From assembly GCA_013265495.1 (NCBI GenBank), contig MU058213.1, positions 7,332,066 through 7,396,065 of the forward strand: a DNA stretch of 64,000 bases, written 5' to 3'. Origin of the DNA: Vicugna vicugna (lineage: Eukaryota). A program made the position numbers and the translations under genes. The notes under the pieces were generated by a model, which was not told where the DNA came from, did no database searches, and saw nothing but the letters and a program-made list of their open reading frames with translations. Shown piece after piece: positions 1 through 64,000 of this stretch; positions within the stretch are counted from its first letter, which is position 1; every line of letters begins with the position of its first letter.

Positions 1-804
1 TGAGCGAGAGTGAGCTCCCCATCATGGGAGGTGTTCAAGCATAACCAGACAACCATTTGGCAGGAATGCTGTGGAGAGGAACCAAAGCCAATAGGGCGTG
101 CATCTGAATGACATTTCAGGTTTCTTCTCTCCCTGAGACTCTATGAAATGATGCTCATTTTCTTGAGGCAAATACAACTCAATCCAGTTGCCAGAGAAAT
201 AAACCCCCATCAAGGGAGAAATGAGCTTTTGCAGATCCATCTCCTCGGAAACTTTGACTCGTCGTGTGATTTTCTAAAAGACAACAGATTTCTCAAGAAT
301 ACGCCCATGATCATGCCCCGTAGCTGTCATGGAAACAAGCCGGACAGCACTCAAGCCCAAGGATTCATGAGCTTTCTAGCCACAGAGGGATATTAAATGT
401 ACAAGACGCATTTGTGAATACTCCCTTTGCCTACAGATAACTGGAACACATAGAGATAAGACTCTAGCTCAATTCTATCATAATGGGGATAGGTTACACA
501 GGTTAGCTGCACCTCATGGTACATTCCATATTCTTTAGGAAAGTGACGCTTACATTTCACCCAGACCCTCTTACAACAAGCAGACTTAATGAAAATCATG
601 GACGAAGAGAGCTAATGGTAAGCAAATAAGAATAACCCCATTTGTACCAAATTGATTTTATTAAATAGTAATTTAAAGATATTAGGCTCAGCAAAGCATT
701 GCATAATTGAATCTATTTTTTTCCCCTTATAAATGCCAGAGTTATAATTTCCACTAACTAGAGACAAAGTTAGATCCGGGACATGGTCACAGCTTCCTCC
801 AGGG

Positions 805-970
805 GAGGCAGCATGAAGACAGTAGAAATTAGGGCTCTAGTCCTGGCTTCACCGTGTTAACAGCTGGACGAGCTTGGCTGTGACACATAACCCCTGCGAG
901 CTGCAACTAAAAACCATGACGGTGCCAGTGACTTTTCAGGGAGGGTTACATGAGACAAGAATGTCTGCAA
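805..970 (+). mobile_element. MIR SINE remnant
   Basis: Degenerate MIR-like segments (GGGCTCTAGTCCTGGCTTCACC...AGCTTGGCTGTGACACATAACCCC...CATGAGACAAG). Confidence 0.45.
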
Positions 971-3900
971 GCTGTACAGCAAAAAAACAAATATAGATGA
1001 ACATCCTTTCTCTATTTATTTACGAAATGCCAGGTAAACTTCAGAGGCAATGAAATCAAATGCGAAAAGGGAAATCACTGGCAGACCTAGGGAAGAGGTT
1101 TGACGTTACCTTTTATACAAAGATTTTTAAAGTCATCAATGCTATTTACTTATAATATGGTGAGGGCAAACAAATGTCGCTTAAAAAGAAAATCCAGGAA
1201 CAAAAGATTTCAACTTTCTTGCCTTTTGATAGCACTCTGACAGTGCACAGGAAAACCATGTTTCATCATGTCACAGACAACCCTGACAGATACAAACAGC
1301 TCTGACTGCAAATCTCTAAGTCCGTGACTCAAAGGCTGGTGTGGCAGGGAGGTATCCTCGGCGGAGGAGCCAGAGGAGGGAGAGAAAACTGGTAAATCAT
1401 TCCTCAAAGGGTCAAAATGTGGTCTCTGAGATAGTATCAACTGTGAATTCACATCTGTGTTGTCACTGGTGGCCCTCTCCAAACGACCATTATGTTTTAA
1501 AGCAGAGAAACATAAACACAGTGTAGCTGCTAGCTCCGGGTACTGAATTATGGTTTTTAAAGTGGGTAAATATGAAATTATACAGGTTAAGGCAGCCCTG
1601 ATTTCTTATTAATAAACACTGAATATTTACAGGCCATGCCAAAAACATTGCTACAACAAAGCACTCATAGATTGTGTTCCACACAAGAGGTTTTATTCAT
1701 CATTAAAAAAATTTAAGAGAATTTTAAGAAAACTCGACTCTACATCTACAATGCTTGCTATCTACGTATCTATCTATCCATCCAGTACCTTTTTCTCCTA
1801 GTAAATGGTCATTTGAATATACTATTTTCTTAGGTGCCCCAGAGCAAGTTACAAAGTGGCTGGGTACTCTTGCATGCGCTCTGAAATTATCTGCTTGCTG
1901 ACCTCGTCCATTTTATTGTGATTCACTTCGCTGAGAGGAAAAGGCAAGAGAAAAAGGAGTCTAGTGAGAACTACTAATATATTTACTGATATATCTACTA
2001 AGTATTAAAACAAACCTAAGCTTTAAATCACATATATATACGTATTTTTTTAAAAAGGACTATGTCCATTTAGAAATTGTATTATTTTATAACTGGGCAG
2101 CATTAATGAAATTATGTGGTATTCAATTCAAACCAAGGGCAAAGTGGTTTAGAGTATATTGCTTTGCATTAAGTGATGTGATTGAAATATATAAAAATCA
2201 AGAGGCTTCTCTTGAAAATGGTGCTTCTAAAATTCCTCCACTTCATACAGGGTCCGAACCCCTCACCCCTTCCCAGCCCCAGGGACAAATGGATCCAGAG
2301 AGCCTCTGGGTCTGCAGAAGAACGGACCACTCCTCTCACTCTGCTCACTGCGACAGCCATTTGGGTTTTCTCTTTCCAAGATGCAGCCATCAACCGCTCC
2401 CAACACTACCCATCAAAGATCACAAAAATGGAACTAAAAAATCCCAGCTAAGGAATGAATACCAGTGACACAGGGCTTAAAATAAGATGAGGCATAAAAT
2501 TCAAATGTCGTTTGGTGAGGGCCAAATTCTTCAAAACTGTAACATAACATTTATTAGAGTTGGCAATACTCCTAATCACCCACATAGACAGTATTTTCAG
2601 AGCGGTAACGTGCCTTGTATTTGCACATGAATCGTGCGGGAGGAAGAATCTGTTATGGGACGGACATTCCCCTTAAGCGTCCCTTCACGCTCAGCTCCAT
2701 TTACACGCACACAGGCTGAGCACTCCTAGGAAGCAGAGGGGTGTCTCATCTGCGGAAACTGGTGAAGCGCTCGTTTCCTTTCAGCACTGGCTGCCGCCTG
2801 ACATTTGGCCAAAGCATTTCTATGATGGGCAGAACAAGTGCTCCCCTGATTATAAATGTTATCGCTGGCTCTCTCTGTTTGCCCAAGAAGCAATCCAAAT
2901 GGCACTGGAATTTCGTTGTTAATTAAACAAAAAACAAAACTGAAGGATGAGACGAGCGTTGTTCAAATGAAGATTTATTACTTCTAAGCATGAACCCACT
3001 TTAAGCCTAAACTTATCTGACAACGAACGCAGAGGAAGGATTTTCTTCTTTGGAGAGTTCAAAAGGCCTGATTTAATGATGTTTAAAAAACATAAGGAAA
3101 TCAGCCAACAAAGGGAATGATTCTCTTTTATGGTGGCTTGTTCCCTCCTCCCCTGGCCACATGCATACACATACCAAAAAGCTGTATTGTAAAGAGTGTT
3201 TCTGTTTTGTAAGGAAAAATCTAATTATACCAGCTCGCTCTCATATGGAACCAATTTAACTATTAAAACTGAGAGGCAATAGGGAAGTATTTAATATGAT
3301 TCTGGCCAGTTTTTTTTCCCCCTTAAATCTGATATGGAAATATTTATAGTATTCTTCGTTTGCCCACAACTATTTTTCTTCAGTTTAAATGTGCTCCAAA
3401 GCAAGATAATGTCACCCAGACACAAGGTATTATGATACTGGGGAAGAACTATTCTAATTGTCCAGATGCATCTCCCTCTCTCTCACAGCTGAGATTATAG
3501 AAAAACTGCATTGCCAGGACTTCTGAGATACTTTTCTCAAAGCACAATACTACGAATCTATTATCTTTTGGCAGCCAGAGGTCACTCCAAGACAAACATG
3601 TGGGCTTTTGGGGGATATGCTGATTCTATTACTAAAGGATATAGTGTGGAACTTCACCTTGTACTAACTAAGAGAGACAAAAGCAAAAGCCTATGTACCT
3701 GGAAACAACAAAATTAAGTTAAACTACTACAAGGCACCTTCCTTACTGTCCGGTGGTTACTGTTCCTTAAGGGAAACAGTCTTAGCTTCCCACACTTCCC
3801 CCATCAACACCAACTATACTAATAAAATAGAATAAGACTAGCACTAATGCCGCCCCAAATCTACTTCACAACTTAAAGGGGGAAAAAATGGAACAAAATG

Positions 3901-5534
3901 TCTTAACTACAAAGGCTATCCGAGTCGTTTTACTCTCACAGAATTAATGAACCGCAGGAAATAGCATAAAAGTTTTTTGAGGGGGAGGGGAGGACCACAA
4001 ATTTCTTTTACGTAAGAAGTCGGTATGAAAATCTTAAAATCATTTTGGAAAGACAAAAAAAGTTAAATGCTTAAGAACGAGGATCACGGGGAGGTCTCCT
4101 CCCCTTTATCGGTTGCATATTCTCAAAATGATTAAATTCCACTTCCCGCAAACCCGGGGGAAAAAATTTGCTGTGGGGACGTCGAACAGTAAGATTTCAT
4201 CTCAAGCAGCTCATCTTGGCGTCCAGCGGGTTTCGGCCTGTTAATAATTAATAAAAGAGATGCCACCCAATCTCTAGCGAAGAAAGGCAAAGCTCGGTGA
4301 TCCGAAAGTAAACCCAGCGCAGATACCGAAGTGGTGTCCTTCATCCAGGATTACAACAAACCCTCAGCCTAGCAAACGTTTAACAAGCGCCCGGCGCCCG
4401 CACCGAGGGGCTGAACCCACAGGGCAGTCTGGGTCTGCAAAAATGCTGCGCATTAGGGGAGCCCCGTCCACCGCAAACAGATGGGGCTCTAAATCCCCAC
4501 TCCCAGCGGCCGGGTCTGCGAAGCCGCTCGGGCAGATTATCTACCCGGAGGAACCTGCTGGCGCACAAGCGGACGGCGGGCTGAGTTTCTCCCGGGCTGT
4601 TTGCGCGTCTCGGCTCCTCCGGGCCGCGCAGGCGACTTCCTGCACACCTCCAAACTTTGGCTTTCCCATTAGAAACTTCCTTGACTTGCCATGGTTCCTT
4701 TCCTCCTCACCTGGGAGGACTTGAAGCCAGTCCTCTCTCCGACCAGTCCCTCCTGCCATCCCGCCCCCAGCCTGGCTAGGGACTTCGGATCAGGGCGGAA
4801 GGCCGGGCGAGGAGGTTTGGCGGAGGCTTGGCAGCGACTAGCCCGAGCCCGCCGGCCCGCACACTCGTCTAACCTCCGTCACTGCCCGCGAAGCCTGTGG
4901 GCAGAGAAGTTGCCTCCCCACATCCATCCACAACCCAAAGTATCAAGCAGGGGTGCGCGACGGCTGCGGGCGGCAGCCGAGGGAGTCTTGGCACGCTCCA
5001 GAAGCCCGTCTCGCTCGGGCCCGGGCGCTTTCGGAAGTGGCCGGGGAGGCACGCAGCGCGGACCCGACGCACTTCCCCGGCCAGCGGCCGCCTGGGCGCT
5101 CGGGGCTGCCGGGCCGCCGAAGGGGGAGGGCGCAAGGCCCGGGGCGCTGACCAGTCCCCAGGGATGACACCGCGCCCGCGCGCAAGCTCGGCCCAGCCGG
5201 GCCGCGGCGCCTTCTCTGCGTAGGCCGGAGCGGTCCGGGGTGCGGGCCCGGGGGATCCGCCGCGGGCTCCCCCGGCTTCCTCCGAGCTCCCCAGACCCTC
5301 CCCTCCTGGCCAGAAGCGCGACGACTCCTAGGAAACTTTGTTCGGGAGCCCCGCCGGGTGCCAGGCGGACCCGGGCGACTGACAGGAGCCGGAGGGGGCA
5401 GAAGCGGGGGGTCCATCCCCTGCGCCTTTGCCCCCAACAGGAGGCAGGCGGATCCCGCGGCCGGGCGCACGGGGCGCCGCTGCGGGGGCCTAAACAGCCC
5501 CGGCGGGGCTCCCGTGCCCAGCCCCGGGCAGTAC

Positions 5535-5559
5535 GTGCGACGATCACAAAATACATCAT
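5535..5559 (-). CDS. RORA: RORA isoform alpha4 first coding exon (N-terminus MMYFVI...)
   Basis: Minus strand from 5559 reads ATG ATG TAT TTT GTG ATC (MMYFVI), matching the recalled RORalpha4 start MMYFVIAAMK. It lies in a CpG island after a GC-rich leader. The 3' boundary is tentative: a weak phase-1 GT at 5534-5533 (CAC|GTACTG). The two other RORA isoform exon homologues upstream on the same strand support the call. Confidence 0.85.
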
Positions 5560-5706
5560 TTAAGCCGCGGTGCGGAGTGCGCAGGGAGAGCGGATGGTCC
5601 GACCCCGGAGCCCCCTCTGCCGCCGCCGCGCCGCCGCCGCCCGAGCCACAGCAGCAGCTGCAGCAGCTGCCCGCCCGCCGAGAGCCATCCCGAGCCATAA
5701 GAGGCT

Positions 5707-5746
5707 CCATGTGACCGGCTGACATCACGGCCTTCGCTCTGTTTAC
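5707..5746. promoter_or_regulatory. Proximal motif cluster: E-box (GTCACATGG, minus), CRE/ATF-like TGACATCA, forkhead TGTTTAC
   Basis: CCATGTGAC 5707-5715, TGACATCA 5720-5727 and TGTTTAC 5740-5746, 150-190 bp upstream of the ATG. Motif matches only. Confidence 0.5.
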
Positions 5747-8700
5747 ACCGCGCCCCTCCGCTTCCTCCCCGGGCGGGAGGCGGGCGGCGGGAGGCGGGCG
5801 CGCCCCAGCGCTGCGCCCCGCCCCGCCCCCGCGGGCAGGTGAGCGGCCGCGGCTCCCGGGCGCACCCCGGCCGCCGCCGCCCTCCCGCGCCCCCGGCCCG
5901 CCCGGGCCCCCAGCCTCCTGCCCGCCTCCCCGGGCACCTGTGGCCGCCCGGGCGCTTTCTGCCGGTAGCGCCCCGCAGATCGCGCGTCTGACTACTTTCT
6001 CCCCACGACCCCGTGGGCAAGAGGGGCGCAACCCGACGCTACTTTTCTGCTCCCTTCCAGGATCCCCCAGAGGTGATACATGCGCCAACTCGTTGGCGGA
6101 AAAGAGTTGTTTGTTCGGTCTGGGTGGCTGTAGTCACCCTCACTTCCCACTTCCCAGGTGGCCCCAGCTCTTTTCGGAAGGTAGAGCCCCCTCCAGGGCC
6201 GTGGAGAACGCAGCCACCTGGACTGTTCCCGGAGTGAGGTGGGCGCCTCCTCAGCCTCTCCTGAGAGACTCGGCCTGGGAAGGGGGAACTCCGCCCACCC
6301 AGACGTGGATAACCTTCATCACACCAACATCTAAGGTCCAGGTTTACATTTGTCCCTTCCCCCGGGACCACTGATACCTGGAAGGAGAACAAATACTGTG
6401 TGTGAATCACCTAAATGAACTCCAGTTGCCAGCCGATTTGAGCCACGAATTTTCTAGGCTCTTTCATCTCCAGCAATCTCTCCAGAGGGCCCATATACAA
6501 GGCTTTAGTTTTTCACACCCTAAAAATTGGATGTTGTGGTACTTTGGACAGGGCGGGAAAAAAAACTCCAACCACTTCTAAAGGTCAACTTTGTGAATTT
6601 TAACTTGCAACTAAAACACACCTCCCTCCAAACTTTGAAGCTTAATCCTTTTTACTGGCCTGATGGAAACTTCAATCACATTGTTATTATCAGACGAAAC
6701 TCTTTACTATGAATTTCATATGCTTACATACCCAGAGTCTGCATTCTTTAAAATTTCAGCAGGCTTGTCTACAGTATTGAACATAGCAGAGAAGATGATC
6801 AAAAGCCAAGTTCGCTACCTACTCTTGTTCCTTCACACAGTTTCCATTCTGCTTTCTTTTCTGACGGCCTGTGTTTCCGTTTACAACTTAAAGTATTAGA
6901 CGGTTATTCTTTGTTGCATTCATGGTAATTTAAACAAGGAAAGTCCTCGCATTTCCCCCCGTATAACTGAGTTGTTCTCGCCTCTGATTTGGGCTGTAAT
7001 TTAAAACACATGGAGACAGTCAGCACCGGAAAAGCTAGGATTCAGACACTTCCACCCCCGCACCCCACTTCAAGGCAAAATTTACAGAGTACGCTGACTT
7101 AGAAGGTCAAAAAATTCATTGTACCTTAAATCAAGCTGTAGATTTATAAAAGTTTGATTTAAGCTAAAGTCATTCTAACACAGTTTTTAAAGTTTTTTTT
7201 TATCAAATAAAACCACAAAAATAAGAAATCATAAAAGTGTGAAGCCAAGACCTACCCACGTTAACTCAGCTGTCCAGCCATAGCAAAATGGACAAGAGTT
7301 TCCAAAGAATTAAACATAACCACTGTGATGTTTACAATTATGAAATTAAATCACGCCACGTTCCCATGATGCAACTGCATCTCCTAGTGAAGCAACGCTC
7401 CTCAGTGACATTGACACGATCCTTCATATTTGGTTCCTGAATTCCCTTGTCCTAACGACTTTAACAAGGAAGGGCAATGCACAGCTGTCCTGGTGGTAGG
7501 TCCCGGGTACAATTTCCTTTCCTTTGAAAGAATGGAAAAACGTCAGAGGCTGCATGTTTATAGGGACTTTCTTCCATCTTCACTGCAAATGAATCCAGAT
7601 ATACAACTCTGAAAATTCAGTGTTCCTTTAAAACAGTACCCTGCTTTAGAAAATGATACTCTGAAAATGACCAAATCCATTAGCTCCAGCCTGCCTGTCA
7701 GACATCTGACTCCAAGGTAAATAGTCTTACATTACTAGTAATCGGTATTTATTTCCAGACCATTTCAAATGAAATCGGTAATCGGGAATGACATGTAACG
7801 TGACATGCGCTCCTGCAATTACTAGCGGTAGAACCATTCCTCCTATAGATGTGTCCCCAACGGGAATATAATCTCAGAATATTTATTTGGAATATTTACA
7901 CATTTATTCAACAAAGACATTCCAAGGATAGTGGAATACTGACCTTACCCTTTAGAAATGTATTTCATTCTCACCCTACCACTAACGAGCAACAGAATTT
8001 CAGATATTAAGTCTTAGCCCTCCTGGGTGGCGAGGTGCTATTTGTAATCCATGCCTCTATTAAATGTTTTTTTTTTCATTTTTAACACACCTTTTAACCC
8101 AGGGTATATTATTGTTCTTTATATTAACATTAAGCTCTTGGGAAACTTTGAAAGTAAAAATGAGAGGTTTTTTTTTAAAACTTGTTGAAATAAAAGTTTT
8201 GTACATAATTATGTCCTCAACCAAGTAAACCAGTTGGGAATGAAAGGATCTGTCTTTCACTTCAATACTACCAAACTGGAGACATAAATAATGCACACTT
8301 TAGGGCACACTTTTACCAACTATACATTAAAATGTAGGAATAATTATTTGGATTCCATTAAACACATGCTCATGGAGTACTTACTCTGGGGAAAAAACAG
8401 GGTTAAGCAATATACTCCTTCCATTTGAAGATTTTTTACCAAGTGCGCTAAAAAAGTTAAAAATAATACTGCTTCCATGAGGATAATTAAACAGGATGGG
8501 AATTCTTTACCATGAATGAGATTATATGACATTAATCTCAACTCAAATGTTTCCGTTGGCTAATCTCCGAAAAAGAAGGCACACTGCATACTTATAAACA
8601 GATGTGATTCAATTTGGAGTCCTCCAGAGACAGCCCCACACGGTGTCCCTATGAACAGGGTTTCACGTTGGATCTGTCATTTAGTAAGAAAGTGAAGAGA

Positions 8701-9399
8701 CACTTCTGATGCCAGGCTGTTCCAAAGCACCTAGGACAAAAGCCTGCTGTATTTCTGCAGGGGTCTAGACTGGAATATAATCAGTAAATCGGCACCAATC
8801 TCCCCACTTTCAGAGGATAAAGAGATGACACTTGACTTTACAAAGGTATGTTCAGTTTTCCACCAAACAGAATCTGATCTCAGGTACACCACACGGAATC
8901 CCACATGGAGTGCCGCTGGGGAGAATGGCAAAATGATGCGGGCAAACTTATCCAGAATTGGCGAGCAGCTCCTGGTACCAGGATGTTTTCAAAGTTGGCT
9001 GACGCACGTGAGACAGAGCATTTTGGCTCTGAGGTTCTGTCTCGCCCCGGCCCTGATTCTCTCTCCCCAGTGTGTGGCAGCTTGCTAATTCAATTAACGT
9101 CTTTCTAGCTGAACAAGAAAGGGATCAGTGAAAGGTTAATGTGGTCCTGGGCAGCTTGATTCAGCTGAATCCTTAGCCGCCATGGCATTGTGATCTGTAG
9201 GAGTTGGGCCATTCAGGCCGACACGAAGCCAGGGGACTAGGTCTCCTATCGACAGACAGAGTCAGATCTAGAGAGTTCTAAGTAAGATTACTTGGGAAGC
9301 TACGGAGAAGGCACAAACTTACCTACAACAGATCACGGCCTTACTTAACTGAGTCTGGAAGAAGCCAGTATCTCACAAACATTTATAAACAGAATGAAA

Positions 9400-9413
9400 G
9401 AATATGAAAATGA

Positions 9414-9444
<31 letters not shown>

Positions 9445-9518
9445 TGAATGACTGGGACACGGTGCTGTACACCAGAAATTGACACATTACAACTGACAGT
9501 ACTTCAGTTAAAAAAAAG
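9400..9518 (+). mobile_element. L1 3' terminus (5'-truncated) with (TA)n(CA)n
   Basis: GCTGTACACCAGAAATTGACACA...ACTTCAGTTAAAAAAAA is the same L1 tail seen at 27.9, 41.5, 45.3 and 46.2 kb. Confidence 0.8.
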
Positions 9519-10409
9519 TTTATATAAATGGAATGAATAATACTGGTAAGGCTGGACACCAAGGCCACAGAAGGCTCCCCCTACCTATGTGTGTTAAGGG
9601 GGAGGGGATGAACAGATTAATATAACCTGTCTGTTTTATTCATGACTTTAAAGCAGATATAGATACAGATTTAAATGTACACATATGTATGCATATATGT
9701 AGTCCGTGAAACACAGTGAAATAAACAGTATTTTGATGGCGAGAGACATCTTCAATTTTTCACACACACACATAAATATATATTTTACACCATCATTTAC
9801 TGAACACTTACTGTGTGCCTGGCTCTATACTGGAGAATCAAACAAGAACAAGACAGCAGGCCTGATCTTGAGGAGCTTCCTAATCAGTTGACCTTGGCTC
9901 TGAAAACTCTGTGCAAAAGTCAGTCCCCTGAGTCAGCCTGAACTCTGCGGAAGAACGGCAGTGTCCAGCTGCTCGCTGAAAAGTTGTCTGCCCAGCACGT
10001 CACCCCTCACAGTCGACAGACGGCTGCAAACCATCAGTGCGGCTGTTAGTGTAATGGACGTTGGAGGTGACCCATCTGGTTGGACTGAGACAATGGTGAA
10101 AGAATTCAGAGTCTTCTGGAACCACGTATCTCATACACCTGTTAGGAAACTCAAGAACTGGCCGATGTTTTGTAACCATCACAAGGAGGGAAAGGGTAAC
10201 GTTCACAGGTATTCAGACCTGAGTGACCTCCCCAGGATAGGTAGGTGGCTGGTGTCTCATTACACACACACGCACCTGCCAAGGTGGCAAGGAAGGCACA
10301 TCAGAGGCCAGAGGGCCCTCCATCCCAGGTGTTCCTCCGAGATGTCCTTGCCCCGCTCCCACAGTTGGCAGCAGGACAGGCAATGATGATTTTTTTTAGT
10401 TAAAGGAAT

Positions 10410-10850
10410 ATGGGGAATAGAAGTGAACTCAGAACCTGGAGCCCTGGGGTCAAGTTTCACACCTGTCATTAGCTTTCTGTGTCACCTTGGGCAAGTCATT
10501 TCCCCTCCTAGGACTTCAGCCCTCTGAGAATGAAGGAATGGAAACAGACCTCAAGGGGCTCCTGTCACTCCACCACCCATGACTACTTTCAAGATCACAG
10601 CCCACCGGCTTCTCAGAAACCCCCCTCATCCCTTTTTCTTGGCTGAGCCATGTCCACTTCCTACTTCAAGGAGCCTTCCTTGTTCCACTGAACCCCACGG
10701 TATCATCCAAAGAGCTCTGGAACTAGACAAAACTGGGCTCAAACCTAACCTTCATCCTACTCACTAGCTGAGAGATCTTGAGCAAACATTTGTTTCCTCA
10801 TATGTGAAACAAGGAGAGTAGAGCCTCGGAGGGACGCTGGGAGGATTCAA
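10410..10850 (+). mobile_element. Two MIR fragments (~10410-10535, ~10695-10850)
   Basis: MIR core-like TGTGTCACCTTGGGCAAGTCATTT and ACTAGCTGAGAGATCTTGAGCAA...TTTCCTCATATGTGAAA. Confidence 0.6.
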
Positions 10851-13800
10851 CAATTTAAAAAAAGAACAGAGTGATTATCTCTTAGTAGGCTTACAAGTGG
10901 AAATACCTTCACCACTCCCACACTGTTAAACACACAGATCCTGTGCGTGGCAAAAATTATTGACCTTAATAGAGATGTGCTGAAATGACTATCAGCATGC
11001 ACTTTGATGAGCTTTCTACAATTTTGACATCTGTGTGTGTGTGCACATAACAAGCATTTATTAAGTACCTGTTAACTATTGGGAATTCAAAGATCAATAA
11101 AAATTAATTACCCCTTGGCCTAAGGGGCCTCGTTGTTTTCATGTCTCATTTTCTATAAGAGTACAACTTTTTTTTAATGCCTTATTTCCTATAAGAATGC
11201 AAGTGCCCGTCCAATGAACAATGAAAACATCTTCGGTGCATTACCCTTCGATGGGAAAAGGAGAGGAGAAGAAAAAGATTCAGATGTCAGACCTTCCCTC
11301 AAGGGGCTTGCAATCCTGTAGGAAAATGAATGCAGCGCTTACTAAGCAAGGCAGAATGTGACACACACTCGAAGTATTTCAGGACTAAGGTGCTATGTAA
11401 GCCAAGAGTAGGAGAGGTTCCTTTGTGCAGGGTTAATCTTAAACTTTATGAGCAGAAGGACTTCACAGAGGATGTACCATCTGAACTAGACCTTGAAGGA
11501 CAAATCGAATCCTAGTGGACAGAAAAAGGAATAAAGGGCATCTTAGAAGGAGAGCAGAACACAGATAAAAGCAAGAGACAAAAAACACATTTTTAACATA
11601 AGGAACTAGTAGTGATGGTTTAAGACTAACACGAAGTACATACAGACGAGGAGGGGAGAAAGCGCCTAGCGTGGGTTGAAACTATTCTTTTGCTTTCCTC
11701 TGAAGTGCCTAGCACAGAGCTTGGCAAACTATACACATTCAGAGAATGAGTTTTGGAAAAAATAATTGAGGGCAGAAGGGAACTGTGCTTTAGAAAATAA
11801 ACCTCTTTGCAGCTTGCCTATTTTTCATAGTCTTATTGTAAGGATTAATAGTTGGTTTGATAGTCATAAAGTTAAATCACACTTAATAAAACACATAGAG
11901 CAAGAGTTCCACATCACAGCACACCGAGGGAGAATAAAACTGGAAATGGGTGTGATTTCATCAGAGTGAAAAGCTAAGCAGAGCATTTTAGGATGAACAA
12001 GATAAATTGAATGTTATTTGATTTTGTACCGCATCCATTTCCCTTCTGAAAATTCTCTGAGACAGTTCTATTAATACAGATGCTTCGTCTATAAGCCCTA
12101 TGTCATTTTTAAAGAACTACCTTAAAATATATTTTCAAATAATGGAGGAAAGATAAGCAGTTACAGATGGTTTTCCCTATTTTTGTCACGCATGATCAAG
12201 GACGGCTGAGTAACGTGGGCTTCACTGGGAAATCCGAGGCTCACAGCGAGGAGCGTTCCAGGAGCAAACGCTGGCATTATTTTGCTTTCGCAGAGAAAAT
12301 ATGTTTCTGTTCAGCCAAGCAAAGTAATCAATTATTCTGCATTATGAAATACTCATTTTATAACTATTGACATTTCAGACAGCCGTGCCCCACGTCAATA
12401 GTGGTTCTGATGCGCACATGTAAGCTCTGGCTTACAGGATGGGACTCATTGGGCTGACAGTGTTGGGTCAGAAGTCTGTTCTCTGGCCCCCCAACCCGAC
12501 CCCCCCAGTACACTGATTATTTATGTCCAGGCCCGCACTGGGGAAGTATGCTGTGAGCCCTGAAATGAGAACAGACGTGGGTATGTTTTTCTGTTTTACT
12601 AAAAAATGTCCAATTCTTCTAATATGTTAGATTTACATTAAAAAAAATCAATACTTTTCTCTCGAATTAAAAGACGATTCCCACCTTTTGTAAGATGGAG
12701 GTAGATGAAATAAGGCTTTCCGTTCCAAGGCTCAAAAAATTCACATTCGATGTTGAGCATACTGTTAAGCCCTGTATCCTCAAAGAGAATTTTCTGAAAT
12801 CAAAATGGCTTTCCAATAATTATGTTGCACTGTTGCTGTTCTGAGTTTTACCTCACCTATTGGTGAATAATTCCTCGGAACTTACTCAGTGGCAGGCATT
12901 TTTTAAAAATTAATTCACTCAAAACTCTCTTTTTATAGATAAGGAAACTGGCACACAGATAAATTAAGTAACTTGTCCAGGAACACAAGGAACCATGTGA
13001 ACTGAATCTAGGGTGTTTACTCTCAACCATGATGTTACGACTCTCAAATATTTTCAGATTTTTTTCCTCGGATTGTGCACTACTCAGTATTTTGAAAGGG
13101 CAAGCTGACTTCTTCAGGAATCAAAATTTACTACTCTAATAAAATTTAGGGATGTGCGCAGGAAATTCTTTTATCACTAGCTCCTGTAATTGAGCAGGGT
13201 TAGCATATGTCATTATGAATTATTACACAATTAAGCAAATTATTTAATTACTTACTAATGAAGAAACATACTGTACATGGTTGTAATTATCCTGTTTGAA
13301 AACAATGTTGTCATTTGTCCATTTCAGAAACACTTGCTACACAGTAAATTAACTCTCCAGGGGAAGTGTTTCCTATTTTGGAATAATTAAACAACTCTAA
13401 ATAATAGCCATGGAACATTCACGTAGGAATGCAAGAAACTGAAAACTTATAAAAGCCAATACTGGCATTTCTAAAAGACTCCACACGAAATAGAAAATCT
13501 GTTAGAAACACACAAAATAATAATTTTATAGTTCATGCTGTTCTCCGGGAAAAGCACAAGATAGAGAGATGCTGTTTTTACTTTTCCAAATTGTCTCACT
13601 GCTGCTCTTTTCAAAAGTGGCTTTTGCAACATGTCACATAATCTAGCATTTCCTTCACCTGTTTTAATCACCCAACAAGCGGCTTCAACAGTATAATCAT
13701 CTTAAGCAGAGCTACTTAATTTTCAATGCACTTTGAATAAATCATTGTCTACATTTATTAAATGATTATAGTCATTCATGGCCTTGTTATTTATACAAAG

Positions 13801-14509
13801 ACATTGTACACATATAGCCTCAAGATGTTCTGACAAAACATCTTAAATAAAATATAGAAAAAGGAATTTTTTTTTTTTACTTTACCACATCTTTTCTCCT
13901 TAAAATGTAATGGACAAAATGTGGCAGAGCCATTCTAAACAAGGAAAAATTTAAAAAGGGAAATATCAGGATGGGAAGACACTCAAAGAGGTCATGCTAG
14001 GTCCTCCTACTTCCAAGGATGTGAGCAGCTAACCCGTCCATGTCTGACAGTTGTCTACCATTAAATAATCATATAGAAACAAGAAAAGTGATATTAGTGT
14101 ACTTTTTCTGCTGTCTTGTTTTCTCTATTATCCCAGGGCCGATATGCCATTTTCACTGGGTAATTCAAATCAAAAGTTTTGTTCTCTTATGAATAATGCA
14201 TATACTAGAATTACAGTATAGTTTTCAGATTTTACCACTTGTCAAAAAACCAGTAAGAAATTGTTACCTGTAAACCAGTAAAAACCGTGTTAAATTTAAG
14301 CATTAGAAAACAAGAGAAAACGTGCTTTATACGTTCATCGCATACACGGCTCAATTTATAGTGTAACACGAATTACTACATAGTGTTTATTTTACACTAG
14401 CCGTGTTTTATCAGTTAGAACTACAGTAAAACATGTTTTAATAGTATTTTCTGATGTTACTGTGACAAACTAGAAGGACTGTATTTTGATTCATCCTTCA
14501 GATCTCAGG

Positions 14510-15170
14510 TTTTTTTTTCCATTTCTTATCAAAATATAATTTGCTTATAGTAAAACTCACTCTTTTTAGTGTACAGTTCTCTGGGCTTTGACAAAGGTAT
14601 TTACTTTCATGATGATCAGCATAATCAAGACATGGAATAGTTCCACCTCCCTCTCTTCCCAAATTCTTTTGTGCCCCTCTGTAGCCAACTTACTCACTTT
14701 CTCCAAACCCTAACGGCCTCAGATCTGCTTCCTGTCCCTATAATTTTGCCATTAAATAATATTACTTGAATGGAAAAATGTATTACGGTAGACTTTTGAC
14801 TCTGGATTCTTAACATAATGCATTTCAGATACACCTCATGAGCAAATCAGTAACATGTTACTTTCAGTAGTGGAGGAGTAATCCATTCCACAGTTTACTC
14901 ATTTTCTAACTGAAGGACATTTCTTAGCAAACACAAATACAGCGGCTGTGAACATTCATGTACGGGGTTTTGTGCGAACATTACGTTTTTATTTCACTTG
15001 GGTAAATATCCAGGAATGGGACTTTCAGATTACATGGGCTGCAGAAGCTTAACTGTAAGAAATGCCAAATGGTTTCCCAGAGTGGCTGTGCCATTTTGCA
15101 TTCCTCTTACCAACGTATGAGAGTTCCAGGTGCTCCACAGTGTCACCAGCACTTGGTGTTGTCAGATATT
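14510..15170 (-). mobile_element. Old L1M 3' fragment
   Basis: Antisense L1 3'UTR/ORF2-end motifs: TTTAGTGTACAGTTCT, GCTGTGAACATTCATGTAC, CCAGAGTGGCTGTGCCATTTTGCATTCC. Confidence 0.75.
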
Positions 15171-15181
15171 TATCTATCCTT

Positions 15182-16244
15182 CATTAATTGCTGTTATTTG
15201 AGGTAGTTAGGTTATATAAAGTCCCTGGGATCAATGAATTAGTAAATACTGAATCATCTTCCCTAGGAGAAATACAGGGTTAGGTTTCTGAGTCTGTGCT
15301 CCTAACTTTTTTGCCAAATGACCAATATATAACTTAATTTTTTGTATGTTTTTATTTAAAGATATCTTACTTGGCCTTTACTGTTGATTCATTAACATCG
15401 AACCCACAGCCAACAGCAATGAACTAAGCTTACCTAACACGTAGTTTCTCCACAAGGCACATCACAGCCTTTTTCACTTAGGGAGACTAGCGAGCACTTA
15501 AGCACTAAGCTTGGGGGCCACTTTAAGAAGCAATAACACCAACAAAAAGCACACAAATTAGAAAAGCGTGGCACTAAATAGGCAGTGAAAAGGAAACTTG
15601 TTTACAGCCTGAGAGCTGAAACCAGAAGGCAGAGCATCGCCTCGTCAGACCTCAGCTGCAACACATGTGTCAGGTGCTCTCCGCTTGCATAAGTCAGAAT
15701 GGCAGCCAGTTTTTTTTTTTTAAATTAAAGTATAGTTGATTTACAATATTGTGTTAGTTTCAGGTACACAGCAAGGTGATTTAGTTATATACATCATTTT
15801 TCCCAGGTTATTTTCCATGATAGGTTACTATAAGATATTGAATATAGTTCCCTGTTCTATATAGTAGGACCTTGTTGTTTATCTGTTTTATATATAGTAG
15901 TTAGTATTTGCTAATCCCAAACTCCTAATTATCACTCCCCCTCCCTTTCCCCTTTGGTAACCGTAAGTTTGTTCTCTATGTCTTTGAGTCTGTTTCTGTT
16001 TGTTTTGTATATAGGTTTATTTCTATTATTTTTAGATTTCACATATAAATAATAGAAAGTACTTGGACTCTCTTCGCTATAATATTCTTTGGGTCCATTC
16101 TGGTTGCTGCAATGGGCAGTATTTTATTCTTTTTCACAGCTGAGTAATAGTAATGGCATTCAGTATTGATTTGGGGATGCTAAATAAATTTTGGTGAGTA
16201 GGCGAATATGCAAATACAGAATTTGCCAATAATGAGATTCAACT
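15182..16244 (+). mobile_element. MER82 (TcMar-Tigger) DNA transposon, interrupted by an L1
   Basis: Matches the recalled MER82 consensus: CCTAGGAGAAATACAGGGTTAGG, GGCACATCACAGCC, CTTGGGGGCCA, GAGAGCTGAAACCAGAAGGCAGAGC. Resumes after the L1 with GTATTGATTTGGGG...GAGTAGGCGAA...AATAATGAG. Confidence 0.8.
15711..16151 (-). mobile_element. L1 3' end inserted in MER82
   Basis: Poly-T followed by TATAGTTGATTTACAATATTGTGTTAGTTTCAGGT. TSD-like AATGGCAGCCAGT (15698-15710) / AATGGCATTCAGT (16152-16164). Confidence 0.85.
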
Positions 16245-16259
16245 CTATCTACCATCCAC

Positions 16260-16285
16260 CTGTCTGTCTGTCTGTCTGTCTGTCT
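16260..16285. repeat. (CTGT)n microsatellite
   Basis: About 6 tandem CTGT units. Confidence 0.9.
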
Positions 16286-16459
16286 ATTACCTTGCTGTTA
16301 TACAGCCTCAGTTTAAATGTTACAGCCATGAGGATGTCTTGTCCAAACTGCTAGCCTCCATCAGGTGAGCCTTGAGCTCCCACTGGCATTCTGTTCTACC
16401 CTTTCTGTAAACCTGATTTTTCACACCGTTTTTGGGGGTTTGCTTTTGTTTTGGCAATC

Positions 16460-16850
16460 ATTTGTTCTCGCTTCTGTCTTCTTCACTGGACTCTACACTC
16501 CAAAGAGGCAGGGATCCACCTTCATATCTCTCATAATATGAAGGCTTAGCGCCATGCCTGGTATAGACCACATTTTGGGTAAATACTCGTTGAATAAATG
16601 AAAACTTCTTTGAAAACAACATGTACGGTGAGACGAGCACTGGAATGGGAGCTGGAAAAATCTGGTTTCCCAGCTCAGTTCTCACACCTAGTGCTTGTGT
16701 GACTGGTGACAAGTTATTTATATTCCTTGAACCTCAGTTTTCTCACCTGCAAAACTGGAAAAAGAATACCTATATTTCAAAAAAATTAAGACTTGAAAGT
16801 CAGACAATAACATGAAAACATTAGTAACTGGCACACTATTGATATCCAAT
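16460..16850 (+). mobile_element. L2 3' end followed by MIR
   Basis: L2 tail (GAGGCAGGGA...AAATACTCGTTGAATAAATGAA), then MIR core (TGTGTGACTGGTGACAAGTTATTT...CCTCAGTTTTCTCACCTGCAAAA). Confidence 0.65.
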
Positions 16851-19800
16851 AGTCACTGGACTGGAATGGTTTAGGAACCACACTAGACTTTTATAATTCT
16901 CTGAGCAATATAAAATACACTGATGGATACTGTGAATAGTGAGTTATTCAGCCATTCACATACTGCCAGTTCTGCATGTCTTTGGTTTTATATATGCAGG
17001 GGCCTCGAATAGTGAAGATAATTTTTCACTTTAGAAGCTTTGGCACTCGATGAAGCCACACTCCTCAGGATCAAAGGTTATATACACTATATACTATGAA
17101 TGTAACTACATAAGAGCAGATGATTTATCTACTGCATTTCAAAAATATTTTCTGAATGTTTGAAACTGACTTCAATCACATAGAGTTTGTATTCTTTGGA
17201 AACAAGACTTTTTTTTGTCTGTCTTCCAAACACTACTGAGAAAACAAAGAATTAAATTTAATTAATAAGCATATCATGGCTCTGCCGGAAATGTTTTCGT
17301 GCAAAGATCCATTATGTCCTTTAACATTTCAAGGCAATAAAGATCAATAATTTCTATAAAATGATCACAATCCTTTTGTGTGTAACTAACAAAATTAACT
17401 AAGTGCTCAAATCCTGTGGAGAAGAGATTGCGTAAACAATACAATGGTTACATCACTCAAAATTTATACATAGGATTGTCTTGCAAAATTACTATGATCA
17501 GATATGATTCAGTGATGCTATTTAAGATTATTGGTCTTTAGCAGATGCAAAGCATGATGACTCACTGGCAGAGCAAGCTAATGGGAGGGAGGGAGAGATA
17601 TTAACTTTGTGTATTTGATTACAAAGCAGAACAGATAGTAGAACCTCCGAATCAATAATCACTATTTTGAACGAAACTTTCATCGTTTCCTAAATTAGGA
17701 TTGCTGTTTCTTGAGACGACTTTTTTTTTTTTTAAACACATACATTCTTAAAAGGAACCTAACAATAGGCCTAAATTAAACCGAGGGTTTAAAACACGAT
17801 TTGCTGACAGGCAACCTCCAAGTGTTTTCCACAGAGAAACTTCACTTCCGATTACTTCCAGGCTATTTTAAATGATCTTGGACAGGGCTACTGAATGACT
17901 TGTCAGGGAACAGGAAAACATTATGACACCGCTTCTCCGGATTTCTTCCCAGAACACGAAATAATTTGGGATCGTTCTAATAGAATCAAGGCGAGTTTCA
18001 CGTCAAGCTTCAGTTTCACTGGGGGAATGCTTCTAACATATGGCTGCTGGGCTCTGACTCACAGCAACCTTCAAATTCTGGCCAAAATGTCTGCTTCCTG
18101 AGATTGTGTCTGATATGCCTGTGCCTCCCTGGTGGGGCCCAGCAGGCATTCAATAAATGCTATTGTTGGATCGAATGAATGAATGAAAGAGTTTCTCATT
18201 ATGAGCTACAAATTCCTCTATCAGCAAAATAATCCCATAGGAAAGCAGCAGTGTACTTGGAATTCGTGTCTATGAAGAGTGCTATTTTCAACTCCTTCAC
18301 AATTTTTTTTTGTCATTTATGCTCAACTTGGTCTTTCTTGATTTTTTTAAACCAAGGTGTGAAAAGCACAGAAGCATTTTCCAGAACATGAAAGACAAGC
18401 GTAGTTCTTAGAAAGTCTCCCTTGTATGTAGCTTGTGTGTGATAATTATTTTTAAATCTCAGTTAATCACCAGATATTTTCTCAGAACAGACTGGGGGTG
18501 AGGCGCTGTGTGAGATATTGGAAAAATAAAATAAAAGCATCCCGTCCTTGCTTATACATCCAAAATTGTCATTAGGACTAGTAGGTGTGTAGGTTCCACT
18601 ATATCCACAGGTGAGGCAAATGTTTATCTAAGTGACACTAAATCAGAACCGCTATCCAAGAAGTATAAATCATTGGTCTCATGCTTTTCATGATCAGAGA
18701 GCTGTCATTCGAAAACCTTATGAAATGGAGTGTGGAAGAAAACAAAACAGAAAGGGAGAAAGATCCACAAAGGTAACACTAAAATTCCAATAACTAAAGT
18801 TCGTATCTGTGCTTTAAAAAAAAAAAATCCCCCAGGCATCCGCTCAGAGATGATTTATTCTCGTGTAAGACACAGTTCTGACAACCTTGCTATCTGATTT
18901 TCCAGTATGCAGAATATATATATTTTTAAAAAGCACAGCAGAAAGGAGTAGCGAGTTCTGCTCATAGGAGCAGGGAGAAACAAGAAGGACTGAAGGAACA
19001 GATTAAACGATGATGCAAAGTTAGACATAGAACCCAAAAAGGATAGCAGCATGGGGCTATTTAGCGCAGGGGCAGCAGACAACGAGCCACGCCTGCAGCG
19101 TCTCCGAGGCCATCCTGTATGACAGATGCTGCTCGCACCATCATAATTAGTGTTCATGATGACTTTGAAACATTAAGCATGGATTAACCCAGGCACTCGA
19201 AGAAGACAGGGACTTCAATAATACATTTGGAAAGGCCTCTCCCACACCCAAATCGAGTGAAATAGTTCAGGCACTTGGACAGATACATTCCAGAAAATTA
19301 ATTTACATGGGATATCCCATTTTCTAATAATGTCTTTGCATATGGCATTGGTATACACACTTCAAATAATGACCCTAATTACCTAAGACCTTACAATCAG
19401 GGTCTAGGTTATTCCAGTTTCAGCGATATTCTGAAGCTGGTTGGAAAAATAAAGAGCTTTCCATAGCAGGAATAACTGCTTTATACACCACTATTTCATG
19501 TGATTCTATTCTTAGTCAAATATCAATAAAATAAAAACTATTCAAATACCCCCTCTATTTTTAAAGCGACAATGTTCCTGTAAAATGTTTATTTGAATTA
19601 TGAGTGTTTAGGGCTGAGGTTTAAATATGTATCATTATATTCAGATACTTGCTATTTATATAATAGCAAATGCTATTTATATAATCATGTTTAACCTGAC
19701 GGAATTCTGGAGAAGGAAAAGTTAATAAAATAAGTTAGAAGTGAGGGGAGAAGGGAAAAAAAAAACAACCAAAAACAGAGGCACAACTTGGCATTGTTTT

Positions 19801-20289
19801 CATTCAGAGCAGGTGAAGTGATAGGTCTTTAAAAGCACGCTTGATACATGCACACACATGACACCTCCTTCATGGCTGCAACAATTCTTTTTTTCAAAAC
19901 TGCAAGCCTGTTTCCAGGGCAGCTGCAAAACATCCGTGAACACTAGTTAATTTATTGGAGTCATGGAAACTGCTGCCTCTACACCTGCCAGCTAGATCCA
20001 CATTGTGCAGACTCTACAATGCAGGAGCCCACGGTCCCGAGATGAATTCTCTCCGCTCCAGGGCGGATGGAGGAAGGGGAAGCCACTGCCGTGCTGGAGA
20101 CCATACTCAGGGATTTCTGCTGCTTTCACTCCACATATTGTCCAGGCTCCAGAATAATGCTTTTTGCATTAAAATCACCATGGCCACTTCTAAATTGCTA
20201 TTACATTTATTATCTTCATCATTGTTATCACATTATTCTTGTTAATGAGAAGGCAGTTTAAAGGCCCCCACTGGATACTTACGAAAGCC

Positions 20290-20432
20290 CAGAAAGACAG
20301 CAGGCAGGAGGTTATTCTTCCTCCTCACAGATGGGGTAGGTGAAGCCTGGAGAGGTTTCCCAGCTTAGCCCGGGACACTGAGAAAGGTAGAGCCGGGACT
20401 TCAGCTGGGCTTTCTGATTCTAATCTAGTGCT
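20290..20432 (-). mobile_element. MIR remnant
   Basis: CACAGATGGGGTAGGTGAAGCCTGGAGAGGTT...AGAGCCGGGACTTCA...TCTGATTC. Confidence 0.55.
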
Positions 20433-22120
20433 TGATCAATGTTGTCATGTGCTAGATATTGAAAACTGATTTCTTATTCTTTAAGAAACTATATTGTGAG
20501 GAATTCAGGTTGGCAACTATAAGGAAATTTTTCCATTGTAGGATTTCTGAAAGTGAAACAAGAGGCTGTCTTCTATTTTTTTTTTTCAGGAGATTTTTGT
20601 CACTAGTTTTATCTTCCTTTTGGTTCATACATTTTTACATTATCTACTCTTTTCTGCCGCAAGAGATAATTTACATGGTTCTTCAACAATATACCACCAA
20701 TAAATCACCAACTAAATACTAATTTTTGGACCTCATGACAATCTACACAAAACTAGCTCATATGATGCAGGTTATAAACCAAGCCTGGTCATAGGATGGA
20801 TGTTTCACAGCCTCTAATCCTTTCAGAGCAGGAGAGAGACATGGAGTGTTTGTAAGGGGCGCTGGTGCACGTCATGACGCTGGCCTCAGGAGTTAAGAAT
20901 AGTATATATTTTGATGTTCTGTCTCTTCTTTTTATGGCTCTCTCTTTAATTAATTTATTGACATTTTTCTAGTACCTTTGAATATTTTATTCATTCAGGG
21001 TAGGGGTAGGGGGAAGCCCAGGCAGGGTGTACCATGAATGTTTCCCAGTAGCATAAGGGAGCAATTCCTATGGTTAATTCCAAAACCCCTTCCACGTTGA
21101 AGGCATGCTCATTCGGCATCTCTGTGCTCCCCATAACTTTGCTGTTACCAGCCTTTTCTTGGTTTGAAATACTGAATTTGTTTATAAAAGAACCATGATA
21201 GGTTATGTTACCATTAAAAATAAAATAAGTTAGAAGTGAGGGGTGGTAGGGATTTTGAAATAAAATGTATAATATTGAATTGGGCAAAATAAGATGCCAT
21301 GTCTATGGCAAGGATTTGGGACAGAACAAACAAATGTGGTAGCTCTAGGAGTGAAAGTCTAAGGAAGAGAAACTTGTAGCCCCTGGAATAAAATCATCCA
21401 GGTCTCATTCCTATCCAAGGTTCTGACCCCTCGGTCACACCCTAGGAAGAGACAATAAACACACATGTGTGAAAAGTCCCCAGATGGAAACGAGGTGCCC
21501 TACCTTTCATCCCTGGCGATGATCAGAGCTGAAGCCATTTATAAAAATTCCTGCCTTAACAGAAACTGCTGCAAAGATGGGAAGGCACAGAAGAGGTTGA
21601 TAAAAACGAAATCGTGATCCACTAATCCTTATCCTATCACCAAAGTGGTGGCCCAAAGAGGGGCCTCCACAGTTGTGTGATGAAAGGCACAAATCATGGG
21701 CTACCCACTGGGGCAGCCAGGCCGGGAGAAGGGAGGAAATAGCCTTTTCTTCAGAGGGCTGAATGGCCGGACCCGCTCCAATGAATAGATAACACCATCG
21801 CGGGACAGACAGTAGAGATGAAAGAGGAAGCCAACGAAAACAGAAGAACGGAGGAAAACCATCAAAGGTGGGGAAAATGACAAAAGTTCAGGGGCCGTTG
21901 TGATCCGCACCCAAATGCTAAAACTGCAGCACGAGAGAGCTATTTGAAGCTGCTAAAGGGGTTGAATACAATCTGCAATGAACAGAATTTGCCATCAAAT
22001 GGAACAGAAAGGCCACCAAGAGACCTTAAGGAAGGACAACCGAACGGAACGTGAACCCTGCAAAGAGCTCACTCGGCAGTGTCCTTTTGAACATCTCAAT
22101 CATTCTGAAGTGCTGTTTAA

Positions 22121-22121
22121 A

Positions 22122-22153
<32 letters not shown>

Positions 22154-22170
22154 ACGCACACGCACATGCA
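22121..22170. repeat. (CA)n/(CACGCA)n compound microsatellite
   Basis: ACAC run grading into CACGCA units; continuous purine-pyrimidine alternation. Confidence 0.9.
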
Positions 22171-25100
22171 CGTACGCGTGGTCCGGAGTCTGGGGAATTT
22201 TGATGGGAGCTGCTCATCAAAACTCTTAAATAATGCAAGGCAACGGCAATCCATCCGATCTTCCACTCTGAGGACCCAGAGCAAAGAACAGACGCAGGTT
22301 TTATCAAAGCAGCCTCTAATCTTTCTAGCACATCTGCAATGTCCATCTCACCAGGGACGACCTTCTGTGTGAACTTTGGGAGCGATGTGCTCTTTAGTTT
22401 TGTCTGGGCTGCAGTTTAATTCAGCAGGAAGCAGGGCCGTGGCTGGGAACCACAGCACAAAGAAAATCACGGTAAGGAGGTGAAAAAATGCAGGACTGAT
22501 CGACCACAAGTGAGATGAAATAAGTGACTGTTAGATTTTTATGAGACCAGCAGAATAAAAATATATAATATATATATATATATGATAGGTTATCACTTTT
22601 AAGGCTCATTTCCCATTGATGCTATTAAGCAGGCAATGATAGAAACCAGCACAATTGAGCAACTGCACCCAGATCAGAGAGAAAGAGAGAGTGAGAGAGA
22701 AAATCAAAGGCTCAGAGAGGCTCTTGAAGACTATGTCTCATCCAGGGCAATCATCTGAATAAAAACTTTCAATTTCACTCAAATACAATGCAGATAAATT
22801 GCGCTGTGGAGATATAATATACAGACTTAAAAATTATTCTGTTTTCATGCAGATCATTGTCCATAACACCTGTGGATTGAGAGTGGTTTGGTTCGTGTAA
22901 GGTACAAAATCTTCAGATGATCAAAAGTAAAGGATGCATTCATAGTAAAGCTAAGAAACCATGTCATCCAAAGTTTATGGGCCAGTGGTTTTTCCTGTGC
23001 TAACTATTAACCTAATTTTGGACAAAAGGAAGGGGGAGGAGGTCCTCCTTAGTAGGGATAAGTCAAAGGGAGTTTGCAAACGGGGAAATGAAAACATCTC
23101 TTCCAACTTGAGTATCTTCCACTGTGTCAGATTGGTTATGACTACACAGGCGGTGGGGGATGGAGAATTCTTTCCTCTTGAGTGGGTTCAATCTTTCAGA
23201 TCTCAGAGATCCCCAAGAGAGTCCCTGGAACGGAAGTGGCTGGAGCCTTGCTCTGATTTCTTCTGTCTATTACCTTTGGCTGTTCACACCATACCCCGCC
23301 AGGTGTCCTGCACTGACTCGGCGTGAGAACTGGGCACAGATGGAAAGAAAAAGGGGTTCAATTCTCCACAGCTTTAACCCTCCCCCAGAGAGTCAGTGTT
23401 TGTACGCTACTGGATTCCTATCAAGATGAAAATATGTTTTTTTGTTCCATTATTCCATTCTACATATTGCTTTTCTTTGTCCTGGTAGAAAACAAAACCA
23501 CCATCCGTCTCCATCTCAAACAGTCTTCAGCTTGGTAAAGAGAAAGAAGGATGAAGCCTTCCCTGCATGATGGGTCTAGCGTCGTCTGAGCACCTAGTAG
23601 GTGCTCAGTAAATCCCAGCCGGCAGGCAGGGCTCGTTCCCTCCGACAGCTGGCCAGCGACGCAAGCTGCTTTGGGAAACCTGACGAAGAGACCCGCCTTT
23701 CTGGCAGAGCCATCCTCACTCTTTCATCACTGCACTCAAAGATATTACTGATGTTGGTCCTCTGGTTTTGCTGCTTTTTTCCTCTGACTGGACTAACTGA
23801 GTCTACTCTGCTCACTAGCTGTCACTTCAGAATCCTGTCACGCAGCGGAAGGCCAAAGGACATTTTCCCCTAAGTCCTTTTAACTTCCTGGCATTCCGTT
23901 TTTCAACCCCACATTAAAGGTGCTAATGTTTCATCCTAGTCCTACCAGCCAATGGGTGGCCTCAAGTTAGACTAGGCAGGGCTTCTATCTGCTCTTTCCC
24001 GGTTGGGCACAGGGAGAAGGAACCCAGAAAAATGTTTCCTCAAGCTCATTTTGTAATTTTCCTTTGGACGCTATCGCTGAAGTTCTGAGATCACTTACTA
24101 AGAAACAGACGCATTTGAAACTAACATACAACAGATGTCAACCTAGGGCCACTGTTGGCCAGCAAGACCTATTTCGTGCAAGTTCTCAAAAAAAATTTTT
24201 TTTTCTTTTTTGCTGGCCTTTTTCCCCCGGCTCTGCTCTCGCCCAATCCTCAATCATCTTATAATCCATGAAAGCTGGTGTACCAATTCTGTTTCTTTTC
24301 CAAGACAAGACCTGCCAACTTGAAAAACAAAAATGAACCTCCCCTAACGTTGGCGTGTTTCTCCAAGCCTCAGCTAACCCCGGGCAGAAACTGGTGGATG
24401 TGTGCCCAGTTGAAGCCTGAGGTGAGAGTCATAATTTTTACCTGCTTTAGTGAACAATCTCCTGGTATATTCTTGAATTCTCATCCTTGGTATACTTCGC
24501 GCCCACGCATTAGCAAACCCAGCAGATGACTGGCATTCTCTGCCCTGTGACAGAGCAAGTCACCTGTCCTGAGAAGCTGAGATCCGAGACACCACTGCTC
24601 CCACAAGAATCTCTCTGTGTCTCTCTGATTTACCCTGTTCCCCCTGGTGAAGTATTTTCTGCAAACATGAAATTAGTTTATATTTTAAGGGCTTTGGAAT
24701 GACTAATTTTGACTAAGTTAAACAGGGCAGAGTAGTGACTCCCCAGTGACTCGATCTGTGATTCTTGGGAAGAGTTGCATGGACATATTTTATTTTTGTT
24801 CAGGGTGACCTCACCAATCATTATGCAAAAATGCCGTTTCTTCGTTTTTTTTCCTCCTTAAAACAAAATCACTGCAATTTTCTAGGCATATCCTAGTGAA
24901 GAAAACTCTAATTGCATTTTACTTATCTTTCAGGCCGCTGTTTAGGAATTATTATTTTTTTAAAGACCTCTATTTAAAAATGAAAAGTGTAGGTGAAGGA
25001 GATTATATCTTTCCAAAGTCAGTAAAACAAATGTATTGCATAAGACATTTCAATTCAATTAAGAGAAACAGGTCAGATGCTAAAATATTAGTAAAATCAA

Positions 25101-25324
25101 TTATGAGTAATAGGTCTCCTGTTAACATGTTTCGCTACAACTGCCTCTCACAATTTTTGAATAAATTTACATTTGTTTCAGATTCTCTATGTGCCCGTAA
25201 TATATGTGTGTGTCACTGGCTGTAAAACCTTGTCGATTTTCTTTCCTTGGTTATGTTTGCTCTGGTGTGCTTTGGAAATAACACATGGACTAATAGTTTT
25301 TTAGTGAAGGTTTTTTCTAAGAGG

Positions 25325-25535
25325 AGAGGCAGTCAGGTGGCAAGTTGAAAAGAGCATTGAATCTTGTCCTGTCACCTGTCAGCCGGGCAGGGAGCATCAT
25401 CCTTTGGAACCTTGGTTCCCTCATCTGTAAATGAGAGTAAGAGGACCTTCCCCTCAGGGTTGCGGTGAGATTTAAATACAACAACTCACTGTAACGTGCC
25501 CACCAGGGTGCCAGGTACATGGTGCTCGATGAATG
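25325..25535 (+). mobile_element. MIR
   Basis: CCTTGGTTCCCTCATCTGTAAATGAG...CCTCAGGGTTGCGGTGAGATTTAAAT...TGCCAGGTACATGGTGCTCGAT. Confidence 0.7.
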
Positions 25536-26539
25536 TCTCTTTCTGATCTTTGAAAATCTGCAGAATCATTAACATGTAAGAGAGGATATTCATCATAACA
25601 TTTCAAATTTGATGTCTGGTTTTTGTGTTAGGATCGGGGTTACCAAACTCACCTGGAAAGAGGGCATCAAAGAGAGGAAAGTTCTCCCTTTATCCTTATG
25701 TTTAGTAAAGGAGCATCCTCAAATCTCCTGTAGATAACTCACGGAAAGGCAGTACAAGGAGGCAAAAAGATTTGCTGCTGCAACCTCAGTCAGCCTTTCC
25801 TTCAGACAAACTGGTGAGGTCTGATACGGGGAAATTACGAGGAGAAAAAGAATGCCACACTGAATCTATACTATAATTACAAAAACATAAAACCGACATA
25901 TACATATGACAAAAGATGAAAAAGGAAAACTGGAAATATTTTTGATAGATCAGTGAAAAAAATGGGTACATTTTTTTTCCTCCATAGTATCCTTTCTCAT
26001 TCTTATTCTGAGGTTAGACACTTAGGCGGAAAACAGGGAAGCCTGTGATTGGAGATTCGTCCGTTTAGGTTGATGGGCTACCTAGCCAAGAGGTAAACAT
26101 CTCAGAAATGGAACTTAAACACAGTTTGGCTTCATGGAATACTTTCCTCCTAATAGCATAGAGGGCATGTGAGCGTTGATGGAGTTGATGAGGCACTGAC
26201 GGAGGTAGAGGAAGAAAATTATAGAGGATGGCCATCTATTGAGGGGAGCAGCCCTGGAGCAAGTGGGCTCGAAATAGGAGCTCCAGTGGGTGGAGATGGT
26301 GGAAGAAACAGAAGTGAGAAAGTTATAGAGGTAAGGCAAGTAGTGCTGGGAGGAATGTTAAGGGTCTTATCGTCTGGGGTGTGTGAGTATATGTTTTGAA
26401 GAAGAGAGGCACTGATGAGCTCCATACCTCTTGAGAAAGCTCCAAGGAAAGTATTCAAGAATTTAGAATTTGGCTTACTGAAACTCTGGCTTTAAACACA
26501 TTGCCTCTGCCTTTGGCTCCGCGAACCTTGGGAGGAGGC

Positions 26540-26788
26540 GGGGCAGCGTGGCACAGAAGGAAGGCCAAGGGCTTCAGGGCTTGACAGAAGCTTCCAGGTC
26601 CAAGCCCACCTCTGCCACTCACTAGCTGCATGGGCTGGGCGAGTTGCTTAACATCTGAAACTCAGCTCCCTCAACTAATATTCATAGCTGTACTTAACAG
26701 TCATAGTTACCGCAGGGTTTAAATGAGATGACACACACAGATACTTAAATGCATATAAAATGCCAAGAACATAGTAAGCTCTCAAATT
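26540..26788 (+). mobile_element. MIR abutting the alpha3-exon donor
   Basis: CTCTGCCACTCACTAGCTG...GAGTTGCTTAAC...GGGTTTAAATGAGATGA...ACATAGTAAGCTCTCAA. Confidence 0.7.
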
Positions 26789-26794
26789 CCATAC

Positions 26795-26941
26795 CTATTC
26801 TTCTCACAGGGATCAGAAAAAATAGGAACTCCCGTCTTGAGAGAATAAGAAAATGGATCAAGTTGAGGCTGTGGCTCCACCCAGGTTTATATGCACAAGG
26901 TGGGACCAGGAGAGTTTGCTCAGGGAGCCACAGTTTAACAG
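26795..26941 (-). pseudogene. RORA: Non-coding orthologue of the human RORalpha3-specific exon
   Basis: Acceptor CTCTTTTCACCGGCAG| (AG 26943-26942) and donor TAG|GTATGG (GT 26794-26793). Encodes CGSLSKLSWSHLVHINLGGATA and REFLFFLIPVRR versus recalled human CSSLSRLFWSQLEHINWDGATA and REFFSFLLPALRK, but with stop codons and indels. Confidence 0.8.
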
Positions 26942-27914
26942 CTGCCGGTGAAAAGAGGGCCCCTGTTCTGTTCCCTAGAATGTGGTGGTGGATTAGCTGC
27001 CATGATCCACAGTCGAAAGTCCTAATGCTCTTCCGTGTTTCTTCATCTTAGGGCTGGAGCCCTTGGCTGAGCTGATCGCTCTGATTCCTGCATTCGGAAT
27101 CTTGTAATGCCCCACGCTTGGGGTCAGGGGACACAGATAAAGGGGGTCGGGGTGGCTTCTGTTCTCTACTGAGCCCTGAGACAGACCATTTCTGAGACCT
27201 GAAAGTTTGCCTATCTCATCTGGGAGGCTGGTAATACAAAAGAATAACACCCTAGCCTGTATCTCTAACCCGCATTTTGTGACATGTGTAAAATGAGAAA
27301 GGGAGGAAAGATTCCCCCCAAAGTCTCATGAGACGAGGGCTCCAAGGACTTCCTGGGAGCGGGCAGGTAGCTCTGTACAGGGGGCTCCATCAGCAGCCGG
27401 GGAAGAGAAGGCTGACACCCGGATGTGACTTGTCCCGGCAAAACCCAGGGCACCAGTGCCTGGTGGGCAGGGGGAGAAGGTGGGTGCACCAGAGCCCGTG
27501 TCTGGGGGAGCTGCTCCTTCCAGTCCAGCTCATATGGAAACTGTTTATGTTTTCTGTTTGCCAAAAAAGCCTTTGTGCGTTGCTGAACCTGTCTGTCCTG
27601 AACTCCTAACAACAAACACATGGCAACCAGTTCTCCAGATGACAAGTCCCTTGGTTAACGAGCAGAGAATGACTGATGAGGCCCTGCTGCTGTGAAAACC
27701 CTTAGCTGCCTGGAGTCTCGCGGACCGAGGGGTGCGAGGGCTGCTTTAGAAGGGAGTCTGTTTTCTCATTCTCCAGCCTATTCCTTCCCACGTGGGCAAC
27801 CTGGAAGCATTATGGTATGGCTAGATCCCTTCTGGAAGGGCTGCAACTGTTTCACTCCTAAAGTGCTGCTGCTCCAGGGGAAGCAAAGGCAACTCCATTC
27901 GACTCGTAAGACTC

Positions 27915-28032
27915 AATATGAAAAGAAGAAGGAAACGAGTATGTGTATATACATGCACGCCTGGGACATTGTGCTGTACACCAGAAACGGACACACTGTA
28001 ACTGACTAGGCTTCAATTGAAAAAAAAAAAAA
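27915..28032 (+). mobile_element. L1 3' terminus with A-tail
   Basis: GGGACATTGTGCTGTACACCAGAAACGGACACACTGTAACTGAC...TTCAATTG followed by poly-A. Confidence 0.8.
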
Positions 28033-30359
28033 CCCACAGAGATAACACAGAAAAACTCAATGAGGAGTATTAGAAAATACATAAAATTTTGTACATATTG
28101 ACATACCTACACACATAAAACACGTCAGACCCTGTTTAATGTATGGGTACATACACACACACACTCATGTATTTGTGGTTTGGGTATCAACAAGAGTGAG
28201 GTAAACTGGAGAACAGGTGAATCCACAGTGTTAAACAATTAAATACAAGTGTTGATCAAACTCCGTCAGGGTGTGTGTTTCTCCAGGGTGGTGCAATGAT
28301 GTGTCTCCAGCGCGTACGAGACAGACGCCAGCACACGCACCAGCTCTCTCCTCTCTCACCTTGTTGTCTATTACAATCTGTCTCCCACGCTTGCCAGGTA
28401 CCCTCCCAGTTGCACAGGGGCTGTCGCTGGTTGGCGACGATTGAGAAATTTCGACTGCTGTTTGTTGTTTTACCGGTATCTGCTGTTAACTAAAAGTTAG
28501 AAAAGATCCCGTGTAGTCCTTAGAAAGGTTCAGAAAGAAATCAAGAGTCTGGAAGAGCAGCGAAGGAGTGGGCAGAGGAAGTCTCAAGGAATTCCAGTGG
28601 TCGCCGGGTTTGAGAGATTCTGATCTTGGAACCAAAACAGACCCCAAACATGTCAGAACTCCGGTCTAGGAAAAGAGCTTGGAAAAAGGAAGCTGGTCAG
28701 GTAGAGATAAACTGATTTTTCCCTGAATAAGCTTGTGCTTTGCACAAATAAAAACAACCACACCTCCATTCTCTGGCTGGGGCAGATCGGGATCAGCCCA
28801 ACTAGCTCAAGCGTTTGCTGAATCCATGGCAAGGCTGTAGGCAACCCCTGGTTCTCAGCCCAGGGCCAGACACACCTCTGGAGCAGTCTCCCAAGAAAAC
28901 AACTTAAAGAAGATTTGCTGGAAATGCTCTTACTCGGACAGACAAGCCTCATCTATATAAAGACAATGCATTTTAGGGAAGACTTCTACAATACAGAAAT
29001 GCTTCTAAACCAAAACCCCAAACCACCAGCAGCTCCATGATCTTTCCTTTTTATCTTAGCATAATTGACCAAAGGCAGGGCTATAGACATTCTTTCCTGG
29101 TGAGCCCATTAGGACAGGGACTGTCTGCCTGGGCTCCACATGAGTTTCTCGGAGCCCACTGCGGTACTAGGCACACAGGAGGCGCCGTTTTTGTTGCTCA
29201 TAATTGCTGAAGCACTCAATCAATCATGCAGGGTTGGGTTTCCAGTGGGTCCCCAATAAGAGCTTGTGCATTAATTGAAGCAAAAACAATTATACCTGGT
29301 GCCAATTAAATTTGGGGCCTCTATTTTTACCTCAGAAACATAGGAGCAAAACGTTAACTCTGTACGAAGTCTTGAAGGGCGGCAAGATCTGAGGTAGCAA
29401 CTCAGCAAGAGGCCGAACAGTGACACTGAGAAGCCCTGTCAGAGAGCACCCCGTGCACAGGCTCTCTCAGAGGGACTGTCAGGACAGCGGTCATGGGCCA
29501 ATTTCAATGCTTGTTACAGTTTCACAAAACAGTGCATGATGAGTGCTATTAATCAGGAAAAAAGAATAAAGCTACACACACACGTCTCTAAATGTACACC
29601 TGTGCTTCTTTAACACTCAGTCTTCATTAAGTCTTCAAAGCTGGTGACGGGAAGATATGCCTCATGGAAGGCAGAAAGCCTGGCTCCCTCTGGTCCTTGA
29701 CAAGAGTTGCTAAGCCCAACCCGGGATGGGGATGTTTCAGAGGGAGGGTCACTGTGTTAGGGACTGGGGTGGCTCTGTGTGTACGGGGGAAAGACAGGCA
29801 GCTGGGAATGAGAGATGCTTGGAAAGGGTGCTGTGGCCTTTAAAGTGATGATGGCAAGTCAAACTCTGCTTCTTAAAATGATCATGCCATAGAGAAGTGA
29901 CGGGGGTTTGCATCTGAGGGCAATTTATAATATCAGATAGGGACAGGACAATTACAGGTCACAGATAAACTGTTAAACATTCTTCTATTACTGCCTATTT
30001 TTCTTTTCTTGCCCATTTAACACTTAGCTTGGCTGGATTTTCCCCTTTGTGTTCCTGGAGGTAAGGCAGACAACTGGGGACTCCAAGAATGCGATGGCAA
30101 CACCACACTCAGGAAAAGTGATGGAGCAACGCATGGGTATCAGGGCTCAAGCCTCTCCCAACTCTGACCGAGAACAAGAGATGACCTCTGCTATCTTCCT
30201 CACTTTGCTGAACCTCACTTACCCACACTGCACCCCTGCAAAACACTCAGAGTACATCTGCACACAGAACATTTACATACGGACATTTACATACACTTCT
30301 TGAAGTATATCCTGTGTGTGTACTCCAGGCACCTGGCACCCAAAAGTGCCCCCAAAATA

Positions 30360-30664
30360 CAGTTGTCCCTAAGCACCCATGGGGAATTGGTTCGAGGACC
30401 CCCATCAGAGGACACTCAAGTCCCTGATACAATATGGCATAGTATTTGCATATAACCCAGGCACATCCTGTCGGACACTTTAGACCATCTCTAGATTTCT
30501 TATAATACCTAATACAATGTAAGTGCTATATAAATAGTTGCTGGGTCCAAGGCAAGTTCAAGTTTTCCTTTCTGGAATGTTCTGGAATTTTCCCCCCAAA
30601 TATTTTCAATCCGTGGTGGGTTGAATCTATGGATACGGAAATTGCAGATCAGGAGGGCTGACTG
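30360..30664 (+). mobile_element. MER2/MER2B (TcMar-Tigger MITE)
   Basis: TA|CAGTTGTCCCT...AGGGCTGACTG|TA gives imperfect TIRs with a TA duplication. Internal GGCATAGTATTTGCATATAACC and CTTATAATACCTAATACAATGTAA. Confidence 0.85.
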
Positions 30665-32454
30665 TATGTCAAATATCTACTGGCTGGGTTAAATCATGCT
30701 GTGTTTGATATTCCCAAGCTTTAACTCACTATAAATTATGTGGACACATCTTTTCCCCATGTATCTATTGTCCATAAAGGAGCTTTATGAAAGTCAGGAT
30801 ATATAGGTAACACGTTCCTTGCACTTTGGTGACAAAAATAAGAATAATTTACTTTCTCGTTTCAGAAGAACTGAGTCATCTTTCCTATGAATTTAATTTT
30901 TTAAACACAATTGCCCCTCACTACCCCCTGGAATAGCTCCAAATACCACTTTCCCAAATGTACGTATATGATAGAGGAATGGACAATTTCTTTGAATTTT
31001 TTCCTGTCTTGCCATTTCCCCAAATCTTGCTAATCTGCTGGGTCTGAAGCTCGTGCAATATATTTTTTCATCTTTCCCAACACCTCCTGCTGACACACGC
31101 CCAAAGGCGCTCAGCTTAAGAAGGGAGTGGTCTTCAAAAACATAAAGTAGGTGTTCCCTGCTCAAATGAAAACTTGACAGATATTCTCACAGGTAATACT
31201 GGAACCTTTCCCTTAATAGCTGTACAAAGGTTAAAACTTGTTCCTAGCAAACGAGTTTACACTGATGTATCCTACATGGATTGTCCCTTCCTGTGGTTCA
31301 CTCAGCTCTAATTGCAATCATGTCGGACATAAGCTGCTTACCGTAATGTTTCATAATGAAGAGTGCACTCTCTACAAATTCAATACACAGTAATGGCTTC
31401 TCTGATTTAGAGCATGATTATGGTAATAGAAACCACTACAAAAATTGACACATCTTCTTCAGTAGATCATCTTTCTTTGGAGACAAAGGCAAGTTCTGAT
31501 TCCTCCGATTACTGAGGATCGCATTTAGTTTCAGGCCATGTCGGCAGCTTCTTTTGGTCAATTTTGGTGTAAAATATCTTGGGGCGACAAGTACGGCCAC
31601 CCGTATCACACATGATGTAGTGTGATGACTCCTTTTGGGTGCATTCATGATTAGTGGGTCTGAAAAGTATGTTTTTGCTTTGTGTGCTGAAAAGTTTAGA
31701 TCTTACTGCATGAGAATATCATAACGTAGAAGGGAACTGAGAAACTCACAATCCTGGACCCTCAAACACATTAACTGCTTTCCTCCTTCATTGGTCTCAT
31801 AGCACTGAAATCTGCCTGCATGTTCGCTGGAGCTCTGCTCTCCCCCAATTCTTTGCTGTATCATCACCTCGTCATACGAATTGTGATGGACTGTAGCACA
31901 AGGGTCAGCCGTCTTGGACACTTCACTGGGGCCTGGGAGCTGGCAGGACAGCCAAACTACCCAAGATATGAGGGCTTTATGATTTTCAGATGGAGAACCA
32001 CTGACATCGTTTGAGACACTTTCTGCAGATGGTACATGGCGTCTTTGTCTGTAGGTTCAGGCCTCAAAACCCAGGAAGCCATTGTCTACACACGGGTGAT
32101 CTTTTCAGCTCCATTTATGCCAAGCTGATTGGATTTTCCAAGAGTTCCATCCACTTCCTCTAAGGCCTTTCCCAACCATTCCTGCCCATTGCAGGACCCT
32201 CAGCTTCCTTTCAGCTCCTGATACTTCCATGGTCAGCATCTCTATCTTCCTCTGTTGTTAGAGGGTAGATATTTCACCTCCCTAACCAAACTCTGCTGTC
32301 TCCCTTAGACCCCTCTGGAGCACACAGAAGTATTAATGCATATTTATAGGTTGGTCCAAATAACTGGTGATGAGATCATGGTCAAACGGAAAAGTGGGTA
32401 AGTGAAAATAACGCAGAAAATGTGAAAGAGAAAACTGCATCATAGTATTAAGGA

Positions 32455-32630
32455 AGGGCAGAAACCCAGTCCCACCCTCTTGTGTTATTTAACCTCTGTG
32501 TGCCCCTAAAACTGAAGCATATCAGCACCGACTTCACAGGCTGTCCTGAGGCTTAAATGAATTCGCATTAGCAAAGCATTTAGAAAAAGTGCCAGGCCTG
32601 CAGCAAATGCCACACAGGTATTTGTTAAAT
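32455..32630 (+). mobile_element. MIR remnant
   Basis: GTTATTTAACCTCTGTGTGCC...CTTCACAGGCTGTCCTGAGGCTTAAATGA...AAAGCATTTAGAA. Confidence 0.6.
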
Positions 32631-32869
32631 GAAAATAAAAATTAAGCATCATCACGATGCCAAAATCTACCGCTCAACAGTGCCGCTCAATACAGGTTGA
32701 ACTCAACCCCCTCGTTTCTGTTTGGAGACATCTGAGCCATCAGGGACTCGGGGTGGAGCAGGCTGCCAGGACCAGTGGGCTGGCTGGTGACAGTGCCGTC
32801 AGGAAGCAGCAGCTCTTGGGAACACAGCGAGCTCCACGCTCCAGCTGCAGGGCCCTTGAAGTTCCCAGG

Positions 32870-33145
32870 TTCGGCCACAAACTCCGTTCCGCGGGAGAAA
32901 CTCCCTGGACGGGGACATGTGGCTTTCCGGGTTAGCCCAGGGAGGAGCCGTTGCCGGGCACCCTGGCGCCCCCGGTGGCGGCCGCCGCGGGGAGGGGGAC
33001 GGCGCGGAAAGTTACTGCGTGTTAACGTGGCAGGCGCGGCGGAAAGCGCGGAGCTCGCGGCTGCCAAGCGCTGAAGTCTCGGCTGCGCTTCTTACGCCCA
33101 CAGGCACGGCTCTTCTGGGACTCCAGTCGATACACGTCCCCGGCA
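32870..33145. promoter_or_regulatory. Small intronic CpG-rich element (candidate enhancer or alternative promoter)
   Basis: Local CpG-dense patch (GGCGGCCGCCGCGG, GGCGCGGCGG, GCGCGGAGCTCGCGG) in a CpG-depleted intron, not within a recognisable repeat. Confidence 0.55.
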
Positions 33146-33784
33146 CATAACTGTCTTCTTTTCAGCACTTACTGTATTTTGGAGCAGAAGGAGGAGAAAA
33201 AAGTTTGAGGGAGTGGCAGCCAGGCAGGAGCCAAGATCCCATGCAGGCTCTTTAATGCTCGCCCTGAGATGTTCCTAAGACGAAGGTATAATTTCACCCG
33301 CTGTAATGTGGACAGCTGAACGTTCATCTACTAGATTTAAAGAAATAACCTAATCCTTTATCAAGTTCAGCTCACCGGAGGCTTCGATTTCTCTACGTGC
33401 TCATTCATTTTTTTAAACAAACATTTTCCAGGCACCAATTACGATAATCTGTCAGTTACCCAAGTGGGCCCTGGGAGGCCGGAGAAGCTGACAATCCAGC
33501 GTGCACACAGGCAGTATCAGTTGCAGGTAGCTCTGTGTTACGAAGGGCTATCACCGTGGTTGCACAGAGGGCTGCCCAGCAGAGAAAGTATTTCTGCCAG
33601 CGGGGCGAGAAGCCACACAGGCTTGCAGGGGAGTCTTGTTTGAGCCGGGCTTTGAAGAATGACTCCAGCGAGAAGGTCACCAGGTGAGCAAGTGGCCTAA
33701 TTAGGCTGTGATGTACATTCATCCTCTGTGTCTCACACCTGCTCTTCCAGGTGAGCTTTAAAAATACAAAAACAGATTGTGGGT

Positions 33785-34145
33785 TGGAGAAGAGTGTTGT
33801 ATCAACACTACATTCCCTGCTTTTGATCCTTGTATTGTGGTCATGGAAGAGAAAGAGCATGTTTCCAGGAAATCCACTCTGAGAATGAGTAAAGAGGAAT
33901 ATGCACCCCCCTATATATACATACAACATACGTATATGCACATATATGCATACACATATATGATGGGAGGCGGGAGAATGAGAATGAGAAAACAAATAGA
34001 CAAAATGTTACAACTGGTGAATCCGGATAAAGGGCACATGGTGACTCCAGATAAAGGGCACACAGTGAATCTGGATAAACGGCTTTTGTGCTATACTTGC
34101 AAATTTCTATATATTTGAACTTACAGCAACACAAAATGTTAAAAA
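33785..34145 (+). mobile_element. L1MC-type 3' UTR fragment
   Basis: GTGTTGTATCAA...TTTTGATCCTTGTATTGTGGTCATG...CAAAATGTTACAACTGGTGAATC...TACTTGCAAATTTCT. Confidence 0.6.
34016..34083. repeat. 24-bp tandem repeat, ~2.8 copies
   Basis: GGTGAATCCGGATAAAGGGCACAT / GGTGACTCCAGATAAAGGGCACAC / AGTGAATCTGGATAAACGGC. Confidence 0.9.
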
Positions 34146-34679
34146 AAATTTTTAAGTACCAAAAATACTAAATTCATTAAAAAAGAACCCCAGAATGACA
34201 ATGCCTTTTATTACCATCTTTCTGAAAAGCACCAGCAATAATCAGAACACGGTTTGTTCAGACAGAAACGCTACCCACGTGGGCCCTGAGGACTCAGAGG
34301 ACGCAGCATCTTCTGTGGTCCCTTCTTCCCCGTCCTGCTCTTTGAAAAAAAATTGTTTTAAATTGAAGTATAGCTGAGGTACAATATCCTCACCCTGTTC
34401 TTTCTCCCTAAAACCTTGAGATTTGTAGGGAGAGAGGGTCAGGAGAGCAAGGAAGCCCACAGCAGGCGTGGTCTGCGGAGGGCTTGGAAGGAAAGGGGCT
34501 AAAAGATTCTGCTTAACCCTCTGCGGTGGAAGGACCCACCCCCAGGAACCAAGAGAAAGTAGTGCCACCAGGAGTGGGCAGTCAGCTTAGCAAGGGTCTG
34601 GGATCTATCCAACAAGTCTGTTGTACTTGCTTTTAACACGTTTTACAAAGCAGAAAGCAAGATTTAATAATGACAGCAG

Positions 34680-34890
34680 CAGCTAGCACTCACCAGGTGC
34701 AGACTGTATCCTAGGCACTTTGCTAACTACTGAGCATGGATCTCTCACCAATTCCCCATCACAGCTCCATGAGGTGGGTACTATCAATGTACCCATTTTA
34801 CAGATAGGGGAACTAAGGCCCAGCTAGTCTGGTTGACTAGGGTTACAGGACATAAGCACAAGGAGTGTGGTTCCAGTGCTCTTGCCCACT
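34680..34890 (-). mobile_element. MIR
   Basis: CCTAGGCACTTTGCTAA...CCATGAGGTGGGTACTATCAATGTACCCATTTTACAGATAGGGGAACTAAGGCCCAG. Confidence 0.75.
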
Positions 34891-36409
34891 ATATTATACT
34901 CTCTAGGTTCTGGTTACTACTTTATGCGCATGTGGAATAAGAATTTCAAAGGACACGGTCGGGGCATGAAAACAGTATGATCAGGTGGGGTGGTGGGACT
35001 GCAGTGATGTTTACTTTCATTGCAGTGTTCAGTGTTATTTGTGTAATAAATAATTTTCAAAAACCAACCCTATTGATGGATGATTCCTGACCCAGTCGAT
35101 GCAGTCTGGGATATGGGTCACTAAACTTTGACACTAAATTAATGACAGCTTCTCTCTGCCTTGGTTTCTGTATCTGAAATAGGAGAAGAGAGTTGCTAAC
35201 ATTTGCCCACTAACATACCCGCTCTGTGGCTGATACTCGCTGTGTGATGTGTGTAGGGTATGGAGATTGTGGAGACTAGGGGGTGGGAAAACGTGGGGAG
35301 GAGTCGGGTGGGGTGAGGGCAAAAAACTCTCTAAAGGACAATTACTCACTGGTGGGATCAGACATAATGCATGAGAATGGGCTTCTGCTCAAAGGTTCTG
35401 TCCAGCACGAGAAAAGCATCAGATCCTCCCCTCCCCTTGCCTGCCTTCTTTTTTTTTCCCCTCCCTCCCTCTCTCCCTTCCTTCTTTCTTTTTCTGGGCC
35501 AGTGGGAATCGTGTTGCATCGTATTTATACATTTGCTCAGATAGGAAACACTAGCAGAGGCTCTGATCAGAGAGAGCGTAAGTAGCTCAAAGGCCTGAAC
35601 ACACCTCTCTTTGCATCCAGGGGCTCACCCCCCACCCCGGATATCATTAACCCCTTTACCACATGCATGAAAGAGAGACTTTTCTGTTGGCTGCTGATAC
35701 ACAGACGGTTCACTAGAAATGTATCCACAAAAGGTAAAAAAATTAGAGTAACCAAAATGGCACGCTGCTGTGGCTAGAAACTGCGTTGGTTCGTGTGTAT
35801 TCTTTTCCTGGTCACCTTTCAGACAGTCTGGATAAAAAGCAGAGTTTTCATTCCTGTGCACCATCCATCTAGGTTCAAAGATGCTTTTGAGAGAGCCAAG
35901 GGAATGATGATTTAATGCTGTCAAGTGCTTTGAGATCTCAGACAAAGAAGCTCTGTAAATACTGAGAATTACTGCACATTATCGGCCCCAGTATCGGTCC
36001 CCTCAGTATTATCTGGGCTTCGGGAAAATTAATGAAGAAATGGGTCCTGGCATCCTGGTAGTAGAAACAGCTCCTGGAAAGATTAAGAGGTCCTCTACAT
36101 TGGGGAATGCAGAACTCAGTGAAAACATTCGCCCAAGAATTACTTTTCTTTTCTTTTCTTTTTTTTTTTTTTGCAAATGGAAACCACCAAAGATGAAAAC
36201 CTATTGCAATATGAGAAAGAAAGAATGAAAGCTTTTAAAATCAAACTGCAGGGGGGAGAGGGCACGGCATTGTGTGAGTGCACATGTCTGCACAGGAGAT
36301 GAGAGAGAGAGAGAGACATTCAGGGAGATGGGCTAGATATCAGGAAAGAAATTGGGCAAAGGCTTGTGCCCATATGTTTATATTTGCTACAAAACTAAAT
36401 CCTTTAAAA

Positions 36410-37490
36410 AAAAATACGCATTCTGCGTTGGTGAGGATGGAGGGCAATAGGCATTTGCATACATTATTGGTGGGCACGTCAAGTGGTAAAATCTCTATGG
36501 AGGACCACTTTGCAGCACCCATTGACATTAAAGGCGCACTTTCCCATTGTCCTAACGATTCCACATCCAGGAATGTATCCTGTACATCTGTTTGCATATT
36601 TACAAAATGGTACATGTTCAAGGCTACTCATTGCAGCCGTGTTTGTATCAGTCAAGCCTGCAAACAACTTAACGTTGGTTAGTAGGGGATTACGTAGCTG
36701 CTGGATCCCTAAAATGGAGCATCACTCAGTCGTTAAAAAGAAGGCAGCACTGTATGCACTCTGTGGAGTTAGCTCTAAAGATGTAGTTTTTAAAAAAAAT
36801 TGTCGTTAGTGTACAATGTTGTGTCTGTTTCTAGTATACAGCATAAGGTTCCAGTCCTACATATACATATTTCATTACAGGTTACTACAAGATATTGAAA
36901 ATATTCCCTGTGCTGTACAGTAGAAACTTGTTTATCTATTTTATATATAGTAGTCAGTGTCTGCAAATCTCGAACTCCCATCCCCTTCCTCCTCTGGTAA
37001 CCGTAAGTTTGTTTTCTATGTCTATGAGTCTGTTTCTGTTTTATAAATAAGTTCATTTGTGTCTTTTTTTTTTAAGAGTCCCACATAAGTGATATCCTAT
37101 GGGGTTTTTCTTTCTCTTTCTGGCTTACTTCATTTAGAATGACGATCTCCATGTCCATCCATGTTGCTGCAAATGGCCTTATTTTATTCCTTCTAATGGC
37201 TGAGTAGTATTCCATTGTGTGTGTGTATATATATACATACATACATACATACATACCACAACTAAAGATGCAGTGTTAATTGAAAAGAATATGCAGAACA
37301 GTGTGTGTGTATAAATATATTTGAATATACATGCTTGGATTCGTCACACCCACATAGGGTTAACTGAGTATTCACAGACGGGCTGCTTGAGAAACTGGTA
37401 ACTGGCTAAAGGACAGGGCTTACCTCTACTTTATATCCTTTTGAATAATGTATCATGTACTCATGTGGCCCTTCCAAAAAAATTAAACAA
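36410..37490 (+). mobile_element. Old L1M fragment, split by a younger L1
   Basis: GTTGGTGAGGATGGAGG...ATTGGTGGG...ATTCCACATCCAGGAATGTATCCT...GTACATGTTCAAGG; continues after 37262. Confidence 0.6.
36788..37261 (-). mobile_element. Young L1 3' end with TSD
   Basis: Antisense translation EYYSAIRRNKIRPFAATWMDMEIVILNEVSQKEK is the L1 ORF2 C-terminus. TSD CTAAAGATGTAGT (36775-36787) / CTAAAGATGCAGT (37262-37274). Confidence 0.92.
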
Positions 37491-38705
37491 TGTTAATGTC
37501 TGTGAAACCACTGATTAAATGACAAAGTAAAAAGATGCCCCTTTTAGCATTTTCTGGGGGTGAGGCTGAATGAGGTGTGTCTTCAGAGCCCCCCCTCTGT
37601 CCTCTCCACACCTGGCTCCCCACCCTTTGACCTTCCTGGTTGCCCACAGCTCAGTTCAGGGTGGATCAGGCTGGTGCTTGTTTGAGCTAACGGCCCCCAA
37701 ACCAGGAACTCCCCGATCTGTACCAGATCCAGACAGATCTGAGTCGGGAGGGACCTTCCCTGTAGGACTGATGGTGAAATATCGCCAGGGATGAGGGCCC
37801 CTACTGGGCTATGCCAAACATATTTGCTGCAGCTTTGACCAGCGATCATTTAGGAATTAGTTTTGTTTTCAGTTGCAACTCTGACCAGTGATAATTTTGG
37901 AATTCGTATTATTATTTTTTTGGTTGCAAGGAACAAAGACTCACCAAGCTAGGGGAAGCTTATCACAAGGGTATATGTGGAGTAATAAGAATATTTCTCT
38001 GGGGAATCTAGGAAGACTAAGAAAACAATAACCTCAAAAACAACAACTCTCAATCAGGTGCCCAAGCATGGTGCTAAGTGCTTTGTGCAGAGAACATTGC
38101 TTCCACCCCACTCAAACCCACGACGCTGTCTCTGTTGTGACCCCCATTTTACAGGACTTTTGGGCTCATGGAGGTCCTTGGTGCCACAGAGCGATGGGGC
38201 CCTTGGAAGTGGCACCTGGAAAATCTGCTGCTCTCCCACCTCTTGCTCCCGGGCAGCGCGGTACCTCTCGGGGCTGCTGCTTCTCCCGGGACGCTTGCTT
38301 CTCCGTTCTGATACCGGATGGCTTACTCACTACCCACTGGGCTCACTCATTGATTTTACTTCCTTCGAGCACCTCCTCCACTTCAAGTTCTCCTCTGCCC
38401 GTCAGCTGCCTCCTAACCACCGCCTCCTCTCCAGACCTCCTGTTCACATCCCTGAGAGGGGAGAGACTGGGAGGTCCTCCTTCCGCTGGAGGCCGGCCGC
38501 TTCCTGACCTGTGGGCTGGCTGTCCCAGATCGGGGTCCCATTCTGTTCCATTTCTCTGCGGCTGAGGGCTACCAGGCCTCCTGGGGTACCTCTTTTCCTT
38601 CGCTCCTTAAAGTTTTTCCTTTTGAAAACTGCCCTCAGACCAGGCGTCGGACGCTGCGGATGCAGCACTAACGGAGCACAAGGCGCTTGCCCCCAGTGCA
38701 CTTGC

Positions 38706-38840
38706 CCTCTGCCTCCCTTACCTGTAGGGGTGGGTGTGCCAGACCTTCTGGCCCGTCCAGTTTGGAGACAATGACCATGACTGACCGCTGAGCTCTTGCC
38801 TCAGTCCCGATTTCACCACTCCTGGGGTTCCTGCATTCAC
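38706..38840 (-). pseudogene. RORA: Non-coding orthologue of the human RORalpha2/alpha3 first coding exon
   Basis: Across three frames it reads VNAGTPG / GEIGTEARAQRSVM / HCLQTGRARRSGTPTPTGKGGR versus recalled human MNEGAPGDSDLETEARVPWSIMGHCLRTGQARMSATPTPAGEGAR. GTG replaces ATG and there are two 1-nt frameshifts. It ends at GG|GCAAGT, with an internal CAG|GTAAGG (GT at 38721-38720). Confidence 0.85.
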
Positions 38841-39354
38841 GCCTTCTCCTGGTTTTCCAGCCACCACTTCCAGAAACTCGGCCCAGTGTAGTCCAGTGTC
38901 CAAGGTGACCGAGCAGACAGCCTCCGTGGCTGGGCGGAGACGGATGGGAGGGAGTCCTGGGGGACACCGCTCAGAGCCCCGGCCACAAATGATGGGGTCA
39001 CCAACTCTTCTACTGCAATTGCTCAGCAAATACCCAAGTGGTTCTCCTCTATGCTTCCTTATTTCTCTTCTTTCAGAGAGACTCCAGGTCTTGTCGATGG
39101 TTGACCTAAATGAACCTTTTCCAGGCTTGTCTTCTGCATTCTTCAAACTCCTAATAATCCTTCAAAACCCAGCTCCCGGAATTTCCCTCCTCACTGAATC
39201 CTCCCCTAAATTCCTAATGACTGTCATGGCCTCGTGTGGTCTCCTTTCCTACTTGGGACATAATTTTACTGGTGCACTGCAGGTTTTATTTAGATGTGTG
39301 TACTGGAGTGTAAACTCATAGAAGGCAGGGACCATGTCTTGATGATCTCTTTAT

Positions 39355-39785
39355 TTTTCATTTAAATAAGCTGTTTGAGAATGGCTTCAGATTTATAGAA
39401 AAGACACAAAGAGCACCCAGAGCATTGTTCTGTGCCCCTTGCCTGGCTTCCCCTACTGTGAACCTCTGGCTTTACTATGGTAACTTTGTTACAACTAAGG
39501 GATCAACATGACTGTGTTATTAGTAACTAACTTTCACAGTTTACTCAGATTTCACTAGTTTTCCTCTAATGTCCCTTCCTATTCCAGGATGCCATCTAGG
39601 TACCGCATTTTGTGGGGTGGTACCATCTCCTTAGCCTCCTCTGGTCTGTGACAGTTTCTTCAAGGCTCTTTGCTTTTTGACGACCTTGACAGTTTTGAGG
39701 CCGACGGTCAGGTCTGTTGCAGAACGTCGCCTGGTTTGGGGTCGCCTCACATTTCCCTCGTGGTTACGTTGGGGGTTGTTGATTT
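39355..39785 (-). mobile_element. L1MC4-like 3' UTR, flanked by L2 tail pieces
   Basis: TCAGATTTCACTAGTTTTCC...TTCCAGGAT...CCTCCTCTGGTCTGTGACAGTTTCTT...GACCTTGACAGTTTTGAGG. L2-like GAAGGCAGGGACCATGTCTT on the left and TCGATAAATGGTTACTGAACTGAA on the right. Confidence 0.7.
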
Positions 39786-41041
39786 TTCAACACCAGCACG
39801 AGAGAAGCGCCTATAGCATGTACCGCCTAGCACAGACCAGGCATTCGATAAATGGTTACTGAACTGAATAGAATTCAGGTGTTTCTCTAGCACCTTCAAT
39901 ATAAATAGAACCCCACTCAATGCTCTTAGAGAGGAGACATGTGGAACTCAAGTCCTGTAAAGATCTTCCACACAGTTAAACAGCAAAAAACAGCATGCGA
40001 CCAAGCGTCAGAGAAGGAGAGCCAGGAGACTGACCCGAGGCAGCTCAGGAGACAGATTAATCAGCACGAGTGGGTGAAGCCAGCAACGTGTATGTGAAAG
40101 AAGAGACCGGAAAAGGAGGGAGGACTGAGAGAGGCCCTTTCCAGTTCTCAAAGCACCCAGCTCCTTCCCGCCTTAGGGTCTGCTTAGCTGCTGAGCCCGA
40201 GGTCTAGAAAGCATTTCCAGTCCCTCTCTTCTTCTCATTCTTTAGCTTCATGCCCAAATGTGACCTCTGCAGACCCCATGGTTTAAGACAGCCTCCACCA
40301 CCACTCTCTCTCAGTGGCCTTGTTTGTTTCCTTCATCACTGCTGTCAATGTTTATGATTGTTTATTTCTTTATTGTTTGTCTCTCTCCTTAGAGTCTCAC
40401 CTCCCTGAGTACAAGGAGGGTATTTTTTATTCACTCTGGCAGAGGGCTCTACCCACACCTACTGTACTCAAGTTATCTTGCTGCATGAATAGAAGGGTTG
40501 CTGTTGCATGAGCCTGGTGAGACGTGAGGTGGTGAGAAGTTCCATGAGCAATGGCTGGAAGAGTCACTGGAATGGAGCAATGACCTGGGTAGGCAGTGCG
40601 ATGTGCCAGGTCATGAGACTGATCACAGTGGTGTCAGGTGATCTTGAACAGGGTGGCATAATTTGGGCAAATGCCAGCAGTGTGCTAGGTGTGGGCTGCA
40701 CAGAGATAGAGGCCATCTAGTATTTTTCCATCATGGGAAGGCCAACATTGGTTCACAGTCAAAAAATGCGGGATAAGGAAGAAGTGAGGTCAAGGGAAGG
40801 CTGGGGGCTATAGGAATGTCTGTCTGTCTAAGCTGAAGATGTACCCCATGAATGAGACTATCCCAAAAGCTCCTGGAAGGCAGTGGGGGCACTTGGTTTA
40901 ACTTCTCTGGTATTGGCACAATCCCAAGGAGAAAAAGGGCACTCTAGTCCATGCTTCTTCTTTTTAATTTTTTTTTTAATTTTAAAAAATTAAAAAAAAC
41001 TTTTTTTGGAGACTTTGTCAAAAATTAATCTACTGAAAGTT

Positions 41042-41595
41042 TGTGCAGCAATATTTACAGTAGCCAAGACACGGAAACAACCTAAATGTCCGTCGATAAA
41101 TGGATAAATAAGTTGTGGTATATTCATACAAGGGAATACTACTCAGCCACAAAAAAGAATAAGATAATGCCATTTGCAGCAACATGGGTGGACCTGGAGA
41201 TCATCATTCTAAGGGAAGTAAGCCAGAAAGAGAAAGAAAAATACCATATGATATCACTCATATGTGGAATCTAAAAAAACCCGAACTTATTTAATGAAAC
41301 CGAAAGACTCACAGACATAGAAAACAAACTTATGGTTGCTGGTGGGGAGAAGTATGTGGGAAGGGATAAATTGGGAGTTCAAGATTTGCAGATACTAACT
41401 AAAAATATATATATAATAGATAAACAACAAGTTTATACTGTATAGCGCAGGCAACTGTATTCAATATCTTATAGTAACTTATGGTGAAAAGGAATATGAA
41501 AACAAATACATGTATGTTCATGTGTGACTGAAGCATTCATGTACACCAGAAATTGACACAGCATTGTAAACTGACTATACTTCACAATAAAAAAC
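41042..41595 (+). mobile_element. L1 3' end (ORF2 C-terminus + 3' UTR)
   Basis: ORF 41086-41274 (WINKLWYIHTREYYSATKKNKIMPFAATWVDLEIIILREVSQKEK) is the L1 ORF2 tail, followed by L1 3'UTR and (TA)n. Confidence 0.92.
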
Positions 41596-41630
<35 letters not shown>

Positions 41631-41644
41631 TATATAAATTTAAA

Positions 41645-41780
41645 ATTGGGGGTGGAAATAATTAGGTATCTTTATTTATTCACATTTATTTATCTATTTT
41701 TAATGGAGGTGCTGGGGATTGAACCCAGGACCTCATGCATGCCAAGCACACACTCTATCACTGAGCCATATACCCTCCTG
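41645..41780 (-). mobile_element. Camelid-type tRNA-derived SINE (Vic-1-like)
   Basis: GGAGGTGCTGGGGATTGAACCCAGGACCTCATGCATGCCAAGCACACACTCTATCACTGAGCCATATACCCTCC is the antisense head with A/B boxes. Confidence 0.85.
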
Positions 41781-42691
41781 CTTAGTCAATGCTTCTGAGG
41801 GAGAAAGGTGAAATGGAAGATGAAGACTTGTCATATTTGCTGTAGGATTTAGTAGTAGGAAAGGACAGCCATCTTTGGAAGCATGAAGAAATCAATGAGA
41901 TTCTGGGCTCAGAATGGAAAGGACCCCATTGAAATCTTTGATAATTTCTACCATGTTTGCTATATGATTACAAAGGACAGAATCAGCATATATTCTGATT
42001 ACCTTGGAAAGTATATATATTTCCCATCTGAATTCAATCTAAAAATGCTGACCAAAGGGCAGTGTTTCATGCAGACTCTGACTAGAACAAGCCCAGTGGG
42101 AAAAGGCCTGGAAAGCTCACGGCAAAGAAAGCCTGAGAGTCCAGAGTGTGAATTAGAAACTAAAGAAGGGGTATGCGTCGTCTGTGCACACCTATATAAA
42201 AAATTACAACGGTTGAACTCTACCTACTTTTCATCCACCCCAAGTAACAGCTCTGTGAAAGAAAGATAACTATGCCCTGTGTGTTTGGACGTCTAGAGGG
42301 ACCGTCGGTGACACAGCTCATTGGGTTCCCAGGAGGACCAAGAACACAGTCCAACCAATCTTTCTCTGACAAGGCAGGGGTGGGCAGAGGAAAACATGAA
42401 GAATGGCCACACTTCTACATCTGAAGGTCAGAACATGAGATCAAGGAACGTGTCTCTGCTATTTTAAATCTACGTTCTTTGAACCCCCAGGAGGTAAGTG
42501 GGTGAGTCCTGTTTACTGACTTGTCACTCAGGAATCCCTTCTCTCCTCTGTACCTCCTCAGACCTGGGGACAACAGGGATTAGCCTGTGCAATCCCCTCA
42601 TTTGAAAAGAGAGGAAACTTTGTCCAGGGGATGGCGTGATTTGTCCAGAGTCACCCTGGAAGATGGCAAGGCTTTAGAGCCAGGCTGGACC

Positions 42692-42844
42692 TTTTTTTTT
42701 TTTTAATTAAAAATAAATTTTTAATGGGGGTAGGTAATTAGATTTACTTGTTTATTTATTTTTTAAACAGAGGCACTGGGGATTGAACCCAGGACCTCAT
42801 GCATGCTAGGCATGTGCTCTACCACTGAGCTATACCCTCCTCCC
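42692..42844 (-). mobile_element. Camelid-type tRNA-derived SINE
   Basis: Poly-T tail, then GGGATTGAACCCAGGACCTCATGCATGCTAGGCATGTGCTCTACCACTGAGCTATACCCTCC. Confidence 0.88.
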
Positions 42845-43844
42845 AATGCTAGGAGCTTCTAACCCACCTTTCCTTTCACAGTCCTCAGCAGCCCATCTGG
42901 GGACTGACCACAAAATTGGCTGTGAATCTACATTCTGGTTTCCACTCTCCATTCATTTCAACATATTCAAATATCTCAAGCACGGCTCACTATGTATTTT
43001 TTTTCCCTCCTCACATTACTTCTGCAACAACCTTGAGGTGGCCAAGGGAAAAACAAAACAAAACACCGCCCACACACACACACTCACTTTAATGAAATGC
43101 ACACCAGGCATCTGACCTGGCTCCTGCTTCCCTGCTGATCTCCAGCCCATATCAGTTCATTTCCTTAACAGAAAATAGGTGGCAACTTTGCAGACGTAAA
43201 GTAATTTCCCTACAAATATTCCCAGAGAGGTTACTAGCCCTACTTGACAGTTGTATTACGACTTTTGTTTCAAGCTAAGGGGGGATCGCCACCTTGGCCA
43301 GGTAGTCCGGTGAAAAAAAGTTTCACACTTTGGGTTTGTTTGAATGTCAGAGGGAAAAACAAGAAACAAAGGACAAGTGTGTTGGCTGCATGGTGAGTAC
43401 ACTGTGTTCGAAGAGCAGCTCTTGGGATCCTGGCTGTCTGCCTCACTTCCCACACACAAACTTTCAGATCCTGAGACATCAGCGTGGGTCGAAGGGAATC
43501 ACCGCGGCACCTGAACAGCCAGCTGGGAGGGAGGCGGGCAGCTGCGGTGACTTGACAGGACCTGCTTGTAAACACTGGTTATCAGCTCATTCACAAGGTA
43601 AGCCAATTGGGGGCAAGTTAGCTGGTTTTACTCTTCCCTGGATTTAATTGAAAGTTGTTATGCTTTTACAAGAACTGGATCATCTAAATACTTCACAAGT
43701 AGACGAGAAAACTAGACAACATAAAGGCAAGCCAACGAGTGTCATTAATAGCCACTTACGTGTATTTCACGAATAGTAATTTACATGTAGGGGCTACTTT
43801 CATTCATGTTTTACCACCTATGTAATTTTTAAAGGGTCAGATAG

Positions 43845-43970
43845 TGTTGGCCGCCAGCTAAAATATAGAATATTCAGTTCGATTTGAATTTAAAATAAAC
43901 AATGAACAAATTTTTAGTCTAAGTATGTTCTGAACTTTGTGTGGGACATACTTATATTCATTGTTAATTG
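43845..43970 (+). mobile_element. MER53-like hAT MITE fragment
   Basis: CAGTTCGATTTGAATTTAAAATAAACAATGAACAAATTTTTAGTCTAAGTATGTTC...GGGACATACTTAT resembles the recalled palindromic MER53 centre. Confidence 0.7.
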
Positions 43971-44788
43971 ACACTGGGTCCATTAACCAGACGATAATTT
44001 TTTCTTCTGCTTCCTTCTTTTTTGTCCTTTCGGTGGCTTAATTTTAGGAACCCTATTCGAGGGTGGAGAGAGAAATACAATTCAAGCCCATTGGGTGTCC
44101 TACTTACCATCAGCTGAGGCACACGTGTCAGTCAGAAGGGGAGGAATTTGATACTTTGGGTTCAAAATGGTGATTATCTGCCTTCTCCCTATTACCGTAT
44201 AGACAGAATTAGCCAAAGACTGTTGCCTTCCAGAGTTTGGATTTTGCAGACCAGTAAAATGTAAAAAGAAAAGGAAATGGTGAGAAGATCAATATATGGT
44301 TGCCAAGTTTCAATTAGATCAAATAAGAATGTTAAAAATACCACAACTGCCATCTTCAATTATCAGCAATTCATAAAAGGAAAGAACATTTCAATGTCCC
44401 CAAAGTAGGAAGGACACACTCTAAGCATAAAGAGTAACACTTCTTAAACAAAGTTGGCAGCCTTGCAACACCCTACCCTCAGTTGTGTGGAAACTTGGTC
44501 ACCATGTGGGGCCAGGCCAGGGTATATCTTAGGAGCACCTGTCCAAAGCACCCGCAGTGGCACAGCATGTCATACGAGTTTGTGCTGCTAGCAAGTAATC
44601 ACAGAGCACCTTCCAGTAAAGGAAGGAGAAGGTGAACACAGCCGGGTTGAATTTCGATGGCCTTAAATTAATATCTAATTTAAGGATTTTCTTTTTGAGA
44701 AGCAGCCTATTTGTGCGGAAGTGTAATATGACTTTTATCAAACCAGGAAGCATTTCCTCAACTCAAAAAGTCCAGAAAACCTTTTTCT

Positions 44789-44921
44789 GGGGGAGGGTAT
44801 AGCTCAGTGGTAAGAGCCCATGCTTAGCATGCACAAGGTCCTGGGTTCAATCCCCAGTACCTCCATTGAAATAACTAAATAAATAAAAACCTAGTTACCT
44901 CCCCCACAAAGAAAACCCCAC
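44789..44921 (+). mobile_element. Camelid-type tRNA-derived SINE with TSD
   Basis: GGGGGAGGGTATAGCTCAGTGG...GGTCCTGGGTTCAATCCCCAGTACCTCCA. TSD AAAACCTTTTTCT (44776-44788) / AAAACCTTTTCT (44922-44933). Confidence 0.9.
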
Positions 44922-44949
44922 AAAACCTTTTCTATTATCATATTAAATG

Positions 44950-45350
44950 ACGTAAGTCAGGCGGAGAAAGACAAATATAATATGATATCCCTTACATGTG
45001 GAACCTAAAAAAACTTTTTTAATGATACAAATTTTATTTGCAAACCAAAAACAGAATCATGGACATAGAAAACAAACTATGATTACCAAAAGAGAAAGGG
45101 CTGGGGAGGGATAAATTAGGAGTTCAGGATTAACAGATACACATTACTATATATAAAACAGATTAAACAACATAGCCCTACTGTATAGCACAGGGAACTA
45201 TATTCAATTTCTTGTCATAACAGATAATGGAAAAGAATCTGAACAGAAATATATATATATATATATGTATGTATAACTGAATTGCTTTGCTGTACACCTG
45301 AAATTAACATTGCAAATCAACTACACTTCAATAAAAAATTAAAAAATAAA
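44950..45350 (+). mobile_element. L1 3' end
   Basis: GTAAGTCAGGCGGAGAAAGACAAATA...ACATAGAAAACAAACTATG...CTGTATAGCACAGGGAACTATATTCAA...CAACTACACTTCAATAAAAAA. Confidence 0.88.
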
Positions 45351-45928
45351 TTTTCCTTTGGAGATAGCACAATCTCTATACTTTTCCTCTCTCTCTCTAA
45401 AATGAATGCTTCAGGAACTGGATAATGTGACACTGAACTTAAACAGCCCCCTTGCTAAGGGAGTTCAGAGGTCTTTGAAACCACAGGTAATGAGGCCTCC
45501 TGGCTCCTGTGAGCCGGCAGAATGTGTGACCCTGGCTGAGGAGAGTTTGCCAAAAGGCAGGCGTAGTCAGTAGCAGGGCTGGGAGACCATGTCCCCAAGT
45601 TCAGTGTTTCTATCACCCTTCCCACTTTCACAAGGGAAAATGATGGTGTGAATGGGGAGAACTGCCCGAAATTGCTGAGTAATTAATAGAAACTACGATT
45701 AAAATAAATGATTAAAATCAATTGCCCAACCCAAGTCTGGTGTGTAGTTTCTTGGGTCCTTCTCCTGTCTGAGAAACACATAGACTTTTCACCACAGGAA
45801 CTTTTCCTTAAATAGGACTCATATTAAATTTCACATGCCACGGAGAGATTCAAAGTGGTATTTACCAATGATCTTCAGATATTCTTTCCTTTTCCCCATG
45901 GCTATGAACTAAAAACTGAATATCCTTC

Positions 45929-46240
45929 AAAAGAACTTATTTACAAAACAGAAAAAGACTTACAGACACAGAAAACAAACTTATGGTTACCAAAGGGGGA
46001 AGGGTGGGGAGGGATAAATTCGGAGTCCGGGATTAGCAGATACACACTACTATATATAAAAGAGATAAACAACAAGGTCCTACGGTTTAGCACAGGGAAC
46101 TATAGTCAATAGCTTGTAATAGCCTATAATGACAAAGGACACGAAAAGGAATATATATGTACAACTGAATCACCATGCTGTACACCAGAAATTAACACAG
46201 CATTGGAAATCAACTATACTTCAATAAACAACAACAACAA
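45929..46240 (+). mobile_element. L1 3' end
   Basis: GAACTTATTTACAAAACAGAAA...GGGATAAATT...GCTGTACACCAGAAATTAACAC...CAATAAA(CAA)n. Degenerate TSD AAAAACTGAATATCCTTC / AAAACCTGAGTACCGTTC. Confidence 0.88.
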
Positions 46241-48699
46241 AAACCTGAGTACCGTTCTGAGGGGCTCTTTGAGGCAAAGAAGTGGTCATTGAACACATAT
46301 ACACACACACATACTCTAAAATATTTGTTAACATATGCTTAAAAAACATGAAGAATATCCCCAACTTTAAAAATAATTTGATATAATTTTATTATAATTT
46401 TATTTGTCTTTTTCTAATCATAGGGTTACTTGGTGTCTTTTGCTCCTATTACATACCTAATTTTTTATTCACTGGTTACAATGAATATTATCATATAAAT
46501 ATTTCTCATGTTTTTATAATTACCCACAACTTTACTTTAAAGGACATATACTACAAATCATATGAAAAAAATATTTCTATCCCCCCTTTTTCATCCCCAG
46601 TTTTTAACATGTGATAATCTCTGTTTTAGGGCAATGGGTGGGGGGACCATTTTTACACTATGTTTTTCTGTAATGATGACACTTTAAAATAACTGTAGTT
46701 GTTTATTACTTTCAAGACAAGTAAAAACCAACGATACAAAACACATACACTCCCGGTAAAACTCATTTCAACCTGACTTCTAAGGAGGTCCACTTAGCAT
46801 CACCTTCTCATCACACCCTGTGAACCACAGTCCTCTCCCCGACCGACCTGAGACATTCAGTACCCCTCTGTCCTCGAGACAGTTGTCCCTCTGAGGGAAG
46901 CAGTGCAACCAATTTCTTTTTTTTTTAACTTCTCTGAATCTCAGCTCTTCTGTAATTCCCAAGGCTCAGGTATTTCCCCCCCTAGCCCTTTTCAATATCA
47001 GCTTATTTTCATTCCTCTCTGCTGTTTGCCTTACTAATTCTGACATGATTATTTTCTTCCAGGCTCCACCGAATAGAAGAGAGAGAGTTTTGGCTTTGAT
47101 TCCAGGATGATGTTTCACAGAAAGTCAACTCTCGTTCCAGGTACTTGATAAACATCTCACTCACTAATTTCTCACTGCTTCTAAACGATGAACATTTTGG
47201 TAAGCAAGTCCAGAGCTCCTCAGACACTGTTTGCCTCCTACACAACAAGTAAGCTCATGAAAACCACGGAGCGGGGCCTGGCCCTCCGCTCCTCTTTAAT
47301 GGTTCCTGTCACCCGGGGGGCCAGGCTGCCACCACCATGACTCTGCACACGGCCGCTGCCTCAGGGCAGGTGGAGGAATGCAAATGACTGTGGCCCTCAA
47401 ATTGCAATTTAAGGGTAGCTGTTAGGTGATACCCCTCCCATATATTTTTCTTCCTAACCACCAAGTCTGAGGATAATGTGCTATTTTTACTTATTTTCAG
47501 TGGAGAGAACGTTAAACCTTAAGGTGATGGTGGCATATTGCTGAATTATGTATTTCAGCCCGACTAGAATAAATTGGATTTTTCTGTTGTTGTTGGAGAG
47601 AGGGAAGAAAAGAGAGCTTTGAATCCAAAGAAAATTAGATGAAAAAGCTACGTTTTCCTGATTCCTGGGTTCTAGGTATAATGAAAACATAGCCACAATT
47701 AATAATATAATCAAACTGTAAAAAGTTGTCATCATTGACAACGTGTTTCTGGCCAGACATCTGGAATCTGTGTACTCAGATTTTAATTACATTTGCACCT
47801 ATTGATTTAAAATATGCTTTTTGTCCTCAGAATGCAATGATGAGATTTAAAGGAAAAAGAACACGCTAAAAGGCTTTCCAAAAGTGTCCGAGGCCTGGAT
47901 AGTGACGCTTGCATTCAAGGATGCTACGTGGCATTACAGAAATGAATCAGAGACTCAGGCCCGCCACTTCCTTAGAAACAGAAACATGCATAAAATTGTT
48001 AGAGCAAACGAGTTTTTAATTTCAACTAAAAACAAACAAACGAACAAAAAAAACAACACTTCACTTTGGACTTGGCTGGAGAAAAACCCTAAGTCTGTTC
48101 ATGGCCCAACCTCTGCCCAAGTCAACTATGGGTCTGACTGGCCGCATTTTCAGTTTCTTTATTTTCAGACCTGGCTCTCTCTTGTTGTAATGCTGGTAGC
48201 AGTCATAGTGATCGTGGGGTTTAGCACTTTAAGAGTCACCATTTAAAAACGCCGAAATATTTTTCTTTAAGGGTAAACCTGTTTCTCAAGTGAACTCCTG
48301 GAGGAAGCCTGTTCTGTGCATATTCAGGTCCTCAGAGAGACCACTCCTCTTCACCTACCGGAAATCTGTGTCTCCCTCCTTTTCAGGTCTGTCTCCTTAG
48401 GCTGGAAAGGACAGCCTCATGTCGCCACTCTTGGAAAGGGGTTGGGATGTGGTGCTCAGATTCCCTGACTTTTACTTGCATAGAGGGTGGGAGAAAGAGA
48501 GGAGGAGGAAATGAAACCTTGAGGAAGAAGGGAAAGAAGCAAAATCACCCAGCCACCTGCCCTCTGGAGGAAACTGCCACACACGGGTACCTCTGTGGCC
48601 TTGGAAGTATACGGGGAATGCACTCTAAGGTTACTAAAGGAGAAGGATGCTTCCCACCCAAGTTTTTTGTTTTTTTGTTTTGTTTTGTGTGTGTTAGTT

Positions 48700-49229
48700 T
48701 GCAGGGGGAGGAGAACATTTCTTTTCCCTCTGCCCGTTTTGGGTTCACTGCGGGGGTCCTGCAAATTAGATTGATAAAAGACAGACTATAGAGAGAAAAA
48801 CAAATTTAGGAACTCAATGCATTGAATACTCAGTGATGAGTGACTCCAAGGAACGGTTACAACTTGGGCTTCTATGGGCATCTTAGCAAAGAACAGTAAA
48901 TTTGCAGAGAAGCGACAATGCAAAGGAAAAGGGTTTTAGGCTTCCAAGGGTGGTAAGCTGTGGAAAGGTAAATATATGGGGGAAAGTAATGGAAGATAAG
49001 GATGTTTTAGCAAAGTTTATTACGTAGTTTCCTCGGGTACAGTTTTGGGGCTGATTAAGAGTCTGGAGTCGTCTCTGGTGGTTAAGAATTGGCCTGCCCT
49101 TCCTGGCGGCGAGGAGGAGGCCATAAAGAGTTCATCCTGTGTCTGCTTCTTTCTCAATTGTTTTCAGCTCAAAATAGGCCTTATGCCACAGTGGCAGGTT
49201 TTGCGGTGGCATACTCTGAACCGCATTCA
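48700..49229 (-). mobile_element. MER34-like ERV1 solo LTR
   Basis: TG...CA termini with exact 4-bp TSD AGTT (48696-48699, 49230-49233). The minus-strand start TGAATGCGGTTCAGAGTATGCCACCGCAAAACCTGCCACTGTGGCATAAGGCCTATTTTGAGCTGAA resembles the recalled MER34 5' end. Confidence 0.8.
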
Positions 49230-49479
49230 AGTTCAATTTTTCCTTCTTTTTAAAAGTTTCTTAAAGTAAGACATACACACGGGAGAATTTATAAGTAGAA
49301 ATTTGGAAGTTATACAGAAGCTAAGAGAAGCATGCAAAAACATGACTAAATCTTATCTCATTAGTCGAATGCAAGCATATCTAGGTATAGTTCCAGTAAT
49401 TTTTCCTACGCTTTTTTTTTTTCTGCACGTAACCGAGATCATTCTCCACACAGAATTTCGCGTACCTCGGTTCTGTTCA

Positions 49480-50430
49480 ACCGATCAAAGATATTTTCTC
49501 AAGCTATTATTCACTCTTTAAATATCATTTTAATGGCAGTATAATTTCCCATCATATGACTGTACCATAATTTATTATAATTTTCCTAATATTTAGACAT
49601 CTAGGGTGAGTTAAATAAACGTTTTGTGTGTGTGCATAAATCTTAGCATTTCAAATTATTTCCTGAGGATAATCTACCAGAGGTAGAAATATGGGATCAA
49701 AAGAATATCATCATTTTTCAGGTCTTTAGAGCACATTTTACCCAGCAGTTGCATCCACTAACATTAGCACAATATATGAGTGTCTTCCTGAAGCTCTGAC
49801 TGCATTGGTTGTCATTTAACCTTTGCTATTTTGTCAGGTCCCTGTTACTTAATGTTGCATTCAGTGGTGAGGCTGAAAATTGTTTAGTATATAATAAGCT
49901 TTTTGTATTTTCTCTTCTACAAGTTATCAGTTCAGGACTTGTCTATTTTTTCATTGATTTATAGTAACACTTTATAAACCAAGATTATTAGCTTTCTTTG
50001 TGCTTCAATTTATGAAAGAAAAAAAAACCTTCTTATCAGTTTAATTTTTGTCCTCTGATATTGTTATGATTATTTTTGAGGTATGGGAATTTCATATTTC
50101 TCTATATTTCAATTTATTGGCCTTTGACTCTGATTTCTTCCATTCCTTTAAAGTATAGGAAATCTTTACCTACCTAGTACTGGATAAATATGCAGAAACA
50201 CATTCTTTTAGTTATGTAATCAGTTTTTCAAAAATATGATTTCTTGAGCCTATCTGGACCTTAATTTATTATATGGTATGAGAAACAATGTATTTTTTCC
50301 TGATAAGCTAACAATTATCCTGGCATGACTATTTTCCCCATAGTTTTTATATGTATTCCATAAACATAAGACTATTCTTAAAAAATGCAAGATTATGTTT
50401 TGGGGTTTTCAACTGACTTCCCTGCCTGCT
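49480..50430 (-). mobile_element. Highly decayed L1ME-like fragment
   Basis: AT-rich with antisense L1-like motifs (TTTTAATGGCAGTATAATTTCCCATCATATGACTGTACCATAATTT; TTTCCTGAGGATAA...AGAGGTAGAAATATGGGATCAAA). Confidence 0.5.
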
Positions 50431-52589
50431 CTTTTTACCAGTGGTTTTTCCACCCTTAATTTTTGTGTTTAGACGTTCTTTTATCTCTTGTATTGAATTC
50501 TTTCTACATAAAAGGTGGCCAAGATGACGTACAAAGAAGACCGTTAAAGATTATTGGAGAAAGAGATCTCTGGCTTTACCGTTTTGGGTCTTAGGAGAAA
50601 AAGGTACAGTGTTAGCTCTGCTTGTGTCTATGAAGGGTGGGGTTCATGTTATGACACAGAAAATCAGAAAGAACTTTCATAATTTCTTGATAGTCACAGG
50701 AACAGTAATATAAAGAAGAGAATTACGTATCTTTTTATTCATCTCAAGAGAAGAAAATTTCCAGTGAGGAGATTAAGACATTTAATGCTGAAAGAGCATC
50801 TCATCTGAGGCTTCTAGGGCACCAGTAAAGATTTCAACCTGTGTGTCTGTAAAAAATTGCCAGAAACTGTCACAAAATGGAAAATGAGAGCCTGCATTAC
50901 GATGGTTCTGCTAGGGTTCTATAAGGTATGTGCTGAAAAAGTTTGTTTTGTGCTTAAGGCTTGTTAATAGTATCTTAGGATGATGGGGTTATCGGTGACT
51001 TTTTTATTTTTGGACGTTTAACTGTATTTTCATACCCCCTCCCCAAATTGCATAGAAGTCTTTTTTCTTAATAATGGTCTGTTAATTAACTTCTGAAAAT
51101 ACAGTACTGGAAGCTTTAGTCCCAAGAAGTGCAATGGTACCAAGAGTGGATTTTCTGTTTTTTTCACCTCTTTTCCTTAATAGACACAGTGACACTAAAA
51201 CTCATCTCATTAGAAGAGGTTTTTTTGTGAAAATGAGAAAGGACATTTCTAAATCAAGTGCTTTTCTTCTGAATAAGATTTAACCCAAAATGAGGTTGGG
51301 GACTGAAAGAAGGTATGAAAAACTACCTCTTAAAATTTCTATTCCTAAAGCTAATAGGAATTCTTTTGCAATTTTTTTTTCCTTGACAACCAAGGATTGA
51401 TACATCTTGCATGTTCAAAAGTAGAGGACTATAAGTCAGTACTCACTGGCTACAAATTTTTTCCCCTGTAAATTCCCTTTTGGTGATACAATTGTGCTAT
51501 TTTACTATCTGAAAAATTTCCGTTTTTCTTTAATGGTCTTTACTTTCCTCTTTTCTTAGCTCTTCTTAATTGTTCTATTTTTCATTAGTAGACAGTTCTC
51601 TCTGGTTGACCAACAGTGACTGGGGGTCAGAGTCATGGACAATAGACAATATCTGGTTTAGTCTGGCTCCAGAAAAGTTAAACTGTGCCTCAGCCTCTAA
51701 CGAGTCACTTGAAGGGTAAGCAACAGTCAGCCCTCCGTGGCAATAATGTCGTTGTTGGAAGCACTTGAGAAAACCTGCTGTAATTTTTTTACACACACAC
51801 CCTCCCACCCCAAAGCAAGTTTATCTTTGTTTTTAAACCATAAACCACACACTGCATTTCTTTTCCATGCCACATTGAAAGGAAATAAAAAGCAAGCGCA
51901 GTACGTATCACTTAAACACATTAACAATTAGGCAACAGTCCATTTCCCCCTTGAACTTTTCATGCTTGTTTTCCTGTCTTAAAAAAACACTTAAAAGCCA
52001 TCAAAGTGAGGGGTAGGGGGCGTGTTGAGCATGGAAAGTCTTGGCTCTACCATGGATGTCCACACAATTTCTTGGAACGAGGCTTCCAGTAGATAACCCG
52101 GTGAGATGGAGGAATTTCTTTCCACTCAGATACTGTCAGGGCCAATGTGCCTTTCAGGAGACTGTCTGTGAGATTCTGAGCATTGAAACTGTAAAAAAAA
52201 TTGAGCTGGACAGATCCTTGCCACCACAGTTTCTGCTAAATATAGATAAGTTGTCATCGCGTTGCACAAGCAATTTCCAGCTACGGCTCCTCAGGAGGAG
52301 ACGCGGGTCCCGGGGCTCATGTCTCTGGTAGTTAAACTGCACAGAGAGATGTGGACCTTGACCTGGGGGTTGTGGGGAGCCAGGGAAGGAGGCAGCATGG
52401 AAACAGGAGAAAGGAGCCTTAGTTCTGGTTAAATATATAATGACACACTAGGGGATACATAGCAAATGAGGGTACTGGCTTAAAATCTCATTAAGCCTCA
52501 ATAACATGGAAGAAAAGAGATGCAGAAGGAGCCCCCCTCCCCCCGCCCCGGAGTCTGTTTTCAAGTTCCTCCTGTCCCACTACCTTGGA

Positions 52590-52800
52590 AGCAATGTGGT
52601 AATGGGGATGAGACCATGAAATATGGTGTCAGACAGTCCTGAGTTTGCACCCCAGCTTAATCTGACCCTCTGTGTGATTTGGGGTTAATTACTTAACTTC
52701 TCTGAGCCTCAGGGTCCTAGTACACAAAATCTAGGTAGAATAGTATCTCTCACAGTGTTACTAGCATTGACATTGGGATTAAAGTACATGGCACTACTAA
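52590..52800 (+). mobile_element. MIR
   Basis: GTCAGACAGTCCTGAGTTTG...TGTGTGATTTGGGGTTAATTACTTAACTTCTCTGAGCCTCAG. Confidence 0.7.
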
Positions 52801-52869
52801 GCATGCAACTTCTGCTGGCGCCCGTCTCCTCCTCCCCTTGGAGGCAAGTCTTAAGCTTCCCTGGACCCC

Positions 52870-53620
52870 ATTCACCTCTCTCTTACCAAATCTCATTGGT
52901 TGTACCTCCAAAGCATATCCGGAGTTTGTCCCCTTCCCTCAATTCCCATTGCTACCATGTCAGTACAAGCCACTGGCCTCTCTTGCCTATGTCATTGCAA
53001 CAACCTCCTGGCTACTTCCTCTCCTTCTGTTTCTAAATCCCGTGCGATCCATCTCTGCACAGCAGGCAGCGAGAAAAGCATACTAAGTCATGCCATCCTC
53101 CTCTCCGAAACCCTGCAATGGTTTCTTACTGAGAATAAAATCCAAACCTCGTCATAGCTTTCACGGCTCTGTGCGATCTGGCCCCTGCATACCTCTTTCC
53201 TCCTTGACTTCACTGACTATCACTTTCTTCTTCTATTAATATTTTCCAGCTGTACTGGCCTAATTTAACTTCCCAGAACACATCAAGTTTACTTCTACTG
53301 CAGGGCCTTTGCATTTGCTGTTTCCGTAGCTTGGAAGAAGTTGCTTCCATATTCTGTTGTGGTTGAAGCCTTCTCAACAGTTGGGTCCAACGTTCCCTCC
53401 TAAAATTTGTCTTCCCTGACTGAGTCTCTGTCACGACCCCTCTTCATCAATTTTTTTCTTTTTCATAGCACTTATCCTTACATGCAATGATTTAAAATTT
53501 TGCCTCTCTGATTCCCCTATGGGGATGTAAACTTCATGAAAGAAGGGAGCTACAGTTTCACCTCTATTTTAGCCCCAAACACTTGGACAGCATTTGGTGA
53601 ATGAATTCTGAATGAATATG
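52870..53620 (+). mobile_element. L2 3' region
   Basis: TTGCAACAACCTCCT...GAATAAAATCCAAACCTC...TGCAGGGCCTTTGCATTTGCTGTTTCC...TGTAAACTTCATGAAAGAAGGGA...TGAATGAAT tail. Confidence 0.75.
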
Positions 53621-54661
53621 TAAAAATGGGATAATATCTGCCTGAAAGTTTGTGACCAGATTTGACAGTTTTCCTGTGTCTTTCTGTTTCTAAAGATTCT
53701 GTGATTTCCTAACCAGGAAAGCCTGAACCCCAGAATAATTTTAAAGACATGCAGTTAGGAAATTTTCAAATATTCAGCATAAAATAATTCACATCAGGGC
53801 TCCCAAGTCGAGGCGCTTTGGGTATCTGCTTTCATGAAAAAACTAAGAAGGACTTATAATCTGCATGTCAAATATCTGTATATAAAGAGATTCTTTTAAA
53901 CTACCATTTAAAAATTGTGTTCCTTTCAGCAGCATTTAGCTTTTCTGAGCAGTCCTATTTACAGCCGGCTGAACACATCCTTACTTCACAGATCTTGAAA
54001 AGGAATATGGTTCCACAGCACACAACACATCTGCTAAAAGAAACGGCTCAGGTGAGCACAGCCTGTGTCAGACGCACGCTCTTCAGCTCAGGGAGTTACT
54101 CACTCCACTTCCGTGGCTGTGCTGGAAGACATACACTGTGCAAACTGGATGTATCCTAAGGAAGGCGCTGGAAACCGCGCTGGGAGAAGAAATCGGGAAG
54201 GCCTAACTGATGGGGGGTGGGGGTGGGGGAGCCTGGGAGTCATTGTTGGATATTTAAAAGTTTCTCCTGTAAAGAGTCTGTGCTGCACGTGCCCCAGGAC
54301 GGATCTAGAACTGAAGAGCAGAAGCCACTGGGAGGCTGACTTTGGCTCCATCGTCGGAGGGGAATCTGACAGTCAGCCCATCCTCGTGCACAAGCGAAGG
54401 CCTCCTTGGAAATACAACAGGCCGGCGTCATCACTGGCTGTTTAACTTCCAGGCAGGCAGACCACGAGCCAGCAAGAACCTGTAAGGACAGGTGGGCAGC
54501 TTCTGCCCTTCTGGCAGGTTCTCATGGAGGCCTTTTCACAAATTCCAGGCTGGCTAGCGGGGCCTAACATGGTGTGATTTGTACCATACAGTGTTCCTTC
54601 TCAGATGTCTGCGTGGTATACGATGCCTGCCATTGCTAACGATTCAGGCCCAGACAATTTT

Positions 54662-54815
54662 AAAAAATACATTTTATTTGTTTATTTTTTTGTTCTTGTT
54701 TTTTTGAGGTGGATAATTGGGTTCACTTACTCATTTTAATGGAGGGACTGGGGCTTGAACCCAGGACCTCATGCATGCTAAGCACGCGCTCTACCACTGA
54801 GCTGTACCCTCCCCC
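54662..54815 (-). mobile_element. Camelid-type tRNA-derived SINE with TSD
   Basis: TTGAACCCAGGACCTCATGCATGCTAAGCACGCGCTCTACCACTGAGCTGTACCCTCCCCC. TSD GGCCCAGACAATTTT (54647-54661) / GGCCCAGACCATTTT (54817-54831). Confidence 0.9.
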
Positions 54816-56699
54816 TGGCCCAGACCATTTTGAATTTCAAATGTTCACCTAGAATCTCACAGATTCATGGTTTTATGTTCTGACCTGGAAGCAAGTTACT
54901 GGCTATTTCCTGCCGAAGAAATCTCTTATCTGGAAGGCTGAAGCAGGCGATTCCTCTTCTTGGTGAACAATAGTTTGTGTTCCAAAAATAACCCCGGGTT
55001 TAGGGACAGAAGACAAGGCTGGAGAGTCGAAGGGTTGAATGAGATCACCTTTTCATTTGTGGCCTAAGAACTATCTGTTACATTTTACCCATCCCTTCTG
55101 GCGGGGGCGGCTGCTGGCTCCAGGCAGAAGCTGACCCCCTCCTCAGCGACATCCCCCGGCCTGACCCCTCTTTTCTCTTTCTTTCTTTCCTTCCTTCGCC
55201 TTTCATTAGAATCCCTGTGAGCCTGTGCACGCTTAGCATGAAAATGAGCCCATTTTATTTTTGGAACCCACAGAGGCAGCCCTGAGGGGAGTGATTGTGT
55301 TGCTTTTAGCAGCTAAACAAAAAGGTGTGAAATCATTCGCTGGCTGTTCTAGAATGGGAAAAAATAAATAAATAAACGGAGAAGGAAGGTTCAGGACAGT
55401 GTGTGGCAACTTGGACAGAACCTCGGGACTGGGGCTTCTCGGAGACTTATTAGTAACCAAAGTGGCTGTGGGAATGTCTGTACATTCCTCTCACCTTCCC
55501 GGGATGGTACTAGAATAACATGGGAGGGCACTGGGATTTTTTTTTTTTAATGATTTGTTTTGAAAAACTAGTTCCACGTTGCTTTGAAAATAACTTGGGG
55601 ACGGGACTAGTCTGAGAAAAATTCCTTCGAGCCCTTTGCAATGTTCCCTGTACAGGGAAGGCGAGGGAGAGAAGAGAGGACCATTTCACCCAGGGTTTTT
55701 AAGACCTGGGAACACCTAGCAAGTGCTTCCGCAGGCAGGCACGGAGTCTCTACCGCAGGCCTGTACCGATTTAATCACACAACAGTGGTGAGAGACAAAG
55801 ACCGCCAGCAACAAAGTCTTCTTATGAAACTTGAGGTTTTTGCCTCATGCTGACAACATTCATTGGGAGCCATTTCCTGTTTTGGGGGGCTATGTGTCCC
55901 AGATATCCCTCTTCTTGGAAGAGCATCATATTTTGAAATGTCTCTTCCTTAGCAGGGGCGACTGCATATTCAATTGGCATCTTTGATATGGGATTTTATT
56001 TTTCTTTTTACACTTAGGGAATCTTTCTCAAACTACAAAGTATCTGAAACAGACAAAAATGCAGAGACTTGATAAATTTCAGCCTTATCCCCAAGATGTC
56101 ACAATTGCTCCTTGAGCTCTCCTTAAAAGAAATCAAATGTTACGGCTGTGCTTTTCCTACTTCCATGCTCCTCTCTTCCTCTTTCCCAAGGGGCAAATCC
56201 TGTTCTTCAACTGATGTGCAACCTTCCACCCTTAGCCTTGTTGCAGGCCTGACCAAGTAGCCATTTGGTTTAGTGAACGTAGCCTTTGGGCTATTTCAGC
56301 AGCCAGGCTTCTATGACTGGTGGGCATCGCCATGCGGTGGGCAGCCACTGGGCCTGTCTTATGAATAGGCTTCCTTTTGTCCAGCAGTTAGGACAGAATT
56401 ACAGTAGAGTCCAATGCTAGGAGAAGACATACCTTTAAAAAGTACTATTTAACTGATTAATCAATTCGTAGAACAAATGATATTGATGGCGCACTTATTG
56501 CCAGGGACCACGCTCTGTGCGGAGATATGGTGAGTCACAGACAGACAAATGGAAATTATAACTGCTGTAACACCAGACTTTCTCTTTTGGAAAGGAACTG
56601 TCTTTGCTTGGGAAAATCCCATGATAGACCATGTCCTTGACCAGGTGGGCAGTAAGAACGAAGAGACAATTCATTGAGCTGAGCAGGATTGTAGAGCGA

Positions 56700-56812
56700 A
56701 GGAGGAGAAAGGAGAAGGAGAAGGAGGAGAGAAATAACTAGGAATCTCAGGGTGAGAGAGAGAGAGAGAGATGAGAGATGGGAGTGGGGAAAGGACAAAG
56801 GGAAAGATAAGA
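56700..56812. repeat. GA-rich purine tract with (GA)n
   Basis: AGGAGGAGAAAGGAGAAGGAGAAGGAGG...GAGAGAGAGAGAGAGAGAG. Confidence 0.8.
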
Positions 56813-59800
56813 GGACATATGGCAAAGTGGCTAAAACCAAAAGAAAATCTATGGTGGTCAGCTGCTAGCGGGCTGCAATATCAAGGTCTCTAAGGATCAG
56901 TTGGAAGTCATTTGTGTTTCTGTGAAACAAATGCACTGCTTGGTACCCATCCTCTTCCCCGCACCCAGTAAAATGTTTAGTGAAATAGATTTTTTTCAAG
57001 TCAGTATACACACAGTATACACAAGTATACACACACACATACCCATACACATACATGTACCTAAAAGACATCAGATAAGCTGAAATGGATCCACGGAGAC
57101 AGAAATTCAGCACTGGAGGTGACCATGAACACACAGCCCTGGTGGCTCCCCCTTGTACTCTCCAACCCTGGAATTCTCAGAAACCCACAAAGTCTTGGCT
57201 TTCCCTGTGGCCTGGGGAAACTGCACTGAGATGCATCTCAAAGGGCAGAGAGAGCTTATTTGACGTCGGAGTTGAGAGCCGAGCTTACTGTTTGGGTTTT
57301 ACCCCATAGGTAATAGGGAACATGATTTGAATACGGGGGTGGATTCTATAATTTAACAAACCTCTATCATAGTTGCCCAAATGCTCTTTCCCCTTGTTTG
57401 CAACCAGCAAACACCTACTCATCTTCTTAGATTCTATGTACGTGTCACTTTATCTGGGGAGCCTTCCCTGACCCCCAGGGAGGGTAATTTTCTTCTTCTG
57501 AACTTGCACATCTCTCCATACATACCTTTCTCTAATACATCGTGTGTGACATGGTATCCCATGGTCCTGTACTTGCATGCAACAAAGCAGACCTCATGGC
57601 ACCACTTTGGAATCCCCACTGCCCGGCAAGACATATGGCTCCTTCACAGAAGGAGACCTGGGGAGGTGAGTAACAAAGGGAAACTTACAAGCGGCCATGC
57701 AGCTTTAGAGAGAAGAGAACTCCAAGCCCCCAGGTGGGGGCACACCTCCCCCCCAGTAATTCTGCTGTTGGACGCCATGTGTCTCGCCCCTTGCTCCTAT
57801 TTTGAATAAACCCATTGCTCCCCAGGAGGAAAAGCAGTGTCATCATCGTTTGTTTGTTTGTTCCCTGTGCCAAGACCCAGGGTGACGAGGCTGGGTTGCG
57901 CACGGGGCGTGGGCATCAGAAACTGAGGAGTCTCACCCTGCCGGGCCTGTCTGGCTCGTATGCTTGGGCAAGTCACACGGCTCCAGTGGGACTCCGTTTC
58001 CTCCCCCAGTGGTAATGACCGGCTTCCCAGGGTGGCTGCAAAGCCTAATTACGGACGGAGAAGGAGGCAGAAAATACAAAGCGCTTCATCACGCAAAGGA
58101 TTTTCCTCCTCTGTTTCTTTTTGGGCTCGGCAGCCTGTGATAGGAAGTGTTTATGACCTGGAACAAGAGTCCAGCAAAAACTAACTACCATTCTCATCGA
58201 CAGCGGCTCACTCGGAATTGGCGTTGACTGGGACAGGGAAAGTGTATTTCTTTTATTCCAGTCCATTCTGTGGCCCTGGCTGCTAACTTGACACGAACGG
58301 CTTGCCACCTCTCGGCCTCGGTTTCCTTGACTACCAGGGCTTTCTCGATGATGCCTTCATGCTCAGGTGCATTGTGATGCCTTTAACTTTTATCTCAGTC
58401 CCGGGCCGTCAAACCACGCTCAGAAACAAGGTTTGTGGATGATACACGATCATCTGTGACTGCACCCACAGGGTTAGTCCCCGAGAGAAGACACTGGGGC
58501 TTGGGAAGCCTTGCACAAGTGACACTCCAACTCTGCCTGGCTTTGCAGAAGCCCACCTCTCTCCTAAGCACTTAGAGACCTCAGCCCAGTCCGCGTTTCC
58601 ATCAGGGCCAGAGCCCGCAGACCTGCTGCCAAGTGTTGGCTGAAAGACTGAGCAAGAGAACAACTGATCGTGAGGCAAGAGTGAGAAGGCAGGAGGGAGA
58701 CAGGAAGACAAACCGAAATAGTGGGTTGAGTGGCCACCTTGAGAAACCTTGTTCCTGTTCCATCTTTTGTTTTTTTAATCACAGAGGCTGTTGCTGTATT
58801 AGGGATATTCAAAGACCAAAACTGTTCAGAAAAATGAGATTCCAATGCTTTATACCCCCCAATAAGCTACACGGGCAGTGTTTGTGGTCAAGAGAGAGGA
58901 ATGCAGGCCAGAAGATGGCCATTATTTACATGGCGACTCCCCACACCCTCATCGCTGGCATCACACCCCGGACACAGCTGGGTCACCTGTAGGGATCAGG
59001 TGAGGAGGAGGGAGGGTGAGCCAGCTATTGCAGGTTGCCCGGCCAGGTGTGGCAGTGGCTGTGGCAACGTGTGGGGCCACCAAGGCTGACATCAGGGGGA
59101 GGGAGAACACAGGCCAGAGGGGAGGAAGTCATGTTGACTTTGATTGGCTAACTCAACATGAGGCCAACGGAGGGAAGAGGGGGAGAGGGGAGAGAAGGCA
59201 CTTTTGAGAGCATGCCAGTGTCTCACTGGTTTGCAAGTGACTATGAAAGTGTCCTCCACACACAGTCCTGAAGAAGGTGGGTAAGTGGGAACTTGGCCGT
59301 GCAGTAAACCACATGTTACCTGAAACATACAGAAACAGGTTAGAGAAGGCCGCCATGAGTTGAATCTGATATGCCTCCGAATTATGTCACTAGTGGACGC
59401 CTTGATAATACAATTTCTCAACTTCATTTAAAAATCACTCAAAGAAAATGCAAAAATAATTTTGGGAACTTGAGTGCCCATAGACCATTTTCCTAGGAAA
59501 ACATGGCTCTTAGAAATGTTGGACAGATTTTTGTTTTTCAAACCAAAGCGTTACAACTTGTCTCCCACGTGCCAAGAGTATAACTTTCTATTGAAGCCAT
59601 GCTACAGAAAAACGTCACATGCTACGGATTAAACACAGAAACCAGCTACTCACAACACATGAAAGCAAATGCAGCGCGCCCTGAGAAGTGCAAATATGTT
59701 GAAACACGTCTGCCATGAAATAGGGTCTTAACAGTCCTCTGACAAAGAGCCCTTTTGCAAGAAGCATTTATTCATATACCTCAACGAGAGGCCTCAGTTT

Positions 59801-61879
59801 CAAATAAGGTTCATTTTATCCACTTTGACAATGGAAACAAAAGGCACTCTGGAAACATCCTTTTAGTTCGAAGCACCCCTTCTCTTTGGGGAGGAGGGAA
59901 GCGTTCAGTGATTCCATATGTATCTTACACTCAGTATATGGAGGATGGACGTCAGTGCCAGGTAATTCCAACACTTAACCTGTTACTTAAACATCTAGCT
60001 GTCCAAGGAGTTCAAATGAATTGTTAGCTACAAAGAGAGGCTTCTCAATCTACATCCCACTCCGAGGTCAACTCTCGTCCCAGGTGCACTTGGCCGGGAG
60101 GCACTCGTAATCTCAGAAGCAGATACGGCTGCCAAGTTCAAGTTGCCATGACTCTGAACATAGTATAACATTCCACTCCGAGCCAGAGCCTGTCAGTCTC
60201 ACGGCTGCTCAGATGAGGGCCCTTCGTTGGTACACTTTGGCTCACATCCACTGGCTACAGTGATGCAGCAGGTGAAGGACTTAAGTGTCACTCAGTTGGT
60301 TTCCAGTTGCTTCCAGGAAAAAAAAAAAAAACAACAACAACAACAAACCCATGGCATATAAGAGGCTCACATCTGACACCTGGCAAATTTCCCCCGTGTT
60401 CAGAGGCCATCGATTGGAGATCTGACCTTGGCTGTCACGGCCTCAGTGCTGTCTCCCGCACTCTGAGAGGCCCTGAGACACCCAGAAACCTGGGGACATT
60501 AGCAATCTGGAGGCGAGCTATAGAAAACCACTCTACACGTATCTAAGAACTCCGCCAAGAAACTTAGCCCCGAGATGCCAACTTCAGAACATTCTGTCTT
60601 AGGAGCTGTCAGTCAGCTCGACATCATATTCTGGTTTCATGGTGTTGATACACATCTACCAGAAAGGAGGCCAAAAGGGAGGCCTGGCCTCCGCCGTTAT
60701 CTTCTGCAAGCGGCCCCCCCACCCCGCCGCTCTCCCCTGGGGCTTTTTCTCTAAGGACTGCTCCTGGGCTGTCTCTCTAATTAGGACTGGGCACCTGTGG
60801 TCCTGAGGTTCCAGGAATATTAAAATAAATTTAAAAAAAGAATGCTAATTACCAGTAGGCTTCTCAGGAAACAAGAGAACAGCAAACTCACCTTAACTTG
60901 GCCTTTGTTTCTCTGGCAACTGAAAGGTCAAAACGCTATTTTGTCATTTTTGCATAGTCATTTACACTGATAATTTCCCCTTGCGGGATCAAACCTTCAG
61001 TGCGCAAAGAAATCTAGAAACTTTCTGTTCACACACTTTTAGGCGTGTGCCCCGAATGACACACTCCTGGAGGTAGGCCCGAGTCATGGTAACTGGCCAC
61101 ATCCTTTATCTGTTGGGACCTGAGAGTTAGCAGAACTTTATCTCTATGATGAAATGGCCTTTAGAAGTGGGTATCGCCGAGTTCAGAACGCGAGCATCTT
61201 TACTGAGAAAAAGCACTTTCCTTTTAAACAGAGAAACCAACAAGCCATGCACTACAAGGCCTGAAAAGAAAAAAAAGGGTTGAGCTACCACAAAACAAAC
61301 AAATATTCAGCTTGGTTTCAGGAAGTTTAGCGAGGATCAAACAAAGCCTTTCTCTATTGAAGTTGTTCGAGAACATTTGTGCTTACTGCAGCCTCTGGTT
61401 CCTACTTATGAGGCTGGCTTTTATACACCGACCTCAGGAGGGCATTCCAACTTCAGGTTACTCACAAAGTAGCTTCAGAAACGGCGGCCTGAGCATCCCA
61501 CCCCCCCCCGTGTGGGGGAGGGGAAGCACTCCGATGTGACAGTGTTTCCAAACCACCGCTCTGTCCTTGAGGCAAAGAAGATATCTCGAAAACTGGAGAG
61601 AGAAACTCCGCAGAGAGAGGGTGAGAAAGCTTTCCTGTGGTGTGAACACGCCTGTGAGGAGAATGCCTCTTCTCGTGGGATGAAACCAGGAGACGAGAGA
61701 GGCTATTTGTGGAACCCTAGTGAGGGTTTCCACTCAGAAGGAGAGTGCAATTTTCTGCTGGTCCCTGGGGAGGAAGATCTGGTACACCGTTGAATTTTCA
61801 AGCAAATTATATTCCAGAATTGAAAAAGGAACTATGCCCACTCCTGGCAAACGATAATCTTGTTTTATAAACCTATTAC

Positions 61880-62050
61880 TTTTCAGTTCTTTGTGCTCAG
61901 GCTCATAACAATGTTTTGGGTAGGGCTTTTATCCCCATTTGATGGATTAGAAAATTGAGGCTTGGAGATTAAGTCCAAAATTTCACAACAAACACTAAAC
62001 TAAGATTCAACCTGGGTCTTTCTGCCTTGAATGCTTGAACTCTTTCCAAC
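61880..62050 (-). mobile_element. MIR
   Basis: TTATCCCCATTTGATGGATTAGAAAATTGAGGCTTGGAGA...GATTCAACCTGGGTCTTTCTG. Confidence 0.65.
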
Positions 62051-63154
62051 ATGCCACACCGGCTCCTAACTTGTATCTTTCCTAACAAAGCACATGGTTA
62101 TCAGTGGGAAGAGAGAGAAACTTCTGGAGAATAGGAAAGAGTTCTGATTGGGGCATGGGCATGAGGCAGAGGGAAATGCTGACACTTTGGTCATTGTTAC
62201 TATGTCCCCATCTTTTCATGGAAAAATATAGAGGTTTCTTCTTAAAATCTGCATTTTGGAACTCGGTGGTAAAATTTACACCCCATCCTGCATATGGTAC
62301 AAGTTCACATCAGAGAGGCAGGAGACAACAAAGGTGTTATCTCCAGAAGGGTCAAGTCTGAAGGATGCACACACCTAAACTCACGTAAATACCCATGGTG
62401 CTTGTCTCCGGAGAGGGTCTCGGTAAGGGTCACCCATACGTCAGCAGGAACGAGCCTTCCACACGCAGAGGGGTTAGGCGCCTCCCGCCACAGACGTGCC
62501 TCCACACACAGTCACCTGGCTGCCTCAGGAGCTTAGAAAAGTCTTCTACCTGCGCTGAACAACTTGCCTTTTTTTTTTTCCACCATAAAGGAGTATATTT
62601 TGGTTATACCAATTGTGCAGCTCTTCTCTGGTACAAAACTGATGCGTATTCCCCACCCCACCCCTGTCCCATACCATCAATGCCCTCCAGCACACAAGAC
62701 GGCTCCCTCTCCAGGAAACACCCTCCTCCCACGCCGATCTTTTTGAACGTTGGTACAACATGTCCATAAAGCCGACTATCCTTGGCAGAGTTTTGAACAG
62801 CCATTTCAGTCACCTAAATCTGAGAGAGATAAATTTACAGTCCACTTTAGGTTTATGTGGGGAACCATAAATATCAAGCTTGAGCCCTGAGGGCTAGAAT
62901 TTCATGGGCCATTAAGCGTGTCACCAGGTGGAGAGCTGTCAATAGCTGGATGTGAGTCACCCGGAGATGGAACCAGCCCGGCTTAAGAGGGTGCAGCCCC
63001 GATCAGAGAGGGGTACCCTTCCTCCCGGCTCCATCGCGGCCCTCGCCAATTCCTCCCTCCCTCCTCGGAACTCAGTTCTCGTCCCTAGGTCTTTAGGATT
63101 TGTCCCCATGCTAGACACTAGCCTGCCTTTCTCGTACCTGGACTAAAACGCTAT

Positions 63155-63290
63155 GCAAAATATGGAAAGAACCAGAGATCTGCAGCAAGGCAGGCTCGGA
63201 TTTAAATCCTTGTTCTGTCATTTGTAGCCATGAAATAATGCACCCGTTACTCAACCTGCCTCAGCTCCAGTTTTTCCAATTGTAAAATTA
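63155..63290 (+). mobile_element. MIR fragment
   Basis: GGATTTAAATCCTTGTTCTGTCATTTGTAGCCATG...GTTACTCAACCTGCCTCAGCTCCAGTTTTTCCAATTGTAAAAT. Confidence 0.55.
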
Positions 63291-64000
63291 TTAAAGATCA
63301 TTAAAAAAGGTATAATTAGGGCCAATAGGCAGAGGTTGTAGGCAGAGGGATTTCCTGCTTAGTAAACAAAAGAACTTTCTAAAAGCCAGGTTGGCTTCAA
63401 AGTAGGATGGGCTGTATTGAAAAGAAATGAAGAAGTCAGTATTACCACTAGGCTGTGTGCTCACGCTGGGTGCTGGGTGGAGGATCCTGGGAACAGGCGG
63501 GAGTTTAGATCTGGCTCCTGCAAATTTCCCTGCTAATCTTGACATTGGACGATTCTGTGATTTGCATGTGTGTCCTTCCAGAAAAGCCAAGATAAAGCCT
63601 CTCAAAATCCCCAGTGGAGAACAAAGGCTAAATGGCATGAGAAAAATTTTCTTTCAGAAAAATTAATCCCTCCCGTGTCTTTTCCACCTCCATTCAGTTC
63701 GCTGGGAGAGAGTCACATTTCCGCCGAGTGCACAGAACACATTTAACCATTCTGAAACACTTAACGTGTAACGCAGACCACATGGCCATCCATTTTAGTG
63801 ACTTCCCACCACACGAATGGTTCCACTGTCAGAGAAATCAGAATTCTGTGGCTGCCTCCTGCTCTCCTTGTCTCCACCACGTCTCTGCTGGACTAGCTCG
63901 GCAGTGCTTGCCCATCCTGCCCTCGTGCTGTCTGAGCCCACGGCACCTGCCAATAGAGTGATGACAGACTTGGACGCTCACGCAGGTTTCCAACAACAGA

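Follow-up and report, generated by a model that had tools for sequence, protein, structure and literature searches.

A camelid first exon of RORalpha4, an isoform of RORA, appears in the window (the whole 64,000-nt stretch of DNA analysed here) with a deletion of 108 nt that removes its 3' end and its splice donor. The most probable reading, to which we give odds of roughly 0.62 as a matter of judgement, is that the deletion is false and arose as an assembly or library artefact. An artefact is placed first because seamless false deletions in such exons are believed to be commoner than real ones. The features on which the argument turns are these:

about 4201..6000, no strand assigned: CpG island with the RORalpha4 promoter and first exon (GC content, CpG observed/expected)
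5560..5830, minus strand: conserved 5' untranslated region and proximal promoter (ORF identity, collinearity)
5541..5559, minus strand: retained coding part of the RORalpha4 first exon, 19 bases (two ATGs, codons 1-6 plus one base)
5540..5540, minus strand: one base, T on the minus strand, replacing 108 nt (ORF alignments, codon spacing)
5529..5537, minus strand: candidate cryptic donor CAC/GTACTG, with the G at 5534, phase 1 (neither -1G nor +5G)
4882..5539, minus strand: RORalpha4 intron 1, resuming at about intron position 97 and holding a 226-codon frame (camelid-level ORF matches)

A truncated RORalpha4 first exon

An earlier note on this DNA gave a reading of the minus strand here, whose start codon lies at 5559, and described a frame that stays open for 226 codons. 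Both parts of that reading are borne out by the sequence, with the stop lying at 4879-4881, and the peptide begins with MMYFVI, a start that is common to the window and the read-through proteins P0012, P0016, P0017, P0025, P0026 and P0031. The assignment of the exon to RORA, and within RORA to RORalpha4, is likewise supported, by identity to published primers and by collinear flanks. All 19 retained coding bases are found in goat and human RORalpha4 cloning primers (PMC9035992, PMC3726659, PMC8130942), and the mouse RORalpha4 primer is identical to the window from the second ATG onwards. The goat qPCR and mouse primers continue past base 19 with 12 nt that are absent from the window and then enter the next exon. 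The exon end that the earlier note gave for human and mouse (IAAMK, then a GT donor) is therefore backed by these primers, and by the proteins of other mammals as well; the AAMK codons and the canonical GT donor expected at this point are absent from the window. Resting as they do on published primers, both the identity of the gene and the absence of the exon end are confirmed. Two contigs from other mammals (P0039 and P0041) show the normal RORalpha4 splice, whereas the motif of the next, common RORA exon was not found within the 64-kb window, that exon lying outside it.

When set beside the RORalpha4 of goat (NM_001285652.1; PMC9035992) and mouse (ENSMUST00000113624; PMC8130942), the window is alike in its 5' region and in its first 19 coding bases. 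Known RORalpha4 has an internal CpG-island promoter and the window, too, holds a CpG island with collinear flanks, but its exon is 12 bases short at the 3' end, and both the donor and 96 bases of intron are missing. Across the island GC content ranges from 0.51 to 0.84 and CpG observed/expected from 0.63 to 1.01 in all nine 200-nt bins. Translations of the 5' region share 92-98% identity with nine ORFs of other mammals over the first 48% of the query, and the upstream island is collinear with eight of the nine, with offsets of no more than about 15 nt; for P0047, the remaining one, the alignment is confined to a single short stretch. Within the collinear island lie a 108-nt stretch of 92.6% GC at 5803 and three G-quadruplex-type motifs at 5771-5931.

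An upstream ATG at 5725 on the minus strand, out of frame, opens a reading frame that reaches the end of the exon and whose translation has 92-98% identity to nine ORFs of other mammals. In unspliced transcripts of other mammals this frame ends at the donor (eight records), and in spliced ones it continues for a few codons of the next exon (two records); in the window it extends to 260 codons because of the gap. The frame is a candidate overlapping uORF of RORalpha4, or may be merely conserved untranslated sequence. Also on the minus strand, at about 38840-38720, is a decayed remnant that resembles the first exon shared by human RORalpha2/3: a GTG occupies the place of the start codon, the frame apparently changes twice and a GT donor is retained. 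Its identity is presumed from one short motif. RORalpha1 and RORalpha4 are the two isoforms common to mouse and human, and the remnant is consistent with RORalpha2/3 being human-only (PMC6479703).

Extent of the missing segment

Between 5541 and 5539 the window has lost the last 12 nt of the exon, the donor AAG/GTGAG and 96 nt of intron, giving a net change in length of 107 nt (108 out, one base in). The proposed deletion of the exon end and donor thus stands as far as the loss itself is concerned, but its size is much larger than had been supposed, 108 nt rather than 6. The plus-strand ORFs P0058-P0060 match the window as far as 5539 and resume at 5541, and 36 residues without a counterpart in the window stand in between; the distance from I6 to the intronic His codon of the supposed 5534 donor is 37 codons in nine proteins as against 4 nt in the window. 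In all 15 non-window proteins that carry YFVI the peptide continues as AAMK-G-E-P, which corresponds to the exon end and the GTGAG donor. This continuation, together with the 37-codon spacing elsewhere, rules out an in-frame shortening by 6 nt with retention of the ancestral donor.

By solving the two camelid-level reading frames (P0002 and P0046) jointly, 82 of the 96 missing intron bases could be recovered. The recovered piece is 60% G, and 71 of its 82 bases are G or C (0.866, about 87% GC). Judged by motif, the lost piece contains seven runs of at least three G, the last of which ends 14 nt before the right break.

The segment in camelids and other mammals

A phmmer search with the 226-residue frame against 1.84 billion representatives returned 13 matches, and three word-index protein searches returned 19, 15 and 4, under a default length band by which much shorter or longer forms are missed. 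The matches, one gray whale model among them, are false gene predictions made over the orthologous island of other mammals, and were used as three-frame read-outs of the intact orthologous DNA. The whale entry (P0005, KAJ8792867.1), a 286-residue 'hypothetical protein' annotated out of frame across this island, has the look of a spurious gene model. Among the 60 non-window proteins retrieved, 58 are informative on the junction: 37 show the donor, two the normal splice and none the junction of the window. It should be emphasized that many of the 60 share clusters, and thus do not represent 58 independent species, and that none derives from the window's own lineage. Indeed, no ORF from that lineage was returned by phmmer or the three word-index searches in three reading frames. 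An exact look-up of nine junction-spanning window ORFs in a collection of 15 billion proteins found none of the nine, a result that weighs little because the window's lineage has no ORF at all among the matches.

The camelid-level ORFs are P0002, with 197 of 205 residues identical to the window, and P0046, with 190 of 198. Both align to the window's intron without gaps over the stretches compared, and both carry the missing intron piece; P0046 appears to begin at the donor GTG, to judge by its first residue and by the G-E codons that other mammals have. Five linked substitutions, consistent in both frames, are common to the two ORFs, which therefore come from one sister lineage, at an estimated distance of about 1.5-2% from the window by residue changes. 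The change in a RORA isoform that had been raised as a lineage trait can be narrowed to this extent: a camelid-wide loss is excluded because the sister lineage retains the piece.

A search of sequencing runs (24 rows) used 145 sampled words, of which the 14 DNA runs of the four organisms labelled A-D contain 0.88-0.94. The junction touches about 3.3 of the words, the ceiling on the share if the junction is private is 0.977, and divergence of 0.2% alone gives 0.94, so that shares in this range fit the presence of the junction and its absence alike. Among the other rows were a single sample of organism F with three runs (0.48-0.56) and six RNA runs (0.11-0.41), the latter being left out of the argument.

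A real, G-quadruplex-linked deletion that took away the only canonical donor of RORalpha4 and became fixed in a South American camelid lineage, leaving either a natural isoform knockout or dependence on a cryptic donor, is unlikely. If it were fixed there, or in the window's species, and the RORalpha4 protein lost, transcripts would enter the intron and stop at 4879 or take out-of-frame donors; they would be degraded or would yield no receptor product, and RORalpha1 would have to serve liver, skin and immune cells. In favour of this reading, the intact camelid ORFs, belonging to a sister lineage, are silent on the window's own, and the features of the junction (a 5-mer repeat in a well-assembled neighbourhood) suit a fixed loss as they suit an allele private to one animal. 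The peptide after YFVI, however, is invariant in 15 of 15 proteins, the retained 5' part shows no decay (weak evidence over so short a time), and no report of RORA isoform loss in camelids was found in a literature consisting mostly of open-access main texts; the main text of PMC12127551 makes no mention of RORA. Fixation of the donor loss would probably be costly and selected against, because RORalpha4 is a conserved isoform and the principal form of RORA in both mouse liver and human keratinocytes (PMC11099308, PMC3726659). Fixed loss of the RORalpha4 protein is a decidedly improbable account.

Artefact or deletion allele

GC-rich first exons and CpG islands are the places where the false losses and false indels of short-read assemblies cluster (PMC9516821), and many New World camelid assemblies have been described as fragmented (PMC12127551). 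The window resembles the false gene losses of Kim et al. 2022 (PMC9516821) in that a CpG-island first exon is affected, the gene is intact in relatives and the missing piece is GC-rich (about 87% GC). It differs from them in two respects: the commonest false losses in that study are missing exons and Ns, whereas the gap here is seamless, and the neighbouring DNA, although of higher GC, is assembled.

If the deletion is an artefact, the GC-extreme, G-run-rich piece would have given few or poor short reads, and the flanking contigs would have been joined across the hole, either because a tiny gap collapsed, leaving a single base, or because a chimeric read produced by template switching bridged the two sides. 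The animal itself would have a normal exon and donor and ordinary RORalpha4. A one-base gap that is collapsed and then polished would resemble a single foreign base between two blunt ends. The presence of the missing piece in close relatives (P0002 and P0046), its extreme GC content of 0.866 and the lack of the window's junction in all 58 informative proteins argue for an artefact, and the warning in the earlier note that an assembly error was at least as likely as a lineage change gains support from the fact that the sister camelid lineage and other mammals keep this GC-rich piece. Against an artefact, the window contains no N in its 64,000 bases, and harder DNA next door, the 92.6% GC stretch and the G-quadruplex-type motifs, is assembled and collinear. 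The junction itself may also speak against simple collapse. The base at 5540 and the next four bases repeat a 5-mer at the left break, and in about 117,000 trials of simulated blunt collapse the same type of repeat arose in only 1.7%, 3.0% and 6.5% for windows of 4, 6 and 10 nt, respectively, in a test that was picked after the junction had been seen. The repeat suits a polymerase event or slippage, which may have occurred in the cell (germ line) or in the tube (library PCR).

Deletions induced by G-quadruplexes (G4) and repaired by polymerase theta-mediated end joining have been described in C. elegans (Lemmens et al. 2015, PMC4654259). A real deletion allele, private to the sequenced animal or segregating, could have a comparable origin: a fork would stall at the G-quadruplex-prone start of the intron, polymerase-theta-type end joining would follow, and repair would leave a loss of 108 nt with a short templated insertion. 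The animal would probably carry one copy, the assembler would have kept the deleted haplotype, and the allele would abolish the function of RORalpha4 alone, completely or almost so. The 108 nt fall within the 50-300 bp of G4-induced deletions, which have G-runs inside, as does the lost piece with its seven, and which occasionally carry templated insertions (PMC4654259). The junction pattern, uncommon under blunt collapse, and the correct assembly of the neighbouring island also speak for such an allele. However, the published deletions come from helicase-deficient animals and mostly end, on the 3' side, no more than 3 bp from the motif (80-84% of single-configuration G4 junctions), whereas the 3' break in the window is 14 nt off the last G-run; G4 motifs of multiple configuration show a wider junction spread (PMC4654259). 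Rare null alleles of a constrained gene, moreover, are probably few per animal, and the junction has no independent record among the proteins searched. We consider a private or segregating allele to be about as improbable as a fixed loss of the protein, and a false deletion remains the preferred explanation.

The supposed donor and the open frame

It had been suggested that splicing might proceed from CAC/GTACTG. The phase-1 GT at 5534 does exist and is the first such site after the ATG; as a working donor, however, it is weak. The site belongs to ancestral intron sequence and lies some 100 nt downstream of the true donor; other mammals carry it as intronic A-H-V-L-P codons. Human 5' splice sites fall into two major classes, AG//GU and //GURAG (PMC11732430); judged by these consensus classes of human U2-type sites, CAC/GTACTG matches neither, having neither -1G nor +5G. 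It is used in 0 of the 60 proteins, a set without members of the window's own lineage.

The open frame holds 11 phase-1 GT sites, the first of them 6 nt beyond the junction, and a fixed deletion might in principle be rescued through one of these, at 5534 or farther away, for example at 5072 or 5063. Use of 5534 would shorten the N-terminus by two residues, while 5072 or 5063 would add about 160. The abundance of sites favours such a rescue, as does the nature of RORalpha4, whose N-terminus is short and which still functions, albeit less strongly, without the N-terminal domain of RORalpha1 (PMC6479703). Yet 5534 lies outside both human donor classes (PMC11732430), and 5063, the only one of the 11 sites with both -1G and +5G, has C at +3 and +4. 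In addition, a phase match is expected by chance in one case in three, and such a splice is seen in none of the retrieved proteins. Rescue by a cryptic donor is thus very improbable indeed, the least probable of the explanations weighed here.

The 226-codon frame was considered as a new coding extension and was ruled out. In 20,000 first-order Markov simulations of this island, 226 stop-free codons arose by chance in 5.3% of cases in a given frame and in 14.4% in any of three; non-camelid ORFs switch frame along 4882..5539, so that the frame is not conserved; and Pfam returned no families for either of the two frames tested, this one included.

Other matches

Four tRNA-like Rfam matches (41704-41775, 42768-42839, 44793-44865 and 54740-54811) are copies of one short repeat family, which we take to be most likely a camelid tRNA-derived SINE. 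A weak Rfam match to snoZ6 at 52323-52411 on the plus strand (37.2 bits against a cut-off of 35) is probably chance or a decayed copy. A metagenome scan with the 19-base exon start gave 13 matches, all of them chance and without flanking similarity; viral contigs searched with the right flank gave none. A literature match for the N-terminal motif was discarded as a chance string.

Implications

If the deletion is an artefact, a seamless hole of 108 nt without N would lead annotation pipelines to call RORalpha4 lost here. If it is real and fixed, an isoform with the same N-terminus in all 15 other records that show it would have been lost or rewired in nature. The RORalpha4 promoter is reported to be activated by hypoxia through HIF-1 (reviewed in PMC11099308), and RORA has been put forward as a candidate target of selection in highland Ethiopians, the Amhara (PMC6560271). 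Such a loss, if true, would mean that high-altitude animals lack the form of a clock nuclear receptor that is inducible by hypoxia and dominant in liver and skin, and the separate roles of RORalpha1 and RORalpha4 would become testable in a living mammal.

Follow-up and report, generated by a model that had tools for sequence, protein, structure and literature searches.

The N-terminal regions of the RORalpha isoforms set DNA-binding specificity, and the alpha2 and alpha3 isoforms are described as human-only. A 64,000-nucleotide (64-kb) stretch of DNA from Vicugna vicugna (contig MU058213.1), referred to here as the window, carries a segment resembling the human RORalpha2/alpha3 first exon. The question is whether this segment is a working coding exon, the remnant of one, or non-coding DNA of the kind from which one could arise.

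Location and identity of the stretch within RORA

The published primers for cloning human RORalpha2 and RORalpha4 (available text of PMC3726659) were used for comparison. The human RORalpha4 start primer mapped to 5559 on the minus strand with 21 of 24 positions identical and was the sole site in the entire window scoring above 16. The window therefore lies within RORA, with the gene read on the minus strand. Apart from a CpG island at approximately 4.5-6.3 kb, the window consists of mammalian intronic DNA. The features that define the locus are the following.

5541..5559, minus strand: RORalpha4 start, inside the CpG island; synteny anchor
38706..38840, minus strand: 135 nt that probably correspond to the coding portion of the first exon of human RORalpha2/alpha3, from the primer match, synteny and translations
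38838..38840, minus strand: GTG where human has its start ATG, from the primer match; the preceding base is C, forming a CpG (GGC GTG)

The RORalpha2 primer contains 24 gene-specific nucleotides, which are the first 24 coding bases, and these were compared with both strands of the window (PMC3726659, available text). The best minus-strand match over these 24 nt started exactly at 38840, with 17 of 24 identical. This match alone is not significant because the score was tied by one plus-strand site elsewhere and 21 of 100 shuffles of the whole window reached 17. When the comparison was confined to the interval predicted by synteny, which had been fixed beforehand from the human spacing, 17 was reached in 65 of 2000 shuffles, a modest likeness for 24 nt; the shuffles permuted two-base blocks and are an approximation. 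In hg18 the human alpha2/3 and alpha4 starts are 34,957 nt apart (PMC11099308, in the available part of Table 1). The camelid spacing from 38840 to the RORalpha4 start is 33,281 nt, which places the stretch on the RORA strand at about the expected 35 kb upstream. Because the best minus-strand match of the primer falls exactly at 38840 and the spacing to the RORalpha4 start is similar, the stretch is very probably orthologous to the first exon of human RORalpha2/alpha3. The orthology would be expected to continue past the first 24 nt.

The original prediction had described 135 nt beginning with GTG in place of ATG. The GTG was indeed seen at 38840-38838 on the minus strand, and a count from 38840 to 38706 gave 135 nt. 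The human coding part is presumably 137 nt long, with two 1-nt gaps against the camelid stretch, and we take the likeness of the human peptide to the camelid stretch to run through three successive frames. Human RORalpha2 corresponds to NM_134260 (PMC7936075, available text), and the letters of human exon 1 are absent from the available portions of PMC12296885, PMC7936075 and PMC3144224.

The first exon of RORalpha4 (5541-5559, minus strand) is identical to the human primer over 19 nt, beyond which the two differ. The sheep mRNA has 12 further coding bases ahead of the RORalpha4 junction, and in the camelid window no strong donor comes next. Either a small real deletion has occurred, which would damage RORalpha4, or the GC-rich DNA was misassembled here. 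By eye, a poor GT site a few bases beyond the primer match would preserve phase 1.

Donor sites and coding potential

The original prediction had also placed two donor-like sites near the end of the stretch, of which the internal one was the stronger. Both are present, with the GT junction (38722/38721) located 16 nt inside the GC-type site, which reads AGG/GCAAGT and has its junction at 38706/38705. The splice-like signals at the locus are as follows.

38716..38724, minus strand: strong donor-like CAG/GTAAGG, last exon base 38722, 8/9 of the consensus
38700..38708, minus strand: weak GC-type donor-like AGG/GCAAGT, last exon base 38706, 7/9 of the consensus
38930..38952, minus strand: acceptor-like, 17/20 pyrimidines; paired with the GT donor, this site would bound a 208-nt frame-shifting internal exon
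38705..38727, plus strand: acceptor-like, 17/20 pyrimidines, in the same letters as the GT donor; possible start of an antisense exon
39054-39076, plus strand: acceptor-like, 19/20 pyrimidines, top of the 276 plus-strand sites in the window

The sequence CAGGTAAG was found once on the minus strand of the 64-kb window. Among 3642 minus-strand GT sites, 21 reach at least 8/9 of the donor consensus, so that a donor as good as CAG/GTAAGG is expected approximately every 3 kb; 13 of 2959 minus-strand GC sites reach 7. A 7/9 donor at 38905 precedes the plus-strand acceptor at 39054-39076 by 172 nt, an arrangement that could suit an antisense transcript.

The reading frames were evaluated in relation to these sites. 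Starting at the GTG, 39 codons can be read as far as the GT donor (phase 2), but a TAA follows one codon on, ahead of 38706. Two other frames begin with ATG.

38813..38836, minus strand: 7-codon upstream open reading frame, ATG at 38836 in a weak context
38706..38778, minus strand: open frame from the ATG at 38778, with G at -3 and +4 (good Kozak context)

The frame of the ATG at 38836 meets two stops within the stretch. From the ATG at 38778 the frame stays open to both sites, reaching the GT donor after 19 codons (phase 0) and the GC site after a total of 24 codons and 1 nt (phase 1). The stretch thus has neither an ATG start nor a frame open to the exon end, as a functional coding exon would. 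Because the ATG is missing and the frame of the GTG ends shortly beyond the GT donor, the camelid stretch cannot make a human-type RORalpha2/alpha3 peptide; no frame yields it, and the stretch does not belong to the functional alpha2/alpha3 coding exons. The description of the locus as a non-coding version of the human start exon is supported in part, in that orthology is probable and a human-type N-terminus cannot be encoded.

The shared RORA exon starts in phase 1 (sheep mRNAs, PMC4759366, available part of S4 Fig). Direct joining to the DNA-binding domain is consequently possible only for the ATG at 38778 combined with the weak GC site. The possibility was considered that this combination produces a camelid-specific RORalpha isoform with a distinct N-terminus of 24 residues that reads in frame into the DNA-binding domain. 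The Kozak context is good, the frame is open and its phase 1 is that of the shared exon. However, 26 of the 165 donor-like sites of the window have an open phase-1 ATG frame by chance, so the frame is unremarkable; moreover, the GC site is weak and lies 16 nt from the stronger GT donor, and in a protein search none of 5 candidates scored with the words of this frame. Such an isoform is very unlikely. A protein search with the downstream part of the ATG 38836 frame was likewise negative (0 of 12 candidates scored), and the ESM Atlas gave no usable match for the exon frames. A 3023-aa repetitive bacterial-type protein, the sole match among 1.84 billion representatives, was rejected as chance.

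Human alpha2 requires two further private exons downstream of the shared alpha2/alpha3 first exon, which is designated 'exon 9' (PMC7084544, available text). Primer sequences from the alpha2-private exons matched the window at chance level only, the best minus-strand match being 14/21 and the best within the interval 20/34, compared with shuffled bests of 14-17 and 19-24. Giguere is said to have described one of these exons, in 1994, as antisense to a cytochrome c processed pseudogene. A read-through PDB search of 10001-17502 and 24001-30002 (13.5 of 33 kb, run without a positive control) gave no match to cytochrome c or anything else, and a six-frame scan for cytochrome c motifs found scattered single motifs only. 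The original prediction had attributed the birth of the human domain to a few enabling mutations. This is too narrow: the shared exon begins in phase 1, alpha2 needs two private exons, and since these were undetected in the parts scanned, the birth of alpha2 probably needed more than a few mutations.

Promoter-like context, RNA signal and competing explanations

The stretch lies in a region that has some characteristics of a promoter.

38101..39000, strand not assigned: CpG-enriched, promoter-like stretch, GC 0.60, 37 CpG, observed/expected 0.47
38841..38999, minus strand: projected counterpart of the 159-nt human 5' UTR, from hg18 coordinates; contains no ATG

The median number of CpG per 900-nt tile is 14, and 3 of 71 tiles exceed 37. 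The tile at 32401-33300 has 48 CpG per 900 nt, the highest outside the island, and may mark one more regulatory element in the interval that separates the starts of alpha2/3 and alpha4.

A run search was carried out with 40 sampled words of 38650-39100, using the share of words found in a run as the measure. The stretch was present in 20 of the 24 listed runs, 14 of which had at least half of the words. Six runs of one organism (two studies) contain 0.90-1.00 of the words, so the letters at 38650-39100 are unlikely to be an assembly error. Four RNA-seq runs of one study, labelled reproductive system, had shares of 0.50-0.53. A fifth run on record as RNA, also with a reproductive label, had a share of 0.17 and was set aside as evidence; for nine other runs, from three studies and with shares of 0.25-0.53, RNA is no more than a guess and no tissue is given. 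One run with a share of 0.25 was set aside as well. RNA limited to the projected exon is predicted to contain 0.59-0.63 of the words, and with 0.5% divergence the prediction falls to 0.50-0.54. A share of 0.53 is predicted equally by full coverage from a species 2% diverged, that is, by pre-mRNA or genomic DNA in the libraries, and the shares do not distinguish exon-limited RNA from full cover at 2% divergence. In human, alpha3 is restricted to testis and alpha2 is found in testis and skin (PMC6261595, available text). The camelid RNA may similarly be germline specific, transcribed from the RORA strand and spliced.

Compared with the human RORA isoform 2/3 first exon, the camelid stretch is alike in strand, in position relative to the RORalpha4 start, in the 17/24 primer match, in having donor-like sites near the expected end and in a possible RNA signal in the reproductive samples of one study. 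It differs in its GTG, the lack of a frame for the human peptide, a strongest donor that lies 16 nt inside and alpha2-private exons that were undetected.

The explanation tentatively preferred here, at slightly short of an even chance, is that an old germline promoter with a non-coding leader ending at the GT donor was made coding only in primates. The orthologous stretch would belong to a promoter region within RORA that is old, enriched in CpG and used in the male germ line. This camelid would transcribe the stretch into a non-coding leader whose most likely end is the GT donor at 38722, and this RNA would give no human-type N-terminus; it would at most yield a truncated product from a downstream start, or undergo decay. 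The primate line would later have gained the ATG, plausibly by CpG decay, along with a frame that fits and additional exons further downstream to bring the phase back. The stretch could instead be silent orthologous intron DNA, in which the donor-like sites are unused, the RNA is pre-mRNA, pervasive testis transcription or DNA carry-over, and promoter and coding sequence are both primate-born. This is unlikely, though it is the alternative with most in its favor, as 8/9 donor sites occur 21 times on the minus strand, whole-stretch coverage at 2% divergence likewise predicts 0.53 and no protein model was obtained from two of three frames. Against it are the CpG enrichment at the stretch and the tissue label of the runs best matched among those on record as RNA, which in one study agrees with the human expression pattern. 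The RNA might also be an antisense long non-coding transcript that uses plus-strand splice sites, of which human RORA-AS1 is an example at RORA. Plus-strand acceptors at 38727 (17/20) and 39076 (19/20) and the 7/9 donor at 38905 are available for it, but the share expected from a plus-strand exon of 176 nt is just 0.35, and no paper with both RORA-AS1 and testis was found in the literature searched, which makes this origin improbable.

Slightly less probable again is an older coding exon that was lost in camelids and separately in rodents. The data from two species are compatible with it, as each difference may be camelid-derived. However, at least two losses would be needed, because mouse has no alpha2/alpha3, the CpG would have to arise from ATG, and no trace of the alpha2-private exons was seen in the parts scanned. 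An account in which a placental-wide germline promoter and leader became coding independently and in different frames, in primates through an ATG and linker exons and in camelids through ATG 38778 and the GC donor, with a 24-residue N-terminus on the DNA-binding domain, is given as little credence as the camelid isoform. Chance likeness to the human exon is the most remote of these explanations; although 21 of 100 whole-window shuffles reach 17/24, the best minus-strand match falls inside the syntenic interval and on the correct strand.

Direction of change and other elements of the window

The original prediction had called the camelid stretch ancestral. This label is not substantiated, because the camelid lineage is a sister branch of equal age and two sequences cannot polarise three differences. 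Pattern searches for related loci confirmed none among 598, 600 and 65 matches in metagenome, genome and viral contigs, respectively, and the gaps are thus unpolarised. Mouse RORA produces alpha1 and alpha4 only, without alpha2/alpha3 (PMC5607251 and PMC7084544, available text), and none of five sheep RORA 5' variants, from lymph node and not testis, maps to the exon position (PMC4759366, available part of S5 Fig). Because mice have no alpha2/alpha3 and the sheep variants map elsewhere, one primate gain is simpler than several losses, and the more parsimonious history leans towards a coding alpha2/alpha3 exon gained in primates. CpG decay would turn GTG into ATG, which would be the commoner direction in a CpG-rich tract. 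One species by itself does not distinguish an ancestral state from later decay.

De novo coding exons and genes have been traced by enabling mutations in outgroups, and a transcription-first model has been proposed for them. The camelid locus resembles these cases in that the orthologous DNA of a distant mammal is non-coding, expression may be biased towards testis and the open reading frame occurs in one lineage only. In contrast, those cases need disablers common to at least two outgroups and here there is one; furthermore, only the N-terminal extension of an old gene is concerned. The sheep variants v1-v5 (PMC4759366, available text) offer another parallel. They show that 5' exons of artiodactyl RORA can be several in number, specific to a lineage and in part non-coding, and that some of them lead to LBD-only products; none of the five is at the camelid exon position. 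No account of the origin of the alpha2/alpha3 exon was found in the literature searched, a scope that most subscription papers fall outside. If the promoter and donor do predate the reading frame, the locus would be a small, datable case in which transcription came first in the birth of a nuclear-receptor domain. However, human-specific exons commonly have non-coding orthologues, and the camelid sequence alone is one data point.

A search for primate alpha2/alpha3 proteins by way of the shared zinc-finger exon gave 5 loci, fish-like or arthropod-like by inspection. A comparison of the window with 98 N-terminal parts, taken from the best 120 of 2007 zinc-finger-exon proteins, placed none of its best 30 matches on the exon. 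Rfam showed nothing at the exon, and a bacterial promoter scan, which is not applicable to this DNA, gave 0 matches.

Elsewhere in the window, four tRNA-like Rfam matches (41704-41775, 42768-42839, 44793-44865 and 54740-54811) coincide with a dispersed repeat family and are tRNA-derived SINEs, presumably of camelid type, in keeping with a camelid source. A marginal Rfam match to snoZ6 at 52323-52411 on the plus strand (37.2 bits against a cut-off of 35) is probably a decayed copy or chance. Related dispersed repeat fragments occur in both orientations at 15700-16050, 36930-37220, 41125-41590 and 45030-46240, and we take them to resemble LINE 3' ends. A tandem repeat with a 24-nt unit in 2.9 copies is located at 34015-34083.
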